Shown here: positions 1-33,350 of the stretch, in pieces
Layout: each line of letters begins with the position of its first letter
Position numbering within the stretch: the stretch's first letter is position 1
Source of the DNA: a virus
Strand: one strand, 5' to 3'
IMG/VR virus record: IMGVR_UViG_3300045988_175829
Location: 1 to 33,350 of that record
DNA: 33,350 bases
Notes under the pieces: generated by a model
What the model was told of the DNA's origin: nothing
Databases searched by the model: none
The model's input: the letters and a program-made list of their open reading frames with translations, nothing else
Made by a program: the position numbers and the translations under genes

Positions 1-99
1 ATTTTTTTCCCTACAAGCGATAGTTAATATAGTTCAAAAGGAGACCCAAAGATGCCCATCAACGTGGACCAGGCGGTGACCGCGTCGGTCATGGCGAAG
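1..99. repeat. Terminal direct duplication: bases 1-99 are identical to bases 33252-33350, indicating a circularly closed or terminally redundant contig.
   Basis: Direct comparison of the first and last 99 bases of the window shows they are identical, including the RBS and the start of the first gene. Confidence 0.95.
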
Positions 100-246
100 A
101 GGGTGGTGCGCGGGAACGCCACGGATGGCGAGATGGACTTCGTCCGGTGGTACGCATCGCTCGACATCCCGCAGTTTAACGAGGCTGAGGTCGACGGCGC
201 GCTGAGGTCTCTCGAATCCGAGGTGGCTGAACACCGGTCTAACTGA
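52..246 (+). CDS. Hypothetical early protein, 64 aa, the first gene downstream of the cro-like gene.
   Basis: ORF with a strong RBS AAAGGAG 8 nt upstream of the ATG. The gene spans the contig junction. Confidence 0.6.
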   Translation: MPINVDQAVTASVMAKRVVRGNATDGEMDFVRWYASLDIPQFNEAEVDGALRSLESEVAEHRSN

Positions 247-264
247 ATTCGAAAGGAGGAGCAC

Positions 265-504
265 ATGTCGGAGGAGAAGGCATCTCCGGGCATCCCTCCC
301 GGCAGCTGGCCCGTGCCCCTGGGCCTGCCGCTCTACGTGAGCGTGGAGCAGGCGGCGAAGCTCGCGGGGATAGCCCGCGACCGCATGTACGAGTACGTGA
401 GGAGCCGCGCCGACCCCATCCCGCAGATGCGGGTCGGGAGGTCGAAGACGCTCATAAGGACGTCCGCGATACCGGAGTACCTGAGGAGAAGTGAGACGGC
501 TTGA
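265..504 (+). CDS. Excisionase-family (MerR-like) HTH DNA-binding protein.
   Basis: 79-aa ORF with RBS GAAAGGAGG. The motif VSVEQAAKLAGIARDRMYEYV followed by IPQMRVGRSKTLIR is typical of the excisionase/HTH_17 fold. Confidence 0.6.
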   Translation: MSEEKASPGIPPGSWPVPLGLPLYVSVEQAAKLAGIARDRMYEYVRSRADPIPQMRVGRSKTLIRTSAIPEYLRRSETA

Positions 505-875
505 GGACATGGTCGACACGTGAGCTCAAGTACCTCGAAGAGCACGCGGGCGAAGGCGCCGGGGCGGTGGCCAAGGCGCTGGGACGATCGGTTGATTCGG
601 TCGAGTGGCAGGCAAGGCGATGCGGGGTCTCGCTCCGCAAGCGCCGTCAATGCCCCAACTGCGGCCGGTGGACGTTCAGGCCCCTCAACCGCATCAGCGG
701 CTGGTGCATCGAGTGCACGAAGGAGCTTCACATGGCAGACCTGGCCGAACAGGCCGTCGCGATGAGGGAGGAGGCGGCCAGAGAGAAGCGGAACGACCGC
801 GAGAGACAGCGCCACTACAGCGCGAAGAGCCGGGCCAAGAAAAAGAAAAATAGCCACGGAAAAAGCCACGGTTAA
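501..875 (+). CDS. Hypothetical zinc-ribbon protein (CPNCG...CIEC) with a lysine-rich tail; TTG start.
   Basis: 124-aa ORF overlapping the upstream stop by 4 nt. CxxC...CxxC motif present. The start codon is uncertain. Confidence 0.45.
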   Translation: MRTWSTRELKYLEEHAGEGAGAVAKALGRSVDSVEWQARRCGVSLRKRRQCPNCGRWTFRPLNRISGWCIECTKELHMADLAEQAVAMREEAAREKRNDRERQRHYSAKSRAKKKKNSHGKSHG

Positions 876-909
876 CCTGACCTGCGAAAACACCGAAAGG
901 AGAACGGAA

Positions 910-1185
910 ATGCAGACAAAAAAGAAAGCGAGCGCCCCCTGTTACCACGCTTCGGGCACCCGCTACGCAACAGCCTCGGAAGAGGCTGCGACCATCATAC
1001 CATTCGGGGGCGGGCGCCGGGCGGCGCAGCCCGAGCGCTCCCAGTTCAAGGCGGGCGTCACGGTCGGCTTCCTCGCGGCCATGATTATCTTTCTCGCCGT
1101 GCTCTGGCTGTGGGTCATCCCCACCATGGACGTCGCGGTGCATCAGGCGCAGCAGGCCGTGTCATACGGGACGGTGACTGCATGA
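910..1185 (+). CDS. Hypothetical membrane protein (C-terminal hydrophobic helix).
   Basis: 91-aa ORF with RBS GAAAGGAGAA. Hydrophobic segment VGFLAAMIIFLAVLWLWVI. Confidence 0.6.
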   Translation: MQTKKKASAPCYHASGTRYATASEEAATIIPFGGGRRAAQPERSQFKAGVTVGFLAAMIIFLAVLWLWVIPTMDVAVHQAQQAVSYGTVTA

Positions 1186-1517
1186 GGAAGATGGAGCAGC
1201 CGAGCAACCAGATGGCGCTCCCCGGTCTAGACCCCAAGGGCGAACAGCGCATGAAGGACGCGCGGCAGTGGGTGGCCCTCCATCCCGGCGAGTGGGGCGC
1301 GTACAAGGACATGGCCCGGCAGGAGTGCAAGCGCACCCACGACCGGAAGGCCAGCCCGAACCGATGCATCTACGGCGTGCGAATCCGCTTCGGCATCGAA
1401 CTGCCAAACCACCTCGCGCCGTACCTCGCACGCATCGCCATGGAGGAAGACCCCGAGATTCGCATGCGCGTGGCCCGGAGCGACGCCGACATGTACACGA
1501 CGGCGGTGCTGAGATGA
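1182..1517 (+). CDS. Hypothetical protein, 111 aa.
   Basis: ATG at 1182 overlaps the upstream stop (ATGA) and is in frame with track ORF 1110..1517. Translationally coupled gene chain. Confidence 0.55.
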   Translation: MRKMEQPSNQMALPGLDPKGEQRMKDARQWVALHPGEWGAYKDMARQECKRTHDRKASPNRCIYGVRIRFGIELPNHLAPYLARIAMEEDPEIRMRVARSDADMYTTAVLR

Positions 1518-1882
1518 GCGTGCAGGAGTTCGTCATTCCAGGCAGGCTCCCCGGCCTGAACGACTACACCGCGGCGTGCCGTGGGCGGGCCGTAGCGGGC
1601 GGCAGGATGAAGCACAAGGCGCAGGACTCCGTGAGGAGCGCCATCCGCGAGGCGGGCTTAAAACCAATGAAAGCCCCGGTAGACGTGCGCGTCACGTGGT
1701 ACGAGAAGAACCGCCGAAGGGACAAGGACAACATCCGTTTCGGCGTGAAGTTCATCTTGGACGCGCTTGTGGCGGAGCACGTAATCGAGAACGACAACTG
1801 GGAATGGGTGCGTGCGATCGCGGACGAGTACCGCGTGGACAAAGCGAACCCAAGGATTCATGTACTGATTGAAGAGAGGTAG
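1514..1882 (+). CDS. rusA: RusA-family Holliday-junction resolvase.
   Basis: 122-aa ORF starting at the ATGA overlap (MSVQEFVIPGRLPGLNDY...). Size and motifs (DxDN, NDNWEW) are characteristic of RusA endodeoxyribonuclease. Confidence 0.75.
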   Translation: MSVQEFVIPGRLPGLNDYTAACRGRAVAGGRMKHKAQDSVRSAIREAGLKPMKAPVDVRVTWYEKNRRRDKDNIRFGVKFILDALVAEHVIENDNWEWVRAIADEYRVDKANPRIHVLIEER

Positions 1883-1886
1883 AGAG

Positions 1887-2393
1887 ATGACGGAAGAGAT
1901 TCAGACCGTGGAGCCGTTGCAAGGCCGCGAGCGCCTTTACGTGGCGCAGGCCCTGTTCAAGGTCATGGGCGAGTACGTCTCCACCAAAGGGGACGGACTG
2001 CGCAGCGAGTGCGACCAGGAGCTTCTGGCGGCCTACGAGAGCGATGGCATCAAGAGCCTGGACGCGAAGGTCGCCGGGAAGAAGGTCGGCACGTACGGCG
2101 TGACCGTGGCCAAGGAGAAGACAACCACCGGGCTGCGCACCACCGACCTCGACGCCCTGACCGAGTGGGCGTGCGACCACGACCTCATGCGCGCCGAGCC
2201 GGACTACAAGCGCATCGAGGCGTACTTCATGGAGACGGGCGAGGTGCCCGACGGATGCGAGGCCTACACCGAGACGGTACCGGAGCACGCCAAGGGCACC
2301 GTCCTGCGCATCGACCCGCAGAAGGTGGCCGAGGCCCTGGGCGCTTCCCTCCCCTCCGCCGTGGCGGGGATGCTGACCGGGGAGGTGGAGTAG
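1887..2393 (+). CDS. Hypothetical phage protein, 168 aa.
   Basis: ATG at 1887 with RBS GAGAGGTAGAGAG, in frame with track ORF 1869..2393. Confidence 0.6.
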   Translation: MTEEIQTVEPLQGRERLYVAQALFKVMGEYVSTKGDGLRSECDQELLAAYESDGIKSLDAKVAGKKVGTYGVTVAKEKTTTGLRTTDLDALTEWACDHDLMRAEPDYKRIEAYFMETGEVPDGCEAYTETVPEHAKGTVLRIDPQKVAEALGASLPSAVAGMLTGEVE

Positions 2394-3083
2394 ATGGCCG
2401 AGAGGAAGCCGTTCGGAGACCGCCTCATCGAGGCCATGGGAGAGATGGCGAACCCCACCAAGAGCAACACCGCCACGGTGCCCACCAGGAACGGCGGCCA
2501 GTACCGCTACAACTACGAGAGCCTGGACCAGGTGCTTGCAGCGGTGCGCCAGCCGCTCATCGCACACGGCATCGGGCTTACCCAGCATGTGGCGTGGAAT
2601 GAGATCACGAACACCTACGTCCTGCGCACCATCGTATTCGACTCCACCGAGCGCCAGGTGCTCGACGAGCGACCCATGTACATGAGCGCGGACGCGCAGG
2701 CCTGCGGCAGCTTCGAGACGTACATGCGGCGCTACGCCCTCCGCAGCGCCTTCGGGCTGTGCGGCGAGGACGATGACGGGCAGGTCGCCACGAACATGGC
2801 CCGCTCCAAGGCCGCGCGGGCTACCGCACCGGGACAGCAGAAAGCGCCCGCCACAGCGCCCCACAGCGGCCCAGACCGCCAGAAGATGCTCGTCAAGTGC
2901 GCCAAGCTCGGCGCCGAGTTCATCGAGCTGGGCGGCACGGTCGGGAGCACGGAGAAGTACATGGCCGCGAGCTTCGGCACGGAGGACATGCAGGACCTCA
3001 CCGACGAGCAGATCATCCAGCTCGGACAGCACCTCAACGAGACCGTAGGCCAGCTCAAGGAGCAGAAGGGAAACCAGCAATGA
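2394..3083 (+). CDS. erf: ERF-family single-strand annealing protein (recombinase).
   Basis: 229-aa ORF with RBS GGAGGTGGAG. N-terminal motif YRYNYESLDQVLAAVRQPLIAHGIGL and overall architecture are typical of ERF. It sits adjacent to ssb and rusA. Confidence 0.75.
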   Translation: MAERKPFGDRLIEAMGEMANPTKSNTATVPTRNGGQYRYNYESLDQVLAAVRQPLIAHGIGLTQHVAWNEITNTYVLRTIVFDSTERQVLDERPMYMSADAQACGSFETYMRRYALRSAFGLCGEDDDGQVATNMARSKAARATAPGQQKAPATAPHSGPDRQKMLVKCAKLGAEFIELGGTVGSTEKYMAASFGTEDMQDLTDEQIIQLGQHLNETVGQLKEQKGNQQ

Positions 3084-3451
3084 GTATCAATCGATGCAAC
3101 ATCAGCGGCAACCTCACGCGCGACCCGGAGATGAGGGCGCTGCGCAACGGCACGCAGGTCCTGTCCTTCGGCGTGGCCGTGAACGACCGCCGAAAGAACC
3201 CGCAGACCGGCGATTGGGAGGACTACCCCAACTTCATCGACTGCACCATGTTCGGATCGCGCGCCGAGGCCGTGAGCCGCTATCTCGCCAAGGGCACGAA
3301 GGTTGCCATCGAGGGCAAGCTCCGTTACAGCTCGTGGGAGAAGGACGGGCAGCGCCGCAGCAAGCTCGAGGTCATCGTGGACGAGATCGAGCTCATGAGC
3401 CAGCGCCAGCAGGCCCCAGCCGACGTGTACGACGAAGACTGCCCGTTCTAG
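3080..3451 (+). CDS. ssb: Single-stranded DNA-binding protein (OB-fold SSB).
   Basis: ATG at 3080 overlaps the erf stop (ATGA). MSINRCNISGNLTRDPEMRALRNGTQVLSFGVAVN matches the canonical SSB N-terminus. 123 aa. Confidence 0.85.
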   Translation: MSINRCNISGNLTRDPEMRALRNGTQVLSFGVAVNDRRKNPQTGDWEDYPNFIDCTMFGSRAEAVSRYLAKGTKVAIEGKLRYSSWEKDGQRRSKLEVIVDEIELMSQRQQAPADVYDEDCPF

Positions 3452-3459
3452 GAGGAGCC

Positions 3460-4038
3460 ATGGGATTGAAATTCACGTGGTTCCCGAAGTTCACCGACAC
3501 GGTCGCCAAGGTGCCCGAGGGGCAGCGCGGCGCCCTCCTCTGGGCCTTGGTCCTCTACGGCACCTATGGCGAGGAGGCGGACCTGGGCTGGCCGCTGGAC
3601 GCGATATTCGAATCATTAAGGGATGACATCGACTGCTCAAAACGGGCCATCGAATCGGGCAAAAGGGGCGGTCGCGGCAACGCAAAGGCCCCTTTACAGA
3701 GCGATAAGACACCCTTTGCAGACGGCGAAAGCACCCTTTGCGACGGCGAAAACGGGGGTTCGGGAAAAGCCGAAGCCAATACAAGACAAGACAGTACAAG
3801 ACAAGACAAGACAAAGAGAGAGCGCTTCGCGCCCCCTTCCGTCGAGGAGGTCCGGGAGTACATCGCGGAGAAGGGCTACCGCTTCGACGCCGAGTCCTTC
3901 GTGGCCTTCTACGAATCGAAGGGCTGGAAGGTGGGGCGCGAGCCGATGAAGTCGTGGAAGGCCGCCTGCACGACGTGGGAGAAGCGGCGCGGCAAGGAGG
4001 AGGTGAGCGGCGATGCAAGCCCGTACTCAGACCTCTGA
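3460..4038 (+). CDS. Replisome organizer / DnaD-like replication initiation protein.
   Basis: ATG at 3460 with RBS GGAGGAG. The C-terminal motif FVAFYESKGWKVGREPMKSWKAACTTWEKRR is typical of phage DnaD-like replisome organizers. The gene is followed by a DnaC-like loader and contains iteron-like repeats. Confidence 0.65.
   Translation: MGLKFTWFPKFTDTVAKVPEGQRGALLWALVLYGTYGEEADLGWPLDAIFESLRDDIDCSKRAIESGKRGGRGNAKAPLQSDKTPFADGESTLCDGENGGSGKAEANTRQDSTRQDKTKRERFAPPSVEEVREYIAEKGYRFDAESFVAFYESKGWKVGREPMKSWKAACTTWEKRRGKEEVSGDASPYSDL
3691..3817. repeat. Cluster of direct repeats inside the replisome organizer gene: CCCTTTGC(A/G)GACGGCGAAA twice and TACAAGACAAGACA twice plus AAGACA units. This is a candidate replication origin (iterons).
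   Basis: Read directly: 3711-3731 and 3732-3754 repeat, and 3781-3794 and 3796-3809 repeat, followed by AGACAAAG. Confidence 0.5.
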
Positions 4039-4582
4039 GGAGGTCGAGGCCCTGCACAGGATCAGGGCGAGCCGCCTGCGCAAGGCGGGCCTCTTCGGCG
4101 CCTACGCCGAGGCTGACAGCCCGGAGGGGTGCGCCTGCTTCCAGCGCTACGCCAAGGGGCGCGGCTCCTACCTCTGGGGCACCTGCGGGACCGGGAAGAC
4201 CTATGCGGCGGCGTGCGCAGTGCGGATGGTCGCCCTGGACGGCGGGCGGGCCAAGCTCATGACCGCCAAGGCGCTGCTGGACGGCATCAAGGCCGAGTGG
4301 GACGGCGGCGAGAGGGGAACCCTCGAGCGCGCCGAGCGATACGACCTCCTCGCCCTGGACGATCTGGGCATGGAGCGGCCGACCGACTGGGCCAAGGAGA
4401 CCATCACCCGCCTCATCGACACCCGCACCATGAGGGGCCTGCCGACCATCATCACGAGCAACTACCGCCTGGGACAGCTCCGCGACATCTGGGGCGGCGT
4501 CGAGGGGGACCGGCTGGCCTCCCGAATCATGGGCGCCTGCGAGCGCGTGGAGATGTCGGGGCCGGACAGGAGGGCGCGATGA
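4013..4582 (+). CDS. DnaC/IstB-like AAA+ helicase loader ATPase.
   Basis: 189-aa ORF with RBS GGAGGAGG. Walker A GTCGTGKT and Walker B LLALDDLG are present. Confidence 0.8.
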   Translation: MQARTQTSEEVEALHRIRASRLRKAGLFGAYAEADSPEGCACFQRYAKGRGSYLWGTCGTGKTYAAACAVRMVALDGGRAKLMTAKALLDGIKAEWDGGERGTLERAERYDLLALDDLGMERPTDWAKETITRLIDTRTMRGLPTIITSNYRLGQLRDIWGGVEGDRLASRIMGACERVEMSGPDRRAR

Positions 4583-5034
4583 TTCTCGATGCTGGAATCC
4601 TGCGCGGCTACCCGAAGGAGCGCGCCGAGCTGTACGGCAAGCCCCACCTGGGAGCGCGCTACACTCACGGCAAGGCTTACGAGCCGCTCGCCCCCTACTG
4701 CTGCGTCTGCGGCAGGCGCGCCGGAAGCGTGCACCACGTGGCCCATCGCTCCTGGGGCGAGACGTTCCGCCTGGTGACCCCGCGCGGTACCTGGGACCTG
4801 CGAAGCCCGCTGTTCTGCCTGTGCGGCAGCGGCACCACCGGATGCCACGAGAAGTTCCACGGCGGGGCGCGGCTCAAGGCCGAGTGGAAGTGGCGCTCGA
4901 CGGTCTACGAGGAGGACTGGTGGTCCGGCGAGCTGCTGCAGACCTACGGGCCGCACAGCCCCGGCCTCTACGAATACGGATACTGGCTGGTCACGGACCG
5001 TGACGGCCACGAGATGATACGGGAAGGGATGTAA
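4579..5034 (+). CDS. Cys/His-rich protein with an HNH-like nuclease signature.
   Basis: ATG at 4579 overlaps the upstream stop. The motif CCVCGRRAGSVHHVAH...N...CLCGSGTTGCHEKFH resembles a CxxC-HH-N-CxxC-H HNH motif. Confidence 0.5.
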   Translation: MILDAGILRGYPKERAELYGKPHLGARYTHGKAYEPLAPYCCVCGRRAGSVHHVAHRSWGETFRLVTPRGTWDLRSPLFCLCGSGTTGCHEKFHGGARLKAEWKWRSTVYEEDWWSGELLQTYGPHSPGLYEYGYWLVTDRDGHEMIREGM

Positions 5035-5037
5035 CCG

Positions 5038-5424
5038 ATGGAGATCATGAACTGCGAGCAGTACGTGCTGGGCGAGCTCGAGGAGGCGCAAGCGGCCATC
5101 AACAAGCTGGAGCAGGAGAACGACCGTCTGCAAGCCCAGATTGAGATTCTGGAAGGCCAGCTCAACGCCAGAGACCCGCGCGAGGACGAGGTGAGGCGCT
5201 GGGGCCGAACGGAAATCGTCAAGAAGGTGGCGTACACCACGACGACAGCCGATGTCGGCGGGGAGACGAAGTCGTTCGAGGAGTGGTGCTTCGACGCAGT
5301 CTACAGGAACTACGTCCCCAATGGCTGGAAGCGCAAGGAATTCATCGACTACTTCGAGCCGGAGCTGCGCGAGTTCTACAACAAGCGCGTCAAGGAGCTG
5401 GAAGAGGCCGAGGAGGAGGACTAA
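5038..5424 (+). CDS. Hypothetical coiled-coil protein.
   Basis: 128-aa ORF with a leucine-heptad N-terminal and an acidic C-terminal tail. Confidence 0.55.
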   Translation: MEIMNCEQYVLGELEEAQAAINKLEQENDRLQAQIEILEGQLNARDPREDEVRRWGRTEIVKKVAYTTTTADVGGETKSFEEWCFDAVYRNYVPNGWKRKEFIDYFEPELREFYNKRVKELEEAEEED

Positions 5425-5585
5425 TGACCGAGGATGAACCGTTGCGCTGCCAGACGTGCGCGCACAACGTGCCGAGGGACAGACACGAGGACTTCGGGGA
5501 CGTGTGCGAGCGCTGGTGCGACAAGTGCAACAGGTGGCTTGCTTGGAGAGACGAGCCGCCCTGCGAGAAGGGGGAGCGGAAATGA
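5424..5585 (+). CDS. Small Cys-rich (zinc-ribbon-like) protein, 53 aa.
   Basis: ATG overlaps the upstream stop (ATGA). CQTC...CERWCDKC motifs present. Confidence 0.45.
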   Translation: MTEDEPLRCQTCAHNVPRDRHEDFGDVCERWCDKCNRWLAWRDEPPCEKGERK

Positions 5586-6019
5586 GTGAGAACAAGAAAC
5601 CAATCATCGGAATCGACCTGGGCATCGACCCCGAGTACCTGGAGGGCGTCATACGGCAGACTGTGAATGCCAGTATCGCCGAGGCGCTCGGGGGAAAGGA
5701 AGCCGTGGCGTCGGAGATAATCCACAGCGTGCTCACCACCGAGGTTGACGCGGATACCGGGCGTGTTCCTCGGTACAACACCACTAAGACGGTCTCAATC
5801 ATCGAATACTACACGCGACGGGTCATCCGTGAGCAAGCCCAGGAAATCTTGGAAGAGGTCGTGGAGGAGCAACGCGGGAATCTCAAGAAGGCTGTCAAGA
5901 AGGCTATCAGCGACGAAGCGACGCTCGGGAGGATGGCGGCGAGCTTCGTAGATTCGATGCTCGGCGAAACCAATTACTACCGGCCGCGCTTCGAGGTGAC
6001 GTTCGAGAAGAAGGACTAG
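5582..6019 (+). CDS. Hypothetical protein, 145 aa.
   Basis: ATG at 5582 overlaps the upstream stop (ATGA), in frame with track ORF 5456..6019. Confidence 0.55.
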   Translation: MSENKKPIIGIDLGIDPEYLEGVIRQTVNASIAEALGGKEAVASEIIHSVLTTEVDADTGRVPRYNTTKTVSIIEYYTRRVIREQAQEILEEVVEEQRGNLKKAVKKAISDEATLGRMAASFVDSMLGETNYYRPRFEVTFEKKD

Positions 6020-6021
6020 AA

Positions 6022-6396
6022 ATGAGAATCTTCATCAGCGGTCCGGTCTCCGGCATGCCCGCCAACAACGTGGCCGCGTTCGCCACGGCGGCGTACTGGT
6101 TGCGCCAAGCGGGCCATGAGGTTTACTCGCCCGTTGAGTCCGTCCCGGCGAAATGCACCCATGAGCAGGCCATGCTCATGTGCCTCCGGGAGCTTTCGCG
6201 TGGTGCCAGGGGGATTTATGACTGCCTGGACGAGTTTTCCTTCGAGCCATGGTACGACGCGATGGTACAGCTCGACGGCTGGGAGGATAGCGCTGGCGCT
6301 CAGCTTGAAGCCGAGGTCGCGGACGCGCTCGGAATAAAGCGGATGACCTTGTACGAGGTTCTTGAGAAATCCTCTCTACCAAGGGAGGGCGAATGA
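6022..6396 (+). CDS. DUF4406 / nucleoside 2-deoxyribosyltransferase-like protein.
   Basis: The N-terminal MRIFISGPVSGMP motif is typical of the DUF4406 and nucleoside deoxyribosyltransferase-like fold. 124 aa. Confidence 0.55.
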   Translation: MRIFISGPVSGMPANNVAAFATAAYWLRQAGHEVYSPVESVPAKCTHEQAMLMCLRELSRGARGIYDCLDEFSFEPWYDAMVQLDGWEDSAGAQLEAEVADALGIKRMTLYEVLEKSSLPREGE

Positions 6397-6620
6397 AGGC
6401 GCAATACTGGGACGAATCCACCCGCTCGTACCTGCCCGTAAAGGTGCCAGACGGCTGCACCACCTACGAGGTGGACGAAGAATCGATGGTCACATGCCCG
6501 GGCTGCGGCAGGAGGGTCATGTACGGCAATTGCTTCACGAGCAAGAGGTTCTACACGTCGGACGGCCTCTGGGCGTTCTCGGTGTGTCCTGTGTGCCACG
6601 GGAAGGAGTGGGGCAGATGA
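6393..6620 (+). CDS. Small zinc-ribbon protein (CPGCG...CPVCHG).
   Basis: 75-aa ORF coupled to the upstream gene (ATGA overlap). Two CxxC pairs. Confidence 0.5.
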   Translation: MKAQYWDESTRSYLPVKVPDGCTTYEVDEESMVTCPGCGRRVMYGNCFTSKRFYTSDGLWAFSVCPVCHGKEWGR

Positions 6621-6940
6621 GCATCGAATTACCGAAAGACGCAGAGGGGCGGGAAATCCCGTTAGATACCGAGGTTCTTTACACGTGTGACGGCAGCAAG
6701 TATAAGGTGGCTAAATGGGAGTTCTATCCAAATAAAGACACTAGTTGGCTAGTTTGTCTGGATGCAAATACCGAAGTATTCCGCGTCCCCGGATACATGT
6801 ACCTCACCCCGCCAGACAGCTGGGAGAAGCTGGAAGAGGACTTGGACAGGTGCATCGAAGCGGACTGCGTTTCTCTCGGCGTCTCACTGGTACTTGAGGA
6901 CATCAAGCAGCGAATTCGTAAGCTGAGGGGTGAGGACTGA
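6617..6940 (+). CDS. Hypothetical protein, 107 aa, in a locally lower-GC segment.
   Basis: ATG at 6617 overlaps the upstream stop. Local GC is visibly lower at 6700-6800. Confidence 0.5.
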   Translation: MSIELPKDAEGREIPLDTEVLYTCDGSKYKVAKWEFYPNKDTSWLVCLDANTEVFRVPGYMYLTPPDSWEKLEEDLDRCIEADCVSLGVSLVLEDIKQRIRKLRGED

Positions 6941-7263
6941 TGGAGCGTATTGACCTGTTCGCCGAATCACTGCCGCGCAACTGCCTGTACTGCGCCTATG
7001 GATACGTGGTTATCGATGAGCCGGATTTTTGTCTTATCGGTGACCATCTGGCGTGCATGGCACACGCCGCAGAAGGGGTTAAGAGCAAGAAGTTCGCGGA
7101 TGTGCCAAAGCCAAACAGAGATTTCCAGCGCGCGTTCTGCCCAATCATGAACTGGGACGAGACATGCGATCTGTTCAAGCCGCTCAAGTACGGCGGGCGA
7201 AAGTTCAGGATTCTCGATGATTACGGACTTTTCAGAAAATATTGGAGGGGTGAAGGCGAATGA
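6940..7263 (+). CDS. Hypothetical Cys-rich protein, 107 aa.
   Basis: ORF from the track, translationally coupled to its neighbours. Confidence 0.5.
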   Translation: MERIDLFAESLPRNCLYCAYGYVVIDEPDFCLIGDHLACMAHAAEGVKSKKFADVPKPNRDFQRAFCPIMNWDETCDLFKPLKYGGRKFRILDDYGLFRKYWRGEGE

Positions 7264-7625
7264 CGGCGACTAGCGACGAGCGCCGCGATATGGCGCGGAA
7301 GCTGCGCGAGCTGCCAATCGACATGTACGAGGTCGAGGAGAAGTGGGAATCGGAAGGTCTGAACACGGACTGCCACGACCAGACCGACTACTACCTGATC
7401 TACTTCGTCCTTTTCGGATGCCTCCCAGCAGACCATATGCACCTTTGCGATTATGAGGAATTGCATACACGCCTCGCCGACCTCATAGAGCCGGAACCTG
7501 AGAGGACGTGCCACCTCATCGAGGACGAAGATGGCCGCACGGCTTGCTCCGAGTGCGGATGCACTGCGCTGTATATGTCCAGCGCGACGTATTGCCCGGA
7601 CTGTGGCGCAAGGGTGGTGGGGTGA
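7260..7625 (+). CDS. Hypothetical protein with a C-terminal zinc ribbon (CSECGC...CPDCG).
   Basis: 121-aa ORF from the track with ATGA coupling. Confidence 0.5.
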   Translation: MTATSDERRDMARKLRELPIDMYEVEEKWESEGLNTDCHDQTDYYLIYFVLFGCLPADHMHLCDYEELHTRLADLIEPEPERTCHLIEDEDGRTACSECGCTALYMSSATYCPDCGARVVG

Positions 7626-7843
7626 TGTCCTGCGGGTTCTGCCAAGGATTAACGGCAGGCAATTGGAACGAGGAACTGCCGGGATACGATGACAGTGCAT
7701 ACGGCGAGGAGCTGTATTCGAGGATATACGGTGCTGACGGCACTCACCCATACATAGGCGTGTTCCAAAATGGGTCTAACAATGCCCTGTTTATCGATAT
7801 TAACTTCTGCCCCATCTGCGGGAGAAAGTTGGTGGACCGATGA
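7625..7843 (+). CDS. Small Cys-rich protein, 72 aa (CGFC...CPICG).
   Basis: ATG at 7625 overlaps the upstream stop (GTGATG), in frame with track ORF 7508..7843. Confidence 0.45.
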   Translation: MSCGFCQGLTAGNWNEELPGYDDSAYGEELYSRIYGADGTHPYIGVFQNGSNNALFIDINFCPICGRKLVDR

Positions 7844-8079
7844 ATAGCTACAGGCGCCGTTGCAGGGGATGCCGGTACATCCGCGACTGGCCTGAGAAGT
7901 CGGCGTACGAGTCCGACGCCTTGCCGTGCGAGGTGGCGGCGTACATGTGCGTCAACCCTGAACGAAGGAACCCGGTGAGGGTCGCGCCCGATGACGCCCC
8001 GTTCAACCCGTGCGCGAGCGAAGGGGCGCGGACCTGCCCGATGAAGGCGGATGGAATCACATTGGAGGTGGTCTCATGA
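7840..8079 (+). CDS. Small Cys-rich protein, 79 aa.
   Basis: ORF from the track with ATGA coupling. Contains the motif CRGCRY. Confidence 0.45.
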   Translation: MNSYRRRCRGCRYIRDWPEKSAYESDALPCEVAAYMCVNPERRNPVRVAPDDAPFNPCASEGARTCPMKADGITLEVVS

Positions 8080-8381
8080 GCATGGCGTCATACGAACCCG
8101 GCAGCGGCTACAACCTGCCGCCGGGGTGCTACGACTCTGACCCCAACGCGCCGTGGAACCAGGCCGACGAGCCGACCTGCGGGGAGTGCTGCCACCTGCT
8201 TGAAGGATGCTGCGACTTCGGCATCTGCGAGATTGAGTTCGAGGAGGCCTTCGAGGAGCAGCAGGCGCGGGAGCGGCTTGCGGCATGGGAGGCCGCGTGC
8301 TGGTCTCGCGACTGGATCGTCGACCACTACAAGGACATGCAGGAGGACAGCTGCCCCAAATGGGAGGAGTGGCGCAAGTGA
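8076..8381 (+). CDS. Cys-rich acidic protein, 101 aa (CGECCHLLEGCCDFGIC).
   Basis: ATG at 8076 overlaps the upstream stop, in frame with track ORF 8010..8381. Confidence 0.5.
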   Translation: MSMASYEPGSGYNLPPGCYDSDPNAPWNQADEPTCGECCHLLEGCCDFGICEIEFEEAFEEQQARERLAAWEAACWSRDWIVDHYKDMQEDSCPKWEEWRK

Positions 8382-8512
8382 CCAGACGCCACACGCCCGC
8401 ATGGTACGTGCGCAAGCTCGGGAAGGCGGTTGTCTGGTTGCTCATCGCTCTCGTCGGGCTTCTGGACGCCCTGCTTATCTACGGCCTGGTGCTTGCGTGG
8501 CGGTGCCTATGA
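8378..8512 (+). CDS. Possible small membrane protein, 44 aa, GTG start.
   Basis: GTG overlaps the upstream TGA. Hydrophobic segment VVWLLIALVGLLDALLIYGLVLAW. The start codon is uncertain. Confidence 0.35.
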   Translation: MTRRHTPAWYVRKLGKAVVWLLIALVGLLDALLIYGLVLAWRCL

Positions 8513-8655
8513 CCAACGAGGAGAGGACCAGGGCGCAGCTGGCCAAGCGCGCGCAGAGGATGCGCAGGTGCTGCGGCTGCACCATAGGAGAGATTGCCAG
8601 GGCGCTTGAGCTGACCGTCGCGGAGACGAAGCGCCTGCTCAAGATTGGAGGATGA
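8509..8655 (+). CDS. Small basic protein with a possible HTH, 48 aa.
   Basis: ATG overlaps the upstream stop (ATGA). Contains the motif TIGEIARALELTVAETKRLL. Confidence 0.4.
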   Translation: MTNEERTRAQLAKRAQRMRRCCGCTIGEIARALELTVAETKRLLKIGG

Positions 8656-8656
8656 C

Positions 8657-8773
8657 ATGATCAGCAAGTTTATCGGGAAGGTCCTTGGGGCCGCAGTCGA
8701 GATATTCCTCATCGCGCTCACGTGCTACGGCATCGTGTGGGCGCTGACGGGAATCTCAGGACTGCTGCATTAA
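8657..8773 (+). CDS. Small membrane peptide, 38 aa. It is not in the ORF track because it is shorter than 60 aa.
   Basis: ATG at 8657 with RBS GGAGGATGAC. Hydrophobic peptide MISKFIGKVLGAAVEIFLIALTCYGIVWALTGISGLLH. Confidence 0.4.
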   Translation: MISKFIGKVLGAAVEIFLIALTCYGIVWALTGISGLLH

Positions 8774-8867
8774 CAGGCCCTGGGAGCACCCAGAAGGGGC
8801 TTCTCAAGAAGAAGCCAGGCAACGCGGGGCGGGCGCAATGCCCGCCCCTTCTCAGGAAGGAGAGCGA

Positions 8868-9404
8868 ATGAAGGTCGAGCAGGTGCCGCTGGGCACGCTG
8901 AGACCCTACGACGGCAACGCCAAGAAGCACACCGAGGAGCAGCTGGAGGCTGTGAAGAACAGCATCCGGGAGTTCGGGTTCAGAAACCCGGTCATCGCCT
9001 GGCACGACCAGGACGGCCGCGCCGAGATCGTGGCGGGCCATGCGAGGTGCAAGGCCGCGCAGGAGCTTGGCATGGACGAGGTTCCCGTCGTGTTCTGCGA
9101 CGATTTGACCGACGCGCAGCGCAGGGCGCTGACGCTGGTCGACAACCAAACGACCATGATGACGGGATGGGACGAGGACGCGCTGGCCTACGAGCTGGAC
9201 GTTCTGGCGGGCGACTTCGATATGTCGGACTTCGGTTTCGACCTTGGCGCGGCGGAAGACTTCGCCATGCCCGACGATTCGCCGCTCGAAGACGAGGGCG
9301 TCACCGTGGTCGCGAAGTTCGCGGACGTGGACGGCTACCGCGCGGCCATAGACGCGATAACCGAGGCCGTGCAGGCGCATGGTGGCGAGGTGTCGGTGCG
9401 ATAA
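8868..9404 (+). CDS. ParB-like nuclease domain protein.
   Basis: ATG at 8868 with RBS AGGAAGGAGAG. LRPYDGNAKKH followed by VAGHARCKAAQELG matches ParB N-terminal-domain box motifs. A location just upstream of the terminase module is typical for phage ParB-like proteins. Confidence 0.7.
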   Translation: MKVEQVPLGTLRPYDGNAKKHTEEQLEAVKNSIREFGFRNPVIAWHDQDGRAEIVAGHARCKAAQELGMDEVPVVFCDDLTDAQRRALTLVDNQTTMMTGWDEDALAYELDVLAGDFDMSDFGFDLGAAEDFAMPDDSPLEDEGVTVVAKFADVDGYRAAIDAITEAVQAHGGEVSVR

Positions 9405-9445
9405 GCCAGAGCGCTGGTTGGTGGAGAACCTTAGCAAGTAGCAAC

Positions 9446-9468
9446 GCCCCTCTTCGGAGGGGCTTTTT
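9446..9468 (+). terminator. Rho-independent terminator after the ParB-like gene.
   Basis: GC stem GCCCCTC-TTCG-GAGGGGC followed by TTTTT. Confidence 0.75.
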
Positions 9469-9506
9469 CATGCCTCTAAAAACTCTTAATGGGGTTAAGA
9501 TTCTTC

Positions 9507-9535
9507 TTGCAATAAAGTATTAGCAGTGCTAATAT
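9507..9535 (+). promoter_or_regulatory. Sigma70-like promoter (TTGCAA, 17 bp, TAATAT) with the inverted repeat TTAGCA-G-TGCTAA (9520-9532) in the spacer. This is the likely hicAB promoter and operator.
   Basis: The hexamers and spacing were read directly. The perfect palindrome overlaps the -10 element. Confidence 0.6.
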
Positions 9536-9557
9536 AGTGTCAACGAAAGGAGGAGCG

Positions 9558-9737
9558 GTGACCAAGAAGAGAGACCTCGAGAAGGAGCTTTCCAAGGCCG
9601 GGGGAAGGTTCCTGAAGCCGGGCGGCAACCACGACATCTGGATAGCCCCCAACGGCGCGAGGGTGGCGGTGCCGAGACACCGGGAGATACCTGAGAACAC
9701 GGCGAACGACATACGCAAGGAGGCCGGGCTGAGATAG
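9558..9737 (+). CDS. hicA: HicA-family mRNA-interferase toxin.
   Basis: GTG at 9558 sits 6 nt after AAAGGAGGA. The motif KRDLEKELSKAGGRFLKPGGNHDIWIAPNGARVAVPRH...IRKEAGL is canonical HicA. The track ORF uses an upstream GTG at 9537 that has no RBS. Confidence 0.8.
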   Translation: MTKKRDLEKELSKAGGRFLKPGGNHDIWIAPNGARVAVPRHREIPENTANDIRKEAGLR

Positions 9738-9777
9738 CCCGGCCATCCGGCCACCGCCGAGACGATAGGAGGACGAG

Positions 9778-10227
9778 ATGCTTTACATGAGGGACTTCGA
9801 GCTGTTCGATGACGAGGGCATGGTGTGCGCCGAGCCGTTCGGCATGGAAGGCGCGACGTGCGGCGAGGACATGAACGACGCGGCGCTCATGGCCGCCGAG
9901 TGGCTGCGCATCCACGTGCTGGACGCATTGGGGCAAGGGAAGGAGTTCCCGCAGGGCAGCGTGGGAAACGAGCCGCGCCACGGCGGGAGGGTCATAACCG
10001 TGGCCGTGGAGGCGAGCCTGAACGACGTGCCCGCCATGACGGCGGCCGAGGCGGCGCGGGAGCTTGGGGTCAGCACCGCCCGCGTGGCGCAGCTCTGCGC
10101 CTCCGGCCAGCTCGACAGCTGGAAGGTCGGGGCCACCCGCATGGTGTCCGAGGACTCCGTGCTCATCCGCAAGATGGACGCGCCGAGAACCGGGCGGCCC
10201 GCCGAGCGCAAGGCCGCCATGGCGTAG
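9778..10227 (+). CDS. hicB: HicB-family antitoxin with a C-terminal HTH.
   Basis: RBS GGAGGACGAG. The N-terminal YMRDFELFDDEGMVCAEPFGM is HicB/UPF0150-like, and the C-terminal MTAAEAARELGVSTARVAQL is an HTH. It follows hicA directly. Confidence 0.75.
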   Translation: MLYMRDFELFDDEGMVCAEPFGMEGATCGEDMNDAALMAAEWLRIHVLDALGQGKEFPQGSVGNEPRHGGRVITVAVEASLNDVPAMTAAEAARELGVSTARVAQLCASGQLDSWKVGATRMVSEDSVLIRKMDAPRTGRPAERKAAMA

Positions 10228-10252
10228 CCGCGACCACATGCAGCGCAGCATA

Positions 10253-10282
10253 GGGGCATCCCTTCGGGGGTGCCCCTTTCTC
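10253..10282 (+). terminator. Putative rho-independent terminator after hicB.
   Basis: Hairpin GGGGCATCCC-TTCG-GGGGTGCCCC followed by TTTCTC. Confidence 0.5.
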
Positions 10283-10321
10283 ATGCCCCGGCTACCCTAC
10301 GGCCAGACGATAGGGGGAGAC

Positions 10322-10612
10322 ATGGCGGGCACGAAGTACGCGAACAACGGCAGCGCGAGGACCAAGCTGCGCAACAGGCTGAGGCAGGAGGGCAGGCCGT
10401 GCCACCTGTGCGGCCAGCCGATAGACTACGACCTGCCGAGCGGCGACCCGTGGAGCTTCGAGCTTGACCACGTTGTGCCCTTGGCTAGGGGCGGCGCGCC
10501 GTGGGACTACGCGAACGCGGCGGCCTCGCACCGCATCTGCAACCAGCGCAAGGGGAAAAAGATGCCGACGGACGGGCAGGCGTTCGAGATAAGGCGCACG
10601 AGGCTCTTCTAG
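10322..10612 (+). CDS. HNH endonuclease (terminase-associated).
   Basis: 96-aa ORF with RBS AGGGGGAGA. The motif CHLCGQP...ELDHVVPLARGG...NAAASHRICNQRKG is an HNH signature. Its position immediately upstream of terS is typical of HNH-dependent cos packaging. Confidence 0.8.
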   Translation: MAGTKYANNGSARTKLRNRLRQEGRPCHLCGQPIDYDLPSGDPWSFELDHVVPLARGGAPWDYANAAASHRICNQRKGKKMPTDGQAFEIRRTRLF

Positions 10613-10699
10613 GGCCTGTATGGCGCTGCACGGCACCGGGCTAGGCACGAGGGCATATCGTGGCCCAGGTGCGATTCTGTGGCGTTTGGCGGCGCTTCT

Positions 10700-10800
10700 G
10701 GATTGACGGGGGGCGTTACCCCTCCCCAGGGGCCGCTCGGCACCCCGCGGCGATATGCCAATATCCCCCCGAGGGTTTCCAGCAACAGGGGGGGGGTATC
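10700..10800. other. Candidate cos / packaging-initiation region between the HNH and terS genes.
   Basis: Non-coding stretch of about 225 bp containing G6, C4TC4, C6 and G9 runs, the inverted repeat GATAT-N4-ATATC, and a C6...G9 inverted pair flanking 17 nt (the sequence between C6 at 10765-10770 and G9 at 10788-10796). Confidence 0.4.
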
Positions 10801-10837
10801 TCACGCCCCGCCTACCATCCCTCCTGAAGGAGGAAGC

Positions 10838-11281
10838 ATGGTAGAGATTCCGCAGGACATAGCGCAGGACGCAGCCCAGGCCGCGATATGGTCCGAGCTG
10901 GTGGCCGATGACAGCCGATTCACGGAGCAGGACGTGCCCGCCCTGCGGCTGCTGTGCTTCTGGCACGCCGTGGCCATGGAGGCCCAGCGGCAGATGACCC
11001 ACAACGGGAAGATGGCGATATTCGACCCCATCGCCCTGAAGCCCTTCACCGACGCGAGCGGGAAGGCGCCGTTCATGGTGCGCAAGTCCCCCGCCCTCGC
11101 GGTGCTGAAGGAGGCCACGGCCGAGATTCGCGCCCTCTCGGACGCCCTCGGACTGACCCCTGCGGCCAGGAGCCGCATGGGCGCGGAGTCCAGACCCAAG
11201 CGCGACGGCGCGAAGGCGGAGTTTCTGACGCTGATGTTCAGCGACCGCGCCGAGAAGGAGCGCAAGGCGGCTGATGCCTAG
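10838..11281 (+). CDS. terS: Terminase small subunit (P27-like).
   Basis: ATG at 10838 with RBS GAAGGAGGAAGC. 147 aa. The C-terminal motif ALGLTPAARSRMG is typical of the P27 terS family, and the gene sits upstream of terL. Confidence 0.7.
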   Translation: MVEIPQDIAQDAAQAAIWSELVADDSRFTEQDVPALRLLCFWHAVAMEAQRQMTHNGKMAIFDPIALKPFTDASGKAPFMVRKSPALAVLKEATAEIRALSDALGLTPAARSRMGAESRPKRDGAKAEFLTLMFSDRAEKERKAADA

Positions 11282-12696
11282 TGGAGCCGAACCAGACGCC
11301 AACATACGAGGCGAACATCCCGGAGGACTTGACCGGTGACGGCGCGATGGCCGCTGAGCTTGCCGCCCTTTACTTCGGCGAGCCTATGCCCTGGCAACCG
11401 CACCTGCTGGATGTGATGCTCGCCCGCGACAGCCACGACAAGTTCGCGGCGCCCGAGGTGGGAATCTCCATCCCCCGCCAGAACGGCAAGAGCTTCATCG
11501 TGCGCGCCCGCTGCCTCTACGGCGCGCTGAACGGCGAGAAAATCCTATACACGTGCCACCACGGGGACACCTCGGACGAGATGTTCCAGGAGCTCTCCGC
11601 CATCTTCGAGGACGAGGAGAACGACGAACTGCACGACCTGCTGAAGCACGTCCGCAAGACCAACGGCAAGCAGGCGATCGTGCTGAAGAACGGCGGCTTG
11701 ATCCGCTTCACCACCCGCACCGACTCCGGCGGGCGCGGAAAGTCGTTCGACGTGCTCATCCTCGACGAGGCGCAGGAGCTCACCGACTCGCAGCAGGCCG
11801 CCCTGCTGCCGTCAATCAGCGCGGGGCCGAAGCACAACCCGCAGACCATCTACCTTGGCACCCCGCCTGACACGAAATGCACCGGCACCGTGTTCAGGAG
11901 CCTCCGCACCGACATCCGCAAGGGCGATTCGCTCATGGCGTGGGTCGAGTGGGGCGCTACCGAAGTGGGTGACAAGCACGACCGCGCACGATGGTACGAG
12001 TTCAACCCGAGCCTGGGAACCGTGCTGAGCGTGAAGGCCGTCGAATCGGAGTGCAACCAGATGCAGCCCGAGGTCTTCGCAAGGGAACGTCTGGGCTACT
12101 GGGCACCCACCGCAGGCGCGAAGCTGGCGTTGAACCCGGACGATTGGGCGAAGGCGTTGCGCGAGGAACCCATGGAGGACGGCAAGCTCAGCTTCGGCGT
12201 GAAGTTCGACCCCGATGGGGAGAAGGCCGCCATCTCGTGGGCATTGACGGAGCGCAACGGCGGTTCATACGTGGAGCTGTACGACATCACCGACGCCAGC
12301 ACCGGGCCGATAGCGGACATGCTGATCCGCAACGCCGACGAGATCGCCGCAGTGTTCATCGACGGCAAGGGCAAGACCGAGACGCTTGTGCAGAAGCTGA
12401 AGGACGGCCATTTCCCCGCCAAGGCGATCATGGCGGGCACCCCGGCCACCATGCAGGCCGCATCCGCGATGTTCAAGGACGAACTGGAAGCAGGGACGCT
12501 GACACACATCGAGTCACCGGCACTTGACGCGAGCGCCACCGGAAGCGTGAAGCGCGACATTGGCGGCAACGGCGGATGGGGCTTCGGCGATGGGGACGGG
12601 TGCATGTCCATCCCAGTTGAATCTGCGGCCGGAGCGCTGTATGCGGGCCGCACCACGAAACGAGAGCCAAGACGGCAACAGGAGGCGAACTTCTAA
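11281..12696 (+). CDS. terL: Terminase large subunit.
   Basis: Walker A is PRQNGKS and Walker B is VLILDEAQEL. 471 aa. The start may be the GTG at 11281, which overlaps the terS stop, or the ATG at 11347. Confidence 0.85.
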   Translation: MEPNQTPTYEANIPEDLTGDGAMAAELAALYFGEPMPWQPHLLDVMLARDSHDKFAAPEVGISIPRQNGKSFIVRARCLYGALNGEKILYTCHHGDTSDEMFQELSAIFEDEENDELHDLLKHVRKTNGKQAIVLKNGGLIRFTTRTDSGGRGKSFDVLILDEAQELTDSQQAALLPSISAGPKHNPQTIYLGTPPDTKCTGTVFRSLRTDIRKGDSLMAWVEWGATEVGDKHDRARWYEFNPSLGTVLSVKAVESECNQMQPEVFARERLGYWAPTAGAKLALNPDDWAKALREEPMEDGKLSFGVKFDPDGEKAAISWALTERNGGSYVELYDITDASTGPIADMLIRNADEIAAVFIDGKGKTETLVQKLKDGHFPAKAIMAGTPATMQAASAMFKDELEAGTLTHIESPALDASATGSVKRDIGGNGGWGFGDGDGCMSIPVESAAGALYAGRTTKREPRRQQEANF

Positions 12697-14123
12697 TGGA
12701 GAAGATAGAGATGGAAATCGTCGAGGGCATCTCCCGCGCGGACGGCCTCGCCGACGAGGACCGCGACACGGCGGTTAAGCTCATGCAGGTCTGGCGGCAG
12801 AAGAACGAGCGTAATCTGCTTAGGGAGAAGTACTACCTCGGCCACGTCCTGGTGCGTGACCTGGGAATCGCCATGCCCAAAAGCCTCGCGCAGAAGATCG
12901 ACCCGCGCATCGACTGGCCGCGCAAGGCCGTCCACGCGCTGGCCGACCGCAGCGTGCTCAACGGCTTCACGAGCGACGACGAGGCGGTCACAGAGGAGCT
13001 TCGTGACATCTACGCGGCCAACAGCCTCGATTTGCTCTACCGCAAGAACCTCATATGCGAGCTGAAGCACTGCTGCGGCTTCTGGACCGTCACCGACGAC
13101 GGCGGCGGCTACCCGGTCATCTCGGCGTATCCCGCCACTGCCGCGGCGGCGCTGTGGGACGACGCCCGCAAGGAGATCGAGGCCGGGCTGGTGGTCGCCG
13201 AGTCGAAGAAGATGCCGGGAGACACCGAGAGGGTGCCGACCGTGGTGCACCTGCTCACCGCAGACAGCCTAGTGGTTCTCACTCGGGTCGGTGGCTCATG
13301 GCGTGCGGAGTACCGCGAGCACTCCATGGGCAGATGCCTCATGGAGCCCATGGCCCACGGCGCCACCTTGGAGCGCCCCTTCGGGACCTCGCGCATCACC
13401 CGCGCCGTGATGAGCATCACGGACGACGCGATCAGGCAGCGTGCGCGCATGGAGGTGGCGGCGGAATCCGCCACGCTCCCGCAGATGTGGCTGCTCGGTA
13501 CCGACAAGCGCGTCACCAACGACGGCAACAGGTACTCCGCTTCCATGGGCGCCATCAACGAGGTGACGAAGGACCGCGACGGCGATGTGCCGACCGTCTG
13601 GCAGTCCTCGCAGCTCCAGATGGCACCGCTCACGGAGTACTTCAAGGCGCTCGCGTGCCAGATGAGCAGCGTGACAGACGTGCCGGTCTCGTTCTTCGGC
13701 GTGTCGAACGACAACCCCAGCTCTTCGGATGCCATCGCGGCATCTTTGGAGCCTTTGGTCATTGATGCCAAGAACCTGAACGCCGAGAACGGCCACGCCC
13801 TGCGTAACGTCGCCTATATGGCCCTGGCGGTGCTCCACGGCACCGACTTCGCCACGGAGCGAGACGCTGGCCACAACGTGAACGCCCGCTTCATGTCCCC
13901 GGCCTACCCCTCCGTCGTGAGCCAGAGCGACGCGATGCTCAAGCAGGCGCAGGCGTTCCCCAAGGTCGCGGCCTCGGACGTGGCGCTCGAGATGCTGGGC
14001 TACACCGACGAGCAGATGCAGCGCATCAACAGCGATTACAAGCGGGCGCAGGCCAACCAGGCGGTGCTCTCCCTGCTGACCCCGAAGGAGGACGGCGATG
14101 GAGATACCGCGCAGCCTGCTTAG
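12696..14123 (+). CDS. Portal protein (SPP1 gp6-like).
   Basis: 475 aa, immediately after terL (ATGA overlap). Motifs are portal-like and the gene sits in the canonical position. Confidence 0.8.
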   Translation: MEKIEMEIVEGISRADGLADEDRDTAVKLMQVWRQKNERNLLREKYYLGHVLVRDLGIAMPKSLAQKIDPRIDWPRKAVHALADRSVLNGFTSDDEAVTEELRDIYAANSLDLLYRKNLICELKHCCGFWTVTDDGGGYPVISAYPATAAAALWDDARKEIEAGLVVAESKKMPGDTERVPTVVHLLTADSLVVLTRVGGSWRAEYREHSMGRCLMEPMAHGATLERPFGTSRITRAVMSITDDAIRQRARMEVAAESATLPQMWLLGTDKRVTNDGNRYSASMGAINEVTKDRDGDVPTVWQSSQLQMAPLTEYFKALACQMSSVTDVPVSFFGVSNDNPSSSDAIAASLEPLVIDAKNLNAENGHALRNVAYMALAVLHGTDFATERDAGHNVNARFMSPAYPSVVSQSDAMLKQAQAFPKVAASDVALEMLGYTDEQMQRINSDYKRAQANQAVLSLLTPKEDGDGDTAQPA

Positions 14124-15357
14124 CGAGCTGACGGATGCCGTCAACGCCCTGTCGGCATCGGCGCAGGCGCTGGCGGCTACCGCGCTCGACGAGATATTCA
14201 AGGAGTGGGACGGCTCAGACGTGACGGGGCTGCGCGTCGAGTGCATAGAGGCCTTGGAGGCCATCGAGAGCGTCTATTGCGACACCTACGCAGCGGGCAG
14301 GGCGGCGGAGTTCTACGAGGGCTGCAGGGCGGCGCAGGGCGTGCGCGGTGCCTACAGCGCCATCGCCGATTCCAGGCGCGACCCGCAGGCGCTTGCCGGT
14401 GCCGTGAGGGCCATGGTCCAGTACGTGGTCGACGGGGACACGGACAGGTACCGGCGCGAGTGCCTTTCGAGGATTGACGCGGACGTGCGGCGCTCCGCCA
14501 ACAGCTGCGTCGCCTACAACACCCGGCGCGACCCGAAGAAGCCGCGATATGCCCGTGTGCCCACCGGCGGCGAGACGTGCGGCTTCTGCCTCATGCTTTC
14601 CAGCTTCGGCTTCCACTACACCACGGAGGAGGCCGCGGGCCACGCGCACGATGGCTGCGACTGCCGCGTGGTGCCCAACTTCGGCAAGGCATCCGTGAAG
14701 GGCTACGACTCCGACGGCATGTATTCGCGCTACCAGGACGTTCTGGAAACCTTGGGCGGGCGCGACGGCATCCGCGCGGAGTGGGACGCGCTGCCCAAGG
14801 AGGAGCGCGAGGCGTACATCGCCAGCCACGGCAAGAAGGAGGGCGCGGCCTTCCAGAAGTACATGAACAAGCGCATGGTCGAGGAGATCGAGCTACGAGA
14901 CCCGAAGTGGTACGCAACGGGAGAACATTCCGGAATCGAGTTTGCCGGTTCTACCGTGAAAGATGAGAAGCTAAAGCGTTGGAGGCAATACCCCGGTGAG
15001 AGAATCACCGCCGAGAAAATAAACGCACTTGGTTACAAGACGGAGTTCTGGGAGGACGAGTCGCATTTGGCGGCTCCGAACGCGGATGGGAAAACGACGA
15101 TCAGCCGAGCTGACCTGTCCACAGGCATCGAGCTAAAGACGATCTACGGGGCAGGGTCTGAGAACACGTTCAAGTCCCACATCAAGTCGATATCAGGGAA
15201 GAACGGCGTGAAGCTCACTGTCGTCGACGTGAGCGAAAATGAAAAGGTTACAGACGAGCAGGCGATCAAGTGGATCAACAAGTACATGGCCCGCTATCAC
15301 ATCAGCGAAGTAAGGATGCTCGGGCACGATGGGAAACTATTGCGCATAAAGAAATAG
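14098..15357 (+). CDS. Head morphogenesis protein (MuF / SPP1 gp7-like) carrying an additional low-GC C-terminal domain of about 150 aa.
   Basis: RBS GAAGGAGG. The MuF-like core includes GETCGFC...DGCDCRVVP. The C-terminal portion, roughly 14900-15357, has a visibly lower GC and is unrelated to MuF. Confidence 0.7.
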   Translation: MEIPRSLLSELTDAVNALSASAQALAATALDEIFKEWDGSDVTGLRVECIEALEAIESVYCDTYAAGRAAEFYEGCRAAQGVRGAYSAIADSRRDPQALAGAVRAMVQYVVDGDTDRYRRECLSRIDADVRRSANSCVAYNTRRDPKKPRYARVPTGGETCGFCLMLSSFGFHYTTEEAAGHAHDGCDCRVVPNFGKASVKGYDSDGMYSRYQDVLETLGGRDGIRAEWDALPKEEREAYIASHGKKEGAAFQKYMNKRMVEEIELRDPKWYATGEHSGIEFAGSTVKDEKLKRWRQYPGERITAEKINALGYKTEFWEDESHLAAPNADGKTTISRADLSTGIELKTIYGAGSENTFKSHIKSISGKNGVKLTVVDVSENEKVTDEQAIKWINKYMARYHISEVRMLGHDGKLLRIKK

Positions 15358-15433
15358 CCAGCGGCTGCATGTCTCTATAGGTGAGTCAAACAACCTGCTG
15401 GCTAACCCGATTATAACCGCAAAAAGCAGCAAG

Positions 15434-15456
15434 GGCCACCTACGGGTGGCCTTTTT
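15434..15456 (+). terminator. Rho-independent terminator after the MuF gene.
   Basis: GGCCACC-TACG-GGTGGCC followed by TTTTT. Confidence 0.75.
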
Positions 15457-15497
15457 CATGCAGAATCTCACGCTCATAGGACACTACCATGCGACAG

Positions 15498-15566
15498 GGC
15501 CGCACGGCCCGAAACGCACATCTAAGGGGCTTGGCCGCACGGCCTGCCCGACGGGCCGCACGGTCC
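15498..15566. repeat. Three direct copies of GGCCGCACGG(C/T)C upstream of the scaffold gene.
   Basis: Copies at 15498-15511, 15534-15545 and 15553-15566, read directly. They lie between a terminator and the scaffold start. Confidence 0.6.
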
Positions 15567-15581
15567 GGGAAAGGACGCGAC

Positions 15582-16061
15582 ATGGCAGACCAGAGCGCAA
15601 CGGAACCCGCACAAGGCACGGAGCCGGCCCAGGAGCCGGCCAGCGGCACGGAACCCGACTACAAGGCGCTTTACGAGGCGGCGAAGGCGAATTCGCGCAA
15701 GTGGGAGAAGCAGGCCAAGGCCAACAAGGGCGCAGCATCGGCTCTGGACGAGGCAAACGAGGCGAAGAAGAGCGCCGACGAGAAGATCGCGGAGCTAGAG
15801 AAGCGACTCGACGCCAAGGAGAAGGCCGAGCGGCGCGCGAAGGTCGCAGCCAAGGTCGCGCAAGAGAAGGGCGTTCCCGCCGACCTGATCGTCGGCGACG
15901 ACGAGGAGAGCATGGCCGAATGGGCCGACAAGATGCTCGCCGCGTTCAAGAAGAAGCCCGCGCCGTCCGTGCAGAAGCCCGGCAGCTTCGCCAAGGACGA
16001 CGGCAAGGACCGAACGGAGCTGCGCGACTTCGCGTCGGCGCTCCTGGGCAACAAGCAATAG
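15582..16061 (+). CDS. Capsid scaffolding protein.
   Basis: ATG at 15582 with RBS GGGAAAGGA. 159-aa acidic and Lys-rich coiled-coil protein, immediately upstream of the major capsid gene. Confidence 0.65.
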   Translation: MADQSATEPAQGTEPAQEPASGTEPDYKALYEAAKANSRKWEKQAKANKGAASALDEANEAKKSADEKIAELEKRLDAKEKAERRAKVAAKVAQEKGVPADLIVGDDEESMAEWADKMLAAFKKKPAPSVQKPGSFAKDDGKDRTELRDFASALLGNKQ

Positions 16062-16074
16062 AGAAGGAGCCATC

Positions 16075-16953
16075 ATGGCAAACGACACAACCAAGGTCGC
16101 GCTCCCGAAGAGCGTGGTCACAACCGTATTGAGCAAGGTGAAGGACGCTTCCACCATCGCGGCGCTCTCGCCGAGCACCCCGCAGAAGTTCGCGGACTCC
16201 ACCTACCTCGTCTTCAACCCGACCGCTGAGGCAGAGGTCATCGCCGAGGGCGCGAAGAAATCCGGTTCCGAGATCTCCACCGACCCCGTCGTGGCGAAGC
16301 GCGTCAAGGTCGTGACGACCACCCGCGTCTCCGACGAGCTGAAGTGGGCGGACGAGGACAACCAGCTCGAAATCGTGAGCAACATCATCGCCGACCAGAC
16401 CGCGGCCATCGGCCGAGCGCTCGACTACGTCGTGTACCACGCGATCAACCCCAAGACCGGCCTGGCGCTCGACGGATACACGGCGCTCACCGCCGGCGCG
16501 AACTCTATCACCGCGACCGACGACCCCTCGACCGATATCGACAGCATGACCGACGCCGTGCTCGACTACGACATCAACGGCTTCGCCCTGTCCCGCAAGC
16601 TCGCGGCAGACTTGCGAAAGCTGCGCGTCCCCGCCACCGGCCTGCGCCTCTATCCCGAGATTCCGCTGTCCCTCGAGGTCGGCAGCATCGATGGCATCCC
16701 CGCAGCCGCGTCCGGCACCGTCAACGGGCGCCTCGCGAAGACCGACACCAAGGTGCTCGGCATCCTCGGCGATTTCAATGCGATCAAGTGGGGCATGGTC
16801 CGCGACATGACGAGCGAGATCATCGAGTTCGGCGACCCCGACAACACCGGCAACGACCTCAAGGGATACAACCAGGTCGCATACCGCACCGAGGCCGTCC
16901 TCGCCTATGCCGTCCTCGACCCCAAGGCCTTCTCCGTCCTCAAGAGCGCCTAG
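16075..16953 (+). CDS. Major capsid protein (HK97-like fold).
   Basis: RBS GAGAAGGAG. 292 aa, downstream of the scaffold gene. Composition is typical of an MCP. Confidence 0.8.
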   Translation: MANDTTKVALPKSVVTTVLSKVKDASTIAALSPSTPQKFADSTYLVFNPTAEAEVIAEGAKKSGSEISTDPVVAKRVKVVTTTRVSDELKWADEDNQLEIVSNIIADQTAAIGRALDYVVYHAINPKTGLALDGYTALTAGANSITATDDPSTDIDSMTDAVLDYDINGFALSRKLAADLRKLRVPATGLRLYPEIPLSLEVGSIDGIPAAASGTVNGRLAKTDTKVLGILGDFNAIKWGMVRDMTSEIIEFGDPDNTGNDLKGYNQVAYRTEAVLAYAVLDPKAFSVLKSA

Positions 16954-16964
16954 GAGGTCCCGAG

Positions 16965-17162
16965 ATGGCTCATTTGGTTCAGAAATTCATCGTTGAGGAC
17001 GCTGACAAGGCGTCCAACATCCTCCCGCAGCACGTGGCGCTCGTGTCTCCCGAGGGCGACGCGCTCGTGCTGCCAAAGAAGGTCGCCAACCCCGGCGCCA
17101 ACCCGACCGTCGCGAAAGTCGTGCAGGCCCTCGTCGACGCCGGAATCATGGAGGCCCAGTAG
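16965..17162 (+). CDS. Small hypothetical head-associated protein, 65 aa.
   Basis: ATG at 16965 with RBS TAGGAGG. Confidence 0.5.
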   Translation: MAHLVQKFIVEDADKASNILPQHVALVSPEGDALVLPKKVANPGANPTVAKVVQALVDAGIMEAQ

Positions 17163-17164
17163 CC

Positions 17165-17563
17165 ATGACCTCGTTCGCCAGCGTCGACGACTACAAGGCC
17201 CGCTACGGCGAGCCTGCGGACAGCGACCGCACCGGGCTGCTGCTTGAGGACGCATCCGCCCTGCTACTCTCGGCCTACGAGGGCTTCTGGGGCGAGGACT
17301 ACGCCGAGGGGGCGCACAGTGCGTTCGATCGCGCAGCGTGCGCCGTGGCGTGCATGGTGGTCAACCGCGTTCTCACGGCACCTGCGGCCTTCGCTGGTGC
17401 CACCCAGTTGAGCCAAGGGGCCGGGGGCTACACCGCCTCCGTCTCCTACGGCTCGGCGCTCGGCGAGATGTATCTCGGCAAGGCGGACCTTAAGCGCCTC
17501 GGCCTCGATGCGCAGCGCATGCGCGTCCTGACCCCAATCGAGCGTGACGAGGTGGCGGGATGA
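17165..17563 (+). CDS. Head-tail connector (gp6-like adaptor) protein.
   Basis: 132 aa. Its position and N-terminal motif DDYKARYGE are typical of phage head-tail connector proteins. Confidence 0.55.
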   Translation: MTSFASVDDYKARYGEPADSDRTGLLLEDASALLLSAYEGFWGEDYAEGAHSAFDRAACAVACMVVNRVLTAPAAFAGATQLSQGAGGYTASVSYGSALGEMYLGKADLKRLGLDAQRMRVLTPIERDEVAG

Positions 17564-17901
17564 ACCTTATCCAGGGTGAGACCGTGACCGTGATACGCAC
17601 GGAGAAGGTATTGGACGAGCTGGGCGAGCCGATGGAGGCCGGGGCCGACGTTATGGAGACCGTGGCCGACGTCGTGGTCGCACCAGGAGCAACAGCCGAC
17701 TTGGACGCATCGCGCCCGGAAGGCGTGACGGTCGCCTACACGCTGGGCTTCCCGAAGACCTACACCGGCGAGCTGAAGGGCTGCGCGGTGGAGGTTCGCG
17801 GGGAGCGCTTCCGAGTGGTAGGCGACCCGCAGCGCTACACCGAGGCCAACACGCCCGGCCCTTGGAACTGCACCGTGGAGGTGACCCGTACCGATGGCTA
17901 A
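17560..17901 (+). CDS. Head closure / head-tail joining protein.
   Basis: 113-aa ORF with ATGA coupling, in the canonical position. Confidence 0.5.
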   Translation: MNLIQGETVTVIRTEKVLDELGEPMEAGADVMETVADVVVAPGATADLDASRPEGVTVAYTLGFPKTYTGELKGCAVEVRGERFRVVGDPQRYTEANTPGPWNCTVEVTRTDG

Positions 17902-18190
17902 ATGCAGCGTGAGACTGAAGGATTACAAGTCCAAGCGCTCCGGGTATAGCGAGATTCTGGACAGCGGCGCTGTCCAGGCGCTGTGCGAGGCACCGGCCAG
18001 GGCCATCGCCGCCGAATGCAACGCTTCGTTCACCAAGGGCACCGGCGAGCTTGGCACCGGATACCGCGTGTTCCGCTCTAAGGGCAAGCTGGCGCAGTAC
18101 TGCGGCGTGGCCACGGGCACCCCGCACGCCTACAGCAGCGAGCTTATCCACAACCGCCTCAAGTCGGCGCTCGATTCGAGGAAGCAATGA
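17894..18190 (+). CDS. Neck / tail completion protein (hypothetical).
   Basis: 98-aa ORF in the head-tail gene block. Confidence 0.45.
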   Translation: MAKCSVRLKDYKSKRSGYSEILDSGAVQALCEAPARAIAAECNASFTKGTGELGTGYRVFRSKGKLAQYCGVATGTPHAYSSELIHNRLKSALDSRKQ

Positions 18191-18531
18191 TGGACGTTGA
18201 GCGCGTGGTGGCCAAGCGCCTTATGGATGCCACCGGAATCAGGGCCGTGCTCGAAGTGCCCGAGGAGCGCCCGGAAGAGTTCCTTTCCGTGGAGCTTACG
18301 GGCACCGGCACCGGCCTTTACCCAAAGACCTGCTCGCTGGCCGTCCAGTCGTGGGCCAAGACCCGCAGGCGGGCGGCTGAAATCGCGGGGCTGGTGGAGG
18401 TCGCCATCTACGAGTTGACCGAGGAGCCGAACGTCTTCAAGGCCGTCCCGGACGGCACCTACCGATGGCCAGACCCGGATTCGAGGCAGGAGAGATACCA
18501 GACGAACGCAGAGCTGACGATCTGCGAGTAA
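18187..18531 (+). CDS. Tail terminator-like protein.
   Basis: 114-aa ORF immediately upstream of the major tail protein gene. Confidence 0.45.
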   Translation: MMDVERVVAKRLMDATGIRAVLEVPEERPEEFLSVELTGTGTGLYPKTCSLAVQSWAKTRRRAAEIAGLVEVAIYELTEEPNVFKAVPDGTYRWPDPDSRQERYQTNAELTICE

Positions 18532-18541
18532 GGAGAAGGAA

Positions 18542-19129
18542 ATGGCAGGAACCAACAAAGAGTACACGTCGAACAGCACGGACAACGTCTCCAGCACCAA
18601 GGGCGTGCGCGGGGGCTACATCTTCGTCGCCCCCACGGGAACCGCGCTCCCCACCGACTACAGCACGGCGCTGCCCACCGCCTACAAGTGCCTCGGGTTC
18701 ATCTCTGAGGACGGCTACGTCGAGACGGTCGACAGCGATTCCGAGGACCTCGTCGATATGAACGGCGACCTGATGGACAGCCCGCAGACCTCCCGCGTGG
18801 AGTCGGCTCAGCTGACCCTCGCCGAGATCAAGGCCATGACGCTCAAGCTCATGTACGGCGACGAGAACGTGACCGACAAGGCGGGCGTCATCACGGTAAA
18901 GCACAACGGCAACTCGAACGGCACGTGGGTCGTCGTCCTCGACCTGCTCCTGAAGAACAACCGCAAGTGGCGCAAGGTCGTGCCGCTGTTCCAGTGCTCG
19001 GAGCTGGACGATTTGACGCTCGCGGTCGGAGAGCTTGCAGCCCGCGCCCTCACGGCCAAGTACCTGACCGACGGGGACGGCAACACCTGCTACGACTACA
19101 TCCAGTCCACCGAGACCAACGCCGCCTAG
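18542..19129 (+). CDS. Major tail protein.
   Basis: 195 aa with RBS AGGAGAAGGAAATG. It lies upstream of the chaperone and TMP genes. The Ser/Thr-rich N-terminal composition is typical of siphovirus major tail proteins. Confidence 0.7.
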   Translation: MAGTNKEYTSNSTDNVSSTKGVRGGYIFVAPTGTALPTDYSTALPTAYKCLGFISEDGYVETVDSDSEDLVDMNGDLMDSPQTSRVESAQLTLAEIKAMTLKLMYGDENVTDKAGVITVKHNGNSNGTWVVVLDLLLKNNRKWRKVVPLFQCSELDDLTLAVGELAARALTAKYLTDGDGNTCYDYIQSTETNAA

Positions 19130-19137
19130 GAGGGGAC

Positions 19138-19434
19138 ATGAAGGAAATCACTTTCACCGTTGACGGCGTGGATGGCGAGTTCGTCTGCGACGCGGACGAG
19201 CTGAAGAGCTACAAGACCGCCAAGCAGCTGGCACGCGCCGATGAGGACTTCTCCCTCTCGTTCGACGTGATGGAGCGCGTGTTCATGGGCAACGACGAGG
19301 AGTACATCGAGCGCCTTGGCGGCAGCGTCGACCGCCTGAACGACCTTCTGGCCGCTGCGCTCGACGCGGTTGGCGAGGACGCAAAAAACTCGTCGGCTTC
19401 GCCTCAGACCTCGAAGCCCACAGAGGCGAAGTAA
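19138..19434 (+). CDS. Tail assembly chaperone (gpG-like).
   Basis: ATG at 19138 with RBS GGAGGGGAC. 98-aa acidic protein between the major tail and TMP genes. It contains a slippery site near its 3' end. Confidence 0.7.
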   Translation: MKEITFTVDGVDGEFVCDADELKSYKTAKQLARADEDFSLSFDVMERVFMGNDEEYIERLGGSVDRLNDLLAAALDAVGEDAKNSSASPQTSKPTEAK

Positions 19435-19787
19435 TAGCGGATTTCCAGCAGTTCTACGGCATCGCCCTCCCGTTGGAGGGCGGGCCGCAGGACTGTAGGC
19501 GCATGGCACTGCTCTGGAAGCCCCCCCCCGCCGATTCGAGGACTGCCCGCAGGCAGTGTCCAGAGCTTGAGTGGGGCGTGGAGGCGTACCTGCTCCGATT
19601 GATCGAGAACGAGCTGGCGGGGCTCGTCTGGGGCATGGCAGACACCAAGAAGAGGCCTCCCAAGCCGCCCGAGCCGGTGAAGATGCCCGGGGAGCTGGCG
19701 GAGGCGAGGGCGCACAGGGACAACGCCCTGCGCGACAAGGAAGAGATTACGAGGCTCTTGGGATTGGATGGCATGGTAGATGGCTAA
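19138..19787 (+). CDS. Tail assembly chaperone -1 frameshift product (gpGT-like), produced by slippage at 19383-19389.
   Basis: The -1 frame is open from 19245 to 19787 and overlaps the TMP start. The frameshifted extension contains an FQQFYGI motif typical of T domains. Confidence 0.6.
19383..19389 (+). promoter_or_regulatory. Programmed -1 ribosomal frameshift slippery heptamer A_AAA_AAC, with a downstream hairpin at 19395-19418.
   Basis: The heptamer is in the X_XXY_YYZ register of the chaperone frame. The stem GGCTTCG/CGAAGCC starts 5 nt downstream. Confidence 0.65.
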
Positions 19788-22503
19788 CGTCGGAACCGCA
19801 TACGTGGCGATCATGCCGTCCATGGATGGCTTCGCGAAGGCGATATGCAAGGACTTCGGCAGCGCGGGCAGCTCCGCCGGCAAGACCTTCGGCGACGGCC
19901 TGTCCAGCGGCACCGAGAAGGGTACCTCCAAGTCGAAGAGTTCCCTCTCTAACCTCGCGGCAACGGCCAAAGACCAAGCGGGCTACATGGGCCTCGCCTT
20001 CGAGGAGTCGGGGGCGAGGCTCAAGGCCGCGATAACGCAGAGCGGAGCGTGGCAGACCCTGACGGGCTACGCCACCAGCGCATCGAACGGCATCAAGAGC
20101 GCCTTCGCCGGAATCAAGGAGGGCATTTCCTCCAAGCTCTCCGGGGTGGGGTCTGCGGTGAAGGCTGGCCTCTCCAATGTGGGAAGCATCGGCAGCACCG
20201 TCATGACGACGGCGGCGTCGATGATCCCCGCACCGTTGAAGTCCATGGCATCCACCGTGGGCACCATCCTTTCCCCTATAGCCTCCACCGCCAAGGCCGC
20301 CCTCGCGCCCATGGCATCGGCCTTGGGGCAGGCCGGTACCGAGGCGGCTTCGAGGCTGAAGGAGGGAATCTCCAATGCAGCAGGCCACGTGACCGACGCG
20401 CTGGCAACCGCAGCCAAGGCGGCGGGTGTCGGCGCTGCGGCGGTGGTCGCGGCGGTAACAGCTGTAACGGGCGCGGTGCTGGGCAACTATGCCGACTACG
20501 AGCAACTTGTTGGCGGCGTCGACAAGCTCTTCGGCAGCGCGTCCGGTAAGCTCCAGTCCTACGCGGCGGAGGCCTACCGCACGAGCGGTTTGAGCGCGAA
20601 CCAGTACATGGAGCAGGCCACGAGCTTCTCCTCGAGCCTGATCAAGTCCCTCGGCGGGGACACCGAGAAGGCGGCCGATTACGCCAACCTCGCCATGACG
20701 ACCATGAGCGACAACGTGAACGTATTCGGCTCCAACATGGGGGACGTGCAGAACGCCTTCCAGGGTTTCGCCAAGCAGAATTACACCATGTTGGACAACT
20801 TGAAGTTGGGCTACGGCGGAACGCAGTCCGAGATGCAGCGCCTCATCGCGGACGCCAACAAGCTCCCCGGCGTGATGCGCGATGGCTCCGACCTCACCAT
20901 CGACTCCTACGCCGACGTGGTGGAGGCCATCGCCCGCGTGCAGCAGGCGCAGGGTATCGCAGGCACCACCGCCAAGGAGGCGGCCTCTACCATCTCCGGC
21001 TCCGTCGGCATGGCAAAGGCCGCGTGGGGGAACTTCCTCACCGCCCTGGGCCGCGACGACGTGGACTTCTCGAAGGTAACCACGCAGCTCCTGGAGTCAA
21101 TCGGAGCCGTGGCGACCAACGTGGCCCCGCGCGTGGCGACAATCGGCGCGAACATCATCGCGGCCTTCCCAGCGGCCCTCTCCGGGCTTGCAGGCATCCT
21201 CGCGCCCATCGTGTCCGAGGCCCTTGCTGCGGCTTGGAACATCGCCGCGCAGGCGCTTTCCTCCGTTGGCATCAAGCTGCCCAGCGTGGACGCCTCGCAG
21301 ATTCTCGGCGCCTTCCAGTCAATCGCGGACTTCGTGACCGGGACGCTCGCCCCGGCCTTCGCGCCCGTGGCGCAGGCGCTGGGCAACTTCGCCTCCACGG
21401 TGGGGCCGATGCTGCTCCCCATAATCCAGCAGCTGGCCGGGGTTCTGGGCGGCGTGGCGCCCATCATCGCCGCCATCATGACCGCCGTCCTCGGCGTGTG
21501 CACCCAGATAGCGTCATTCGTCATGCCCATCATCACGCAGATCCTGGCCTTTATCAACGCGAACATGCCTCTGATCCAGCAGGTGGTGACCACGGTGATG
21601 AACGCCATCCAGCTGGCCATAACCCTGGCGCTCGGTGTCATCCAGGCCGTGTGGAACGCCGTCTGGCCGGCGATCAAGGCGGTCATCGACGCCGTCTGGC
21701 CGCTCATCAGCACCGCCATCAGCACCGCCATGACCGTCATCCAGGACGTCATCAACATCGTCATGGCCGCGATCAGCGGCGACTGGAGCGGGGTCTGGAA
21801 CGGCATCAAGCAGCTCGCCTCCGACATCTGGAACGGCATCAAGTCGCTGGTCTCCGGCGCCATCAACGCAGTCTCCTCGACCATCTCGAGCGTCACGGGC
21901 TCGATTAAATCGGCGTGGGACAGCGCCTGGAGTTCCGTCAAGTCGTTCTTCAGCGACATCTGGAACGGCATCAAGAGCGCGGCCTCGGATGGCGTGAGCG
22001 CTGTCTACAACACGGTGACGGGCATCAAGGACAAGATTCTCGGCTTCTTCGCGGGGGCCGGGTCTTGGCTGGTCGAGTCGGGCAGGTCCATCCTGAACGG
22101 CCTCAAGGACGGCATCATGGGGGCCATCGGCTCCGTCACGTCCACGATCTCGGGTGCGCTCAAGGGCATCCGCGACCTGTTCCCGTTCTCCCCCGCCAAG
22201 GAGGGGCCGTTCTCGGGCCACGGCTGGGTGCTCTACTCGGGCATCTCCATCGCCGAGGCGCTCGGCGAGGGCTTCGCGCGGGCCGTACCGGGCGCCGTCG
22301 GCGACTTCGAGGCGGGAATGTCCCGCCTGTCGGGCGTCACGTCCATGGCGGCGCCCGGCATCACGGCCAGCCCGCGCGCGGTCGCGGCAGGCCCGTCCTA
22401 CACCTTCTACATCGACGGCGCGCAGGTCGCGGACGACGAGCGCCTCGCGTCAGCGCTCATGGCGGTCGCAGAGCGCGTCAAGGCCAGGAAGGGGATGAGG
22501 TAG
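19780..22503 (+). CDS. Tape measure protein.
   Basis: 907 aa, rich in Ala and Gly, with internal repeats (DIWNGIKS twice). Canonical position after the chaperone gene. Confidence 0.9.
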   Translation: MANVGTAYVAIMPSMDGFAKAICKDFGSAGSSAGKTFGDGLSSGTEKGTSKSKSSLSNLAATAKDQAGYMGLAFEESGARLKAAITQSGAWQTLTGYATSASNGIKSAFAGIKEGISSKLSGVGSAVKAGLSNVGSIGSTVMTTAASMIPAPLKSMASTVGTILSPIASTAKAALAPMASALGQAGTEAASRLKEGISNAAGHVTDALATAAKAAGVGAAAVVAAVTAVTGAVLGNYADYEQLVGGVDKLFGSASGKLQSYAAEAYRTSGLSANQYMEQATSFSSSLIKSLGGDTEKAADYANLAMTTMSDNVNVFGSNMGDVQNAFQGFAKQNYTMLDNLKLGYGGTQSEMQRLIADANKLPGVMRDGSDLTIDSYADVVEAIARVQQAQGIAGTTAKEAASTISGSVGMAKAAWGNFLTALGRDDVDFSKVTTQLLESIGAVATNVAPRVATIGANIIAAFPAALSGLAGILAPIVSEALAAAWNIAAQALSSVGIKLPSVDASQILGAFQSIADFVTGTLAPAFAPVAQALGNFASTVGPMLLPIIQQLAGVLGGVAPIIAAIMTAVLGVCTQIASFVMPIITQILAFINANMPLIQQVVTTVMNAIQLAITLALGVIQAVWNAVWPAIKAVIDAVWPLISTAISTAMTVIQDVINIVMAAISGDWSGVWNGIKQLASDIWNGIKSLVSGAINAVSSTISSVTGSIKSAWDSAWSSVKSFFSDIWNGIKSAASDGVSAVYNTVTGIKDKILGFFAGAGSWLVESGRSILNGLKDGIMGAIGSVTSTISGALKGIRDLFPFSPAKEGPFSGHGWVLYSGISIAEALGEGFARAVPGAVGDFEAGMSRLSGVTSMAAPGITASPRAVAAGPSYTFYIDGAQVADDERLASALMAVAERVKARKGMR

Positions 22504-24734
22504 TGTCCTCCTACGATCACGACCTTTCCATCTGGATCACAGAGGTATCCGCGACGGGCTTCCGCGTCAACGGCCGCGTGAAGCTCGGACGGAATTCCTA
22601 CAACGCCAGCGGCTTCCACGTCGAGACTGGCGTGAGCGGCTACGGCTCGCGCGGCCACACCGCCAGCATCGGCACCAGGGGCGGCAGCTACGATTTCAGC
22701 GACTACTACTCCGTCGGCACGTCCTACGACGCCAGGAGCTTCAGCTGCCACGTGTCGGCAGACCTCAGCTGGTCGAGCAACGGCACCAACACGGGCAACC
22801 CCGTCTACGCCACGGCGTGGACTCCCGCGAGCGAGTACAACCAGCCCTATCCGCCCAAGAACCCCGCAGTTGCCCGCGTCTCGGACACCCAGGCGAAGGT
22901 CACGTGGGGGAGCAACTACGACAACGCCTCCGGCCGTCACTGGCACAAGGTCTACGTCGAGCGCTCCACGGATGGCGGCGGATACTCGCAGATCGCCGCC
23001 CTGAATTGGGACGTCACCAACTACATCGACAACGGCGTGAGCGCGAACCATTCGTACGCCTACAGGCTCCGCGCGGCGAACACCAAGTACAGCGATTACG
23101 TGACGGCGGGCACGGTGTACAACACACCCGCAGCGCCGAGGTCGGTCGCGGCCTCGCTCGTCTCTGCCGGCACCGTGCGCGTGGACGCCGACGTGACCAA
23201 CGTCAACACCGCCACCTCGTACGCCATCGAGCGCAGCGTGGGCGGCGGGGAGTGGGCGAAGGTCTCAGAGGTCGCGTCCTTCCCCTACGACGACACCGGC
23301 GCGGCCGGCATGGTCTCCTACCGAGTGCAGGCGCTGCGCGGCCCGCTCGCGAGCGCATGGGCGGTATCCGACCGGATAGCGGCCATCACGCCCCCGCTTG
23401 CGCCCAAGGTCGCGCTCGCGGCGGCGGTCATGCCCGTCGGCGGCGGAGTGGGAGTGTCGTGGACGCCCAACCACCCCGACGGCTCCGCGCAGGAGGCCGC
23501 GCAGGTCGGCTACACGGTCGACGGCGGCACCGAGGCCGTGCTGGGCGTGGAGGGCGCGGCGGCGTCTGCCGTCATCCCGGATGACGGGACTCCGCACTCG
23601 TGGTCCGTGCGCGTCCGCACCAAGGGCGCGCACGAGGACTGGGGCGCGTGGTCCGCACCGGCGCTCTGCGCCACCGCCGTCCCTCCGCAGGTCGTCATCA
23701 CGCGCCCCGCGTCGGACGACGACGTGATGTCCGAGCTGCCGTTCTCCATCGAGTGGCAGGTCTCGCCCGAGACCCCCGACGCCTCCACCACGGTGCGCGT
23801 CACGGCGGGCGCGGCGTCGTACAGCGCCCAGCTGCCCGCAGGCGCCAGGTCGCTCTCCATCGGGCGCGACAGCCTCTTCCCGGCGAGCGGGGAGGTCATG
23901 ACCGTCGCGCTCGAGGTCGTGGGCACCTCGACGCTCCGCACGACCGCAGAGCGCACCTGCTCCGTGGAGTACGCAGCCCCCGCCGTCCCGGCCGCCGAGG
24001 CGGTCGTGGGCGGTCTGCTGTCGGTGTCCGTCACCGTGCGCTTCGGCGGCGACGGGTGGAGCGTGGTCGGCACGGGCCTCGTCTCGCCCGAGTACGAGGT
24101 GGAGGATGACGCGATCCCCATCAGCGCGGGCGCGGAGGTGGTAGACGGCGCGGCCGAGATAGGCGACACCGCAGCCACCGAGAGCGTGGACGTGGTGCGC
24201 GTCATGCCCGACGGCTCCCAGTGGGTGGTCGCCGACGGCATGGCCGACGGCGAGTCGTGCATCGACCCGCTGCCGCCCATCAACACCGACTACAGCTACC
24301 TCGTCGTTGCCCGCGCCCAGTCGGGCGCCGTCTCCACGCTCACCGTCCCCATGAGGGTCGAGAGCCGCTGCTGGGCCGTCAACTTCGGCCCGGCGGCGCA
24401 GGGCGGGCGGCTGTTCGAGCTGTCCCCGTCGTCCAGCGTGGACGTGTCCCGCACGGGCGAGCTGCTACGCTTCGCGGGCGGCGGGCTGCCGATGTTCTAC
24501 GGCGACGGCGGCGTCAGCTCAAAGATGTCGCTCGGCTTCAAGCTGCTCAGCGCGTCCGAGGTCACGGAGGTCGAGTCGATGTTCCGCGAGCACGCCGTGG
24601 CGTGGCTGCGCGACCCGATGGGCCGCAGGCTCCGCGCGAGGGTGTCTGTCGGCACGTCGATGGTCGTGAGGGACCTCCACTCGGTGTCCATCGACGCCGA
24701 GGAGGTCAGGTGGATGGAGGCCGCGAATGGCTGA
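22503..24734 (+). CDS. Distal tail protein (Dit)-like protein with an FN3-like domain insertion.
   Basis: GTG at 22503 overlaps the TMP stop (taGTG). The long track ORF 21915..24734 is open upstream only because of high GC. FN3-like repeats are present (PAVARVSDTQAKVTWG, AAPRSVAASLVSAGTVRVDADVTN), and the C-terminal region is siphovirus tail-component-like. Confidence 0.55.
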   Translation: MSSYDHDLSIWITEVSATGFRVNGRVKLGRNSYNASGFHVETGVSGYGSRGHTASIGTRGGSYDFSDYYSVGTSYDARSFSCHVSADLSWSSNGTNTGNPVYATAWTPASEYNQPYPPKNPAVARVSDTQAKVTWGSNYDNASGRHWHKVYVERSTDGGGYSQIAALNWDVTNYIDNGVSANHSYAYRLRAANTKYSDYVTAGTVYNTPAAPRSVAASLVSAGTVRVDADVTNVNTATSYAIERSVGGGEWAKVSEVASFPYDDTGAAGMVSYRVQALRGPLASAWAVSDRIAAITPPLAPKVALAAAVMPVGGGVGVSWTPNHPDGSAQEAAQVGYTVDGGTEAVLGVEGAAASAVIPDDGTPHSWSVRVRTKGAHEDWGAWSAPALCATAVPPQVVITRPASDDDVMSELPFSIEWQVSPETPDASTTVRVTAGAASYSAQLPAGARSLSIGRDSLFPASGEVMTVALEVVGTSTLRTTAERTCSVEYAAPAVPAAEAVVGGLLSVSVTVRFGGDGWSVVGTGLVSPEYEVEDDAIPISAGAEVVDGAAEIGDTAATESVDVVRVMPDGSQWVVADGMADGESCIDPLPPINTDYSYLVVARAQSGAVSTLTVPMRVESRCWAVNFGPAAQGGRLFELSPSSSVDVSRTGELLRFAGGGLPMFYGDGGVSSKMSLGFKLLSASEVTEVESMFREHAVAWLRDPMGRRLRARVSVGTSMVVRDLHSVSIDAEEVRWMEAANG

Positions 24735-25800
24735 TTGGCTGGCGGAGTTCGACGCCTCGTACCGCTTCATGCGCGTTGACCGCGCCACTGGCGCCGAGGT
24801 CTCCGAGCTGGAGGGATTCGAGGGCGGCGGCTCCATCTCCCGCAACCTCGACACCGACGTATACGAGAGCGCTTCGGCGACGTGCGAGGGCGGCCTCGAC
24901 GTGGGCGCCGACCTCGTTCGCGTCTACCTGGACGCCGACTTCGGCGGCGAGGTTGAGCGCGTGGCATTGGGCACCTTCGTCCCGAGCGTGCCCAAGCGCG
25001 ACGTGTCGAGCGAGGTTGACCGCGCCAGCGTGTCGATGCAGGGCAGGCTGTCAGAGCTGGCCGAGGATGCGTTCGACGCGCCGTTCTCACTTCCCGCGGG
25101 GTCAGACCCCGTTGCGGAGGCTGCGGCGATATGCCGAGCGTGCGGGCTGGCCGTTTCGGCAGACGTGAGCGCCTACAGGCTCTCCACCGCGTGGACGTTC
25201 GGCCTGTCCGAGACGAGCGACGGCGAGGGCGGCAGCAAGCTCAAGGCCGTCAACGCCCTGCTCGGCATCGCCGGCTTCGCATCGGCCGTCACCGACCCGA
25301 TGGGCACCGTGCTCATGCGCAGGTACGCGGAGCCTGATGCCCGCCCCCTCGCCGCCGAGTGGCGCGAGGGCGCAGACGCGAGGTTCCTGGACGAGTGCGT
25401 GGACGAGCGCGACGCCAGCGGCGTGGCGAACGTCGTGCGCGCGGTCTACGAGACGCCAGAGGCGACCGTCATCGGCGTTGCCGTCGACGACGACCCGGGC
25501 AGCCCGTACTCCACCGCAGCAATAGGGCGCAGGCGCGTCAAGGAGTACAAGTACGACGACGAGGTTACGCAGGCCGAGGCCGACGCTGAGGCCGCGAGGC
25601 TGCTGGCCGAGCAGGCGTCCGTGACCAGGCGCGTGACCGTCTCGCACGTCTACGCGCCCCACGTGGCGTGCTACGACGCGGTCACGTTCGCATATCGCGG
25701 CATAGGCGGCAGGTTCGCCGTGCGCACGCAGGATTTGACCCTCGGGGCGGGCTGCATGGTCCGCGCCGAGCTCAGGAGATTCGAGAGGGCGGCGAGATAG
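24727..25800 (+). CDS. Tail-associated (Tal-like) baseplate hub protein.
   Basis: 357 aa, immediately after the Dit-like gene. Confidence 0.45.
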   Translation: MADWLAEFDASYRFMRVDRATGAEVSELEGFEGGGSISRNLDTDVYESASATCEGGLDVGADLVRVYLDADFGGEVERVALGTFVPSVPKRDVSSEVDRASVSMQGRLSELAEDAFDAPFSLPAGSDPVAEAAAICRACGLAVSADVSAYRLSTAWTFGLSETSDGEGGSKLKAVNALLGIAGFASAVTDPMGTVLMRRYAEPDARPLAAEWREGADARFLDECVDERDASGVANVVRAVYETPEATVIGVAVDDDPGSPYSTAAIGRRRVKEYKYDDEVTQAEADAEAARLLAEQASVTRRVTVSHVYAPHVACYDAVTFAYRGIGGRFAVRTQDLTLGAGCMVRAELRRFERAAR

Positions 25801-26055
25801 ATGGATGTGAATACGACGCTGCTGGCCGTCGGCGACATGATCTACGACGGCTCCGCGCGGCCAGCCGTGCCCGTCCCGACGGTCAGGTACGGCGACGTGC
25901 TGGCCGTCGGCGAGAGGACGATGGACGTGCGCGTGGGAGGGGCGAGGCTCGACGGCCTGCCCATGATGGCGCACTGCTCGGGGGCGTCGGTCGGGGACCG
26001 CGCGCGCGTGGTCACGGTCGGTGCGGAATCTGTCGTCGACGGGATACTGGCATAG
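25801..26055 (+). CDS. Small tail-associated hypothetical protein.
   Basis: 84-aa ORF in the tail-tip block. Confidence 0.4.
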   Translation: MDVNTTLLAVGDMIYDGSARPAVPVPTVRYGDVLAVGERTMDVRVGGARLDGLPMMAHCSGASVGDRARVVTVGAESVVDGILA

Positions 26056-26065
26056 GAGGTCATGC

Positions 26066-26920
26066 ATGGCTAATACACCAGCTAAATTCTTGAAGGACGT
26101 CGCGGGCCAGGTCTACGCAGTCGTGGTGGACGGCGTGGTCTACGGCATCGCGGGAGCCGACGGCCAGGCCGAAGCGGAGCGCAAGGCCGCTGAATCAGAG
26201 CGCGTGGCTGCGGAGGAAGCGAGGGCCGCTGGGGAATCGGCCCGCGTGAGCGCCGAGGCCGAGCGCGCCACCGCCGAGACGCAGCGCGCGACCGACCAGG
26301 CGAAGAACAACGCCGACCAGGCTCTCAACAACGAGGCGATCAAGAAACTAAGTCCGGTAATCCTGAACGCGGGCCAGTACGACGCGGCAACCTATAGGCC
26401 GACCATCACGGGCGAACCGAACCGAACGTACTTCGTGCCGATGAAGTCCGCAGACGATAACAAGTACGTCGAGTGGATGTGGGTCGGTTCTGCATGGGAG
26501 AAAATGGGCATCACGACTGCCGAGTTCTCCAACATCACCACGGACCAGATCGATAACATCATGGGCGGCGCGAGCGAGCATGGCGATTCCGTCCTCTCGC
26601 TCACGGGCCTCACGTACCTCTTGAAGAAGCTCGGGGCGGGTCTCAAGGCGTCTTTCGCAGTCATCGGCCACAAGCACGACGCGTCCGACATTACGAGCGG
26701 GGTGCTGTCAATCTCCAACGGCGGCACGGGTGCCGCGACGGCTGCGGGCGCGCGCAATGCGCTCGGTCTCGGAGACACGACAGGCGCGCTGCCAGTCGCC
26801 AACGGCGGCACCGGGGCGGCCACGGCGGCGGAAGCGCTCGCCGCGCTCGGCGTGACCGTCGGCGAGGCCGACGCGCCGGAGACGGGCGCTCCCGGCTCGG
26901 TCTACATCAAGATGCTCTAG
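26066..26920 (+). CDS. Tail fibre protein.
   Basis: ATG at 26066 with RBS TAGGAGGTCATGC. An Ala/Glu-rich coiled coil is followed by the duplicated motif SNGGTGAATAAGARNALGLG / ANGGTGAATAAEALAALG, which is typical of phage tail-fibre C-termini. Confidence 0.65.
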   Translation: MANTPAKFLKDVAGQVYAVVVDGVVYGIAGADGQAEAERKAAESERVAAEEARAAGESARVSAEAERATAETQRATDQAKNNADQALNNEAIKKLSPVILNAGQYDAATYRPTITGEPNRTYFVPMKSADDNKYVEWMWVGSAWEKMGITTAEFSNITTDQIDNIMGGASEHGDSVLSLTGLTYLLKKLGAGLKASFAVIGHKHDASDITSGVLSISNGGTGAATAAGARNALGLGDTTGALPVANGGTGAATAAEALAALGVTVGEADAPETGAPGSVYIKML

Positions 26921-26930
26921 GGGGTGCGCC

Positions 26931-27764
26931 ATGGCTCATTGGGAAGGCGGGGTGTGCCAGCGCACGGGAAGAACCGTGTGCAGCCTGGATGCCACCGTGA
27001 CGAACGTCAACGACATGCAGGCCACGGTGAGCCTCACCGGCTACTCGTGGTCGGACATCGTGGACATGTGGGGATTCGACCTGTGGGTCGGCAACGGCAC
27101 CGTGCTCGGAGCAGGCGGCATCAACGGCGAGAGCAAGACGCATCCCAGATGGTCGACGACGACCAAAGTCCCGAGCGGGGGCCTCAGGCGCACCGTGACC
27201 GTGCCGCGCGCCTGGGGGGAGGACACGACGCTCGCCGTGTGGTGCCGGTACAGCGACTCCAACCCGGTGAAGTATTACGGCAGGCTCGACGCCTCCGTGA
27301 CGATCCCGCGCATGACCTCCCCGGTCCATTCAGTGAGCGCCGTGGCGGACAAGGACGCAGTTTTGTTTGAAGAGCCCGTGTCGCTGACGGTCACGGACTC
27401 GCTTGGTGCCAGCATGGCGCAGATGGACCACTTCGAGGTCTGGTGCGGCGGGAGGCTCGCCGCGAAAGGCGCGACCGACCACACGAGCAACCGCAGCGAG
27501 ACCTTCTCGATCGTCCCGAGCGACTACGCTCCGGTCGGCGGCGACCTGGACATCACCGTCAAGAGCGTGCACGAGTGGTGGGGGACCTACCCGGAGGCGT
27601 GCGCGACCGTGACGGTGAAGGTCCTCGGCGGCGTGGTCACCGTCTACGACTCCACCGGAACAAAGCGAACGGGCCTCGTCACGGCCTACGACTCCACCGG
27701 GACGGCGCGCCCCGTCGCGCTGACCGCCTACGACGCATCCGGCAACGCGCGCGCGGTGCGCTGA
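26931..27764 (+). CDS. Putative receptor-binding / tail-tip protein with C-terminal tandem peptide repeats.
   Basis: 277 aa. The C-terminus reads VTVYDSTGTKRTGLVTAYDSTGTARPVALTAYDASGNARAV, and the corresponding DNA tandem repeats are at about 27640-27760. Confidence 0.45.
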   Translation: MAHWEGGVCQRTGRTVCSLDATVTNVNDMQATVSLTGYSWSDIVDMWGFDLWVGNGTVLGAGGINGESKTHPRWSTTTKVPSGGLRRTVTVPRAWGEDTTLAVWCRYSDSNPVKYYGRLDASVTIPRMTSPVHSVSAVADKDAVLFEEPVSLTVTDSLGASMAQMDHFEVWCGGRLAAKGATDHTSNRSETFSIVPSDYAPVGGDLDITVKSVHEWWGTYPEACATVTVKVLGGVVTVYDSTGTKRTGLVTAYDSTGTARPVALTAYDASGNARAVR

Positions 27765-27781
27765 CCGGGAGGAGGTGATAC

Positions 27782-28225
27782 ATGGACGAACTCATGAAGG
27801 CGCTGGCGCAGTCCATCGCCCACGCTGGCCCCGAGTGGGCGGCGCTCATCATCGTGGCGGTGCTCGTGGTCACGCAGGTCGTGCCCGCCCTCAAGGAGTA
27901 CAAGGCCTCGCGCCTCGAACTTGAGCGCGAGCGGCAGGCGGCGCAGGTGGAGCTTGAGCGCTCCCGCGAGCAGCGCAAGACCGATGACGCCAAGCGGCTC
28001 GACCAGCGCGACCAGGAGCGCAGCCGGGCCGAGGGCCGCTGGCTCGAACTGGCCGACCGCCAGCAGAAGCTGCAGGAGCAGACGAACCTCGTCATCGAGG
28101 GCATGAGGGCGCAGATGGAGGTCAACAACGCGCTTTTGGCCGAGAGCAAGGACCGCAGCCGACACATGGCGCGGCAGGTGGACGAGATGCACGGCATCAT
28201 CGCCCACCGGGAGGAAACCGATTAA
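27782..28225 (+). CDS. Membrane-anchored coiled-coil protein at the start of the lysis cassette.
   Basis: An N-terminal TM helix (WAALIIVAVLVVTQVVPAL) is followed by a charged coiled coil. Confidence 0.45.
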   Translation: MDELMKALAQSIAHAGPEWAALIIVAVLVVTQVVPALKEYKASRLELERERQAAQVELERSREQRKTDDAKRLDQRDQERSRAEGRWLELADRQQKLQEQTNLVIEGMRAQMEVNNALLAESKDRSRHMARQVDEMHGIIAHREETD

Positions 28226-28235
28226 GGAGAGACAC

Positions 28236-28445
28236 ATGAAGCAGTACAAGATTCCCGATGCGGCCTACAAGGCGCTCAAGTGGGCGGGTCTTATCGCATG
28301 CCCTGCCATCGCCACGTTCGTCGGCGTTGTCGGCCCCGTGTGGGGCATGCCCAACGTCGATGCGATCGTCACGACCATCAACGCTGCCGGGGTGTGCATC
28401 GGCGCGCTCATCGGGTACAGCGCTGCAACAGCCAAGGAGGTCTAG
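28236..28445 (+). CDS. Holin (two-TM small membrane protein).
   Basis: 69 aa with two hydrophobic helices, immediately upstream of the endolysin gene. RBS AAGGAGAGACACATG. Confidence 0.6.
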   Translation: MKQYKIPDAAYKALKWAGLIACPAIATFVGVVGPVWGMPNVDAIVTTINAAGVCIGALIGYSAATAKEV

Positions 28446-28447
28446 GC

Positions 28448-28582
28448 ATGGCAGAGGAGACGCAGGAGCTGACGCAAGAGCAGTACGAAGCGCTCAAGCG
28501 CGCGCTCAGCTGGAACGGCGGCCAGGGTTACGACGGGGACGGCCCTGACGATGATTTCGAACCCGTGGAGGTGGATTACTGA
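28448..28582 (+). CDS. Small acidic hypothetical protein, 45 aa.
   Basis: ATG at 28448 with RBS AAGGAGGTCTAGGC. It lies between the holin and endolysin genes. Confidence 0.35.
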   Translation: MAEETQELTQEQYEALKRALSWNGGQGYDGDGPDDDFEPVEVDY

Positions 28583-29451
28583 TGGCGACGGCAAAACAGG
28601 TCCTCGCCCGCGAGGCCGCCGAGATCGGCTACAGCCGCTGGGACGATCCCGAGCAGGGCACGAAGTACGGTCGATGGTTCGCAGAGCTTGTCGGTTCCCC
28701 GTGGTTCGGCGCGAACGGCGTTGCCTTCTGCGCGATGGGCCAGTCCTATTGCTTCCATGCCGTAGGCCAGAAGGCCCCGGGTCTCCCCACGGCTGGCTGC
28801 GGAGACGTGCGCCGCGCCGCGCTGTCGGCGAAGCGCGTTGTCAACAAGGCTGCGGCGAAGCCCGGTGACCTCGTACTGTTCCGCTGGGACAAGCGCACGG
28901 ATGACCTCTCGTACTCCGACCACATCGGCATCGTGGAGGTCAATTTCGGCAAGTCCTACCAGACCATCGAGTTCAACACCAACGGGGGCCGCGTCGCGCG
29001 CCGCGTGCGCAGCCTCGACGTGGTTCAGCTCGTGGTGCGCCCCGAGTACGACGGAGACACCGGCTCCGGCTCCGATTCGCTGCCAGTCAAGCTCCAAGTG
29101 GACGGCATCTGGGGCCGCGCGACCACGCTGCGCATCCAGGAAGTGCTGGGCGCACCGTACAGGGACGGCGAGATCAGCCGCCAGAACTCCGCCTGGAAGT
29201 CCATCAGCCGTGGCTGCGGCACCGGCTGGGAGTGGGTCGCGGGCGGCGAGGAACCCGGCTCGCAGACCATCAAGCTCATGCAGCAGCGCATCGGTGCCAC
29301 GCCCGATGGTTTCGTAGGACCGAACACATGGAACCGCTTGATTCGCTACTACCAGGCAGCGAGCGGCGCGACCGAGCTGGACGGCCGCATCGACTGCCCG
29401 TCCATCACCGTGAAGGCGATGCAGCGCGCGCTCAATGAAGGACGCTTCTAA
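28582..29451 (+). CDS. Endolysin: an N-terminal CHAP peptidase domain plus C-terminal peptidoglycan-binding repeats.
   Basis: 289 aa. The CHAP Cys and His residues are present (FCAMGQSYCF ... SDHIGIV), and the C-terminal repeats are PG_binding-like (GIWGRATTLRIQEVLG, GFVGPNTWNRLIRY). Confidence 0.8.
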   Translation: MATAKQVLAREAAEIGYSRWDDPEQGTKYGRWFAELVGSPWFGANGVAFCAMGQSYCFHAVGQKAPGLPTAGCGDVRRAALSAKRVVNKAAAKPGDLVLFRWDKRTDDLSYSDHIGIVEVNFGKSYQTIEFNTNGGRVARRVRSLDVVQLVVRPEYDGDTGSGSDSLPVKLQVDGIWGRATTLRIQEVLGAPYRDGEISRQNSAWKSISRGCGTGWEWVAGGEEPGSQTIKLMQQRIGATPDGFVGPNTWNRLIRYYQAASGATELDGRIDCPSITVKAMQRALNEGRF

Positions 29452-29454
29452 CAG

Positions 29455-29492
29455 AAACCCCTCCCCGCTACGGCGGGGAGGGGTTTCTTCTG
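29455..29492 (+). terminator. Terminator after the lysis cassette.
   Basis: Long hairpin AAACCCCTCCCCG-CTAC-GGCGGGGAGGGGTTT followed by a T-rich tract. Confidence 0.7.
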
Positions 29493-29537
29493 GACCTATC
29501 TTGTACCTAAGTTGCTGAAGTTCTCCCCCACCTGGCG

Positions 29538-29577
29538 ATTGCCAAATAATTGCCATTCTTGCCAAAAATTGCCAAAA
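29538..29577. repeat. Four direct TTGCCA repeats at about 10-bp spacing. These are a candidate attP arm-type integrase binding site array.
   Basis: The copies are ATTGCCAAAT, ATTGCCATTC, CTTGCCAAAA and ATTGCCAAAA. The array lies between the lysis genes and int in an AT-rich stretch. Confidence 0.5.
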
Positions 29578-29611
29578 ATACAGGGCGTTTCAGGGCATCC
29601 CAGTAAAAAGA

Positions 29612-29650
29612 AAACGTCCCCTGAGCTGCGATAACTCAGGGGACGCATCA
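29612..29650 (-). terminator. Rho-independent terminator downstream of the truncated int gene on the minus strand.
   Basis: Hairpin CCCCTGAG-N9-CTCAGGGG. On the minus strand it is followed by TTTTCTTTTT. Confidence 0.65.
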
Positions 29651-29652
29651 TT

Positions 29653-30369
29653 TCAACTGGCGGAGAGCTGGGGGTAGGTCCCGCGCACCGTGAGCTCGCG
29701 CCGCGCGAGGTCGACGTCCTCCCAGCGCAGGGCGAGCACCTCGCCCTTGCGCAGCCCCTCGCACAGCCCGATCACGCAGATGCGCTCGACGCACGAGCCC
29801 GGCTGCGTCTCGCGCAGGAGGCCCAGCAGGCGCATATGCTCGGCGAAGGTGGTGAGCCACACGACGCCGCGCTCGGGGTCGGCCGCGCCGTCGCCGGGAT
29901 AGGTGTAGCGAAACGACGCGGGGTTCACGGGAATCATGCCCATCTCGACGGCGCACCCCAGCACCGAGGACAGCGTCTCGCGGGCGTTGGTCGCCGTCTT
30001 TCGCGTGGGGCACCCCGATATCATGCGCTGTATGTTCAGCTTGTTTATCTGCTCGAGCTCCATGTTGCCCAGCGCGGGCAGGATGCGCCTCCTGAGGTCG
30101 CGCTCGTAGCCCTGCCTCGTGTTCGCGCGCAGCCCCGCCTTCTGCGGCCAGTACACCTCGTCGACGAACTCCGCCAGCGTGATGCGCGCCGTGACGCGCC
30201 CGCGCAGGCGCTCCTTCTCCATGAGCAGGCGGGTCTCCGCCTTGCGGGCCTGCCCCTTGGTCGGGTACGTCTCCACGCGCCTGTCGCGCGAGCCGTCCCA
30301 CTTGACGCCGACCGTGACGTCGGCCGCCCACTTGCCGCTCTTCAGCTTCCGGACCGCCATGATGTACAA
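29653..30369 (-). pseudogene. int: Tyrosine integrase truncated after 238 aa. The arm-binding (AP2-like) and core-binding domains are present, but the catalytic domain stops just after the first conserved Arg.
   Basis: The sequence runs through the N-terminal arm-type DNA-binding region and the core-binding SAM-like domain. It ends ...GLRKGEVLALRWEDVDLARRELTVRGTYPQLSAS-stop, lacking the HxxR, second Arg, His/Trp and Tyr nucleophile. A stop is followed directly by a terminator. Confidence 0.7.
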
Positions 30370-30456
30370 TCACCTTGCCTTCCGTGTATTCGGTTGGTAC
30401 TTGCATGGCCTCGCGCAGGGTTGCAGCCCGTATGCGCGGGGCCTATTTTCGTCTGC

Positions 30457-31299
30457 CTAGGCCCTCTCGACCCAATCGGGCACCTTGACGCCCGGTCCGG
30501 CGATGAGCAGCTCCCTCCCCACCTTCGCGGACGCCGCGCTGTAGCCCACGTCGATGAGGTACCTGTCGAAGTCCCCGTAGATCTCGGATATGAGCGGCAC
30601 GTTGTCGTAGGTGACCATCCAGGGGAACCCGCAGCCGGCTATCTTCCCGGCGACCTCCCTGTGGTCGTCCTCGGTGTACGAGTTCTCGTACAGGCCCGGC
30701 CCCTTCACGACGTACGGCGGGTCGAAGTTGGCGAACAGCCCGTCCTCTCGCGCGAGGACGGACGAGATGAACTCGCAGGCGTCCATGTTGTACAGGTCGA
30801 TATCCGCCGAGCGGGCGGCGATCGCGCGCACCTTGTCGCAGAGCGGCCCCTTGTTGAAGCGCTCCGAGATGCCGAACTTGCCCTTCTGGGACATGCCTCC
30901 GATCGGGCCGCCGTGCAGTATGCCCGACCTGTTCGCCCTGTTCAGGTAGAAGGCCGCCTTGCCGAGCTCGAGCGATGGGGCGCTGGAGGACAGGTAGACC
31001 TCGCGCTGGGCCTTCCACTCGGGGATGCCCAGCTCCGCGCCCTCGATGAACGCGCACAGCTCGTCCGGGTGGTTCACTATCGCGTCCCACATGCTGTACA
31101 CGGCAGGGTCGATGTCGTTCAGGATCACCCTGGAGACGCGCCCGCGCAGCAGCAGCTTCATGGCCAGGCCCGCCCCGCCGCAGTACGCCTCTGCGTAGGT
31201 GCAGCCCCCGAGGCCGCTCTCGGCGATGATGGAGTCCACCAGCGGGTATATCTTCGATTTGCCGCCGGGGTACCTGATCGGCGTGTATGTCGTCGGCAT
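30457..31299 (-). CDS. Dam-family (D12 class) N6-adenine DNA methyltransferase.
   Basis: 280 aa. N-terminal SAM motif IRYPGGKSK and catalytic motif FDPPY are present. RBS GAGGAGGTG. Confidence 0.85.
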   Translation of the reverse strand: MPTTYTPIRYPGGKSKIYPLVDSIIAESGLGGCTYAEAYCGGAGLAMKLLLRGRVSRVILNDIDPAVYSMWDAIVNHPDELCAFIEGAELGIPEWKAQREVYLSSSAPSLELGKAAFYLNRANRSGILHGGPIGGMSQKGKFGISERFNKGPLCDKVRAIAARSADIDLYNMDACEFISSVLAREDGLFANFDPPYVVKGPGLYENSYTEDDHREVAGKIAGCGFPWMVTYDNVPLISEIYGDFDRYLIDVGYSAASAKVGRELLIAGPGVKVPDWVERA

Positions 31300-31332
31300 C
31301 GGCGCACCTCCTCTCGCTGTGCAGCTCCTAGG

Positions 31333-32979
31333 TTACTCGCTGTCGGCCCTCTTGGCCATAGGCAAGATCTGAGCGCCGACGCGCTTCGCCACGGTGTTGT
31401 ACGCCCTCATGAAATCCCCGACGAAGGCATCCGCTTCCGAACGGTTGTCGTTCACCCAGTGCTCGACAACTCTGGCCCGCTCGAAGGTGCGCTCATAGCG
31501 TCTAAACCAGTGCTTGTACATATTGCGCTTGGTCTCACCCGGATACATGTCTTCGGGGGCGCTCTCGACCAGATTCTCCCAAGACACCCCAACCGCACCG
31601 AGGTCCTCCCACAGGGGACTTCCATCGGTTGGCCTCTTGGACAAGTAATCCCATAAGAGGCTCTCTGGTCGCTTCTCGCCAGGGAGAAACACTATGTTTC
31701 CTCCGCTTTCTCTTACCGCCGGGGGAATTTTGCCATCTATTTCTTCGACCGTGACGTCACCGTCGAAGACAACGACCTTCTCCCTGAAATACGAAAAGTC
31801 ACCCGCATAGAGACTCGCAATCTGCTTGCACCCAAGGGAAACGTCGAGAAAGTCCGAGTTGTCAACCACCTCAGGACGCAACACGTCGAGCAGCTCCCTT
31901 AGGAGCCAGCGGGCTTCGGCATCCTCGGTGAACACTCCGATACGCCTAGTACTGAGAGCGGGATTGGAGACATAGAGTCCGTTCTCGAGATTTGACCACG
32001 ACGAGTTTCTCATCGACCTAAGCTTGCCGTTGACGCACGACAGGTACGCGACCTCGACGCCTCCGGGCGAGGAGGTGGGATTGTACTGGTTCTTTTCGCT
32101 CAACTCCCTGAGGATCACCGTGCTGTGGGTGGTGAACACGACCTGGAACCCGCACGCTTTCGATTCATCCAGGAGGAGTTTGAGGAGCCTCTGCTGCGCC
32201 GCCGGATGGAGCGACGCGTCGACCTCGTCGATGAGGAGAAGGCCGCCGTCCCAGTCGCCGCCCATCTCGTCCCTCAGCTTCTTGAAGGAGAGGACCGCGA
32301 GGAGAATCTGACCCAAGTTGTCCTGACCGGACGAGTTCGCCATCGGCCCATAGGTGTCAGTCTCGACCCCGGTGCCGCTCTTCAATGAAATCCCCGTGAT
32401 TGACAGGCTGCTCAGGGACCTGATCGGTTCATGGATGCTCAGGATTCTCGAATAGTTCTCGTTGAACCACTCCTCGTCCGCAGCGTCTCCCCACCGACGG
32501 TTCTTCGCCGTGACCGTGATGGAGCCGTTGCCCGGCTCGCGGTCCGGGTCGACCAGCACGTGGCTGCCCTCGGGTATGACGCGGTCCATGCAGTCGCCCT
32601 CGACCTCGAGCGCGAAGGCGCGCGGATGCGAGGCGAGCACCGAGGCCGGCACCTCGACGCGGTGGGAGACCTCCTCCTCGTCGGTCAGCGCGCCGGCGTG
32701 CACGCGCCCGATCGCGAGCAGCGGCACGGTCGCGGAGGACGCGGTCACGGGCATGGCTCCGGAGGGGACGGAAGAGCCCTCGGGTTCATCGTCGATAATC
32801 TCGCCCTTGTTTATTCCAAAGTAGTCGGCAATTGCCTGAACGGCACCCATTCGAGGAACCGCTCGATCATTCTCCCGTTGAGAAACAGCCATCGAAGAAA
32901 CGTCGGCAATCTTGCCAAACTCGTCTTGGGTAAGACCGTGGGCATTTCTGATTCGCCTGATATTCGAACCTATACTCAT
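31333..32979 (-). CDS. CI/LexA-like repressor (XRE HTH plus S24 autopeptidase domain) fused in frame to an OLD-family ATPase C-terminal half and a Toprim nuclease domain.
   Basis: The ATG at 32979 is preferred over the GTG at 32988 because of RBS GAGAGGTG. N-terminal HTH: IRRIRNAHGLTQDEFGKIADVSSMAVSQRE. Linker: VPLLAIGRVHAG-ALTD, LexA-like with Ala-Gly. S24 core: EVEGDCM ... VLVDPDREPGNGSITVTAKN. ABC signature SSGQDNLGQILLAVL, Walker B LLLIDEVDASLHP and H-loop VVFTTHS follow, with no Walker A anywhere. The Toprim-like E in GVFTEDAEA and DxD in VVVFDGD follow those. Confidence 0.75.
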   Translation of the reverse strand: MSIGSNIRRIRNAHGLTQDEFGKIADVSSMAVSQRENDRAVPRMGAVQAIADYFGINKGEIIDDEPEGSSVPSGAMPVTASSATVPLLAIGRVHAGALTDEEEVSHRVEVPASVLASHPRAFALEVEGDCMDRVIPEGSHVLVDPDREPGNGSITVTAKNRRWGDAADEEWFNENYSRILSIHEPIRSLSSLSITGISLKSGTGVETDTYGPMANSSGQDNLGQILLAVLSFKKLRDEMGGDWDGGLLLIDEVDASLHPAAQQRLLKLLLDESKACGFQVVFTTHSTVILRELSEKNQYNPTSSPGGVEVAYLSCVNGKLRSMRNSSWSNLENGLYVSNPALSTRRIGVFTEDAEARWLLRELLDVLRPEVVDNSDFLDVSLGCKQIASLYAGDFSYFREKVVVFDGDVTVEEIDGKIPPAVRESGGNIVFLPGEKRPESLLWDYLSKRPTDGSPLWEDLGAVGVSWENLVESAPEDMYPGETKRNMYKHWFRRYERTFERARVVEHWVNDNRSEADAFVGDFMRAYNTVAKRVGAQILPMAKRADSE

Positions 32980-33083
32980 GGCTTGCACCTCTCGAACGCT
33001 AAATTCTTTTTACATTATAAGAAAAAGGTTCTTTACATTCACTGTATGTTCACCTATAGTCTTAATCATCGAAAGGAGGTCAG
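32980..33083. promoter_or_regulatory. AT-rich divergent switch region between the repressor-fusion gene and the cro-like gene. It holds the two TTTACATT operator-like repeats and the cro-side -35/-10 hexamers.
   Basis: TTTACATT lies at about 33009-33016 and 33032-33039. TTTACA, 17 bp, TATAGT (33032-33060) precedes the cro RBS GAAAGGAGG. The region is about 30% GC, against about 65% for the genome. Confidence 0.55.
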
Positions 33084-33278
33084 ATGGAACTCATCGAAGC
33101 TCGCAAAAAGGAGCGATACACGCAGCAGCAAGTGGCTGATTATCTAGGTATATCCCGCATTACATATGCAAAGATGGAAAAGAACCCTGGCGACATCACC
33201 CTTGACAATGCGCGTAAGCTCGCCACTCTTTTCAAGGTTGATGTGCGCGATATTTTTTTCCCTACAAGCGATAGTTAA
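33084..33278 (+). CDS. cro: Cro-like XRE-family HTH regulator.
   Basis: 64 aa with YTQQQVADYLGISRITYAKMEKN as the HTH. It is divergent from the repressor gene and has a strong RBS. Confidence 0.75.
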   Translation: MELIEARKKERYTQQQVADYLGISRITYAKMEKNPGDITLDNARKLATLFKVDVRDIFFPTSDS

Positions 33279-33350
33279 TATAGTTCAAAAGGAGACCCAA
33301 AGATGCCCATCAACGTGGACCAGGCGGTGACCGCGTCGGTCATGGCGAAG

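Follow-up and report, generated by a model that had tools for sequence, protein, structure and literature searches.

A temperate Collinsella phage with a predicted CdiA-CT-like nuclease cassette on its MuF-type minor head protein

MuF toxins have been defined computationally, mostly in phages of Firmicutes. [quoted passage not shown] The nearest structural relative of the cargo discussed here, the CdiA-CT of Burkholderia pseudomallei 1026b (PDB 4G6V), is a Mg2+-dependent tRNA-Ala nuclease (PMC9086364). We compare these systems with a locus in a 33,350-nt viral sequence (IMG/VR record IMGVR_UViG_3300045988_175829, positions 1 to 33,350), which we call the window, and in which a MuF-type head gene is extended by a low-GC segment that an initial annotation had singled out as candidate toxin cargo.

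The gene lies directly downstream of the portal gene, within a packaging and head module that runs in the order terminase, portal, MuF-nuclease, scaffold and major capsid protein; all features described below are on the plus strand. The portal gene (12696..14123) is a 475-aa ORF with a weak Pfam match to SPP1_portal (E 7e-4), related loci have the identical gene order with a portal annotation, and in the ORF list its 3' end shares 26 nt with the start of the MuF gene. The latter (14098..15357) is a 419-aa ORF, found exactly as initially annotated, that encodes a fusion of a MuF (VG15) core with a predicted nuclease; an identical protein (P0127) is entered in nr as 'MAG TPA: minor capsid protein 2 [Bacteriophage sp.]'. 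It is followed by genes for a 159-aa scaffold protein (15582..16061; Pfam DUF4355, 'capsid assembly scaffolding protein', E 7e-6) and an HK97-type major capsid protein (16075..16953; Pfam Phage_capsid, E 9e-13). The phage is probably a temperate Collinsella siphovirus of the human gut, the temperate lifestyle being indicated because the window encodes a repressor-like ORF (HTH+S24) as well as integrase domains, and because relatives are found as prophages integrated in Collinsella chromosomes. Among GenBank phages, there was no megablast match to 12 kb around the MuF-nuclease gene.

That the N-terminal part of the protein corresponds to a minor head protein of the MuF type is supported by homolog annotation, the nr name and gene position taken together. 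The match to Pfam VG15 (PF25310, E 2.1e-54) spans residues 13–214 (14134..14739), a region that includes a CxxC...CxC motif (GETCGFC...DGCDCRVVP, residues ~157–192) and that in tblastn matches actinophage proteins annotated 'MuF-like minor capsid protein'; PF04233 and PF06152 gave no match to the window protein at E <= 1 in the Pfam search. The core had been thought to end at the C-x-C region, around residue 200, but conservation actually reaches approximately residue 275, leaving a C-terminal extension of about 145–155 aa, much as the 150 aa first estimated. The conserved C-terminal end of the core is a junction motif, EIELRDPKWYATG (residues 263–275; 14884..14922; consensus EIExRDPxW[FY]xTG). 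In alignment A2, its conservation is 90% or more at positions E6, I7, R10, D11, W14 and G18, and blastn similarity to a sibling locus, L003, ends within it, at 14892. The motif is retained in proteins with unrelated cargos, while short MuFs terminate right at it, without cargo; on these comparisons, it is the left recombination point of an exchanged cassette. A PHROG label of 'head maturation protease' (13257/193, E 1e-30) was rejected, since Pfam finds no peptidase family and the predicted C-terminal fold is that of a PD-(D/E)xK nuclease. It seems to be a misannotation that has been propagated, and the naming of such proteins as 'capsid maturation protease' is likely a widespread one.

The last ~150 residues are encoded in the lowest-GC coding stretch of the window. 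GC content is 52.4% at 14900–15357 against 67.4% in the rest of the gene, 65% in the next kb and 64.6% across the window; hence, the dip that had been noted is real, although shallower than first stated (~48%, with flanks of ~65%), and only 1.3% of 458-bp windows have a GC of 53% or less. GC3 is 0.69 in the extension and 0.91 in the core, and as this difference concerns synonymous sites, the dip is not just an effect of amino acid composition. Comparison with L003 by blastn shows 95.8% identity up to position 14892, nothing across 14893–15463, and 82.5% identity from 15464, placing the DNA breakpoints at 14892/14893 and 15463/15464. These bound a cassette of 571 bp (14893..15463), comprising the cargo domain, a 3'UTR hairpin and a terminator, with a GC content of 52.5% between flanks of 67.5% and 65%. 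The base composition of the cargo is foreign. Against a further locus, L001, the window is 81–95% identical within the cassette and 52–79% identical across the remaining gene.

Downstream of the cargo, the cassette holds an imperfect 50-nt hairpin that begins at the stop codon (15355..15404; RNA fold) and is ~94–95% identical between the window and L001/L002. An intrinsic terminator follows, GGCCACC/TACG/GGTGGCC and then T5 (15431..15456, the stem-loop and T5 themselves occupying 15434–15456), which is evident from the sequence and from RNA folding, is conserved in L001/L002, and corresponds to the strong terminator previously noted after the segment. The 116-nt 3' region folds at a dG of -44 kcal/mol (z -3.98), with the terminator folding as predicted, and Rfam gave only a sub-threshold match of the 3'UTR to Phe_leader, which reflects the terminator. 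A simple consensus promoter/terminator scanner missed it.

Structure prediction, the check initially proposed for the C-terminal part, returned a PD-(D/E)xK fold for residues 276–419 (14923..15354). The AF2 model of the cargo is compact (pLDDT 94.9), and in a Foldseek search of the PDB its sole significant match is 4g6v_A (E 1.5e-4); no other structure comes near the B. pseudomallei 1026b CdiA-CT tRNase as a match. Matches in BFVD are to phage proteins named 'tRNA nuclease CdiA C-terminal domain' or 'CDI toxin-like', and to minor capsid or portal fusions. A single-sequence AF2 run on the full-length protein gave a pLDDT of 45 and was unusable. At the sequence level the relationship to CdiA_C is transitive: the window protein itself has no match to Pfam CdiA_C (PF18451) even at E <= 1, and is connected to it by profile iteration and via homologs such as P0234 (33.1 bits, gathering threshold 26.6), a link to CdiA_C-positive proteins that persists after removal of the junction motif. 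A profile search of PDB sequences reached 4g6v only at E = 2, phmmer with the C-terminus against the same sequences returned only spurious WDR5 matches (E 0.012–0.3), Pfam gave weak matches to 'Relaxase' (E 0.12) and DUF7167, and NCBIfam and PADLOC gave no meaningful match.

The predicted catalytic codons are those for E301 (14998–15000), D339 (15112–15114), E345 (15130–15132), K347 (15136–15138) and K368 (15199–15201), and none of the five residues is missing from the window protein; alignment A2 shows no variation at E44 and D82, and conservation of 90% or more at E88, K90 and K111. In a sequence-level alignment, E301, D339, E345 and K368 pair with 4G6V chain positions E66, D93, D102 and K121 (E187, D214, D223 and K242 in the numbering of PMC9086364), the pairing of E345 with D223 requiring a local 3-residue shift. 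An FWEDESH motif and a basic tail, both remarked upon initially, correspond to residues 316–322 and to LLRIKK. From the model, we infer that the cargo is a toxin-type PD-(D/E)xK nuclease related to CdiA-CT(Bp1026b), the activity and the word 'toxin' both being predictions. Its most likely target would be tRNA, judging from the nearest structural relative, a single neighbour with 15% identity; the fold also includes DNases, such as the EC869 CdiA-CT and restriction enzymes.

Comparison of relatives shows the cargo to be swappable, because different cargos are found on near-identical cores and because DNA similarity breaks at the cassette edges. Cores that are 89–97% identical bear a DUF6883/BECR RNase (DUF6883 having been classed as a BECR-Tox3 RNase; bioRxiv 10.64898/2026.08.28.747851), an HExxH peptidase-like domain, or nuclease subtypes that are 30–35% identical; more distant cores have a colicin-D-like cargo (Colicin_D) or none. 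On closely related cores the domain can give way to another toxin-type cargo or be absent. The nearest relatives of the window cargo ride on cores that are 33–67% identical. Both protein and DNA comparisons support the initial interpretation of a swappable toxin-type domain on a MuF carrier, and the variable C-terminus expected on a conserved core was found. The opposite expectation, of a conserved and integral C-terminus with matching GC, holds superficially, in that most proteins of this MuF clade have a nuclease of the PD-(D/E)xK superfamily at their C-terminus, more than have any other domain there; the resemblance goes no deeper because the cargo is not co-inherited with the core, GC3 is mismatched and short MuFs end at the junction. 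The VG15 plus PD-(D/E)xK architecture has 124 cluster representatives (E < 1e-3), mostly of ~400 aa and with CxxC..CxC, and an earlier impression that the domain is rare (four proteins in a word-indexed homolog search with the C-domain) was overturned by this exhaustive search. Two apparent fusions that might have indicated wider domain mobility, P0003 with a RecF-like N-terminus and P0255 with a DnaA N-terminus, are most likely assembly chimeras; chimera-type bridging, via a CRISPR spacer, is seen directly in L091.

We consider it probable that this MuF minor head protein bears a recombined 571-bp cassette encoding a ~145-aa nuclease of the CdiA-CT(Bp1026b)/CdiA_C type, which is delivered in the virion and acts on the host. 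The cassette would have recombined onto the conserved C-terminal junction of the core, bringing the nuclease domain together with its own 3'UTR and terminator. Strong purifying selection on the cargo speaks for this reading, and so does a fusion left whole in all 33 IMG/VR loci (33 of 33) and in about 37 of 39 loci from Collinsella genomes. By analogy with SPP1 gp7 and MuF proteins, the core would give the protein entry to the procapsid by way of the portal, and the nuclease would ride in the virion and enter the next host cell along with the DNA. There, as suggested by CdiA-CT toxins, it may cleave host RNA, most likely tRNA, with host take-over, a shifted lysis-lysogeny decision or disabled defence as the likely outcome. 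As part of the late operon, the gene would be expressed only in cells committed to lysis, and we propose that an immunity gene would be unneeded for that reason.

The published model for MuF toxins (Jamet et al. 2017, PMC5576092) is a classical polymorphic toxin for bacterial competition, and would here have the MuF-nuclease reach non-lysogenic competitors by release or delivery, while a cognate immunity protein encoded elsewhere in the prophage shields the lysogens. It is favoured by homology of the cargo to an established toxin of contact-dependent inhibition (CDI), by polymorphic C-termini on a conserved N-terminus, and by small downstream ORFs in the three further cassette loci that were examined (a DUF4926-like ORF and DUF2513 after DUF6883, two small ORFs after the colicin-D-like cargo). 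We think it unlikely all the same, given that the gene is located in a late structural operon and that no immunity ORF was found next to the cargo at the nuclease-type loci checked, nor any immunity family among the window ORFs scanned. The gap of 224 nt from the stop codon to the scaffold gene at 15582 contains no plausible ORF, only the terminator and spurious ORFs, which agrees with the initial annotation; the scaffold gene comes next and leaves no space for an immunity gene. The nuclease-type loci covered by this check were the window, L001/L002, L004, L040, L041 and ~36 Collinsella genome loci, and none of them has an ORF separating toxin gene and scaffold gene. Immunity families were recognised neither among 20 other window ORFs scanned by Pfam nor by PADLOC on six ORFs (five besides the MuF gene), and other low-GC patches considered as possible sites (6300–7400 and 31400–32900) hold no recognisable family. 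The absence of an adjacent immunity ORF, set against the 89% quoted above, weakens a strict 'polymorphic toxin' reading.

A missing immunity gene would also suit a nuclease that is integral to the phage life cycle, for example in DNA-end processing during packaging or ejection, and the abundance of the architecture (those 124 representatives) and its majority status in the clade are compatible with such a housekeeping role. So is the strong purifying selection on the cargo (dN/dS 0.05 at dS 0.85). This explanation nevertheless seems decidedly improbable to us, since close relatives swap the domain for RNases or a peptidase-like domain or go without, cargo and core identities are decoupled and their GC3 differs, the closest structure is an RNase toxin, and frameshift or nonsense mutations have struck the domain at least eight times independently, with neighbouring genes intact. 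Such null alleles were not accepted as proof of toxicity, however enriched in the cargo, the sample having been ascertained through cargo fragments; in a 3'UTR-anchored sample, 14 of 16 loci are intact over the available gene sequence and one more has core lesions instead. Nor do stop codons at the junction in L001/L002 represent programmed read-through or a deliberate two-gene arrangement, being minority alleles: none of the 33 IMG/VR loci is interrupted, the intact allele is present on 433 contigs, and the other lesions are scattered frameshifts. The truncated alleles could suggest an extension that has lost its catalytic activity or is in decay, with a role that is at most structural or RNA/DNA-binding, as could substitutions at catalytic positions in some relatives (E301K in 1 of 16 IMG/VR loci, E345K in P0002) and the precedent of an inactive PBECR domain in Mu gpF (PMC5512222). 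There is little to recommend this for a protein with a compact, high-confidence predicted fold, a dN/dS of this order, and all five predicted catalytic residues, at least 90% conserved.

Beyond the virion-delivered nuclease that we favour for the window, it is possible, though we hold this tentatively, that the PD-(D/E)xK cargos of the clade are immunity-less tRNases injected from the virion to act on the newly infected cell, while the other cargos are classical toxin-immunity cassettes. If so, these tRNases would have a role in host take-over, lysogeny control or anti-defence, the EIExRDPxW[FY]xTG junction could also serve as a release (processing) site, and the recurrent natural knock-outs would reflect the cost of an unguarded nuclease in lysogens. 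For prophages of Collinsella that abound in the human gut, the locus and its relatives amount to an unusually clean experiment of nature, with several cargos on near-identical cores, cassette edges mapped to the base, cargos divided into those with and those without candidate immunity ORFs, and natural null alleles. The system lets nuclease delivery by phage head proteins, and the targets of these nucleases, be tested directly.

Sequence comparison supports placing the locus as a clear example of an already described class, the MuF polymorphic toxins or virion effectors, unusual mainly for its missing antidote gene. With CdiA-CT Bp1026b (4G6V; PF18451/cd13442) the cargo shares a predicted PD-(D/E)xK alpha/beta fold and equivalents of E187, D214, D223 and K242, although identity is 14–15% and the window protein falls short of the Pfam model; it keeps the canonical ExK lysine (K347) that is absent in Bp1026b, spaces D and E by 6 residues rather than 9, has a phage head protein instead of a type V secretion filament as its carrier, and lacks a CdiI-like partner in the adjacent gap and scanned window ORFs. 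For the MuF and portal effector fusions among polyvalent proteins (Iyer et al. 2017, PMC5512222), injection with DNA was proposed and an immunity gene is not expected; that survey stressed BECR-type (PBECR) RNases, ADP-ribosyltransferases, RelA/SpoT and other domains, whereas we find a single PD-(D/E)xK cargo and not a multi-effector polypeptide. Like SPP1 gp7 and Mu gpF, the protein is encoded after the portal gene and is presumably a portal-bound minor head protein, although Pfam Phage_Mu_F is unmatched and its Cys4-like motif and nuclease cargo are both absent from gp7. It differs from the MuF polymorphic toxins of Jamet et al. (PMC5576092) in its VG15-type core (possibly their 'MuF4'), in its occurrence in Coriobacteriia rather than Firmicutes, in having no small ORF after the toxin gene, and in a cassette that ends with its own terminator within the late operon. 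It resembles them in its position right after the portal gene, in joining a conserved N-terminus, putatively of the MuF superfamily, to a variable toxin-type C-terminus, in a C-terminal domain type common to other polymorphic toxin families, in the dominance of nuclease cargos, cd13442/CdiA-CT(Bp1026b) included, and in belonging to a temperate siphovirus of the human gut.

The MuF gene (14098-15357, plus strand) encodes 419 aa and begins shortly before the portal gene ends; genes for the small and large terminase lie upstream, and genes for a DUF4355 scaffold protein and an HK97-type capsid protein downstream. The window is a temperate siphovirus, with a repressor-like ORF (HTH+S24) alongside ERF, ParB_N, a CHAP lysin, a Dam methylase and integrase domains, and 38 of 39 related loci in reference genomes are in Collinsella, several within large chromosomal contigs. 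Pfam VG15 matches residues 13-214 of the MuF protein (E 2.1e-54), and Pfam and NCBIfam searches gave no match for its C-terminal ~200 aa. Among GenBank phages, tblastn matches were limited to the first ~215 residues and were all in actinobacterial phages, whose proteins are labelled MuF-like minor capsid protein, head maturation protease or hypothetical; an identical nr entry is named 'minor capsid protein 2'.

The C-terminal domain, hereafter the cargo, had been put forward for structure prediction in the initial annotation and has the predicted fold of a PD-(D/E)xK nuclease. An AlphaFold2 model, built from a 36-sequence alignment (A2), is a compact alpha/beta domain (pLDDT 94.9, pTM 0.88), for which Foldseek returned a single significant match in the PDB, 4g6v_A (E 1.5e-4), the CdiA-CT tRNase of Burkholderia pseudomallei 1026b. 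Matches in a viral structure library included a 'tRNA nuclease CdiA C-terminal domain-containing protein', a 'CDI toxin-like protein', several 'minor capsid protein' fusions, one portal fusion and a mycobacteriophage 'capsid maturation protease and MuF-like fusion protein'. The sequence evidence agrees. Exhaustive phmmer searches with residues 255-419 found 124 cluster representatives (E < 1e-3), most of them ~380-430 aa long, with the match C-terminal and a CxxC..CxC motif upstream of it. Other aligned homologs match Pfam CdiA_C (P0234 at 33.1 bits and P0166 at 26.5, against a gathering score of 26.6), profile iteration joins the window cargo to them even with the junction motif (residues 263-275) removed, and a 67%-identical Collinsella aerofaciens homolog bears the UniRef name 'tRNA nuclease CdiA C-terminal domain-containing protein'. 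A2 has two invariant positions, E44 and D82, and three that are at least 90% conserved, E88, K90 and K111, corresponding to E301, D339, E345, K347 and K368 of the full protein. The 4G6V enzyme is Mg2+-dependent, has tRNA-Ala as substrate and uses E187, D214, D223 and K242 (PMC9086364), which by spacing are chain positions E66, D93, D102 and K121 in our HMMER alignment. In the window protein, E301, D339 and K368 are the counterparts of E66, D93 and K121, and E345 pairs with D102 given a shift of 3 residues within the hairpin. Structure match, sequence links and residue pairing together mean that the fold and active site are well supported. The protease labels attached to the same architecture (PHROG 13257/193; BFVD A0A5J6TGH5, a protein of Mycobacterium phage MalagasyRose) look like propagated misannotation; no protease family was detected in the window MuF protein, and its C-terminal fold is that of a PD-(D/E)xK nuclease.

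The cargo is set apart by base composition. GC content is 67.4% in 14098-14892 and 52.4% in 14900-15357, returning to 65% after about 15464 (window overall, 64.6%), and only 1.3% of 458-bp windows are as low. The dip extends to third codon positions (GC3 is 0.69 for the cargo, 0.91 for the core and roughly 0.90 for the genes of portal and capsid) and is therefore a compositional signature, not an amino-acid effect. Cargo GC3 was also below core GC3 in each sibling checked, most clearly at loci L041 (0.61 versus 0.91) and L003 (0.62 versus 0.88). Other low-GC patches occur at 6300-7400 (52-55% around 6430-7090) and 32620-33350 (down to 44% near 32860), and may represent further acquired accessory genes; no family match was found for small ORFs 6362-6940, 6940-7263 and 7260-7625 in the former, or for a 238-aa ORF (32431-33147) overlapping the latter. 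A 551-aa ORF (31336-32988, minus strand), partly within a lower-GC stretch, joins HTH_3 and Peptidase_S24 (a CI/LexA-like repressor) to a C-terminal portion from an OLD/AriA/GajA-type ABC ATPase; it is either a repressor-defence fusion of an unusual kind or the product of ORF calling across two genes.

Residues 1-255 and 256-419 were scored separately against 120 homologs, a kind of comparison suggested in the initial annotation, and the C-terminus varies on a conserved core. Homologous proteins with cores 89-97% identical to the window's end in DUF6883 (P0138, 97%; P0143 and P0147, 89-90%), in a 250-aa extension with a HEAGH (HExxH) motif (P0140, 93%), or in a domain of the same nuclease superfamily only 30-35% identical to the window cargo (P0128-P0136, 90-93%). 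The nearest cargo (91-92%) belongs to the lineage of loci L001 and L002, with N-terminal identity of 62-67%; the Collinsella proteins P0145 and P0146 combine 54% N-terminal with 67% cargo identity, and P0226 33% with 56%. Pfam confirmed DUF6883 and Colicin_D on related cores, and short MuFs (273-287 aa) stop right after a W-F-x-G motif. At L003, which encodes P0138, identity to the window is 95.8% as far as 14892; the two sequences are unrelated over 14893-15463, and identity is 82.5% from 15464. The exchanged unit is therefore 571 bp and comprises the cargo domain (starting at residue 266), a hairpin of 50 nt and the terminator. Within this unit L001 is 81-95% identical to the window, versus 52-79% over the remaining gene. 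The left breakpoint falls in a conserved E-I-E-x-R-D-P-x-W-[FY]-x-T-G motif (residues 263-275), retained regardless of cargo, which presumably acts as VENN-type demarcation motifs do in other polymorphic toxins.

The terminator, a GGCCACC/TACG/GGTGGCC hairpin followed by T5 (15434-15456, plus strand), folds as such, and a pattern scanner made no call there. The imperfect 50-nt hairpin (15355-15404) begins at the stop codon of the MuF gene and is ~94-95% identical between the window and L001/L002, exceeding most of the coding sequence in conservation; Rfam gave no match for it. Between the terminator and the scaffold gene start at 15582, a 15-nt internally palindromic motif, GGGCCGCACGGCCCG, occurs in three direct copies (15497-15567; spacings 35 and 21 nt), which may be a late-operon regulatory or re-initiation element. 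There is no credible ORF between the MuF and scaffold genes. The initial annotation had thus described the ORF, GC dip, terminator and lack of an adjacent immunity ORF correctly, but gave ~48% GC for the extension, which we measured at 52%, and placed the end of the MuF core at the C-x-C region, where it does not lie.

Cassettes differ in what follows them. No small ORF follows nuclease-type cargo in the window, L001/L002, L004, L040, L041 or the Collinsella genome loci, whereas small ORFs were present at all three non-nuclease cassette loci examined: a 56-aa ORF weakly resembling DUF4926 (E 0.0037) and a 124-aa DUF2513 ORF after DUF6883, a 60-aa ORF and a DUF2513 ORF after HExxH, and 118-aa and 127-aa ORFs after a colicin-D-like cassette. 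A 2026 preprint classes DUF6883 as the BECR-Tox3 RNase, which is frequently found in fusions with Phage_Mu_F and has DUF4926 as its usual downstream neighbour (bioRxiv 10.64898/2026.08.28.747851). A less likely reading is that the window cargo is a classical competition toxin with its immunity encoded distally; no immunity-like family was found by Pfam among 20 other window ORFs scanned, or by PADLOC among six ORFs (five besides the MuF gene).

A dead remnant is a further, improbable reading. Lesions do occur. L001 has a W-to-stop change (TGG to TGA) in the junction motif, and L002 an S-to-stop three codons beyond. Codons 314-340 carry distinct lesions at six further loci (L081-L086), one per locus (deletions of 1 bp and of 5 bp, an insertion of 11 bp, and three nonsense mutations), beside intact portal, scaffold and capsid genes. 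In all, the 91%-identical lineage shows eight independent loss-of-function lesions in its nuclease domain, five of them nonsense, at codons 276-340. These null alleles are evidence that the cargo is dispensable, and they sit alongside signs of purifying selection: cargo dN/dS is about 0.05 (dS about 0.85, window versus that lineage), the fusion is intact at 33/33 IMG/VR loci and about 37/39 Collinsella genome loci, 38 of these 39 genome loci retain the DL..G.E[IL]K motif, and a single exact intact allele occurs on 433 contigs, far commoner than null alleles. We rejected the lesions as proof of counter-selection, since the loci were found via cargo fragments and are a biased sample; when anchored on the 3'UTR, 14/16 loci were intact over the gene sequence at hand, the others being one with core deletions and one CRISPR-bridged chimera. 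Purifying selection is also compatible with a housekeeping nuclease, a less likely reading that the null alleles and the replacement of the cargo by other families on near-identical cores speak against.

We favour instead a nuclease delivered by the virion. SPP1 gp7-like MuF proteins are head components associated with the portal. Because of this association, and of the proposal that MuF fusions are injected along with DNA (Iyer et al., PMC5512222), the nuclease probably rides in the capsid and would act inside the newly infected cell. We infer tRNA to be its most likely target, and its expression from the late operon would render an immunity protein superfluous.

Several metagenomic sequences join the cargo to unrelated partners. 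Contig ERZ1034984 NODE_9387 (L091:4041-4964) holds a CRISPR array with a 36-nt repeat, GTTTTGGCGCAGTGTCGATCTGACTGGTAATCAAAC, and ~30-nt spacers; in the assembly, one spacer was bridged to the nuclease cassette (at codons DGKTTISRADL) and a second to a scaffold-like phage gene; therefore, some gut bacterium carries spacers against this phage lineage. Apparent fusions of the cargo with a DnaA protein (P0255, 619 aa; joined at RRMVEEIE) and with an N-terminus bearing a RecF-like Walker A (P0003, 123 aa; joined at GKTT) are most likely assembly chimeras at short shared words.

The polymorphic-toxin reading of the initial annotation is supported, for a class already known: MuF toxins, some with a cd13442 / CdiA-CT(Bp1026b) domain, have been described (PMC5576092), and virion-delivered MuF effectors are a published idea (PMC5512222). 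In the literature compared we did not find a VG15-type core with base-level cassette boundaries, a conserved junction motif, a terminator moving together with its cassette, or the division into nuclease cassettes that lack candidate immunity ORFs and other cassettes that carry them. The locus is a new, well-resolved member of the MuF toxins, in Collinsella phages, through which delivery, substrate and the reason for absent immunity become experimentally accessible.

Follow-up and report, generated by a model that had tools for sequence, protein, structure and literature searches.

The window, i.e., the whole 33,350-nucleotide stretch IMGVR_UViG_3300045988_175829 analysed here, is best explained as the complete genome (33,251 bp without its terminal overlap) of a temperate-type siphophage of Collinsella in which two deletions wrecked the lysogeny module, the first of them made by the phage's own integrase, leaving a lytic derivative; we hold this explanation as a whole with fair confidence. 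Comparison with intact relatives shows that deletion 1 took out 1,227 bp, from inside the attP core to codon 231 of the integrase gene (int), and that deletion 2 took out 643 bp and fused the CI-like repressor to a defence-type ATPase.

The int remnant is an ORF of 235 amino acids plus stop on the minus strand (29653-30360), with an ATG start at 30360 and an alternative TTG start three codons upstream (30369). It consists of the N-terminal, SAM-like and core-binding domains of tyrosine recombinases plus 35 residues of the catalytic domain. A Pfam scan returned PF14659 (residues 61-115, E 6e-9) and PF22022 (residues 68-148), and gave no match in the remnant to the catalytic domain, PF00589, which covers residues 199-345 in the integrase of a full-length relative. 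Among the proteins retrieved in a protein search were 370-aa tyrosine integrases from Collinsella prophages, 98% identical, for instance P0002, which stands for 367 member sequences. The remnant is collinear with these integrases up to residue 231, and residues 232-370 are absent. The initial annotation had described an integrase that stops about 30 residues past its first catalytic Arg, and the alignment to full-length integrases bears this out: Arg204 (in GLRKGE) is the sole catalytic residue that remains, while Arg311 (SLRHSF), His333 (MGHAD/GHAD) and Tyr343/344 (MRYY) are missing. The statement that this is no simple frame-hop is likewise correct, as searches of the deleted segment against the window (blastn and tblastn) found the continuation of int neither in another frame nor elsewhere, which excludes a frame-hop or a relocated C-terminal half. 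The same searches, together with a search for the core, revealed no copy of hicAB or of the right part of the core elsewhere in the window, nor a second int half or a second core; among the 20 ORFs scanned, about half of the total, there was no second recombinase. Exact-sequence look-ups with the truncated protein in both start variants gave nothing, and a megablast comparison of the region with INPHARED phages yielded no match.

The undeleted arrangement can be read from L005 (IMGVR_UViG_3300045988_146123), a 97%-identical phage found in IMG/VR using the neighbouring lysin as the query. Window positions 22582-29673 align with L005 1-7092 and positions 29668-30460 with L005 8320-9113 (97-98% identity), the window being without L005 7093-8319, i.e., 1,227 bp. 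On the plus strand, this segment comprises ATTCGAACCCCAG, an arm with ATTGCCA repeats, the toxin-antitoxin genes hicB and hicA, and the last 139 codons of int, which carry all catalytic residues but Arg I. The stretch inherited from int and its upstream leader (29674-30460, minus strand) is 98% identical to L005 8320-9113 and to L009 9900-10693. At the deletion 1 junction (29668-29674, breakpoint 29673/29674), the microhomology CTGGG (29668-29672) is common to the attP core (CTGGGG/ATTCGAA) and the int site (CTGGGT/GTAGGTC), G29673 is attP-derived, and int-derived sequence begins at 29674. The junction reads GAGAGCTGGGG/GTAGGTCCC, its attP parent GAGAGCTGGGG/ATTCGAA and its int parent GCCCTGGGT/GTAGGTCCC; in the undeleted arrangement, CTGGGG runs on into ATTCGAACCCCAGCATGACAAG. 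An 813-nt block of core, P′ arm and hicBA (99.3-99.5% identity) comes right after int in all eight relatives that have an integrase at least 96% identical (L001-L003, L005 and L009-L012), so that the parent of the window almost certainly had this block. The exact junction of the window is a single observation, absent from IMG/VR, from the JGI metagenome contigs and from the protein collection; a broader probe of the JGI metagenome contigs brought up attR sites, a junction of the L008 type (see below) and a host scar, without the window's junction.

The left part of the attP core (29658-29673, minus strand) is the phage's own copy of the final 16 nt of tRNA-Ser(GCT): reverse-complemented, the window sequence TGGCGGAGAGCTGGGG gives the 3′ end of this tRNA, with the 3′ strand of the T-stem, the 3′ strand of the acceptor, the discriminator base and CCA. 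PQLSAS, with which the int remnant ends, and its stop are encoded by this tRNA remnant. A tRNA scan of the window found none, as expected for a remnant of 16 nt. In the relatives, attP targets the tRNA gene over an attP/attB identity block of about aCTGGCGGAGAGCTGGGGATTCGAACCCCAG, ~30 nt in length; the breakpoint 29673/29674 falls within this block, and the window keeps only 16 nt of it. Six lysogen contigs feature the same lysin, P arm and hairpin, and then the complete tRNA-Ser(gct), which constitutes attR; L027 has tRNA-Ser(gct) at attR as well. At attL, in L001 and L029, the displaced 3′ fragment of the tRNA adjoins the P′ arm and int. The case thereby precisely defines attP and attB, at tRNA-Ser(GCT), in a Collinsella prophage family that is widespread. 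An attP site within int, as in SSV-like elements, was excluded: in intact relatives, the core lies ~800 nt past the int stop, beyond hicA/hicB.

A terminator hairpin had initially been noted directly after the int stop. A hairpin of 14 pairs followed by a T-run is indeed present (29604-29646, minus strand, the fold and T-run being located at 29646-29614), but it lies behind the tRNA-Ser copy and is not the terminator of int, since in six lysogens (L006, L019 and L023-L026) the same hairpin immediately follows the complete tRNA-Ser at attR; it is rather a phage-supplied terminator located behind the regenerated tRNA. The attP-like arm sites that were said to be retained are there on one side only. 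The P arm (29539-29576, plus strand) has four direct TTGCCAWW repeats, presumed to be arm-type integrase binding sites, and the total of five such motifs in the window was reached by none of 100 shuffles. In L005 and L001, a P′ arm with two or three similar repeats completes the module of core, P and P′ arms, heterobivalent as for the lambda Int. The window has lost the right part of the core along with all of the P′ arm and, judged from what is left, its attP is non-functional.

In addition, we identified a second deletion anchored at the core. L008 turned up in IMG/VR in a search with the methyltransferase of the window, which has nothing to do with the junction. It is a related phage whose lysin differs, and its int remnant is fused to the core (GAGAGCTGGG/TAGCTCCCCGCGG, also written GAGAGCTGGG/TAGCTCC). 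Its deletion is at the same core position as that of the window, and its int site is ~190 nt from the one involved in the window. The gene (L008 6932-7474) bears two deletions, the additional one removing 378 bp of int between 10-bp repeats. L028, from a separate ENA assembly, is the same phage: the 99.97% identity of L008 and L028 across separate assemblies implies that the deleted lineage is real and has been sampled twice. On comparison of the junctions, the core-to-int deletion in L008/L028 is independent of that in the window. The allele in L012 (GTCTGGGTAGC) suggests that both int partner sites may read CTGGGT, as against CTGGGG in attP. At this single mismatch, the window keeps the attP base (G) and L008 the int base (T).

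Amongst the short integrase C-termini in the protein collection, the core-fusion signature (PQLSAS, ALRQ.., SSPPVEMMR) is found only in P0080, which corresponds to L008; the remaining short integrases represent contig ends, frameshifts or internal deletions. The internally deleted variants, some of them in frame, include P0035, P0047, P0060 and P0070, and their abundance suggests either that the GC-rich int gene often undergoes microhomology deletions or that short Logan contigs were collapsed during assembly. One further truncated integrase of 241 aa (P0001, L004 3540-4005, 18 member sequences) was considered as a like event and rejected: here, int is interrupted by an IS21-family element, the N-terminus of IstA being encoded downstream of it in L004. 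Going by this arrangement, IS21 insertion is a different route to the inactivation of int in the same family.

We give a little better than an even chance to the possibility that deletion 1 was made by the phage's own integrase, acting on attP and a pseudo-att site inside int. The integrase would recombine attP with the pseudo-att site (CTGGGT...); such secondary-site recombination would be intramolecular and between sites in direct orientation and would excise the intervening 1.2 kb. With an overlap region covering CTGGG(G/T), segregation of the heteroduplex would leave G in the window and T in L008. Integrases that target tRNA genes cross over in the 7-bp T-loop or at the junction of the T and acceptor stems (PMC1762012, PMC4383910). 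The 7 nt after each of the two int breakpoints share no identity with the T-loop, so that a canonical exchange of two strands would be inefficient if it had the T-loop at its centre. Moreover, the junctions of the window and L008 are one base apart in register, which would fit catalysis by Int only if the overlap covers CTGGG(G/T).

Deletion 1 might instead be the result of integrase-independent illegitimate recombination, by slippage or microhomology joining at CTGGG, in the same way as deletion 2. This reading gains weight from the missing T-loop identity and from the frequency of microhomology deletions in this GC-rich family: the 5-nt microhomology at the deletion 1 junction is matched by one of 6 nt at deletion 2, by the 10-bp repeats flanking the 378-bp deletion in L008 and by the internally deleted int variants listed above. 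It is harder to reconcile with two independent deletions at the same core position. In a chance model of unbiased 5-nt microhomology, only 8 of the 2,005 left/right pairs that would truncate int have their left end within 3 nt of the core position (0.4%, or 2.8% if left ends are confined to non-coding sequence); at 0.4-2.8% per model, two independent events there are unlikely to be a product of chance. Furthermore, the common spot lies within the ~30-bp block where the integrase must cut, and both partner sites resemble the right half-site at the 7-bp spacing. Both int sites score 8/12 against the half-sites CTGGGG-N7-CCCCAG, a score reached or exceeded by 19 of 4,340 positions in the dispensable region (top 0.44%), the similarity being in part the microhomology itself; for the right half-sites alone, the joint probability is ~0.014. 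A variant of the slippage reading, in which the tRNA-like T-arm hairpin (CTGGGG-ATTCGAA-CCCCAG) stalls replication, might account for a hotspot at the core, and the consequences for the phage would be unchanged. On balance, we regard an integrase-independent origin as unlikely, albeit by no means negligible. That the truncation is not biological at all, but an error of assembly or sequencing, or a rare defective molecule followed by the assembler in a population intact at int-hicAB-attP, appears most improbable: the window junction is seen in no other collection searched, but 5-6 nt of identity is too little for De Bruijn assemblers to join sequences, the ends of the contig overlap by 99 nt with the gene order of its relatives across the closure, the analogous L008 junction recurs in an independent assembly and the same genome carries a second, unrelated deletion in its lysogeny module.

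Extending the integrase-made origin of deletion 1 beyond this genome, Collinsella phage integrases would repeatedly destroy their own genes by recombination between attP and pseudo-att sites (CTGGGT), with non-integrating lineages that persist and spread. Behind this proposal stand at least two independent events, one of which was seen in two separate assemblies; we put it forward tentatively, at somewhat less than an even chance.

Deletion 2 created an in-frame fusion ORF of 551 aa (31333-32988, minus strand), in which the N-terminus of the repressor is joined to the C-terminal 387 residues of an ATPase. The repressor part (about residues 1-159) consists of the HTH (HTH_3) and the start of the S24-like domain, with Peptidase_S24 matched over the first 72 of its 116 profile positions; the last part of AAA_21/AAA_15 is also matched in the fusion. 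The 387-residue part is 97% identical to the C-terminus of 548-aa AAA_15/AAA_21 ATPase effectors and, as compared to these homologues, is without the first ~154-161 residues, Walker A included. The homology to the repressors of the relatives ends at 32513, and intact repressors run ~56 residues further. The junction (32513-32518) features a 6-bp microhomology (ACCGTG, plus strand). Intact gene order, in L029 and L032, is repressor, ATPase, methyltransferase, (Fic) and int, and with reference to L029, the 643 bp lost correspond to 178 nt of the 3′ end of the repressor gene, a 4-nt spacer and 461 nt of the 5′ end of the effector gene. The function of the repressor has probably been lost, and the fusion protein would then be incapable of maintaining repression. 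In L008, an independent in-frame fusion of the repressor with the C-terminus of an effector was observed (4906-5967; 353 aa), with a shared VEV motif at the join. In this repressor family, the S24-like domain carries a GDCM motif (about 32590-32610, minus strand, in the window; also in L004, L009, L011 and L014). LexA-type repressors have a Ser nucleophile at the equivalent position; a Cys takes its place in all the repressor relatives looked at.

The cargo between repressor and int includes an intact D12-class N6-adenine DNA methyltransferase (30457-31299, minus strand; PADLOC PD-Lambda-5_B, E 2e-97). Of the PD-lambda-5-like pair, the methyltransferase is whole and the ATPase is truncated; L008 likewise keeps the methyltransferase alone. 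The retained methyltransferase may protect the phage from the intact system in resident Collinsella prophages or islands. We also observed a ~6.8-kb element at the same tRNA-Ser(GCT) in L029 (5885-12780) and in L031, with both att sites present. Its content is limited to the P arm, two small ORFs, a repressor, the ATPase in two pieces (100 + 437 aa), the methyltransferase, Fic and an int of full length. This may be a defence island of the satellite type or else what is left of a prophage after loss of the entire lytic region.

The initial annotation had also noted that the contig closes on itself, and this is the case: bases 1-99 are identical to 33252-33350, a terminal assembly overlap of 99 nt that closes the circle, and the genes on either side of this joint are ordered as in the relatives L002, L004 and L011. 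A Cro-like HTH gene (33084-33278, plus strand), divergent from the repressor fusion, extends into the overlap. The lytic genes are present and encode the small and large terminase, portal, protease, major head protein, Erf, a DnaC-like loader and a CHAP/PG-binding lysin. The host belongs to the genus Collinsella, the integrase sequence being 99% identical to that of C. bouchesdurhonensis Marseille-P3296 and 97-98% identical to those of several Collinsella MAGs; related prophages with a 98-99% identical integrase are common in this genus. L005 is also exactly 33,350 bp in length, yet it is 97% identical, carries different cargo and has the additional 1,227 bp, and we take the equal lengths as a coincidence.

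With repressor, int and attP all truncated and the lytic modules present, the window probably descends from a common temperate phage of Collinsella that deletions have turned into a lysogeny-defective, lytic form, as far as can be read from its genes. It would be unable to integrate and, for want of a complete attP, beyond rescue by a helper integrase; it would propagate lytically, with the circular closure reflecting a replicating or packaged genome, not a plasmid prophage. The truncation of the repressor in particular speaks against a stable carrier state and for a lytic deletion derivative. The lifestyles proposed at the outset fare less well than the truncation, the missing continuation and the circular closure described with them, because damage to int, attP and repressor alike leaves helper rescue, a locked-in prophage and plasmid maintenance poorly supported. 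A locked-in prophage is contradicted by the contig, which contains no host DNA and is joined in the configuration of the phage circle. Persistence as a plasmid prophage, or integration and excision by means of the integrase of a resident related prophage, is suggested by the circular closure, the retained P-arm repeats, the frequency of Collinsella prophages with a nearly identical integrase and a 188-aa ParB-like nuclease-domain protein encoded upstream of the terminase genes (8838-9404, plus strand). Nevertheless, we consider it very improbable: with the right half of the core and the P′ arm deleted, a helper or host recombinase would find no complete substrate, the repressor is without the last ~56 residues of its S24-like domain, and positive support for a plasmid is lacking, as the 20 ORFs scanned (about half of all) included neither ParA nor a plasmid replication gene and the ParB-like protein is of the short nuclease-domain type, which is common in lytic-cycle phage modules.

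Deletion derivatives of the lysogeny module and att-anchored deletions are phenomena of a known kind; modestly interesting in detail is that, in natural genomes, int has been destroyed from the att core more than once. The Int-promoted att deletions of lambda, described in 1971 by Parkinson and Huskey, by Parkinson and by Davis and Parkinson, reportedly run from the crossover region of attP to a secondary site in non-essential DNA close by and leave a phage that is viable but att-defective. Deletion 1, if Int made it, would be their counterpart in nature. The endpoint in the window is similarly inside the att identity block, with L008/L028 at the same position. In contrast, the partner site is here inside int, so that the event destroys the very enzyme presumed responsible; and the lambda deletions are selected laboratory mutants, whereas those described here occur in natural gut phage genomes and their Int dependence is presumed. 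Virulent or lysogeny-defective derivatives include mycobacteriophage D29 and, in Streptococcus thermophilus, the deletion mutants of Sfi21 and the Sfi19-type virulent phages. The window resembles these in its complete lytic gene set and in int and repressor genes reduced to remnants by deletions, but differs in its Collinsella host, its other gene content, the breakpoint in the att core and the retained methyltransferase of a defence pair.

The intact relatives are like other systems with tRNA-targeting integrases (the Williams 2002 classes, mycobacteriophage Ms6, Islander islands) in having an identity block of ~30 nt from the T-arm to the 3′ end, a tRNA regenerated at attR and a displaced 3′ fragment at attL (PMC1762012, PMC4383910); unlike these, the window keeps the last 16 nt of the block, is without the catalytic domain and has no functional integration module. 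In the SSV-type "suicidal" archaeal integrases, the int ORF itself contains attP, and the split that normal integration makes in the gene can be undone (PMC7253208). Although site-specific recombination ends in a disrupted integrase gene there too, attP of the Collinsella phages is ~800 nt downstream of int, beyond hicAB, and the loss is an irreversible deletion.

A truncated int on a closed viral contig may prompt exotic readings, helper dependence or a plasmid prophage among them, but it can simply be the scar of a small attP-anchored deletion. If integrase-made self-deletions are common, they would provide a concrete route from temperate gut phages to lytic lineages, as well as a source of error for lifestyle-prediction tools that rely on the mere presence of an int-like ORF. 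Should the integrases indeed destroy their own genes in this way, temperate gut phages would be converted into non-integrating lineages in one step, inflicted by their own enzyme.

Finally, an extra truncated 3′ fragment of tRNA-Ser (CTGGCGGAGAGCTGGGGATT(C), followed by unrelated GC-rich sequence) exists in several Collinsella chromosomes, placed ~165 nt downstream of the tRNA-Ser gene (L001 10975-10995; L027 1305-1350; L009-L011 about 11908-12107); in L027, the phage P arm is joined to a truncated tRNA-Ser 3′ fragment. These extra fragments could be scars of earlier integrations or of the use of secondary sites. Elsewhere in the window, the ORFs of the tail-fibre region contain three tandem 42-nt repeats (27630-27755) and a pair of 74-nt repeats 84 nt apart (26693-26850).

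Follow-up and report, generated by a model that had tools for sequence, protein, structure and literature searches.

The question raised by this locus is whether an unusual ORF at the repressor position of a phage genome encodes an evolved repressor-nuclease or records an accidental deletion. The genome, an IMG/VR virus record of 33,350 nucleotides analyzed over its whole length (the window), carries on its minus strand at 31333 to 32979 an ORF of 548 amino acids (aa) counted from its ATG, or 551 aa if an upstream GTG is included, as an earlier note on this DNA had described. The placement of the ORF at the CI position in that note was also correct: a cro-like gene (33084 to 33278, plus strand), which encodes a 64-aa HTH protein matched by Pfam HTH_3 and has a near-identical counterpart in the related phage locus L004, lies divergent from it, the region between the two genes has a GC content of 40 to 45%, and a promoter scan placed a promoter-like site at 33032 to 33060, beside the cro-like gene. 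Downstream of the ORF is an intact D12-class N6-adenine DNA methyltransferase gene (30457 to 31299, minus strand; Pfam MethyltransfD12), a conserved companion that follows the ATPase gene discussed below. The ORF was found to have two parts, residues 1 to 154 being the N-terminal portion of a CI repressor of the HTH/S24-like type and residues 155 to 548 being ATPase sequence, and we consider it highly probable (roughly 0.8) that it is a deletion chimera of cI and an adjacent OLD-like ATPase gene, a lysogeny-defective scar.

The repressor-derived part covers codons 1 to 154 (32518 to 32979, minus strand), ends in ...REPGNGSI, and was delimited by Pfam, by alignment with LexA, and by a DNA match to the repressor gene of the related locus L001, which the window follows up to the junction. 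The 200 aa of repressor sequence previously assigned to the N terminus is accordingly an overestimate. This part is 80% identical to an intact 212-aa repressor (L004, 8001 to 8639), and residues 7 to 59 (32803 to 32961) matched HTH_3 above the Pfam cut-off, with an E value of 2.3e-9. The Ala-Gly site noticed earlier in the linker is present at residues 95 and 96, where RVHAG|A aligns with RVAAG|E of LexA (Ala84-Gly85), suggesting the equivalent of the LexA site. The Peptidase_S24 match, in contrast to that of the intact L004 relative (profile positions 3 to 116 of 116), extends only over positions 3 to 72 of 116; the S24-like domain keeps its N-terminal ~65 residues and is cut at about profile position 66 to 72, with the C-terminal ~60 residues gone. 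At the nucleophile position there is a Cys, GDCM being aligned with GMSM of LexA (Ser119), and the G-x-C-M pattern occurs in 117 of the 120 closest homologs of the intact repressor. The position equivalent to LexA Lys156 falls inside the deleted segment, and in every intact close relative examined it is an Arg (VMRRW). A Cys/Arg variant of the S24 dyad is conserved in Collinsella prophage repressors. The Lys of TVTAK, which had been taken for a catalytic-type residue, is part of the ATPase sequence, the intact ATPases reading ...GETVDTVTAKNRRWGD...; the junction sequence ITVTAKNRRW happens to resemble the VTVKRL region of S24 proteins. With its S24 domain cut short, Cys in place of Ser, and the base residue deleted, the N-terminal part is not the canonical autocleavable repressor that it had appeared to be. 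The chimera thus resembles LexA and the lambda CI S24 repressors in its N-terminal HTH, Ala-Gly linker, start of an S24-like beta domain, and divergence from cro, and differs from them in an S24 domain ~60 aa short, Cys for Ser, the loss of the Lys-equivalent position, and fusion to foreign sequence.

The ATPase-derived part, comprising codons 155 to 548 and the stop codon (31333 to 32517, minus strand), was delimited by Pfam, by structure models and fold searches, and by its identity of 97 to 98% to residues 155 to 548 of two intact, stand-alone 548-aa ATPases from other assemblies, P0002 and P0003. The intact ATPases carry the Walker A motif GNNGTGKS within residues 1 to 154, the segment that is deleted in the window. 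Pfam matched AAA_21 at residues 216 to 290 (profile positions 239 to 303 of 304 only) and AAA_15 at residues 195 to 289 (positions 291 to 373 of 374 only), and since only the C-terminal ends of these profiles were matched, the ORF retains the signature, Walker B, and H-loop but has no Walker A, as the earlier note had observed and the translation confirmed. The three motifs lie inside the AAA_21/AAA_15 matches on the minus strand, at residues 216 to 219 (SSGQ signature, 32323 to 32334), 247 to 252 (Walker B, LLLIDE, 32224 to 32241), and 283 to 286 (H-loop, TTHS, 32122 to 32133), and their residues are invariant in 65 homologs. No P-loop was found in the chimeric ORF, nor a copy of one elsewhere in the window. 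In addition, the ATPase core strands at residues 2 to 142 of the parental model are lost from the chimera.

The C-terminal domain (residues ~300 to 548; 31336 to 32082, minus strand) was assigned as Toprim-like from structure models and fold searches, and this assignment is moderately supported. When the whole model of the parental protein was searched with Foldseek, Gabija GajA and 6P74 were matched at E values of 1e-13 to 4e-12, the best structural matches being GajA entries 8x5i, 8u7i, and 8sm3 at a sequence identity of 12 to 13%; with the C-terminal domain alone, the fold search returned 8jq9 and 8x5i, as well as 6nk8/6njv at a probability of 0.91 to 0.96. The acidic motifs on which the earlier note had based its Toprim module, E352 and D406-G-D408, are invariant across the 65 homologs. 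That module is a candidate one, moderately supported by the fold searches. No sequence profile detected it; searches with Pfam, with PADLOC, with NCBIfam, and against PDB profiles each matched the ATPase part only.

The class 1 OLD proteins (P2 Old, Thermus scotoductus OLD 6P74, and Vibrio cholerae OLD) resemble the parental ATPase in size and in the succession of an ABC ATPase and a C-terminal domain, which in the parental protein is a putative Toprim-like one, and the parental gene is likewise a prophage accessory gene adjoining the immunity region. They differ in that they are described as single genes (PMC10568477), whereas the parental gene is paired with a D12 methyltransferase gene at all loci examined, and in that the parental Toprim domain is invisible to sequence profiles; the window copy differs further in lacking residues 1 to 154, including Walker A. 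Gabija GajA, a class 2 OLD protein, gave the best structural match to both the parental protein and its C-terminal domain; unlike in Gabija, no GajB/UvrD-like helicase gene is adjacent, the identity is only the 12 to 13% noted above, and the PADLOC GajA models matched the Walker B region only. No helicase was found among the neighbors in the window and 14 related loci, where cI or other genes lie upstream and MethyltransfD12 downstream.

The join between the two parts was resolved to the base by a three-way DNA comparison of the window with the two parental sequences as they stand in L001, at 7440 to 7530 (repressor) and 8085 to 8175 (ATPase). The junction, ATC|ACGGT at 32513 to 32520 on the minus strand, reads ...GGCTCCATC|ACGGTCACG..., the ATC codon (I154) being the last of the repressor and ACG (T155) the first of the ATPase. 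One C, followed by an imperfect CGGT, is shared at this point, so that the microhomology amounts to 1 nucleotide (nt), and the flanks are 97% identical to the intact genes, which is the mark of a deletion that recently joined two neighboring genes. Relative to the intact loci, ~649 bp are absent from the window between the front of cI and the back of the ATPase gene, including ~180 bp at the 3′ end of cI, which encode the final ~60 aa of the S24 domain, and ~462 bp at the 5′ end of the ATPase gene, which encode its first 154 aa. In L001 the cI and ATPase genes do not share a frame, and a deletion of 649 bp (3n+1) therefore restores it. An illegitimate deletion of this size, at the level of microhomology, joined the front of cI to the back of the ATPase gene, in frame by chance. 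The chimera is as long as the parental ATPase (548 aa), and this equality was considered as a sign of a designed swap; it was rejected as a coincidence, both breakpoints lying at about codon 155.

In seven relatives (L001, L003, L009 to L012, and L016), cI and the ATPase gene stand as two genes with the same order and strand, followed by the methyltransferase gene. A gap of 3 to 4 bp divides the two in related Collinsella prophages, where the order is cI, ATPase, D12 methyltransferase, integrase. The parent would thus be a Collinsella siphovirus integrating at tRNA-Ser, with an operon of cI (~212 aa), a 3- to 4-bp spacer, a 548-aa OLD-like ATPase/Toprim-like gene, a D12 methyltransferase gene, and an integrase gene. 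We infer this layout from relatives in which the N-terminal region of cI is unlike that of the window; an exact parent, with the immunity-type cI of the window directly upstream of its ATPase, was not recovered. The earlier note had named, as evidence against its own reading, a frameshift or stop setting a normal repressor apart from a full-length OLD-like gene; two such separate genes are present in the relatives, but not in the window, from which the intervening DNA is missing.

The fused architecture was sought in several collections. An exact-product look-up found no record of the chimera's product, and the architecture was absent among the listed best homologs of both halves: no listed match covers more than 79% of the chimeric query, and the best 120 homologs of the intact repressor are all HTH-plus-S24 proteins of 169 to 226 aa, with none fused. 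A scan of IMG/VR found no relatives of the chimera, a scan of species-representative genomes returned only stand-alone repressors from Collinsella metagenome-assembled genomes and one unrelated ATPase, and a megablast search of 29000 to 33350 against a phage collection gave no match. A 22-mer spanning the junction was matched 16 times in JGI metagenomes and once in IMG/VR; these are chance matches of 22 to 24 nt with nonhomologous flanks, apart from two short weak extensions of 37 to 61 nt at 79 to 86% identity.

These results bear directly on the main proposal of the earlier note, that the ORF encodes an SOS-sensing repressor whose RecA-stimulated self-cleavage frees a Toprim nuclease for abortive infection or anti-superinfection. 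The in-frame ORF does occupy the cI position; the HTH, the Ala-Gly linker, and a residue at the nucleophile position are all there, and the Toprim-like domain is complete with its invariant acidic residues. Against this stand the truncated S24 fold with its deleted base residue, the origin of the TVTAK Lys in the ATPase, the recent-deletion signature at the junction, the lack of such an architecture among the best homologs listed and in the genome and viral scans, and the loss of the P-loop half, Walker A being needed in vivo by both P2 Old (PMC10568477) and Vibrio cholerae OLD (PMC12392090). We consider this proposal, now unsupported, to be extremely improbable. The fallback offered in the same note, a decayed OLD-like gene recombined into cI, was essentially right, as indicated by the in-frame deletion in the window and the intact separate genes in relatives.

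Because the join preserves the reading frame and the fused ORF still follows the cI promoter region, a protein is probably made from it. The product would keep an intact HTH and would lack the C-terminal third of the S24-like domain and the P-loop half of the ATPase. In LexA and lambda CI, the S24 fold normally supplies dimerization and the catalytic base. From comparison with these proteins, the truncated S24 domain and the lost P-loop half imply that the product should not cleave itself, repress cooperatively, or act as an ATP-dependent nuclease; activity of the HTH only, or residual Toprim activity, may persist. A chimera with residual or new function, in which the HTH binds operators and the half ATPase and Toprim-like domain oligomerize to yield a repressor that is weak or cannot be induced, or else a dominant-negative immunity factor, would agree with the intact HTH and cro/operator region, with the in-frame fusion (a 1 in 3 chance), and with the oligomerization of OLD-family proteins (reviewed in PMC10568477). 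However, dimerization in the solved OLD structures is mediated by an insertion domain of the ABC ATPase (PMC10568477), and the ATPase core of the chimera is without several strands; furthermore, none of the relatives shares the fusion, so that there is no sign of selection, and the integrase/att deletion described below points to loss of lysogeny rather than refinement. Such a function is unlikely.

A second lesion, consistent with the deletion reading, was found at the other end of the lysogeny module. The tyrosine integrase gene (29653 to 30369, minus strand; Pfam), intact in L004 and L036, is truncated to 238 aa (367 to 373 aa in relatives) and lacks nearly all of its catalytic domain, the Phage_integrase profile being matched only at positions 31 to 58 of 172, below the Pfam threshold. 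Homology of the integrase to all relatives ends at 29668. At this second deletion junction (29656 to 29673, minus strand), integrase codon ~231 is joined at CCCAG (29668 to 29673) to a remnant of the att core, namely the 3′ 18 nt of a 31-nt tRNA-Ser(GCT) attachment core that has lost its left 13 nt. The core was defined by a 31-nt direct repeat inside tRNA-Ser in L001 (5947 to 5977 and 12750 to 12780); a search of the window itself for tRNA genes found none, and the core was identified there via the relatives. A 138-bp segment at 29536 to 29673 was considered as a mobile repeat and rejected, being the phage arm adjoining the att core. The second deletion removes the catalytic domain of the integrase and half of attP. 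The endolysin gene, the last late gene (28582 to 29451, plus strand; PHROGs), directly adjoins the att remnant and the integrase gene, which is the excised or phage-form arrangement, and a terminal overlap of 99 nt identifies the window as a circular contig, complete, with a full siphovirus gene set in coherent order. In the sibling phage L036, the integrase, attP region, and repressor are all intact.

Two unusual joins inside 3 kb of a metagenome-style contig whose ends overlap by 99 nt, one of them unique in the collections searched and seen in the assembled contig alone, might be taken for an assembly or sequencing artifact hiding a true genome with complete genes. De Bruijn assemblers join sequences via overlaps of about k-1 bases, whereas both joins share only 1 to 5 nt. 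In addition, the missing segments (the N-terminal half of the ATPase, the C-terminal end of the S24 domain, and the C-terminal half of the integrase) occur nowhere else in the contig, which closes into a circle with coherent gene order, and natural lesions of a similar kind exist in relatives, including a nonsense codon in the ATPase gene of L001 to L003 and 6.8-kb prophage remnants. An artifact is therefore very unlikely.

Two genuine deletions would mean that the genome descends from a temperate phage, is defective in lysogeny, and is probably either obligately lytic or the product of aberrant excision; from gene content alone we infer that the phage would be virulent. A comparable case is the lytically propagated Streptococcus thermophilus phage TP-778L, an excised-form genome that retains only a truncated integrase after aberrant excision and has an otherwise complete gene set (PMC3952083). 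The window differs from TP-778L in that its integrase gene runs, through a 5-nt match, into the middle of the att core, with no recombination between two integrase copies, and in that a further deletion hit cI and an accessory defense gene. The window is thus a record of the loss of lysogeny in a gut temperate phage, a Collinsella phage, through two small deletions with almost no homology at the joins, one disabling repressor function and the other disabling integration.

The fused ORF is a scar in a broken lysogeny module, not an evolved architecture or a new kind of protein. As a one-off deletion product it gives no basis for a "repressor-Toprim" family or an entry among defense systems, and it is a cautionary case in which a chance junction motif and an in-frame join make a scar resemble a designed multidomain protein. 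It would be a very long shot for the chimera to prove not inert, either as an HTH-targeted, non-inducible protein with a new oligomerization or nuclease function at operators or as early domain shuffling toward a repressor-tethered nuclease. A separate and more plausible source of novelty is the parental pair of OLD-like ATPase-Toprim and D12 methyltransferase genes, which may form an uncharacterized restriction-modification-like prophage defense cassette.

The side observations on the S24 dyad, the pairing of the ATPase and methyltransferase genes, and the inactivation of the ATPase may outweigh the fusion in worth. At every locus examined MethyltransfD12 comes directly after the ATPase gene, even in L013, where the ATPase homolog has 46% identity and lies outside a prophage; the pairing of the OLD-like ATPase with a D12 methyltransferase is thus conserved. 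The ATPase has been inactivated repeatedly, with the methyltransferase retained.

The ORF described at positions 31333-32979 was present on the minus strand and encoded 548 aa from its ATG, or 551 aa if an upstream GTG start were used; a gene for a 64-aa HTH protein (33084-33278) was divergent from it, with 40-45% GC between the two. Pfam placed HTH_3 at residues 7-59 and Peptidase_S24 at residues 90-158, the latter limited to profile positions 3-72 of 116, and matched only the C-terminal ends of the AAA_21 (residues 216-290, profile positions 239-303 of 304) and AAA_15 (residues 195-289, profile positions 291-373 of 374) models; therefore, the composite build and the absent P-loop pointed out in the earlier note are both real. 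PADLOC and NCBIfam matched just the Walker B/signature stretch and the HTH. In a search of 5.8 billion proteins, the best matches were stand-alone ATPases of 530-565 aa (AAA_15/AAA_23/SMC_N/AAA_21) with 97-98% identity over about 72% of the query, and no fused architecture was found among the listed matches. Alignment placed the start of this identity exactly at T155-V-T-A-K; therefore, TVTAK, previously read as the end of the S24 core, is ATPase sequence. The intact ATPases had YPVGETVDTVTAKNRRWGDAADEEW around the position equivalent to the join and GNNGTGKS near residue 30.

In the three contigs encoding the closest ATPase (L001-L003), the gene order was opposite-strand cro, a 211-221-aa repressor (HTH+S24), the ATPase gene after a 4-bp gap, MethyltransfD12, Fic, a 367-aa integrase, and then host genes. 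Aligned with the repressor and ATPase genes of L001, the window DNA read ...GGC TCC ATC / ACG GTC ACG GCG AAG... at the join: the left side was repressor, which in L001 runs on as ...ATC GCG GTG GTC GAG..., and the right side was ATPase, which in L001 is preceded by ...GTG GAC. The two parental sequences shared a single C at the join, followed by an imperfect CGGT. At this point the window lacked 649 bp that L001 has, with a loss of about 60 aa from the repressor and 154 aa from the ATPase, and tblastn did not find the lost pieces elsewhere in the window. The reading frames of the two genes differ in L001, so a deletion of 3n+1 bp fused them in frame, an outcome expected by chance for one deletion in three. 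That the chimera is as long as the parental ATPase (548 aa) is a coincidence, both breakpoints lying at about codon 155. In the chimeric ORF, a deletion has fused two adjacent genes and left both functional cores incomplete; the second reading in the earlier note, a decayed OLD-like gene recombined into cI, was essentially correct. A look-up returned no record of the exact chimera product, and positions 1-99 of the window were identical to 33252-33350, which makes the window a complete, circular contig with 33,251 unique bases. An assembly artefact, in which the join would exist only in the contig, is considered highly improbable.

The host was Collinsella, and the intact 212-aa repressor of two Collinsella MAG loci (L004, with the repressor at 8001-8639, and L007), which carried a cro nearly identical to that of the window, showed 80% identity to window residues 1-154 and matched Peptidase_S24 over positions 3-116 of 116, versus the shortened match in the chimera. 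In an alignment with E. coli LexA, the cleavage-site Ala-Gly was kept in the chimera, the position of Ser119 was Cys in GDCM (32590-32601), and the position of Lys156, which is Arg (AVMRRW) in intact relatives, fell within the deleted segment. All 120 of the closest homologues to the intact repressor were 169-226 aa long, none with the fused architecture; G-x-C-M occurred in 117 and VMRRWYRG in at least 92 of them, a conservation which indicates that already in the parent family of Collinsella prophage repressors the Ser/Lys dyad is replaced by a non-canonical Cys/Arg pair. The LexA mutants S119C and K156R keep some autodigestion, and by analogy the intact Cys/Arg family may still cleave. The chimera should not cleave itself, because it has lost the base residue along with one third of the S24 fold; a residual function based on its retained HTH is unlikely. 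The cro gene and operator region (32900-33350) had 40-45% GC, versus 62-72% elsewhere in the genome, and the HTH-coding part of cI was intermediate (about 51%); the immunity region may come from a lower-GC source or be compositionally constrained.

The AlphaFold model of an intact 548-aa stand-alone ATPase (P0002) had a pLDDT of 87 (65 sequences), and its best PDB matches in Foldseek were Gabija GajA, the T. scotoductus OLD, and the retron-Eco8 OLD-type effector (E values of 1e-13 to 1e-11 over 540-670 columns), with low TM scores of about 0.3, which a difference in domain orientation would explain. A model of window residues 296-548 also had a pLDDT of 87 (93-98 from about model residue 50 onwards); its top 14 Foldseek matches were all GajA or OLD Toprim regions, and the isolated OLD C-terminal regions 6nk8 and 6njv were matched with probabilities of 0.91-0.96 and E values of just 0.017-0.2. 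Of the Toprim nuclease proposed for this region, the cited acidic motifs stood, E352-D353 and D406-G-D408 being invariant in 65 homologues, and the fold was supported by Foldseek, not proven; the domain is probably a Toprim. The model strands and P-loop helix at ATPase residues 2-142 were gone from the chimera. Walker A is needed in vivo by both P2 Old (PMC10568477) and V. cholerae OLD (PMC12392090). With both functional cores incomplete, the headline proposal of a self-cleaving repressor that releases a Toprim nuclease was not correct, and a functional tethered effector, despite the retained Ala-Gly and acidic motifs, is extremely improbable. The chimera product would work neither as a repressor that cleaves itself nor as an OLD-type nuclease, the probability that it is functional being put at about 0.05, and the deletion fusion exemplifies an event of a known kind and does not represent a novel architecture.

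The window encoded RusA, Erf, large terminase, portal, protease, major head, major tail, tape measure, and tail proteins and an endolysin, whose gene adjoined the integrase gene, as in the excised (phage) gene order. The integrase (29653-30369) was truncated to 238 aa, its catalytic domain essentially absent, and its homology to every relative ended at 29668. The ends of the L001 element are a 31-nt direct repeat equal to the 3' end of tRNA-Ser(GCT); in the window, about codon 231 was joined to the last 18 nt of this att core (29656-29673) at a 5-nt CCCAG match; neither the integrase catalytic domain nor the P arm was present, and 13 nt of the att core were lost. One endpoint of this deletion lay inside the att core, and the join may stem either from aberrant recombination by Int or from simple illegitimate deletion. 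A sibling phage in IMG/VR (L036; IMGVR_UViG_3300045988_146123), 97% identical to the window over 11 kb of late genes, had an intact order of endolysin, att region, HicAB-like genes, 373-aa integrase, accessory genes, complete repressor, and cro. Two small deletions, repressor-ATPase and integrase-att, therefore disable repression and integration in the window genome. The phage would accordingly be described as a lysogeny-defective derivative, either virulent or aberrantly excised; as a precedent, S. thermophilus TP-778L was propagated in the lytic cycle and has only a truncated integrase (PMC3952083), and the window phage resembles it in that truncation. The sibling showed 95-98% identity to the window in late and early genes, and its locus 10001-15742 held HicA/HicB-like genes, a DUF3800-like accessory gene, and a complete repressor belonging to another immunity type; its reported size, 33,350, is the same as that of the window though the sequences differ, which was taken as coincidence.

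ATPase copies at 75-90% identity again lay in the order repressor, ATPase, MethyltransfD12 within prophage lysogeny modules, sometimes with one gene between repressor and ATPase, and a homologue at 46% identity in a non-prophage context (L013) also had a methyltransferase directly downstream. A D12-class adenine methyltransferase gene was always directly 3' of the 548-aa OLD-like ATPase/Toprim-like gene (window 30457-32517; L001 and L009-L018), and the two may form an uncharacterised restriction-modification-like cassette; a literature search that was not exhaustive turned up no account of a D12 methyltransferase accompanying an OLD-type gene. The ATPase gene of the closest relatives was inactivated independently by a CAG-to-TAA change that made codon 101 a nonsense codon (L001 7968-7970, also L003), beside an intact methyltransferase gene, and L002 encoded the same 437-aa ATPase fragment as L001 and L003. 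Together with the window deletion, this nonsense codon in the closest relatives suggests that the ATPase was lost repeatedly while the methylase was kept. The pairing and the Cys/Arg S24 variant are more promising leads than a functional chimera. In L001, a 6.8-kb element (5947-12780) at tRNA-Ser within the 31-nt att repeats contained only a 149-aa gene, cro, cI, the nonsense-mutant ATPase, methyltransferase, Fic, and integrase; it looks like a prophage remnant reduced to its lysogeny module, and similar layouts were seen in the related loci L005 and L006. Its Fic gene lay between 45-nt imperfect direct repeats that were 78% identical (10198-10242 and 11516-11560), and the window, which has no Fic gene, carried one copy of this repeat (30405-30470), a pattern that fits acquisition or removal of the accessory gene through recombination of the two repeats.

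What the first reader, a model, noticed from the sequence alone, without database searches (positions are those of the whole stretch)
32590..32697. S24 autopeptidase domain carries GDCM instead of GDSM at the nucleophile position
In LexA, lambda CI and UmuD the catalytic Ser lies in a G-D-S-M motif. Here the aligned motif is EVEGDCM, with the Cys codon at 32590-32592. The Ala-Gly scissile bond (codons at 32692-32697) and the downstream Lys in TVTAK are still present.

A Cys nucleophile could still allow self-cleavage, possibly with altered kinetics or redox sensitivity, or it could make the repressor non-inducible. This bears directly on whether the fused nuclease can be released.
Basis: partly seen in the sequence, partly recalled or inferred. 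Interest (0 to 1): 0.55.

Follow-up and report, generated by a model that had tools for sequence, protein, structure and literature searches.

The report
Broken Cys-type phage repressor remnant
The cysteine-for-serine motif is real and is normal for a large, unstudied group of gut-phage repressors, but here the gene is a deletion remnant fused to a broken neighbouring gene, so it has lost half its protease domain and is not expected to cut itself or release anything.

Summary
The GDCM motif (Cys codon 32590-32592) and the Ala-Gly pair (32692-32697) are present and align with LexA Ser119 and Ala84-Gly85.

- **The Lys is not an S24 residue.** The Lys in TVTAK belongs to the neighbouring OLD-type ATPase gene; intact ATPases read GETVDTVTAKNRRW.
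- **The ORF is a one-off deletion fusion.** ORF 31333-32988 joins repressor codons 1-157 in frame to ATPase codons 155-548, at a 1-6 bp microhomology (32513-32518).

The S24 domain therefore matches only Pfam positions 3-72 of 116. It has lost five C-terminal strands and the general-base position. The ATPase part has lost its Walker A motif. An invariant HTH Trp is Arg. The integrase of this circular 33.25-kb Collinsella-type phage is also deleted at its 3' end. The most likely reading is a crippled lysogeny module, not a releasable nuclease.

The Cys itself is not a local mutation. All 120 closest intact 214-aa homologues have Cys, and 69 of 121 representatives clustered at 50% identity do too. 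These carry His-Ala-Gly, Cys and Arg where canonical relatives carry x-Ala-Gly, Ser and Lys. Lineages that lost the Cys also lost Ala-Gly. I found no description of this Cys/Arg/P2-His S24 variant, and it is the lead worth following.

The parts
31333..32988 (-). Chimeric ORF. 551 aa from GTG 32988, or 548 aa from ATG 32979, which is the start used by homologues. It joins the N-terminal 157 codons of a CI-like HTH-S24 repressor to codons 155-548 of an OLD-type ABC-ATPase/TOPRIM gene.
   Evidence: No hit among 5.8 billion proteins covers both halves; the maximum query coverage is 74%.
32803..32961 (-). XRE/Cro-CI type HTH DNA-binding domain of the repressor remnant.
   Evidence: Pfam HTH_3, aa 10-62, E 2.4e-9.
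32875..32877 (-). CGG (Arg) at a position where 119 of 119 aligned homologues have Trp (SQWEN). Probably a damaging substitution in the HTH.
   Evidence: sequence.
32518..32712 (-). Truncated Peptidase_S24 fragment: cleavage-site strand, GDCM loop and the next strand only.
   Evidence: The Pfam S24 match covers profile positions 3-72 of 116, against 3-116 in intact P0121. The AF2 model of P0121 places strands 154-158, 164-171, 176-179, 189-191 and 199-208 beyond the break.
32692..32700 (-). His-Ala-Gly. The Ala-Gly is homologous to the LexA A84-G85 scissile bond. The His at P2 is typical of the Cys-type subfamily.
   Evidence: His is at P2 in 50 of 51 Cys sequences with A-G, and in 0 of 19 Ser sequences with A-G.
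32590..32592 (-). TGC Cys codon of GDCM, homologous to LexA Ser119.
   Evidence: Cys occurs in 120 of 120 close homologues.
32513..32518 (-). Deletion junction CACGGT. The repressor side reads CGCGGT and the ATPase side CACGGT, giving 1-6 bp of microhomology.
   Evidence: The blastn segments 32513..33299 (repressor plus cro, 94%) and 30405..32518 (ATPase plus MTase, 96%) overlap by 6 bp. Three-way alignment.
32503..32505 (-). AAG Lys of TVTAK. This is ATPase residue 159 of intact homologues, not an S24 residue.
31336..32512 (-). ATPase-derived part, equal to residues ~155-548 of intact homologues. It keeps the ABC signature, Walker B and the C-terminal TOPRIM-like region. Walker A (GNNGTGKS, residues 30-37) is missing.
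   Evidence: AAA_21 profile positions 239-303 of 304 only; alignments. The AF2 model of intact P0002 gives OLD nuclease 6p74 and GajA as top fold hits.
30457..31299 (-). D12-class N6-adenine DNA methyltransferase, the partner of the ATPase.
   Evidence: Pfam MethyltransfD12; PADLOC PD-Lambda-5_B, E 2.3e-97. The same gene order is seen in L002 and L007.
33084..33278 (+). Divergent cro-like 64-aa HTH gene. Together with the repressor remnant it forms the immunity switch.
   Evidence: Pfam HTH_3, E 4e-13. The same 64-aa gene lies next to intact repressors in L001, L005 and L006.
29653..30369 (-). Truncated tyrosine integrase. Only residues 1-242 of 368 are present.
   Evidence: tblastn with the L007 integrase. 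Comparison with sibling phages L126 and L097.

Best explanation
**What the ORF is.** It is the in-frame product of a ~0.65-kb deletion in the lysogeny module of a temperate Collinsella-type (Coriobacteriia) phage.
- In relatives the gene order is cro <-> repressor (HTH-S24, 211-222 aa) -> (optional moron) -> OLD-type ATPase (548 aa) -> D12 methyltransferase -> ... -> integrase.
- Here the 3' 57 codons of the repressor, the intergenic spacer and the 5' 154 codons of the ATPase are gone.
- The two genes are joined at a short microhomology.

**Why Cys is there.** GDCM is inherited unchanged from the parent repressor. That repressor belongs to a large subfamily of S24 repressors that carry His-Ala-Gly, Cys and Arg where LexA, CI and UmuD carry x-Ala-Gly, Ser and Lys.

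**What is left in this copy**
- The S24 domain lacks its C-terminal five beta-strands, so it lacks the general-base position and most of the core and dimer interface.
- The ATPase part lacks its P-loop.
- The HTH carries Trp35->Arg at an invariant position.

**Consequence.**
- *Shown:* the anatomy, the homology and the junction.
- *Inferred:* the product can neither dimerise or repress properly, nor self-cleave, nor act as an ATP-driven nuclease. Together with a second deletion that removes the integrase catalytic end and part of attP, this makes the circular 33.25-kb genome a lysogeny-defective derivative.
For: **The ORF has two unrelated halves**
- Domain matches are partial on both sides: S24 profile 3-72 of 116 and AAA_21 profile 239-303 of 304.
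- Homologues fall into two disjoint sets. Intact 548-aa ATPases cover only query residues ~158-551 at up to 98% identity. Intact 214-aa repressors cover residues 4-157 at up to 98%.

**Synteny and junction**
- L007 has repressor, a 4-bp gap, ATPase, MTase, Fic and integrase. L002 has repressor, TM2 gene, ATPase and MTase.
- The DNA breakpoints overlap by 6 bp at 32513-32518.
- The missing halves are nowhere else in the window.
- The junction sequence is absent from IMG/VR and JGI metagenomes, both exact and degenerate.

**TVTAK is an ATPase segment**
- It is residues 155-159 of the ATPase.

**Cys is the family norm**
- Cys is present in 120 of 120 close homologues and in 69 of 121 representatives clustered at 50% identity.
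- The Lys column is Arg in 120 of 120 close homologues.
- The intact homologue models as an S24 fold: pLDDT 88, TM 0.78 to LexA 1jhe.

**Other signs of decay**
- W35R against 119 of 119 Trp.
- Two substitutions at >=90%-conserved ATPase positions, against none in five relatives.
- The integrase is truncated at residue 242 of 368 by a 1,227-bp deletion relative to sibling phages.
- A 99-bp terminal repeat indicates a circular contig.
Against: - The fusion keeps an open frame of 551 codons. This has a 1 in 3 chance, but it also fits a selected product.
- The promoter and cro region are intact, so the chimera is probably expressed.
- The HTH plus linker could still bind operators weakly as a monomer, and an isolated TOPRIM region might keep some nuclease activity.
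- No read-level data were available to prove the junction is not an assembly or amplification chimera.
- The exact parental arrangement (same repressor allele directly upstream of this ATPase allele) was not found. L007 has a different HTH allele.
Confidence: 0.82

Rival explanations
1. First reader's model. The ORF is an intact HTH-S24 autopeptidase with a Cys nucleophile and a retained Lys general base (TVTAK), fused to a nuclease that is released on self-cleavage.
For: GDCM and Ala-Gly are present and homologous to the LexA motifs. The ORF is continuous.
Against: - TVTAK is part of the ATPase.
- The S24 profile is covered only to position 72 of 116.
- Five strands are missing.
- The ATPase lacks residues 1-154, including Walker A.
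- No other protein in the database has this architecture.
Confidence: 0.02
2. The chimera is a selected neo-functional protein. One possibility is an operator-targeted TOPRIM nuclease or regulator. Another is a monomeric, non-inducible weak repressor that gives the phage a new lifestyle.
For: - The fusion is in frame and the promoter region is intact.
- The TOPRIM-like acidic residues (E352/D353, D406-G-D408 in P0002 numbering) lie in the retained part.
- The MTase partner is intact.
Against: - The junction is unique.
- The HTH carries W35R at an invariant Trp.
- There are substitutions at conserved ATPase positions.
- A second, independent deletion lies in the integrase and attP.
- The same ATPase is independently broken by a stop codon in L007-L009. 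This points to decay rather than innovation.
Confidence: 0.06
3. The junction is an assembly or amplification chimera, and the real phage carries intact repressor and ATPase genes.
For: The window is a metagenome-style circular contig with a 99-bp k-mer overlap. Related phages with different immunity cassettes co-occur in similar samples.
Against: - The sequence shared at the join is at most 6 bp. That is far below any assembler k-mer; the contig's own overlap is 99 bp.
- The fusion is in frame.
- A second microhomology deletion and the point substitutions fit a genuinely decayed genome.
Confidence: 0.07
4. About the family rather than this copy. Cys-type S24 domains are catalytically dead dimerisation modules, and induction relies on antirepressors, as in Gifsy-type repressors. 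On this view Cys, Arg and His are structural.
For: - Both canonical dyad residues are replaced.
- Arg is a poor general base (established chemistry).
- Non-cleavable CI-like repressors inactivated by antirepressors are known (PMC3121763).
Against: - Cys, the GxCM frame, Arg and His-Ala-Gly are kept down to ~31-35% identity.
- Within the Arg clade the counts are: Cys with A-G 50, Cys without A-G 17, no Cys with A-G 1, no Cys without A-G 26 (Fisher p 8e-11, not corrected for phylogeny). About 20 parsimony changes are scattered over the tree.
- P0343 independently pairs P2-His with Cys on a Ser/Lys backbone.
- A dead site would not be expected to keep nucleophile and scissile bond together.
Confidence: 0.45

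Closest known systems
LexA / lambda CI / UmuD (MEROPS family S24, Pfam PF00717)
   Same: - N-terminal DNA-binding domain, linker with Ala-Gly, then the G-x-[nucleophile]-M loop.
- The intact homologue P0121 matches the whole PF00717 profile.
- Its model superposes on LexA and CI C-domains with TM 0.7-0.8.
   Different: - The nucleophile is Cys, not Ser.
- The base position is Arg, not Lys.
- P2 is an almost invariant His.
- In the window, the domain is cut after profile position ~72 of 116.
Non-cleavable CI-like prophage repressors inactivated by antirepressors (Gifsy phages; Lemire et al. 2011, PMC3121763)
   Same: These are CI-like repressors that do not use the canonical Ser-Lys autocleavage route. 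This is one possible fate of the Cys/Arg clade, and of its members that lost Cys and A-G.
   Different: No antirepressor dependence was tested here. The Cys clade keeps a scissile-site motif coupled to the Cys, and I am not aware that this is described for Gifsy repressors.
OLD-family ATPase-TOPRIM nucleases (Thermus scotoductus OLD 6p74, Gabija GajA) and the PD-lambda-5 ATPase+methylase prophage defence pair (Vassallo et al. 2022, PMC9519451)
   Same: - Intact relatives of the C-terminal part have ABC-ATPase motifs.
- Their model's best fold hits are OLD and GajA.
- The adjacent MTase matches PD-Lambda-5_B at E 2e-97.
   Different: - The window copy lacks residues 1-154, including Walker A.
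- The top 25 PADLOC hits for the ATPase were NsnB, AriA, PtuA and GajA models, not PD-Lambda-5_A.
- No Pfam TOPRIM hit was found.
Mechanistic analogies from my own knowledge, not verified here: E. coli signal peptidase I S90C (an active thiol variant of a Ser-Lys peptidase in the same clan) and subtilisin H64A rescued by a P2 His in the substrate (substrate-assisted catalysis)
   Same: They show that Cys can replace Ser in a Ser-Lys clan enzyme, and that a P2 His can supply the missing general base.
   Different: Both are engineered cases. Nothing comparable has been shown for natural S24 repressors.

Membership tests
Peptidase S24 self-cleaving repressor (LexA/CI/UmuD type) | Complete S24 beta-barrel catalytic and dimerisation domain | tested here: not met
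   The window matches PF00717 positions 3-72 of 116 only. Intact P0121 matches 3-116. Five C-terminal strands of the model lie beyond the break.
Peptidase S24 self-cleaving repressor (LexA/CI/UmuD type) | [quoted passage not shown] | tested here: met
   A98-G99 (32692-32697) aligns with LexA A84-G85, UmuD C24-G25 and CI A111-G112.
Peptidase S24 self-cleaving repressor (LexA/CI/UmuD type) | Ser nucleophile in G-x-S-M | tested here: not met
   Cys133 aligns with the Ser. The G and M of the motif are kept.
Peptidase S24 self-cleaving repressor (LexA/CI/UmuD type) | Lys general base (LexA K156) | tested here: not met
   This segment is deleted in the window. In intact homologues the column is Arg (120 of 120). 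It has the same spacing as the Lys of the nearest canonical relatives. K162 of the ORF is an ATPase residue.
Peptidase S24 self-cleaving repressor (LexA/CI/UmuD type) | Self-cleavage at high pH or with activated RecA | not testable with these tools
   Needs biochemistry.
CI/Cro-type prophage immunity switch | XRE-type HTH repressor transcribed divergently from a small cro-like HTH gene | tested here: met
   HTH_3 in both genes. The layout is identical next to intact repressors in L001, L005 and L006. The window's HTH carries W35R.
CI/Cro-type prophage immunity switch | C-terminal oligomerisation domain needed for tight operator binding | tested here: not met
   The S24 domain is truncated.
OLD-family ABC-ATPase/TOPRIM nuclease | N-terminal ABC ATPase with Walker A P-loop | tested here: not met
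   GNNGTGKS lies at residues 30-37 of intact P0002. The window retains only residues 155-548.
OLD-family ABC-ATPase/TOPRIM nuclease | ABC signature, Walker B and H-loop segment | tested here: met
   AAA_21 and AAA_15 C-terminal profile ends match aa 198-293.
OLD-family ABC-ATPase/TOPRIM nuclease | C-terminal TOPRIM catalytic domain | tested here: inconclusive
   - No Pfam TOPRIM hit.
- Invariant E352/D353 and D406-G-D408 in the family alignment.
- The top whole-chain fold hits of intact P0002 are OLD 6p74 and GajA, but global TM is only ~0.3.
PD-lambda-5-like ATPase+methyltransferase defence pair | Adjacent D12 methyltransferase of PD-Lambda-5_B type | tested here: met
   PADLOC PDLC04018, E 2.3e-97.

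The most novel reading that the evidence does not exclude
The His-Ala-Gly / Cys / Arg configuration inherited by this remnant may define a natural thiol-dependent branch of S24 autopeptidases, found in prophage repressors of gut Coriobacteriia and their relatives.
- In this reading the Cys is the nucleophile.
- The P2 His of the scissile strand, rather than a Lys, acts as general base or acid. This would be substrate-assisted catalysis.
- The Arg would stabilise the thiolate or the oxyanion.
- Prophage induction could then differ in kinetics, or be sensitive to redox state or thiol modification, in strict anaerobes.
Probability: 0.35. Interest if true: 0.75.

Novelty: new variant of a known kind. 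Interest (0 to 1): 0.45.

Why it matters
**For this window.** The result corrects an attractive but wrong picture. There is no self-releasing repressor-nuclease. The gene is a crippled immunity gene in a phage that has also lost its integrase end. This is a natural example of a temperate gut phage turning lysogeny-defective through two microhomology deletions.

**Beyond the window.** The Cys is a lead to a large, diverse subfamily of CI-like repressors that I could not find described. Both residues of the textbook Ser-Lys dyad are replaced (Cys, Arg), and a His appears next to the scissile bond.
- If these proteins self-cleave, they extend the chemistry of the LexA/CI family.
- They would also change how prophage induction in abundant gut Actinobacteria such as Collinsella should be predicted.
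- If they do not self-cleave, annotation pipelines that call them 'LexA family' peptidases are misleading.

Tried and rejected
**Searches that found nothing useful**
- blastn of 31000-33350 against GenBank phages gave no match.
- Literature searches found no paper on a Cys-type S24 domain. Topics covered: Cys in S24 or LexA-like repressors, S119C, K156R, LexA specificity determinants, and Collinsella prophage induction. One query failed on term length.
- The search for related loci with the diverse alignment A3 failed because no conserved stretch was found. It was repeated with the closer alignment A4.
- The listing of cluster members for 10 diverse Cys-type proteins returned no names or taxa.
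- The best tblastn hits in GenBank phages (Bacillus phages, fecal contigs) are all canonical AAG / GDSM / K. No Cys-type member was seen among the five best hits in that collection, the only ones I translated.

**Where LexA K156 aligns**
- MAFFT without intermediate sequences put it on Met166.
- HMMER against T. maritima LexA put the Lys on Arg168.
- I settled on Arg167. The nearest canonical relatives align without gaps and have identical spacing to the NG and PDS motifs.
- In every version there is no Lys in the segment.

**Explanations considered and dropped**
- Insertion of the ATPase cassette into the repressor, rather than a deletion. The repressor 3' end and the ATPase 5' end are nowhere else in the window.
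- A metal site. Only His94 and Cys130 are invariant candidate ligands.

**Checks not run**
- A structure prediction of the chimera itself. A clean alignment would have needed trimmed sequences, which the tool may refuse.
Full report
**1. The observation**

ORF 31333..32988 on the minus strand is 551 aa from a GTG. Homologues start at the ATG at 32979.
- Codon 133 is TGC (32592-32590) inside EVEGDCM.
- Codons 97-99 are CAC GCC GGC (32700-32692), His-Ala-Gly.
- Pfam finds HTH_3 (aa 10-62, E 2.4e-9), Peptidase_S24 (aa 93-161, E 9.4e-10) and AAA_21/AAA_15 (aa 198-293).
- HMMER against T. maritima LexA (3k2z) puts the Cys on the nucleophile Ser.
- MAFFT alignments with E. coli LexA, UmuD and lambda CI put the Cys on Ser119/Ser60/Ser149, and the Ala-Gly on the known scissile bonds.

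The coordinates and the homology of Cys and Ala-Gly are therefore confirmed.

**2. What the ORF really is**

Both enzyme-domain matches are partial.
- The S24 match covers profile positions 3-72 of 116.
- The AAA_21 match covers positions 239-303 of 304.

A search of 5.8 billion proteins with the whole ORF returned only proteins covering its C-terminal ~72%. These are 548-aa ABC-type ATPases, up to 98% identical, with their own N-terminus and Walker A (GNNGTGKS). Nothing covered both halves.

A search with residues 1-157 returned 214-aa HTH-S24 repressors, up to 98% identical.

In the intact ATPases the sequence reads GETVD-TVTAK-NRRWGDAADEEW, with TVTAK at residues 155-159. In the intact repressors the sequence after NGSI continues AVVETDSYQAVMRRWYRGSSTLMLTADS....

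**3. How the fusion arose**

The gene order in related prophages is informative.
- L007: repressor (211 aa), a 4-bp gap, ATPase, D12 methylase, Fic, tyrosine integrase.
- L002: repressor, TM2-domain gene, ATPase, methylase, then further genes up to a serine recombinase.

At the DNA level, window 32513..33299 matches repressor plus cro of L001 and L005 (94%). Window 30405..32518 matches ATPase plus methylase of L007 (96%). The two segments overlap by 6 bp.

A three-way alignment shows the join at CACGGT. The repressor reads CGCGGT and the ATPase CACGGT, which gives 1-6 bp of microhomology.

Relative to an L007-like layout, about 649 bp are missing. This removes the last 57 repressor codons, the spacer and the first 154 ATPase codons, and it brings the two frames into register. 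The missing pieces are nowhere else in the window, so this is a deletion and not an insertion. The junction sequence, exact or back-translated, is absent from IMG/VR and JGI metagenome contigs. It is a one-off.

**4. Consequences for the protein**

An AlphaFold2 model of the intact homologue P0121 (pLDDT 88) has the S24 fold. Its TM-score is 0.78 to LexA 1jhe, and 0.7-0.8 to the lambda CI and UmuD C-domains.
- The break falls at P0121 residue 154.
- Strands 154-158, 164-171, 176-179, 189-191 and 199-208 are lost.
- The strand carrying the general-base position is among those lost.

The ATPase part lacks residues 1-154, including the P-loop. The intact protein models as an OLD/GajA-like ATPase-TOPRIM protein.

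There are further signs of decay.
- The HTH has Arg (CGG 32877-32875) where 119 of 119 homologues have Trp.
- The ATPase remnant has two substitutions at >=90%-conserved positions, where five close relatives have none.

I infer that the chimera cannot self-cleave, cannot dimerise like a CI repressor and cannot act as an ATP-driven nuclease. This is inference, not measurement.

**5. Context**

The window has an exact 99-bp terminal repeat, so it is a circular contig of ~33.25 kb. It carries terminase and portal genes.

Its integrase keeps only residues 1-242 of 368. Sibling phages L126 and L097 are 94-98% identical in the flanks. Compared with them the window lacks 1,227 bp: the integrase 3' end and the next ORF. 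The deletion ends inside a tRNA-3'-end-like attP core (GGTTCGAATCCCCAGCTCTCCGCCA), again at a 5-bp microhomology (window 29668-29673).

The lysogeny module therefore has two independent deletions plus a likely damaging HTH substitution. This fits a lysogeny-defective derivative of a temperate phage. Close relatives of the repressor lie in Collinsella aerofaciens, C. stercoris, other Coriobacteriaceae, Senegalimassilia and Eggerthella genomes.

The methylase matches PADLOC PD-Lambda-5_B (E 2e-97). PD-lambda-5 was described as a compact prophage RM+Abi system (PMC9519451). In L007-L009 the same ATPase is broken by a premature stop while the methylase is intact.

**6. The Cys is a family trait**

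All 120 listed homologues (60-98% identity) have Cys at this position. They also have an invariant Gly two residues before it and Met after it, and Ala-Gly in 118 of 120.

A full HMMER scan of 1.84 billion cluster representatives gave 8,268 hits. Of the top 150, 121 are near full length, and 69 of those have Cys.

With these intermediates in the alignment, the canonical T-[ILV]-K-R-[FYL] strand aligns without gaps to V-M-R-R-W. LexA K156 therefore corresponds to Arg167 of P0121. That residue is Arg in 120 of 120 close homologues and in 94 of 121 representatives. The spacing to the upstream NG and downstream PDS motifs is identical in P0121 and its nearest Ser/Lys relative P0322. Two other alignments shifted this by one residue, but there is no Lys anywhere in the segment.

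**7. Evidence on whether the Cys form works**

State counts among the 121 representatives:

| Nucleophile / base / scissile pair | Count |
|---|---|
| Cys / Arg / A-G | 50 |
| Cys / Arg / x-G | 7 |
| Cys / Arg / none | 10 |
| Cys / Lys / A-G | 1 |
| Ser / Lys / A-G | 18 |
| Ser / Lys / other | 3 |
| Ser / Arg | 10 (one with A-G) |
| Other nucleophile | 19 (none with A-G) |

- The residue before Ala-Gly (P2) is His in 50 of 51 Cys sequences that have A-G. It is His in 0 of 19 Ser sequences that have A-G.
- I built a neighbour-joining tree without the five key columns. On it, K/R needs 6 parsimony steps, so the Arg clade is nearly monophyletic. The nucleophile needs 20 steps and A-G needs 24, scattered through the Arg clade.
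- Within the Arg clade, Cys and A-G are strongly associated: 50/17/1/26, Fisher p 8e-11, not corrected for phylogeny.
- P0343 sits among Ser/Lys sequences and keeps the Lys, yet has both HAG and GDCM. Its nearest relatives (53-40% identity) all have AAG and GDSM. It is an independent pairing of P2-His with Cys, although it is a single metagenomic sequence.

These patterns are what one would expect if the Cys were used together with the scissile bond and the His. They do not prove catalysis. Arg is a poor general base, and non-cleaving CI-like repressors controlled by antirepressors are known (PMC3121763).

**8. Comparison with what is known, and verdict**

[quoted passage not shown] My literature searches found nothing on a Cys/Arg/His variant. 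The best hits in the GenBank phage collection are all canonical.

The window's gene fails the S24 membership test on three counts: domain completeness, Ser and Lys. It passes on Ala-Gly.

My verdict has two parts.
- The specific feature is an ordinary, if instructive, gene remnant, and the proposed release of a nuclease does not apply.
- The Cys it carries exposes a probably undescribed variant of the S24 family that deserves a biochemical test.

Noticed in passing
window 1-99 and 33252-33350: An exact 99-bp terminal direct repeat. The window is a circular contig, a genome of ~33,251 bp, cut between the cro-like gene and the early genes.
   Followed up: partly
window 29635-30369 (junction 29668-29673): The tyrosine integrase is truncated at residue ~242 of 368. 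Relative to sibling phages L126 and L097, 1,227 bp are missing: the integrase 3' end plus one ORF. The deletion ends inside a tRNA-3'-end-like attP core (GGTTCGAATCCCCAGCTCTCCGCCA) at a CCCAG microhomology. ARAGORN finds no tRNA in the window.
   Followed up: yes
window 32875-32877: Trp35->Arg (TGG->CGG) in the HTH of the repressor remnant, at a position that is Trp in 119 of 119 homologues.
   Followed up: yes
window 30457-31299; loci L007, L008, L009: The D12 methyltransferase matches PD-Lambda-5_B (E 2e-97) and is intact. Its ATPase partner is inactivated in two independent ways: by the N-terminal deletion in the window, and by a premature stop giving 100-aa and 437-aa fragments in L007-L009. 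This looks like repeated loss of the toxic or effector half of an RM-like pair, leaving an orphan methylase.
   Followed up: partly
protein P0343 (JGI contig of 1,099 bp): A singleton repressor on a canonical Ser/Lys backbone that has both His-Ala-Gly and GDCM while keeping the Lys (LKRF). Its nearest relatives (<=53% identity) have AAG, GDSM and LKR.
   Followed up: yes
locus L126 (IMGVR_UViG_3300045988_146123): A sibling phage contig of exactly the same length as the window (33,350 bp). It is 94-98% identical in the flanks but has a different immunity cassette (repressor only ~50% identical to P0121), an intact integrase and no ATPase/methylase pair. The immunity and moron region is mosaic in this phage group.
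   Followed up: partly
window 31400-33300: G+C falls from ~0.65-0.72 in most of the genome to 0.40-0.45 across the cro / HTH / promoter region (32900-33300), and to ~0.53-0.58 in the 3' part of the ATPase remnant. The immunity region differs in composition from the rest of the phage.
   Followed up: no
AF2 model of P0121, residues 91-100: The cleavage-site loop (GRVHAGVLTD) is the only low-confidence part of the S24 domain (block pLDDT ~51). This fits a mobile cleavage loop as in LexA. The position of His94 relative to Cys130 could not be read from the output.
   Followed up: no
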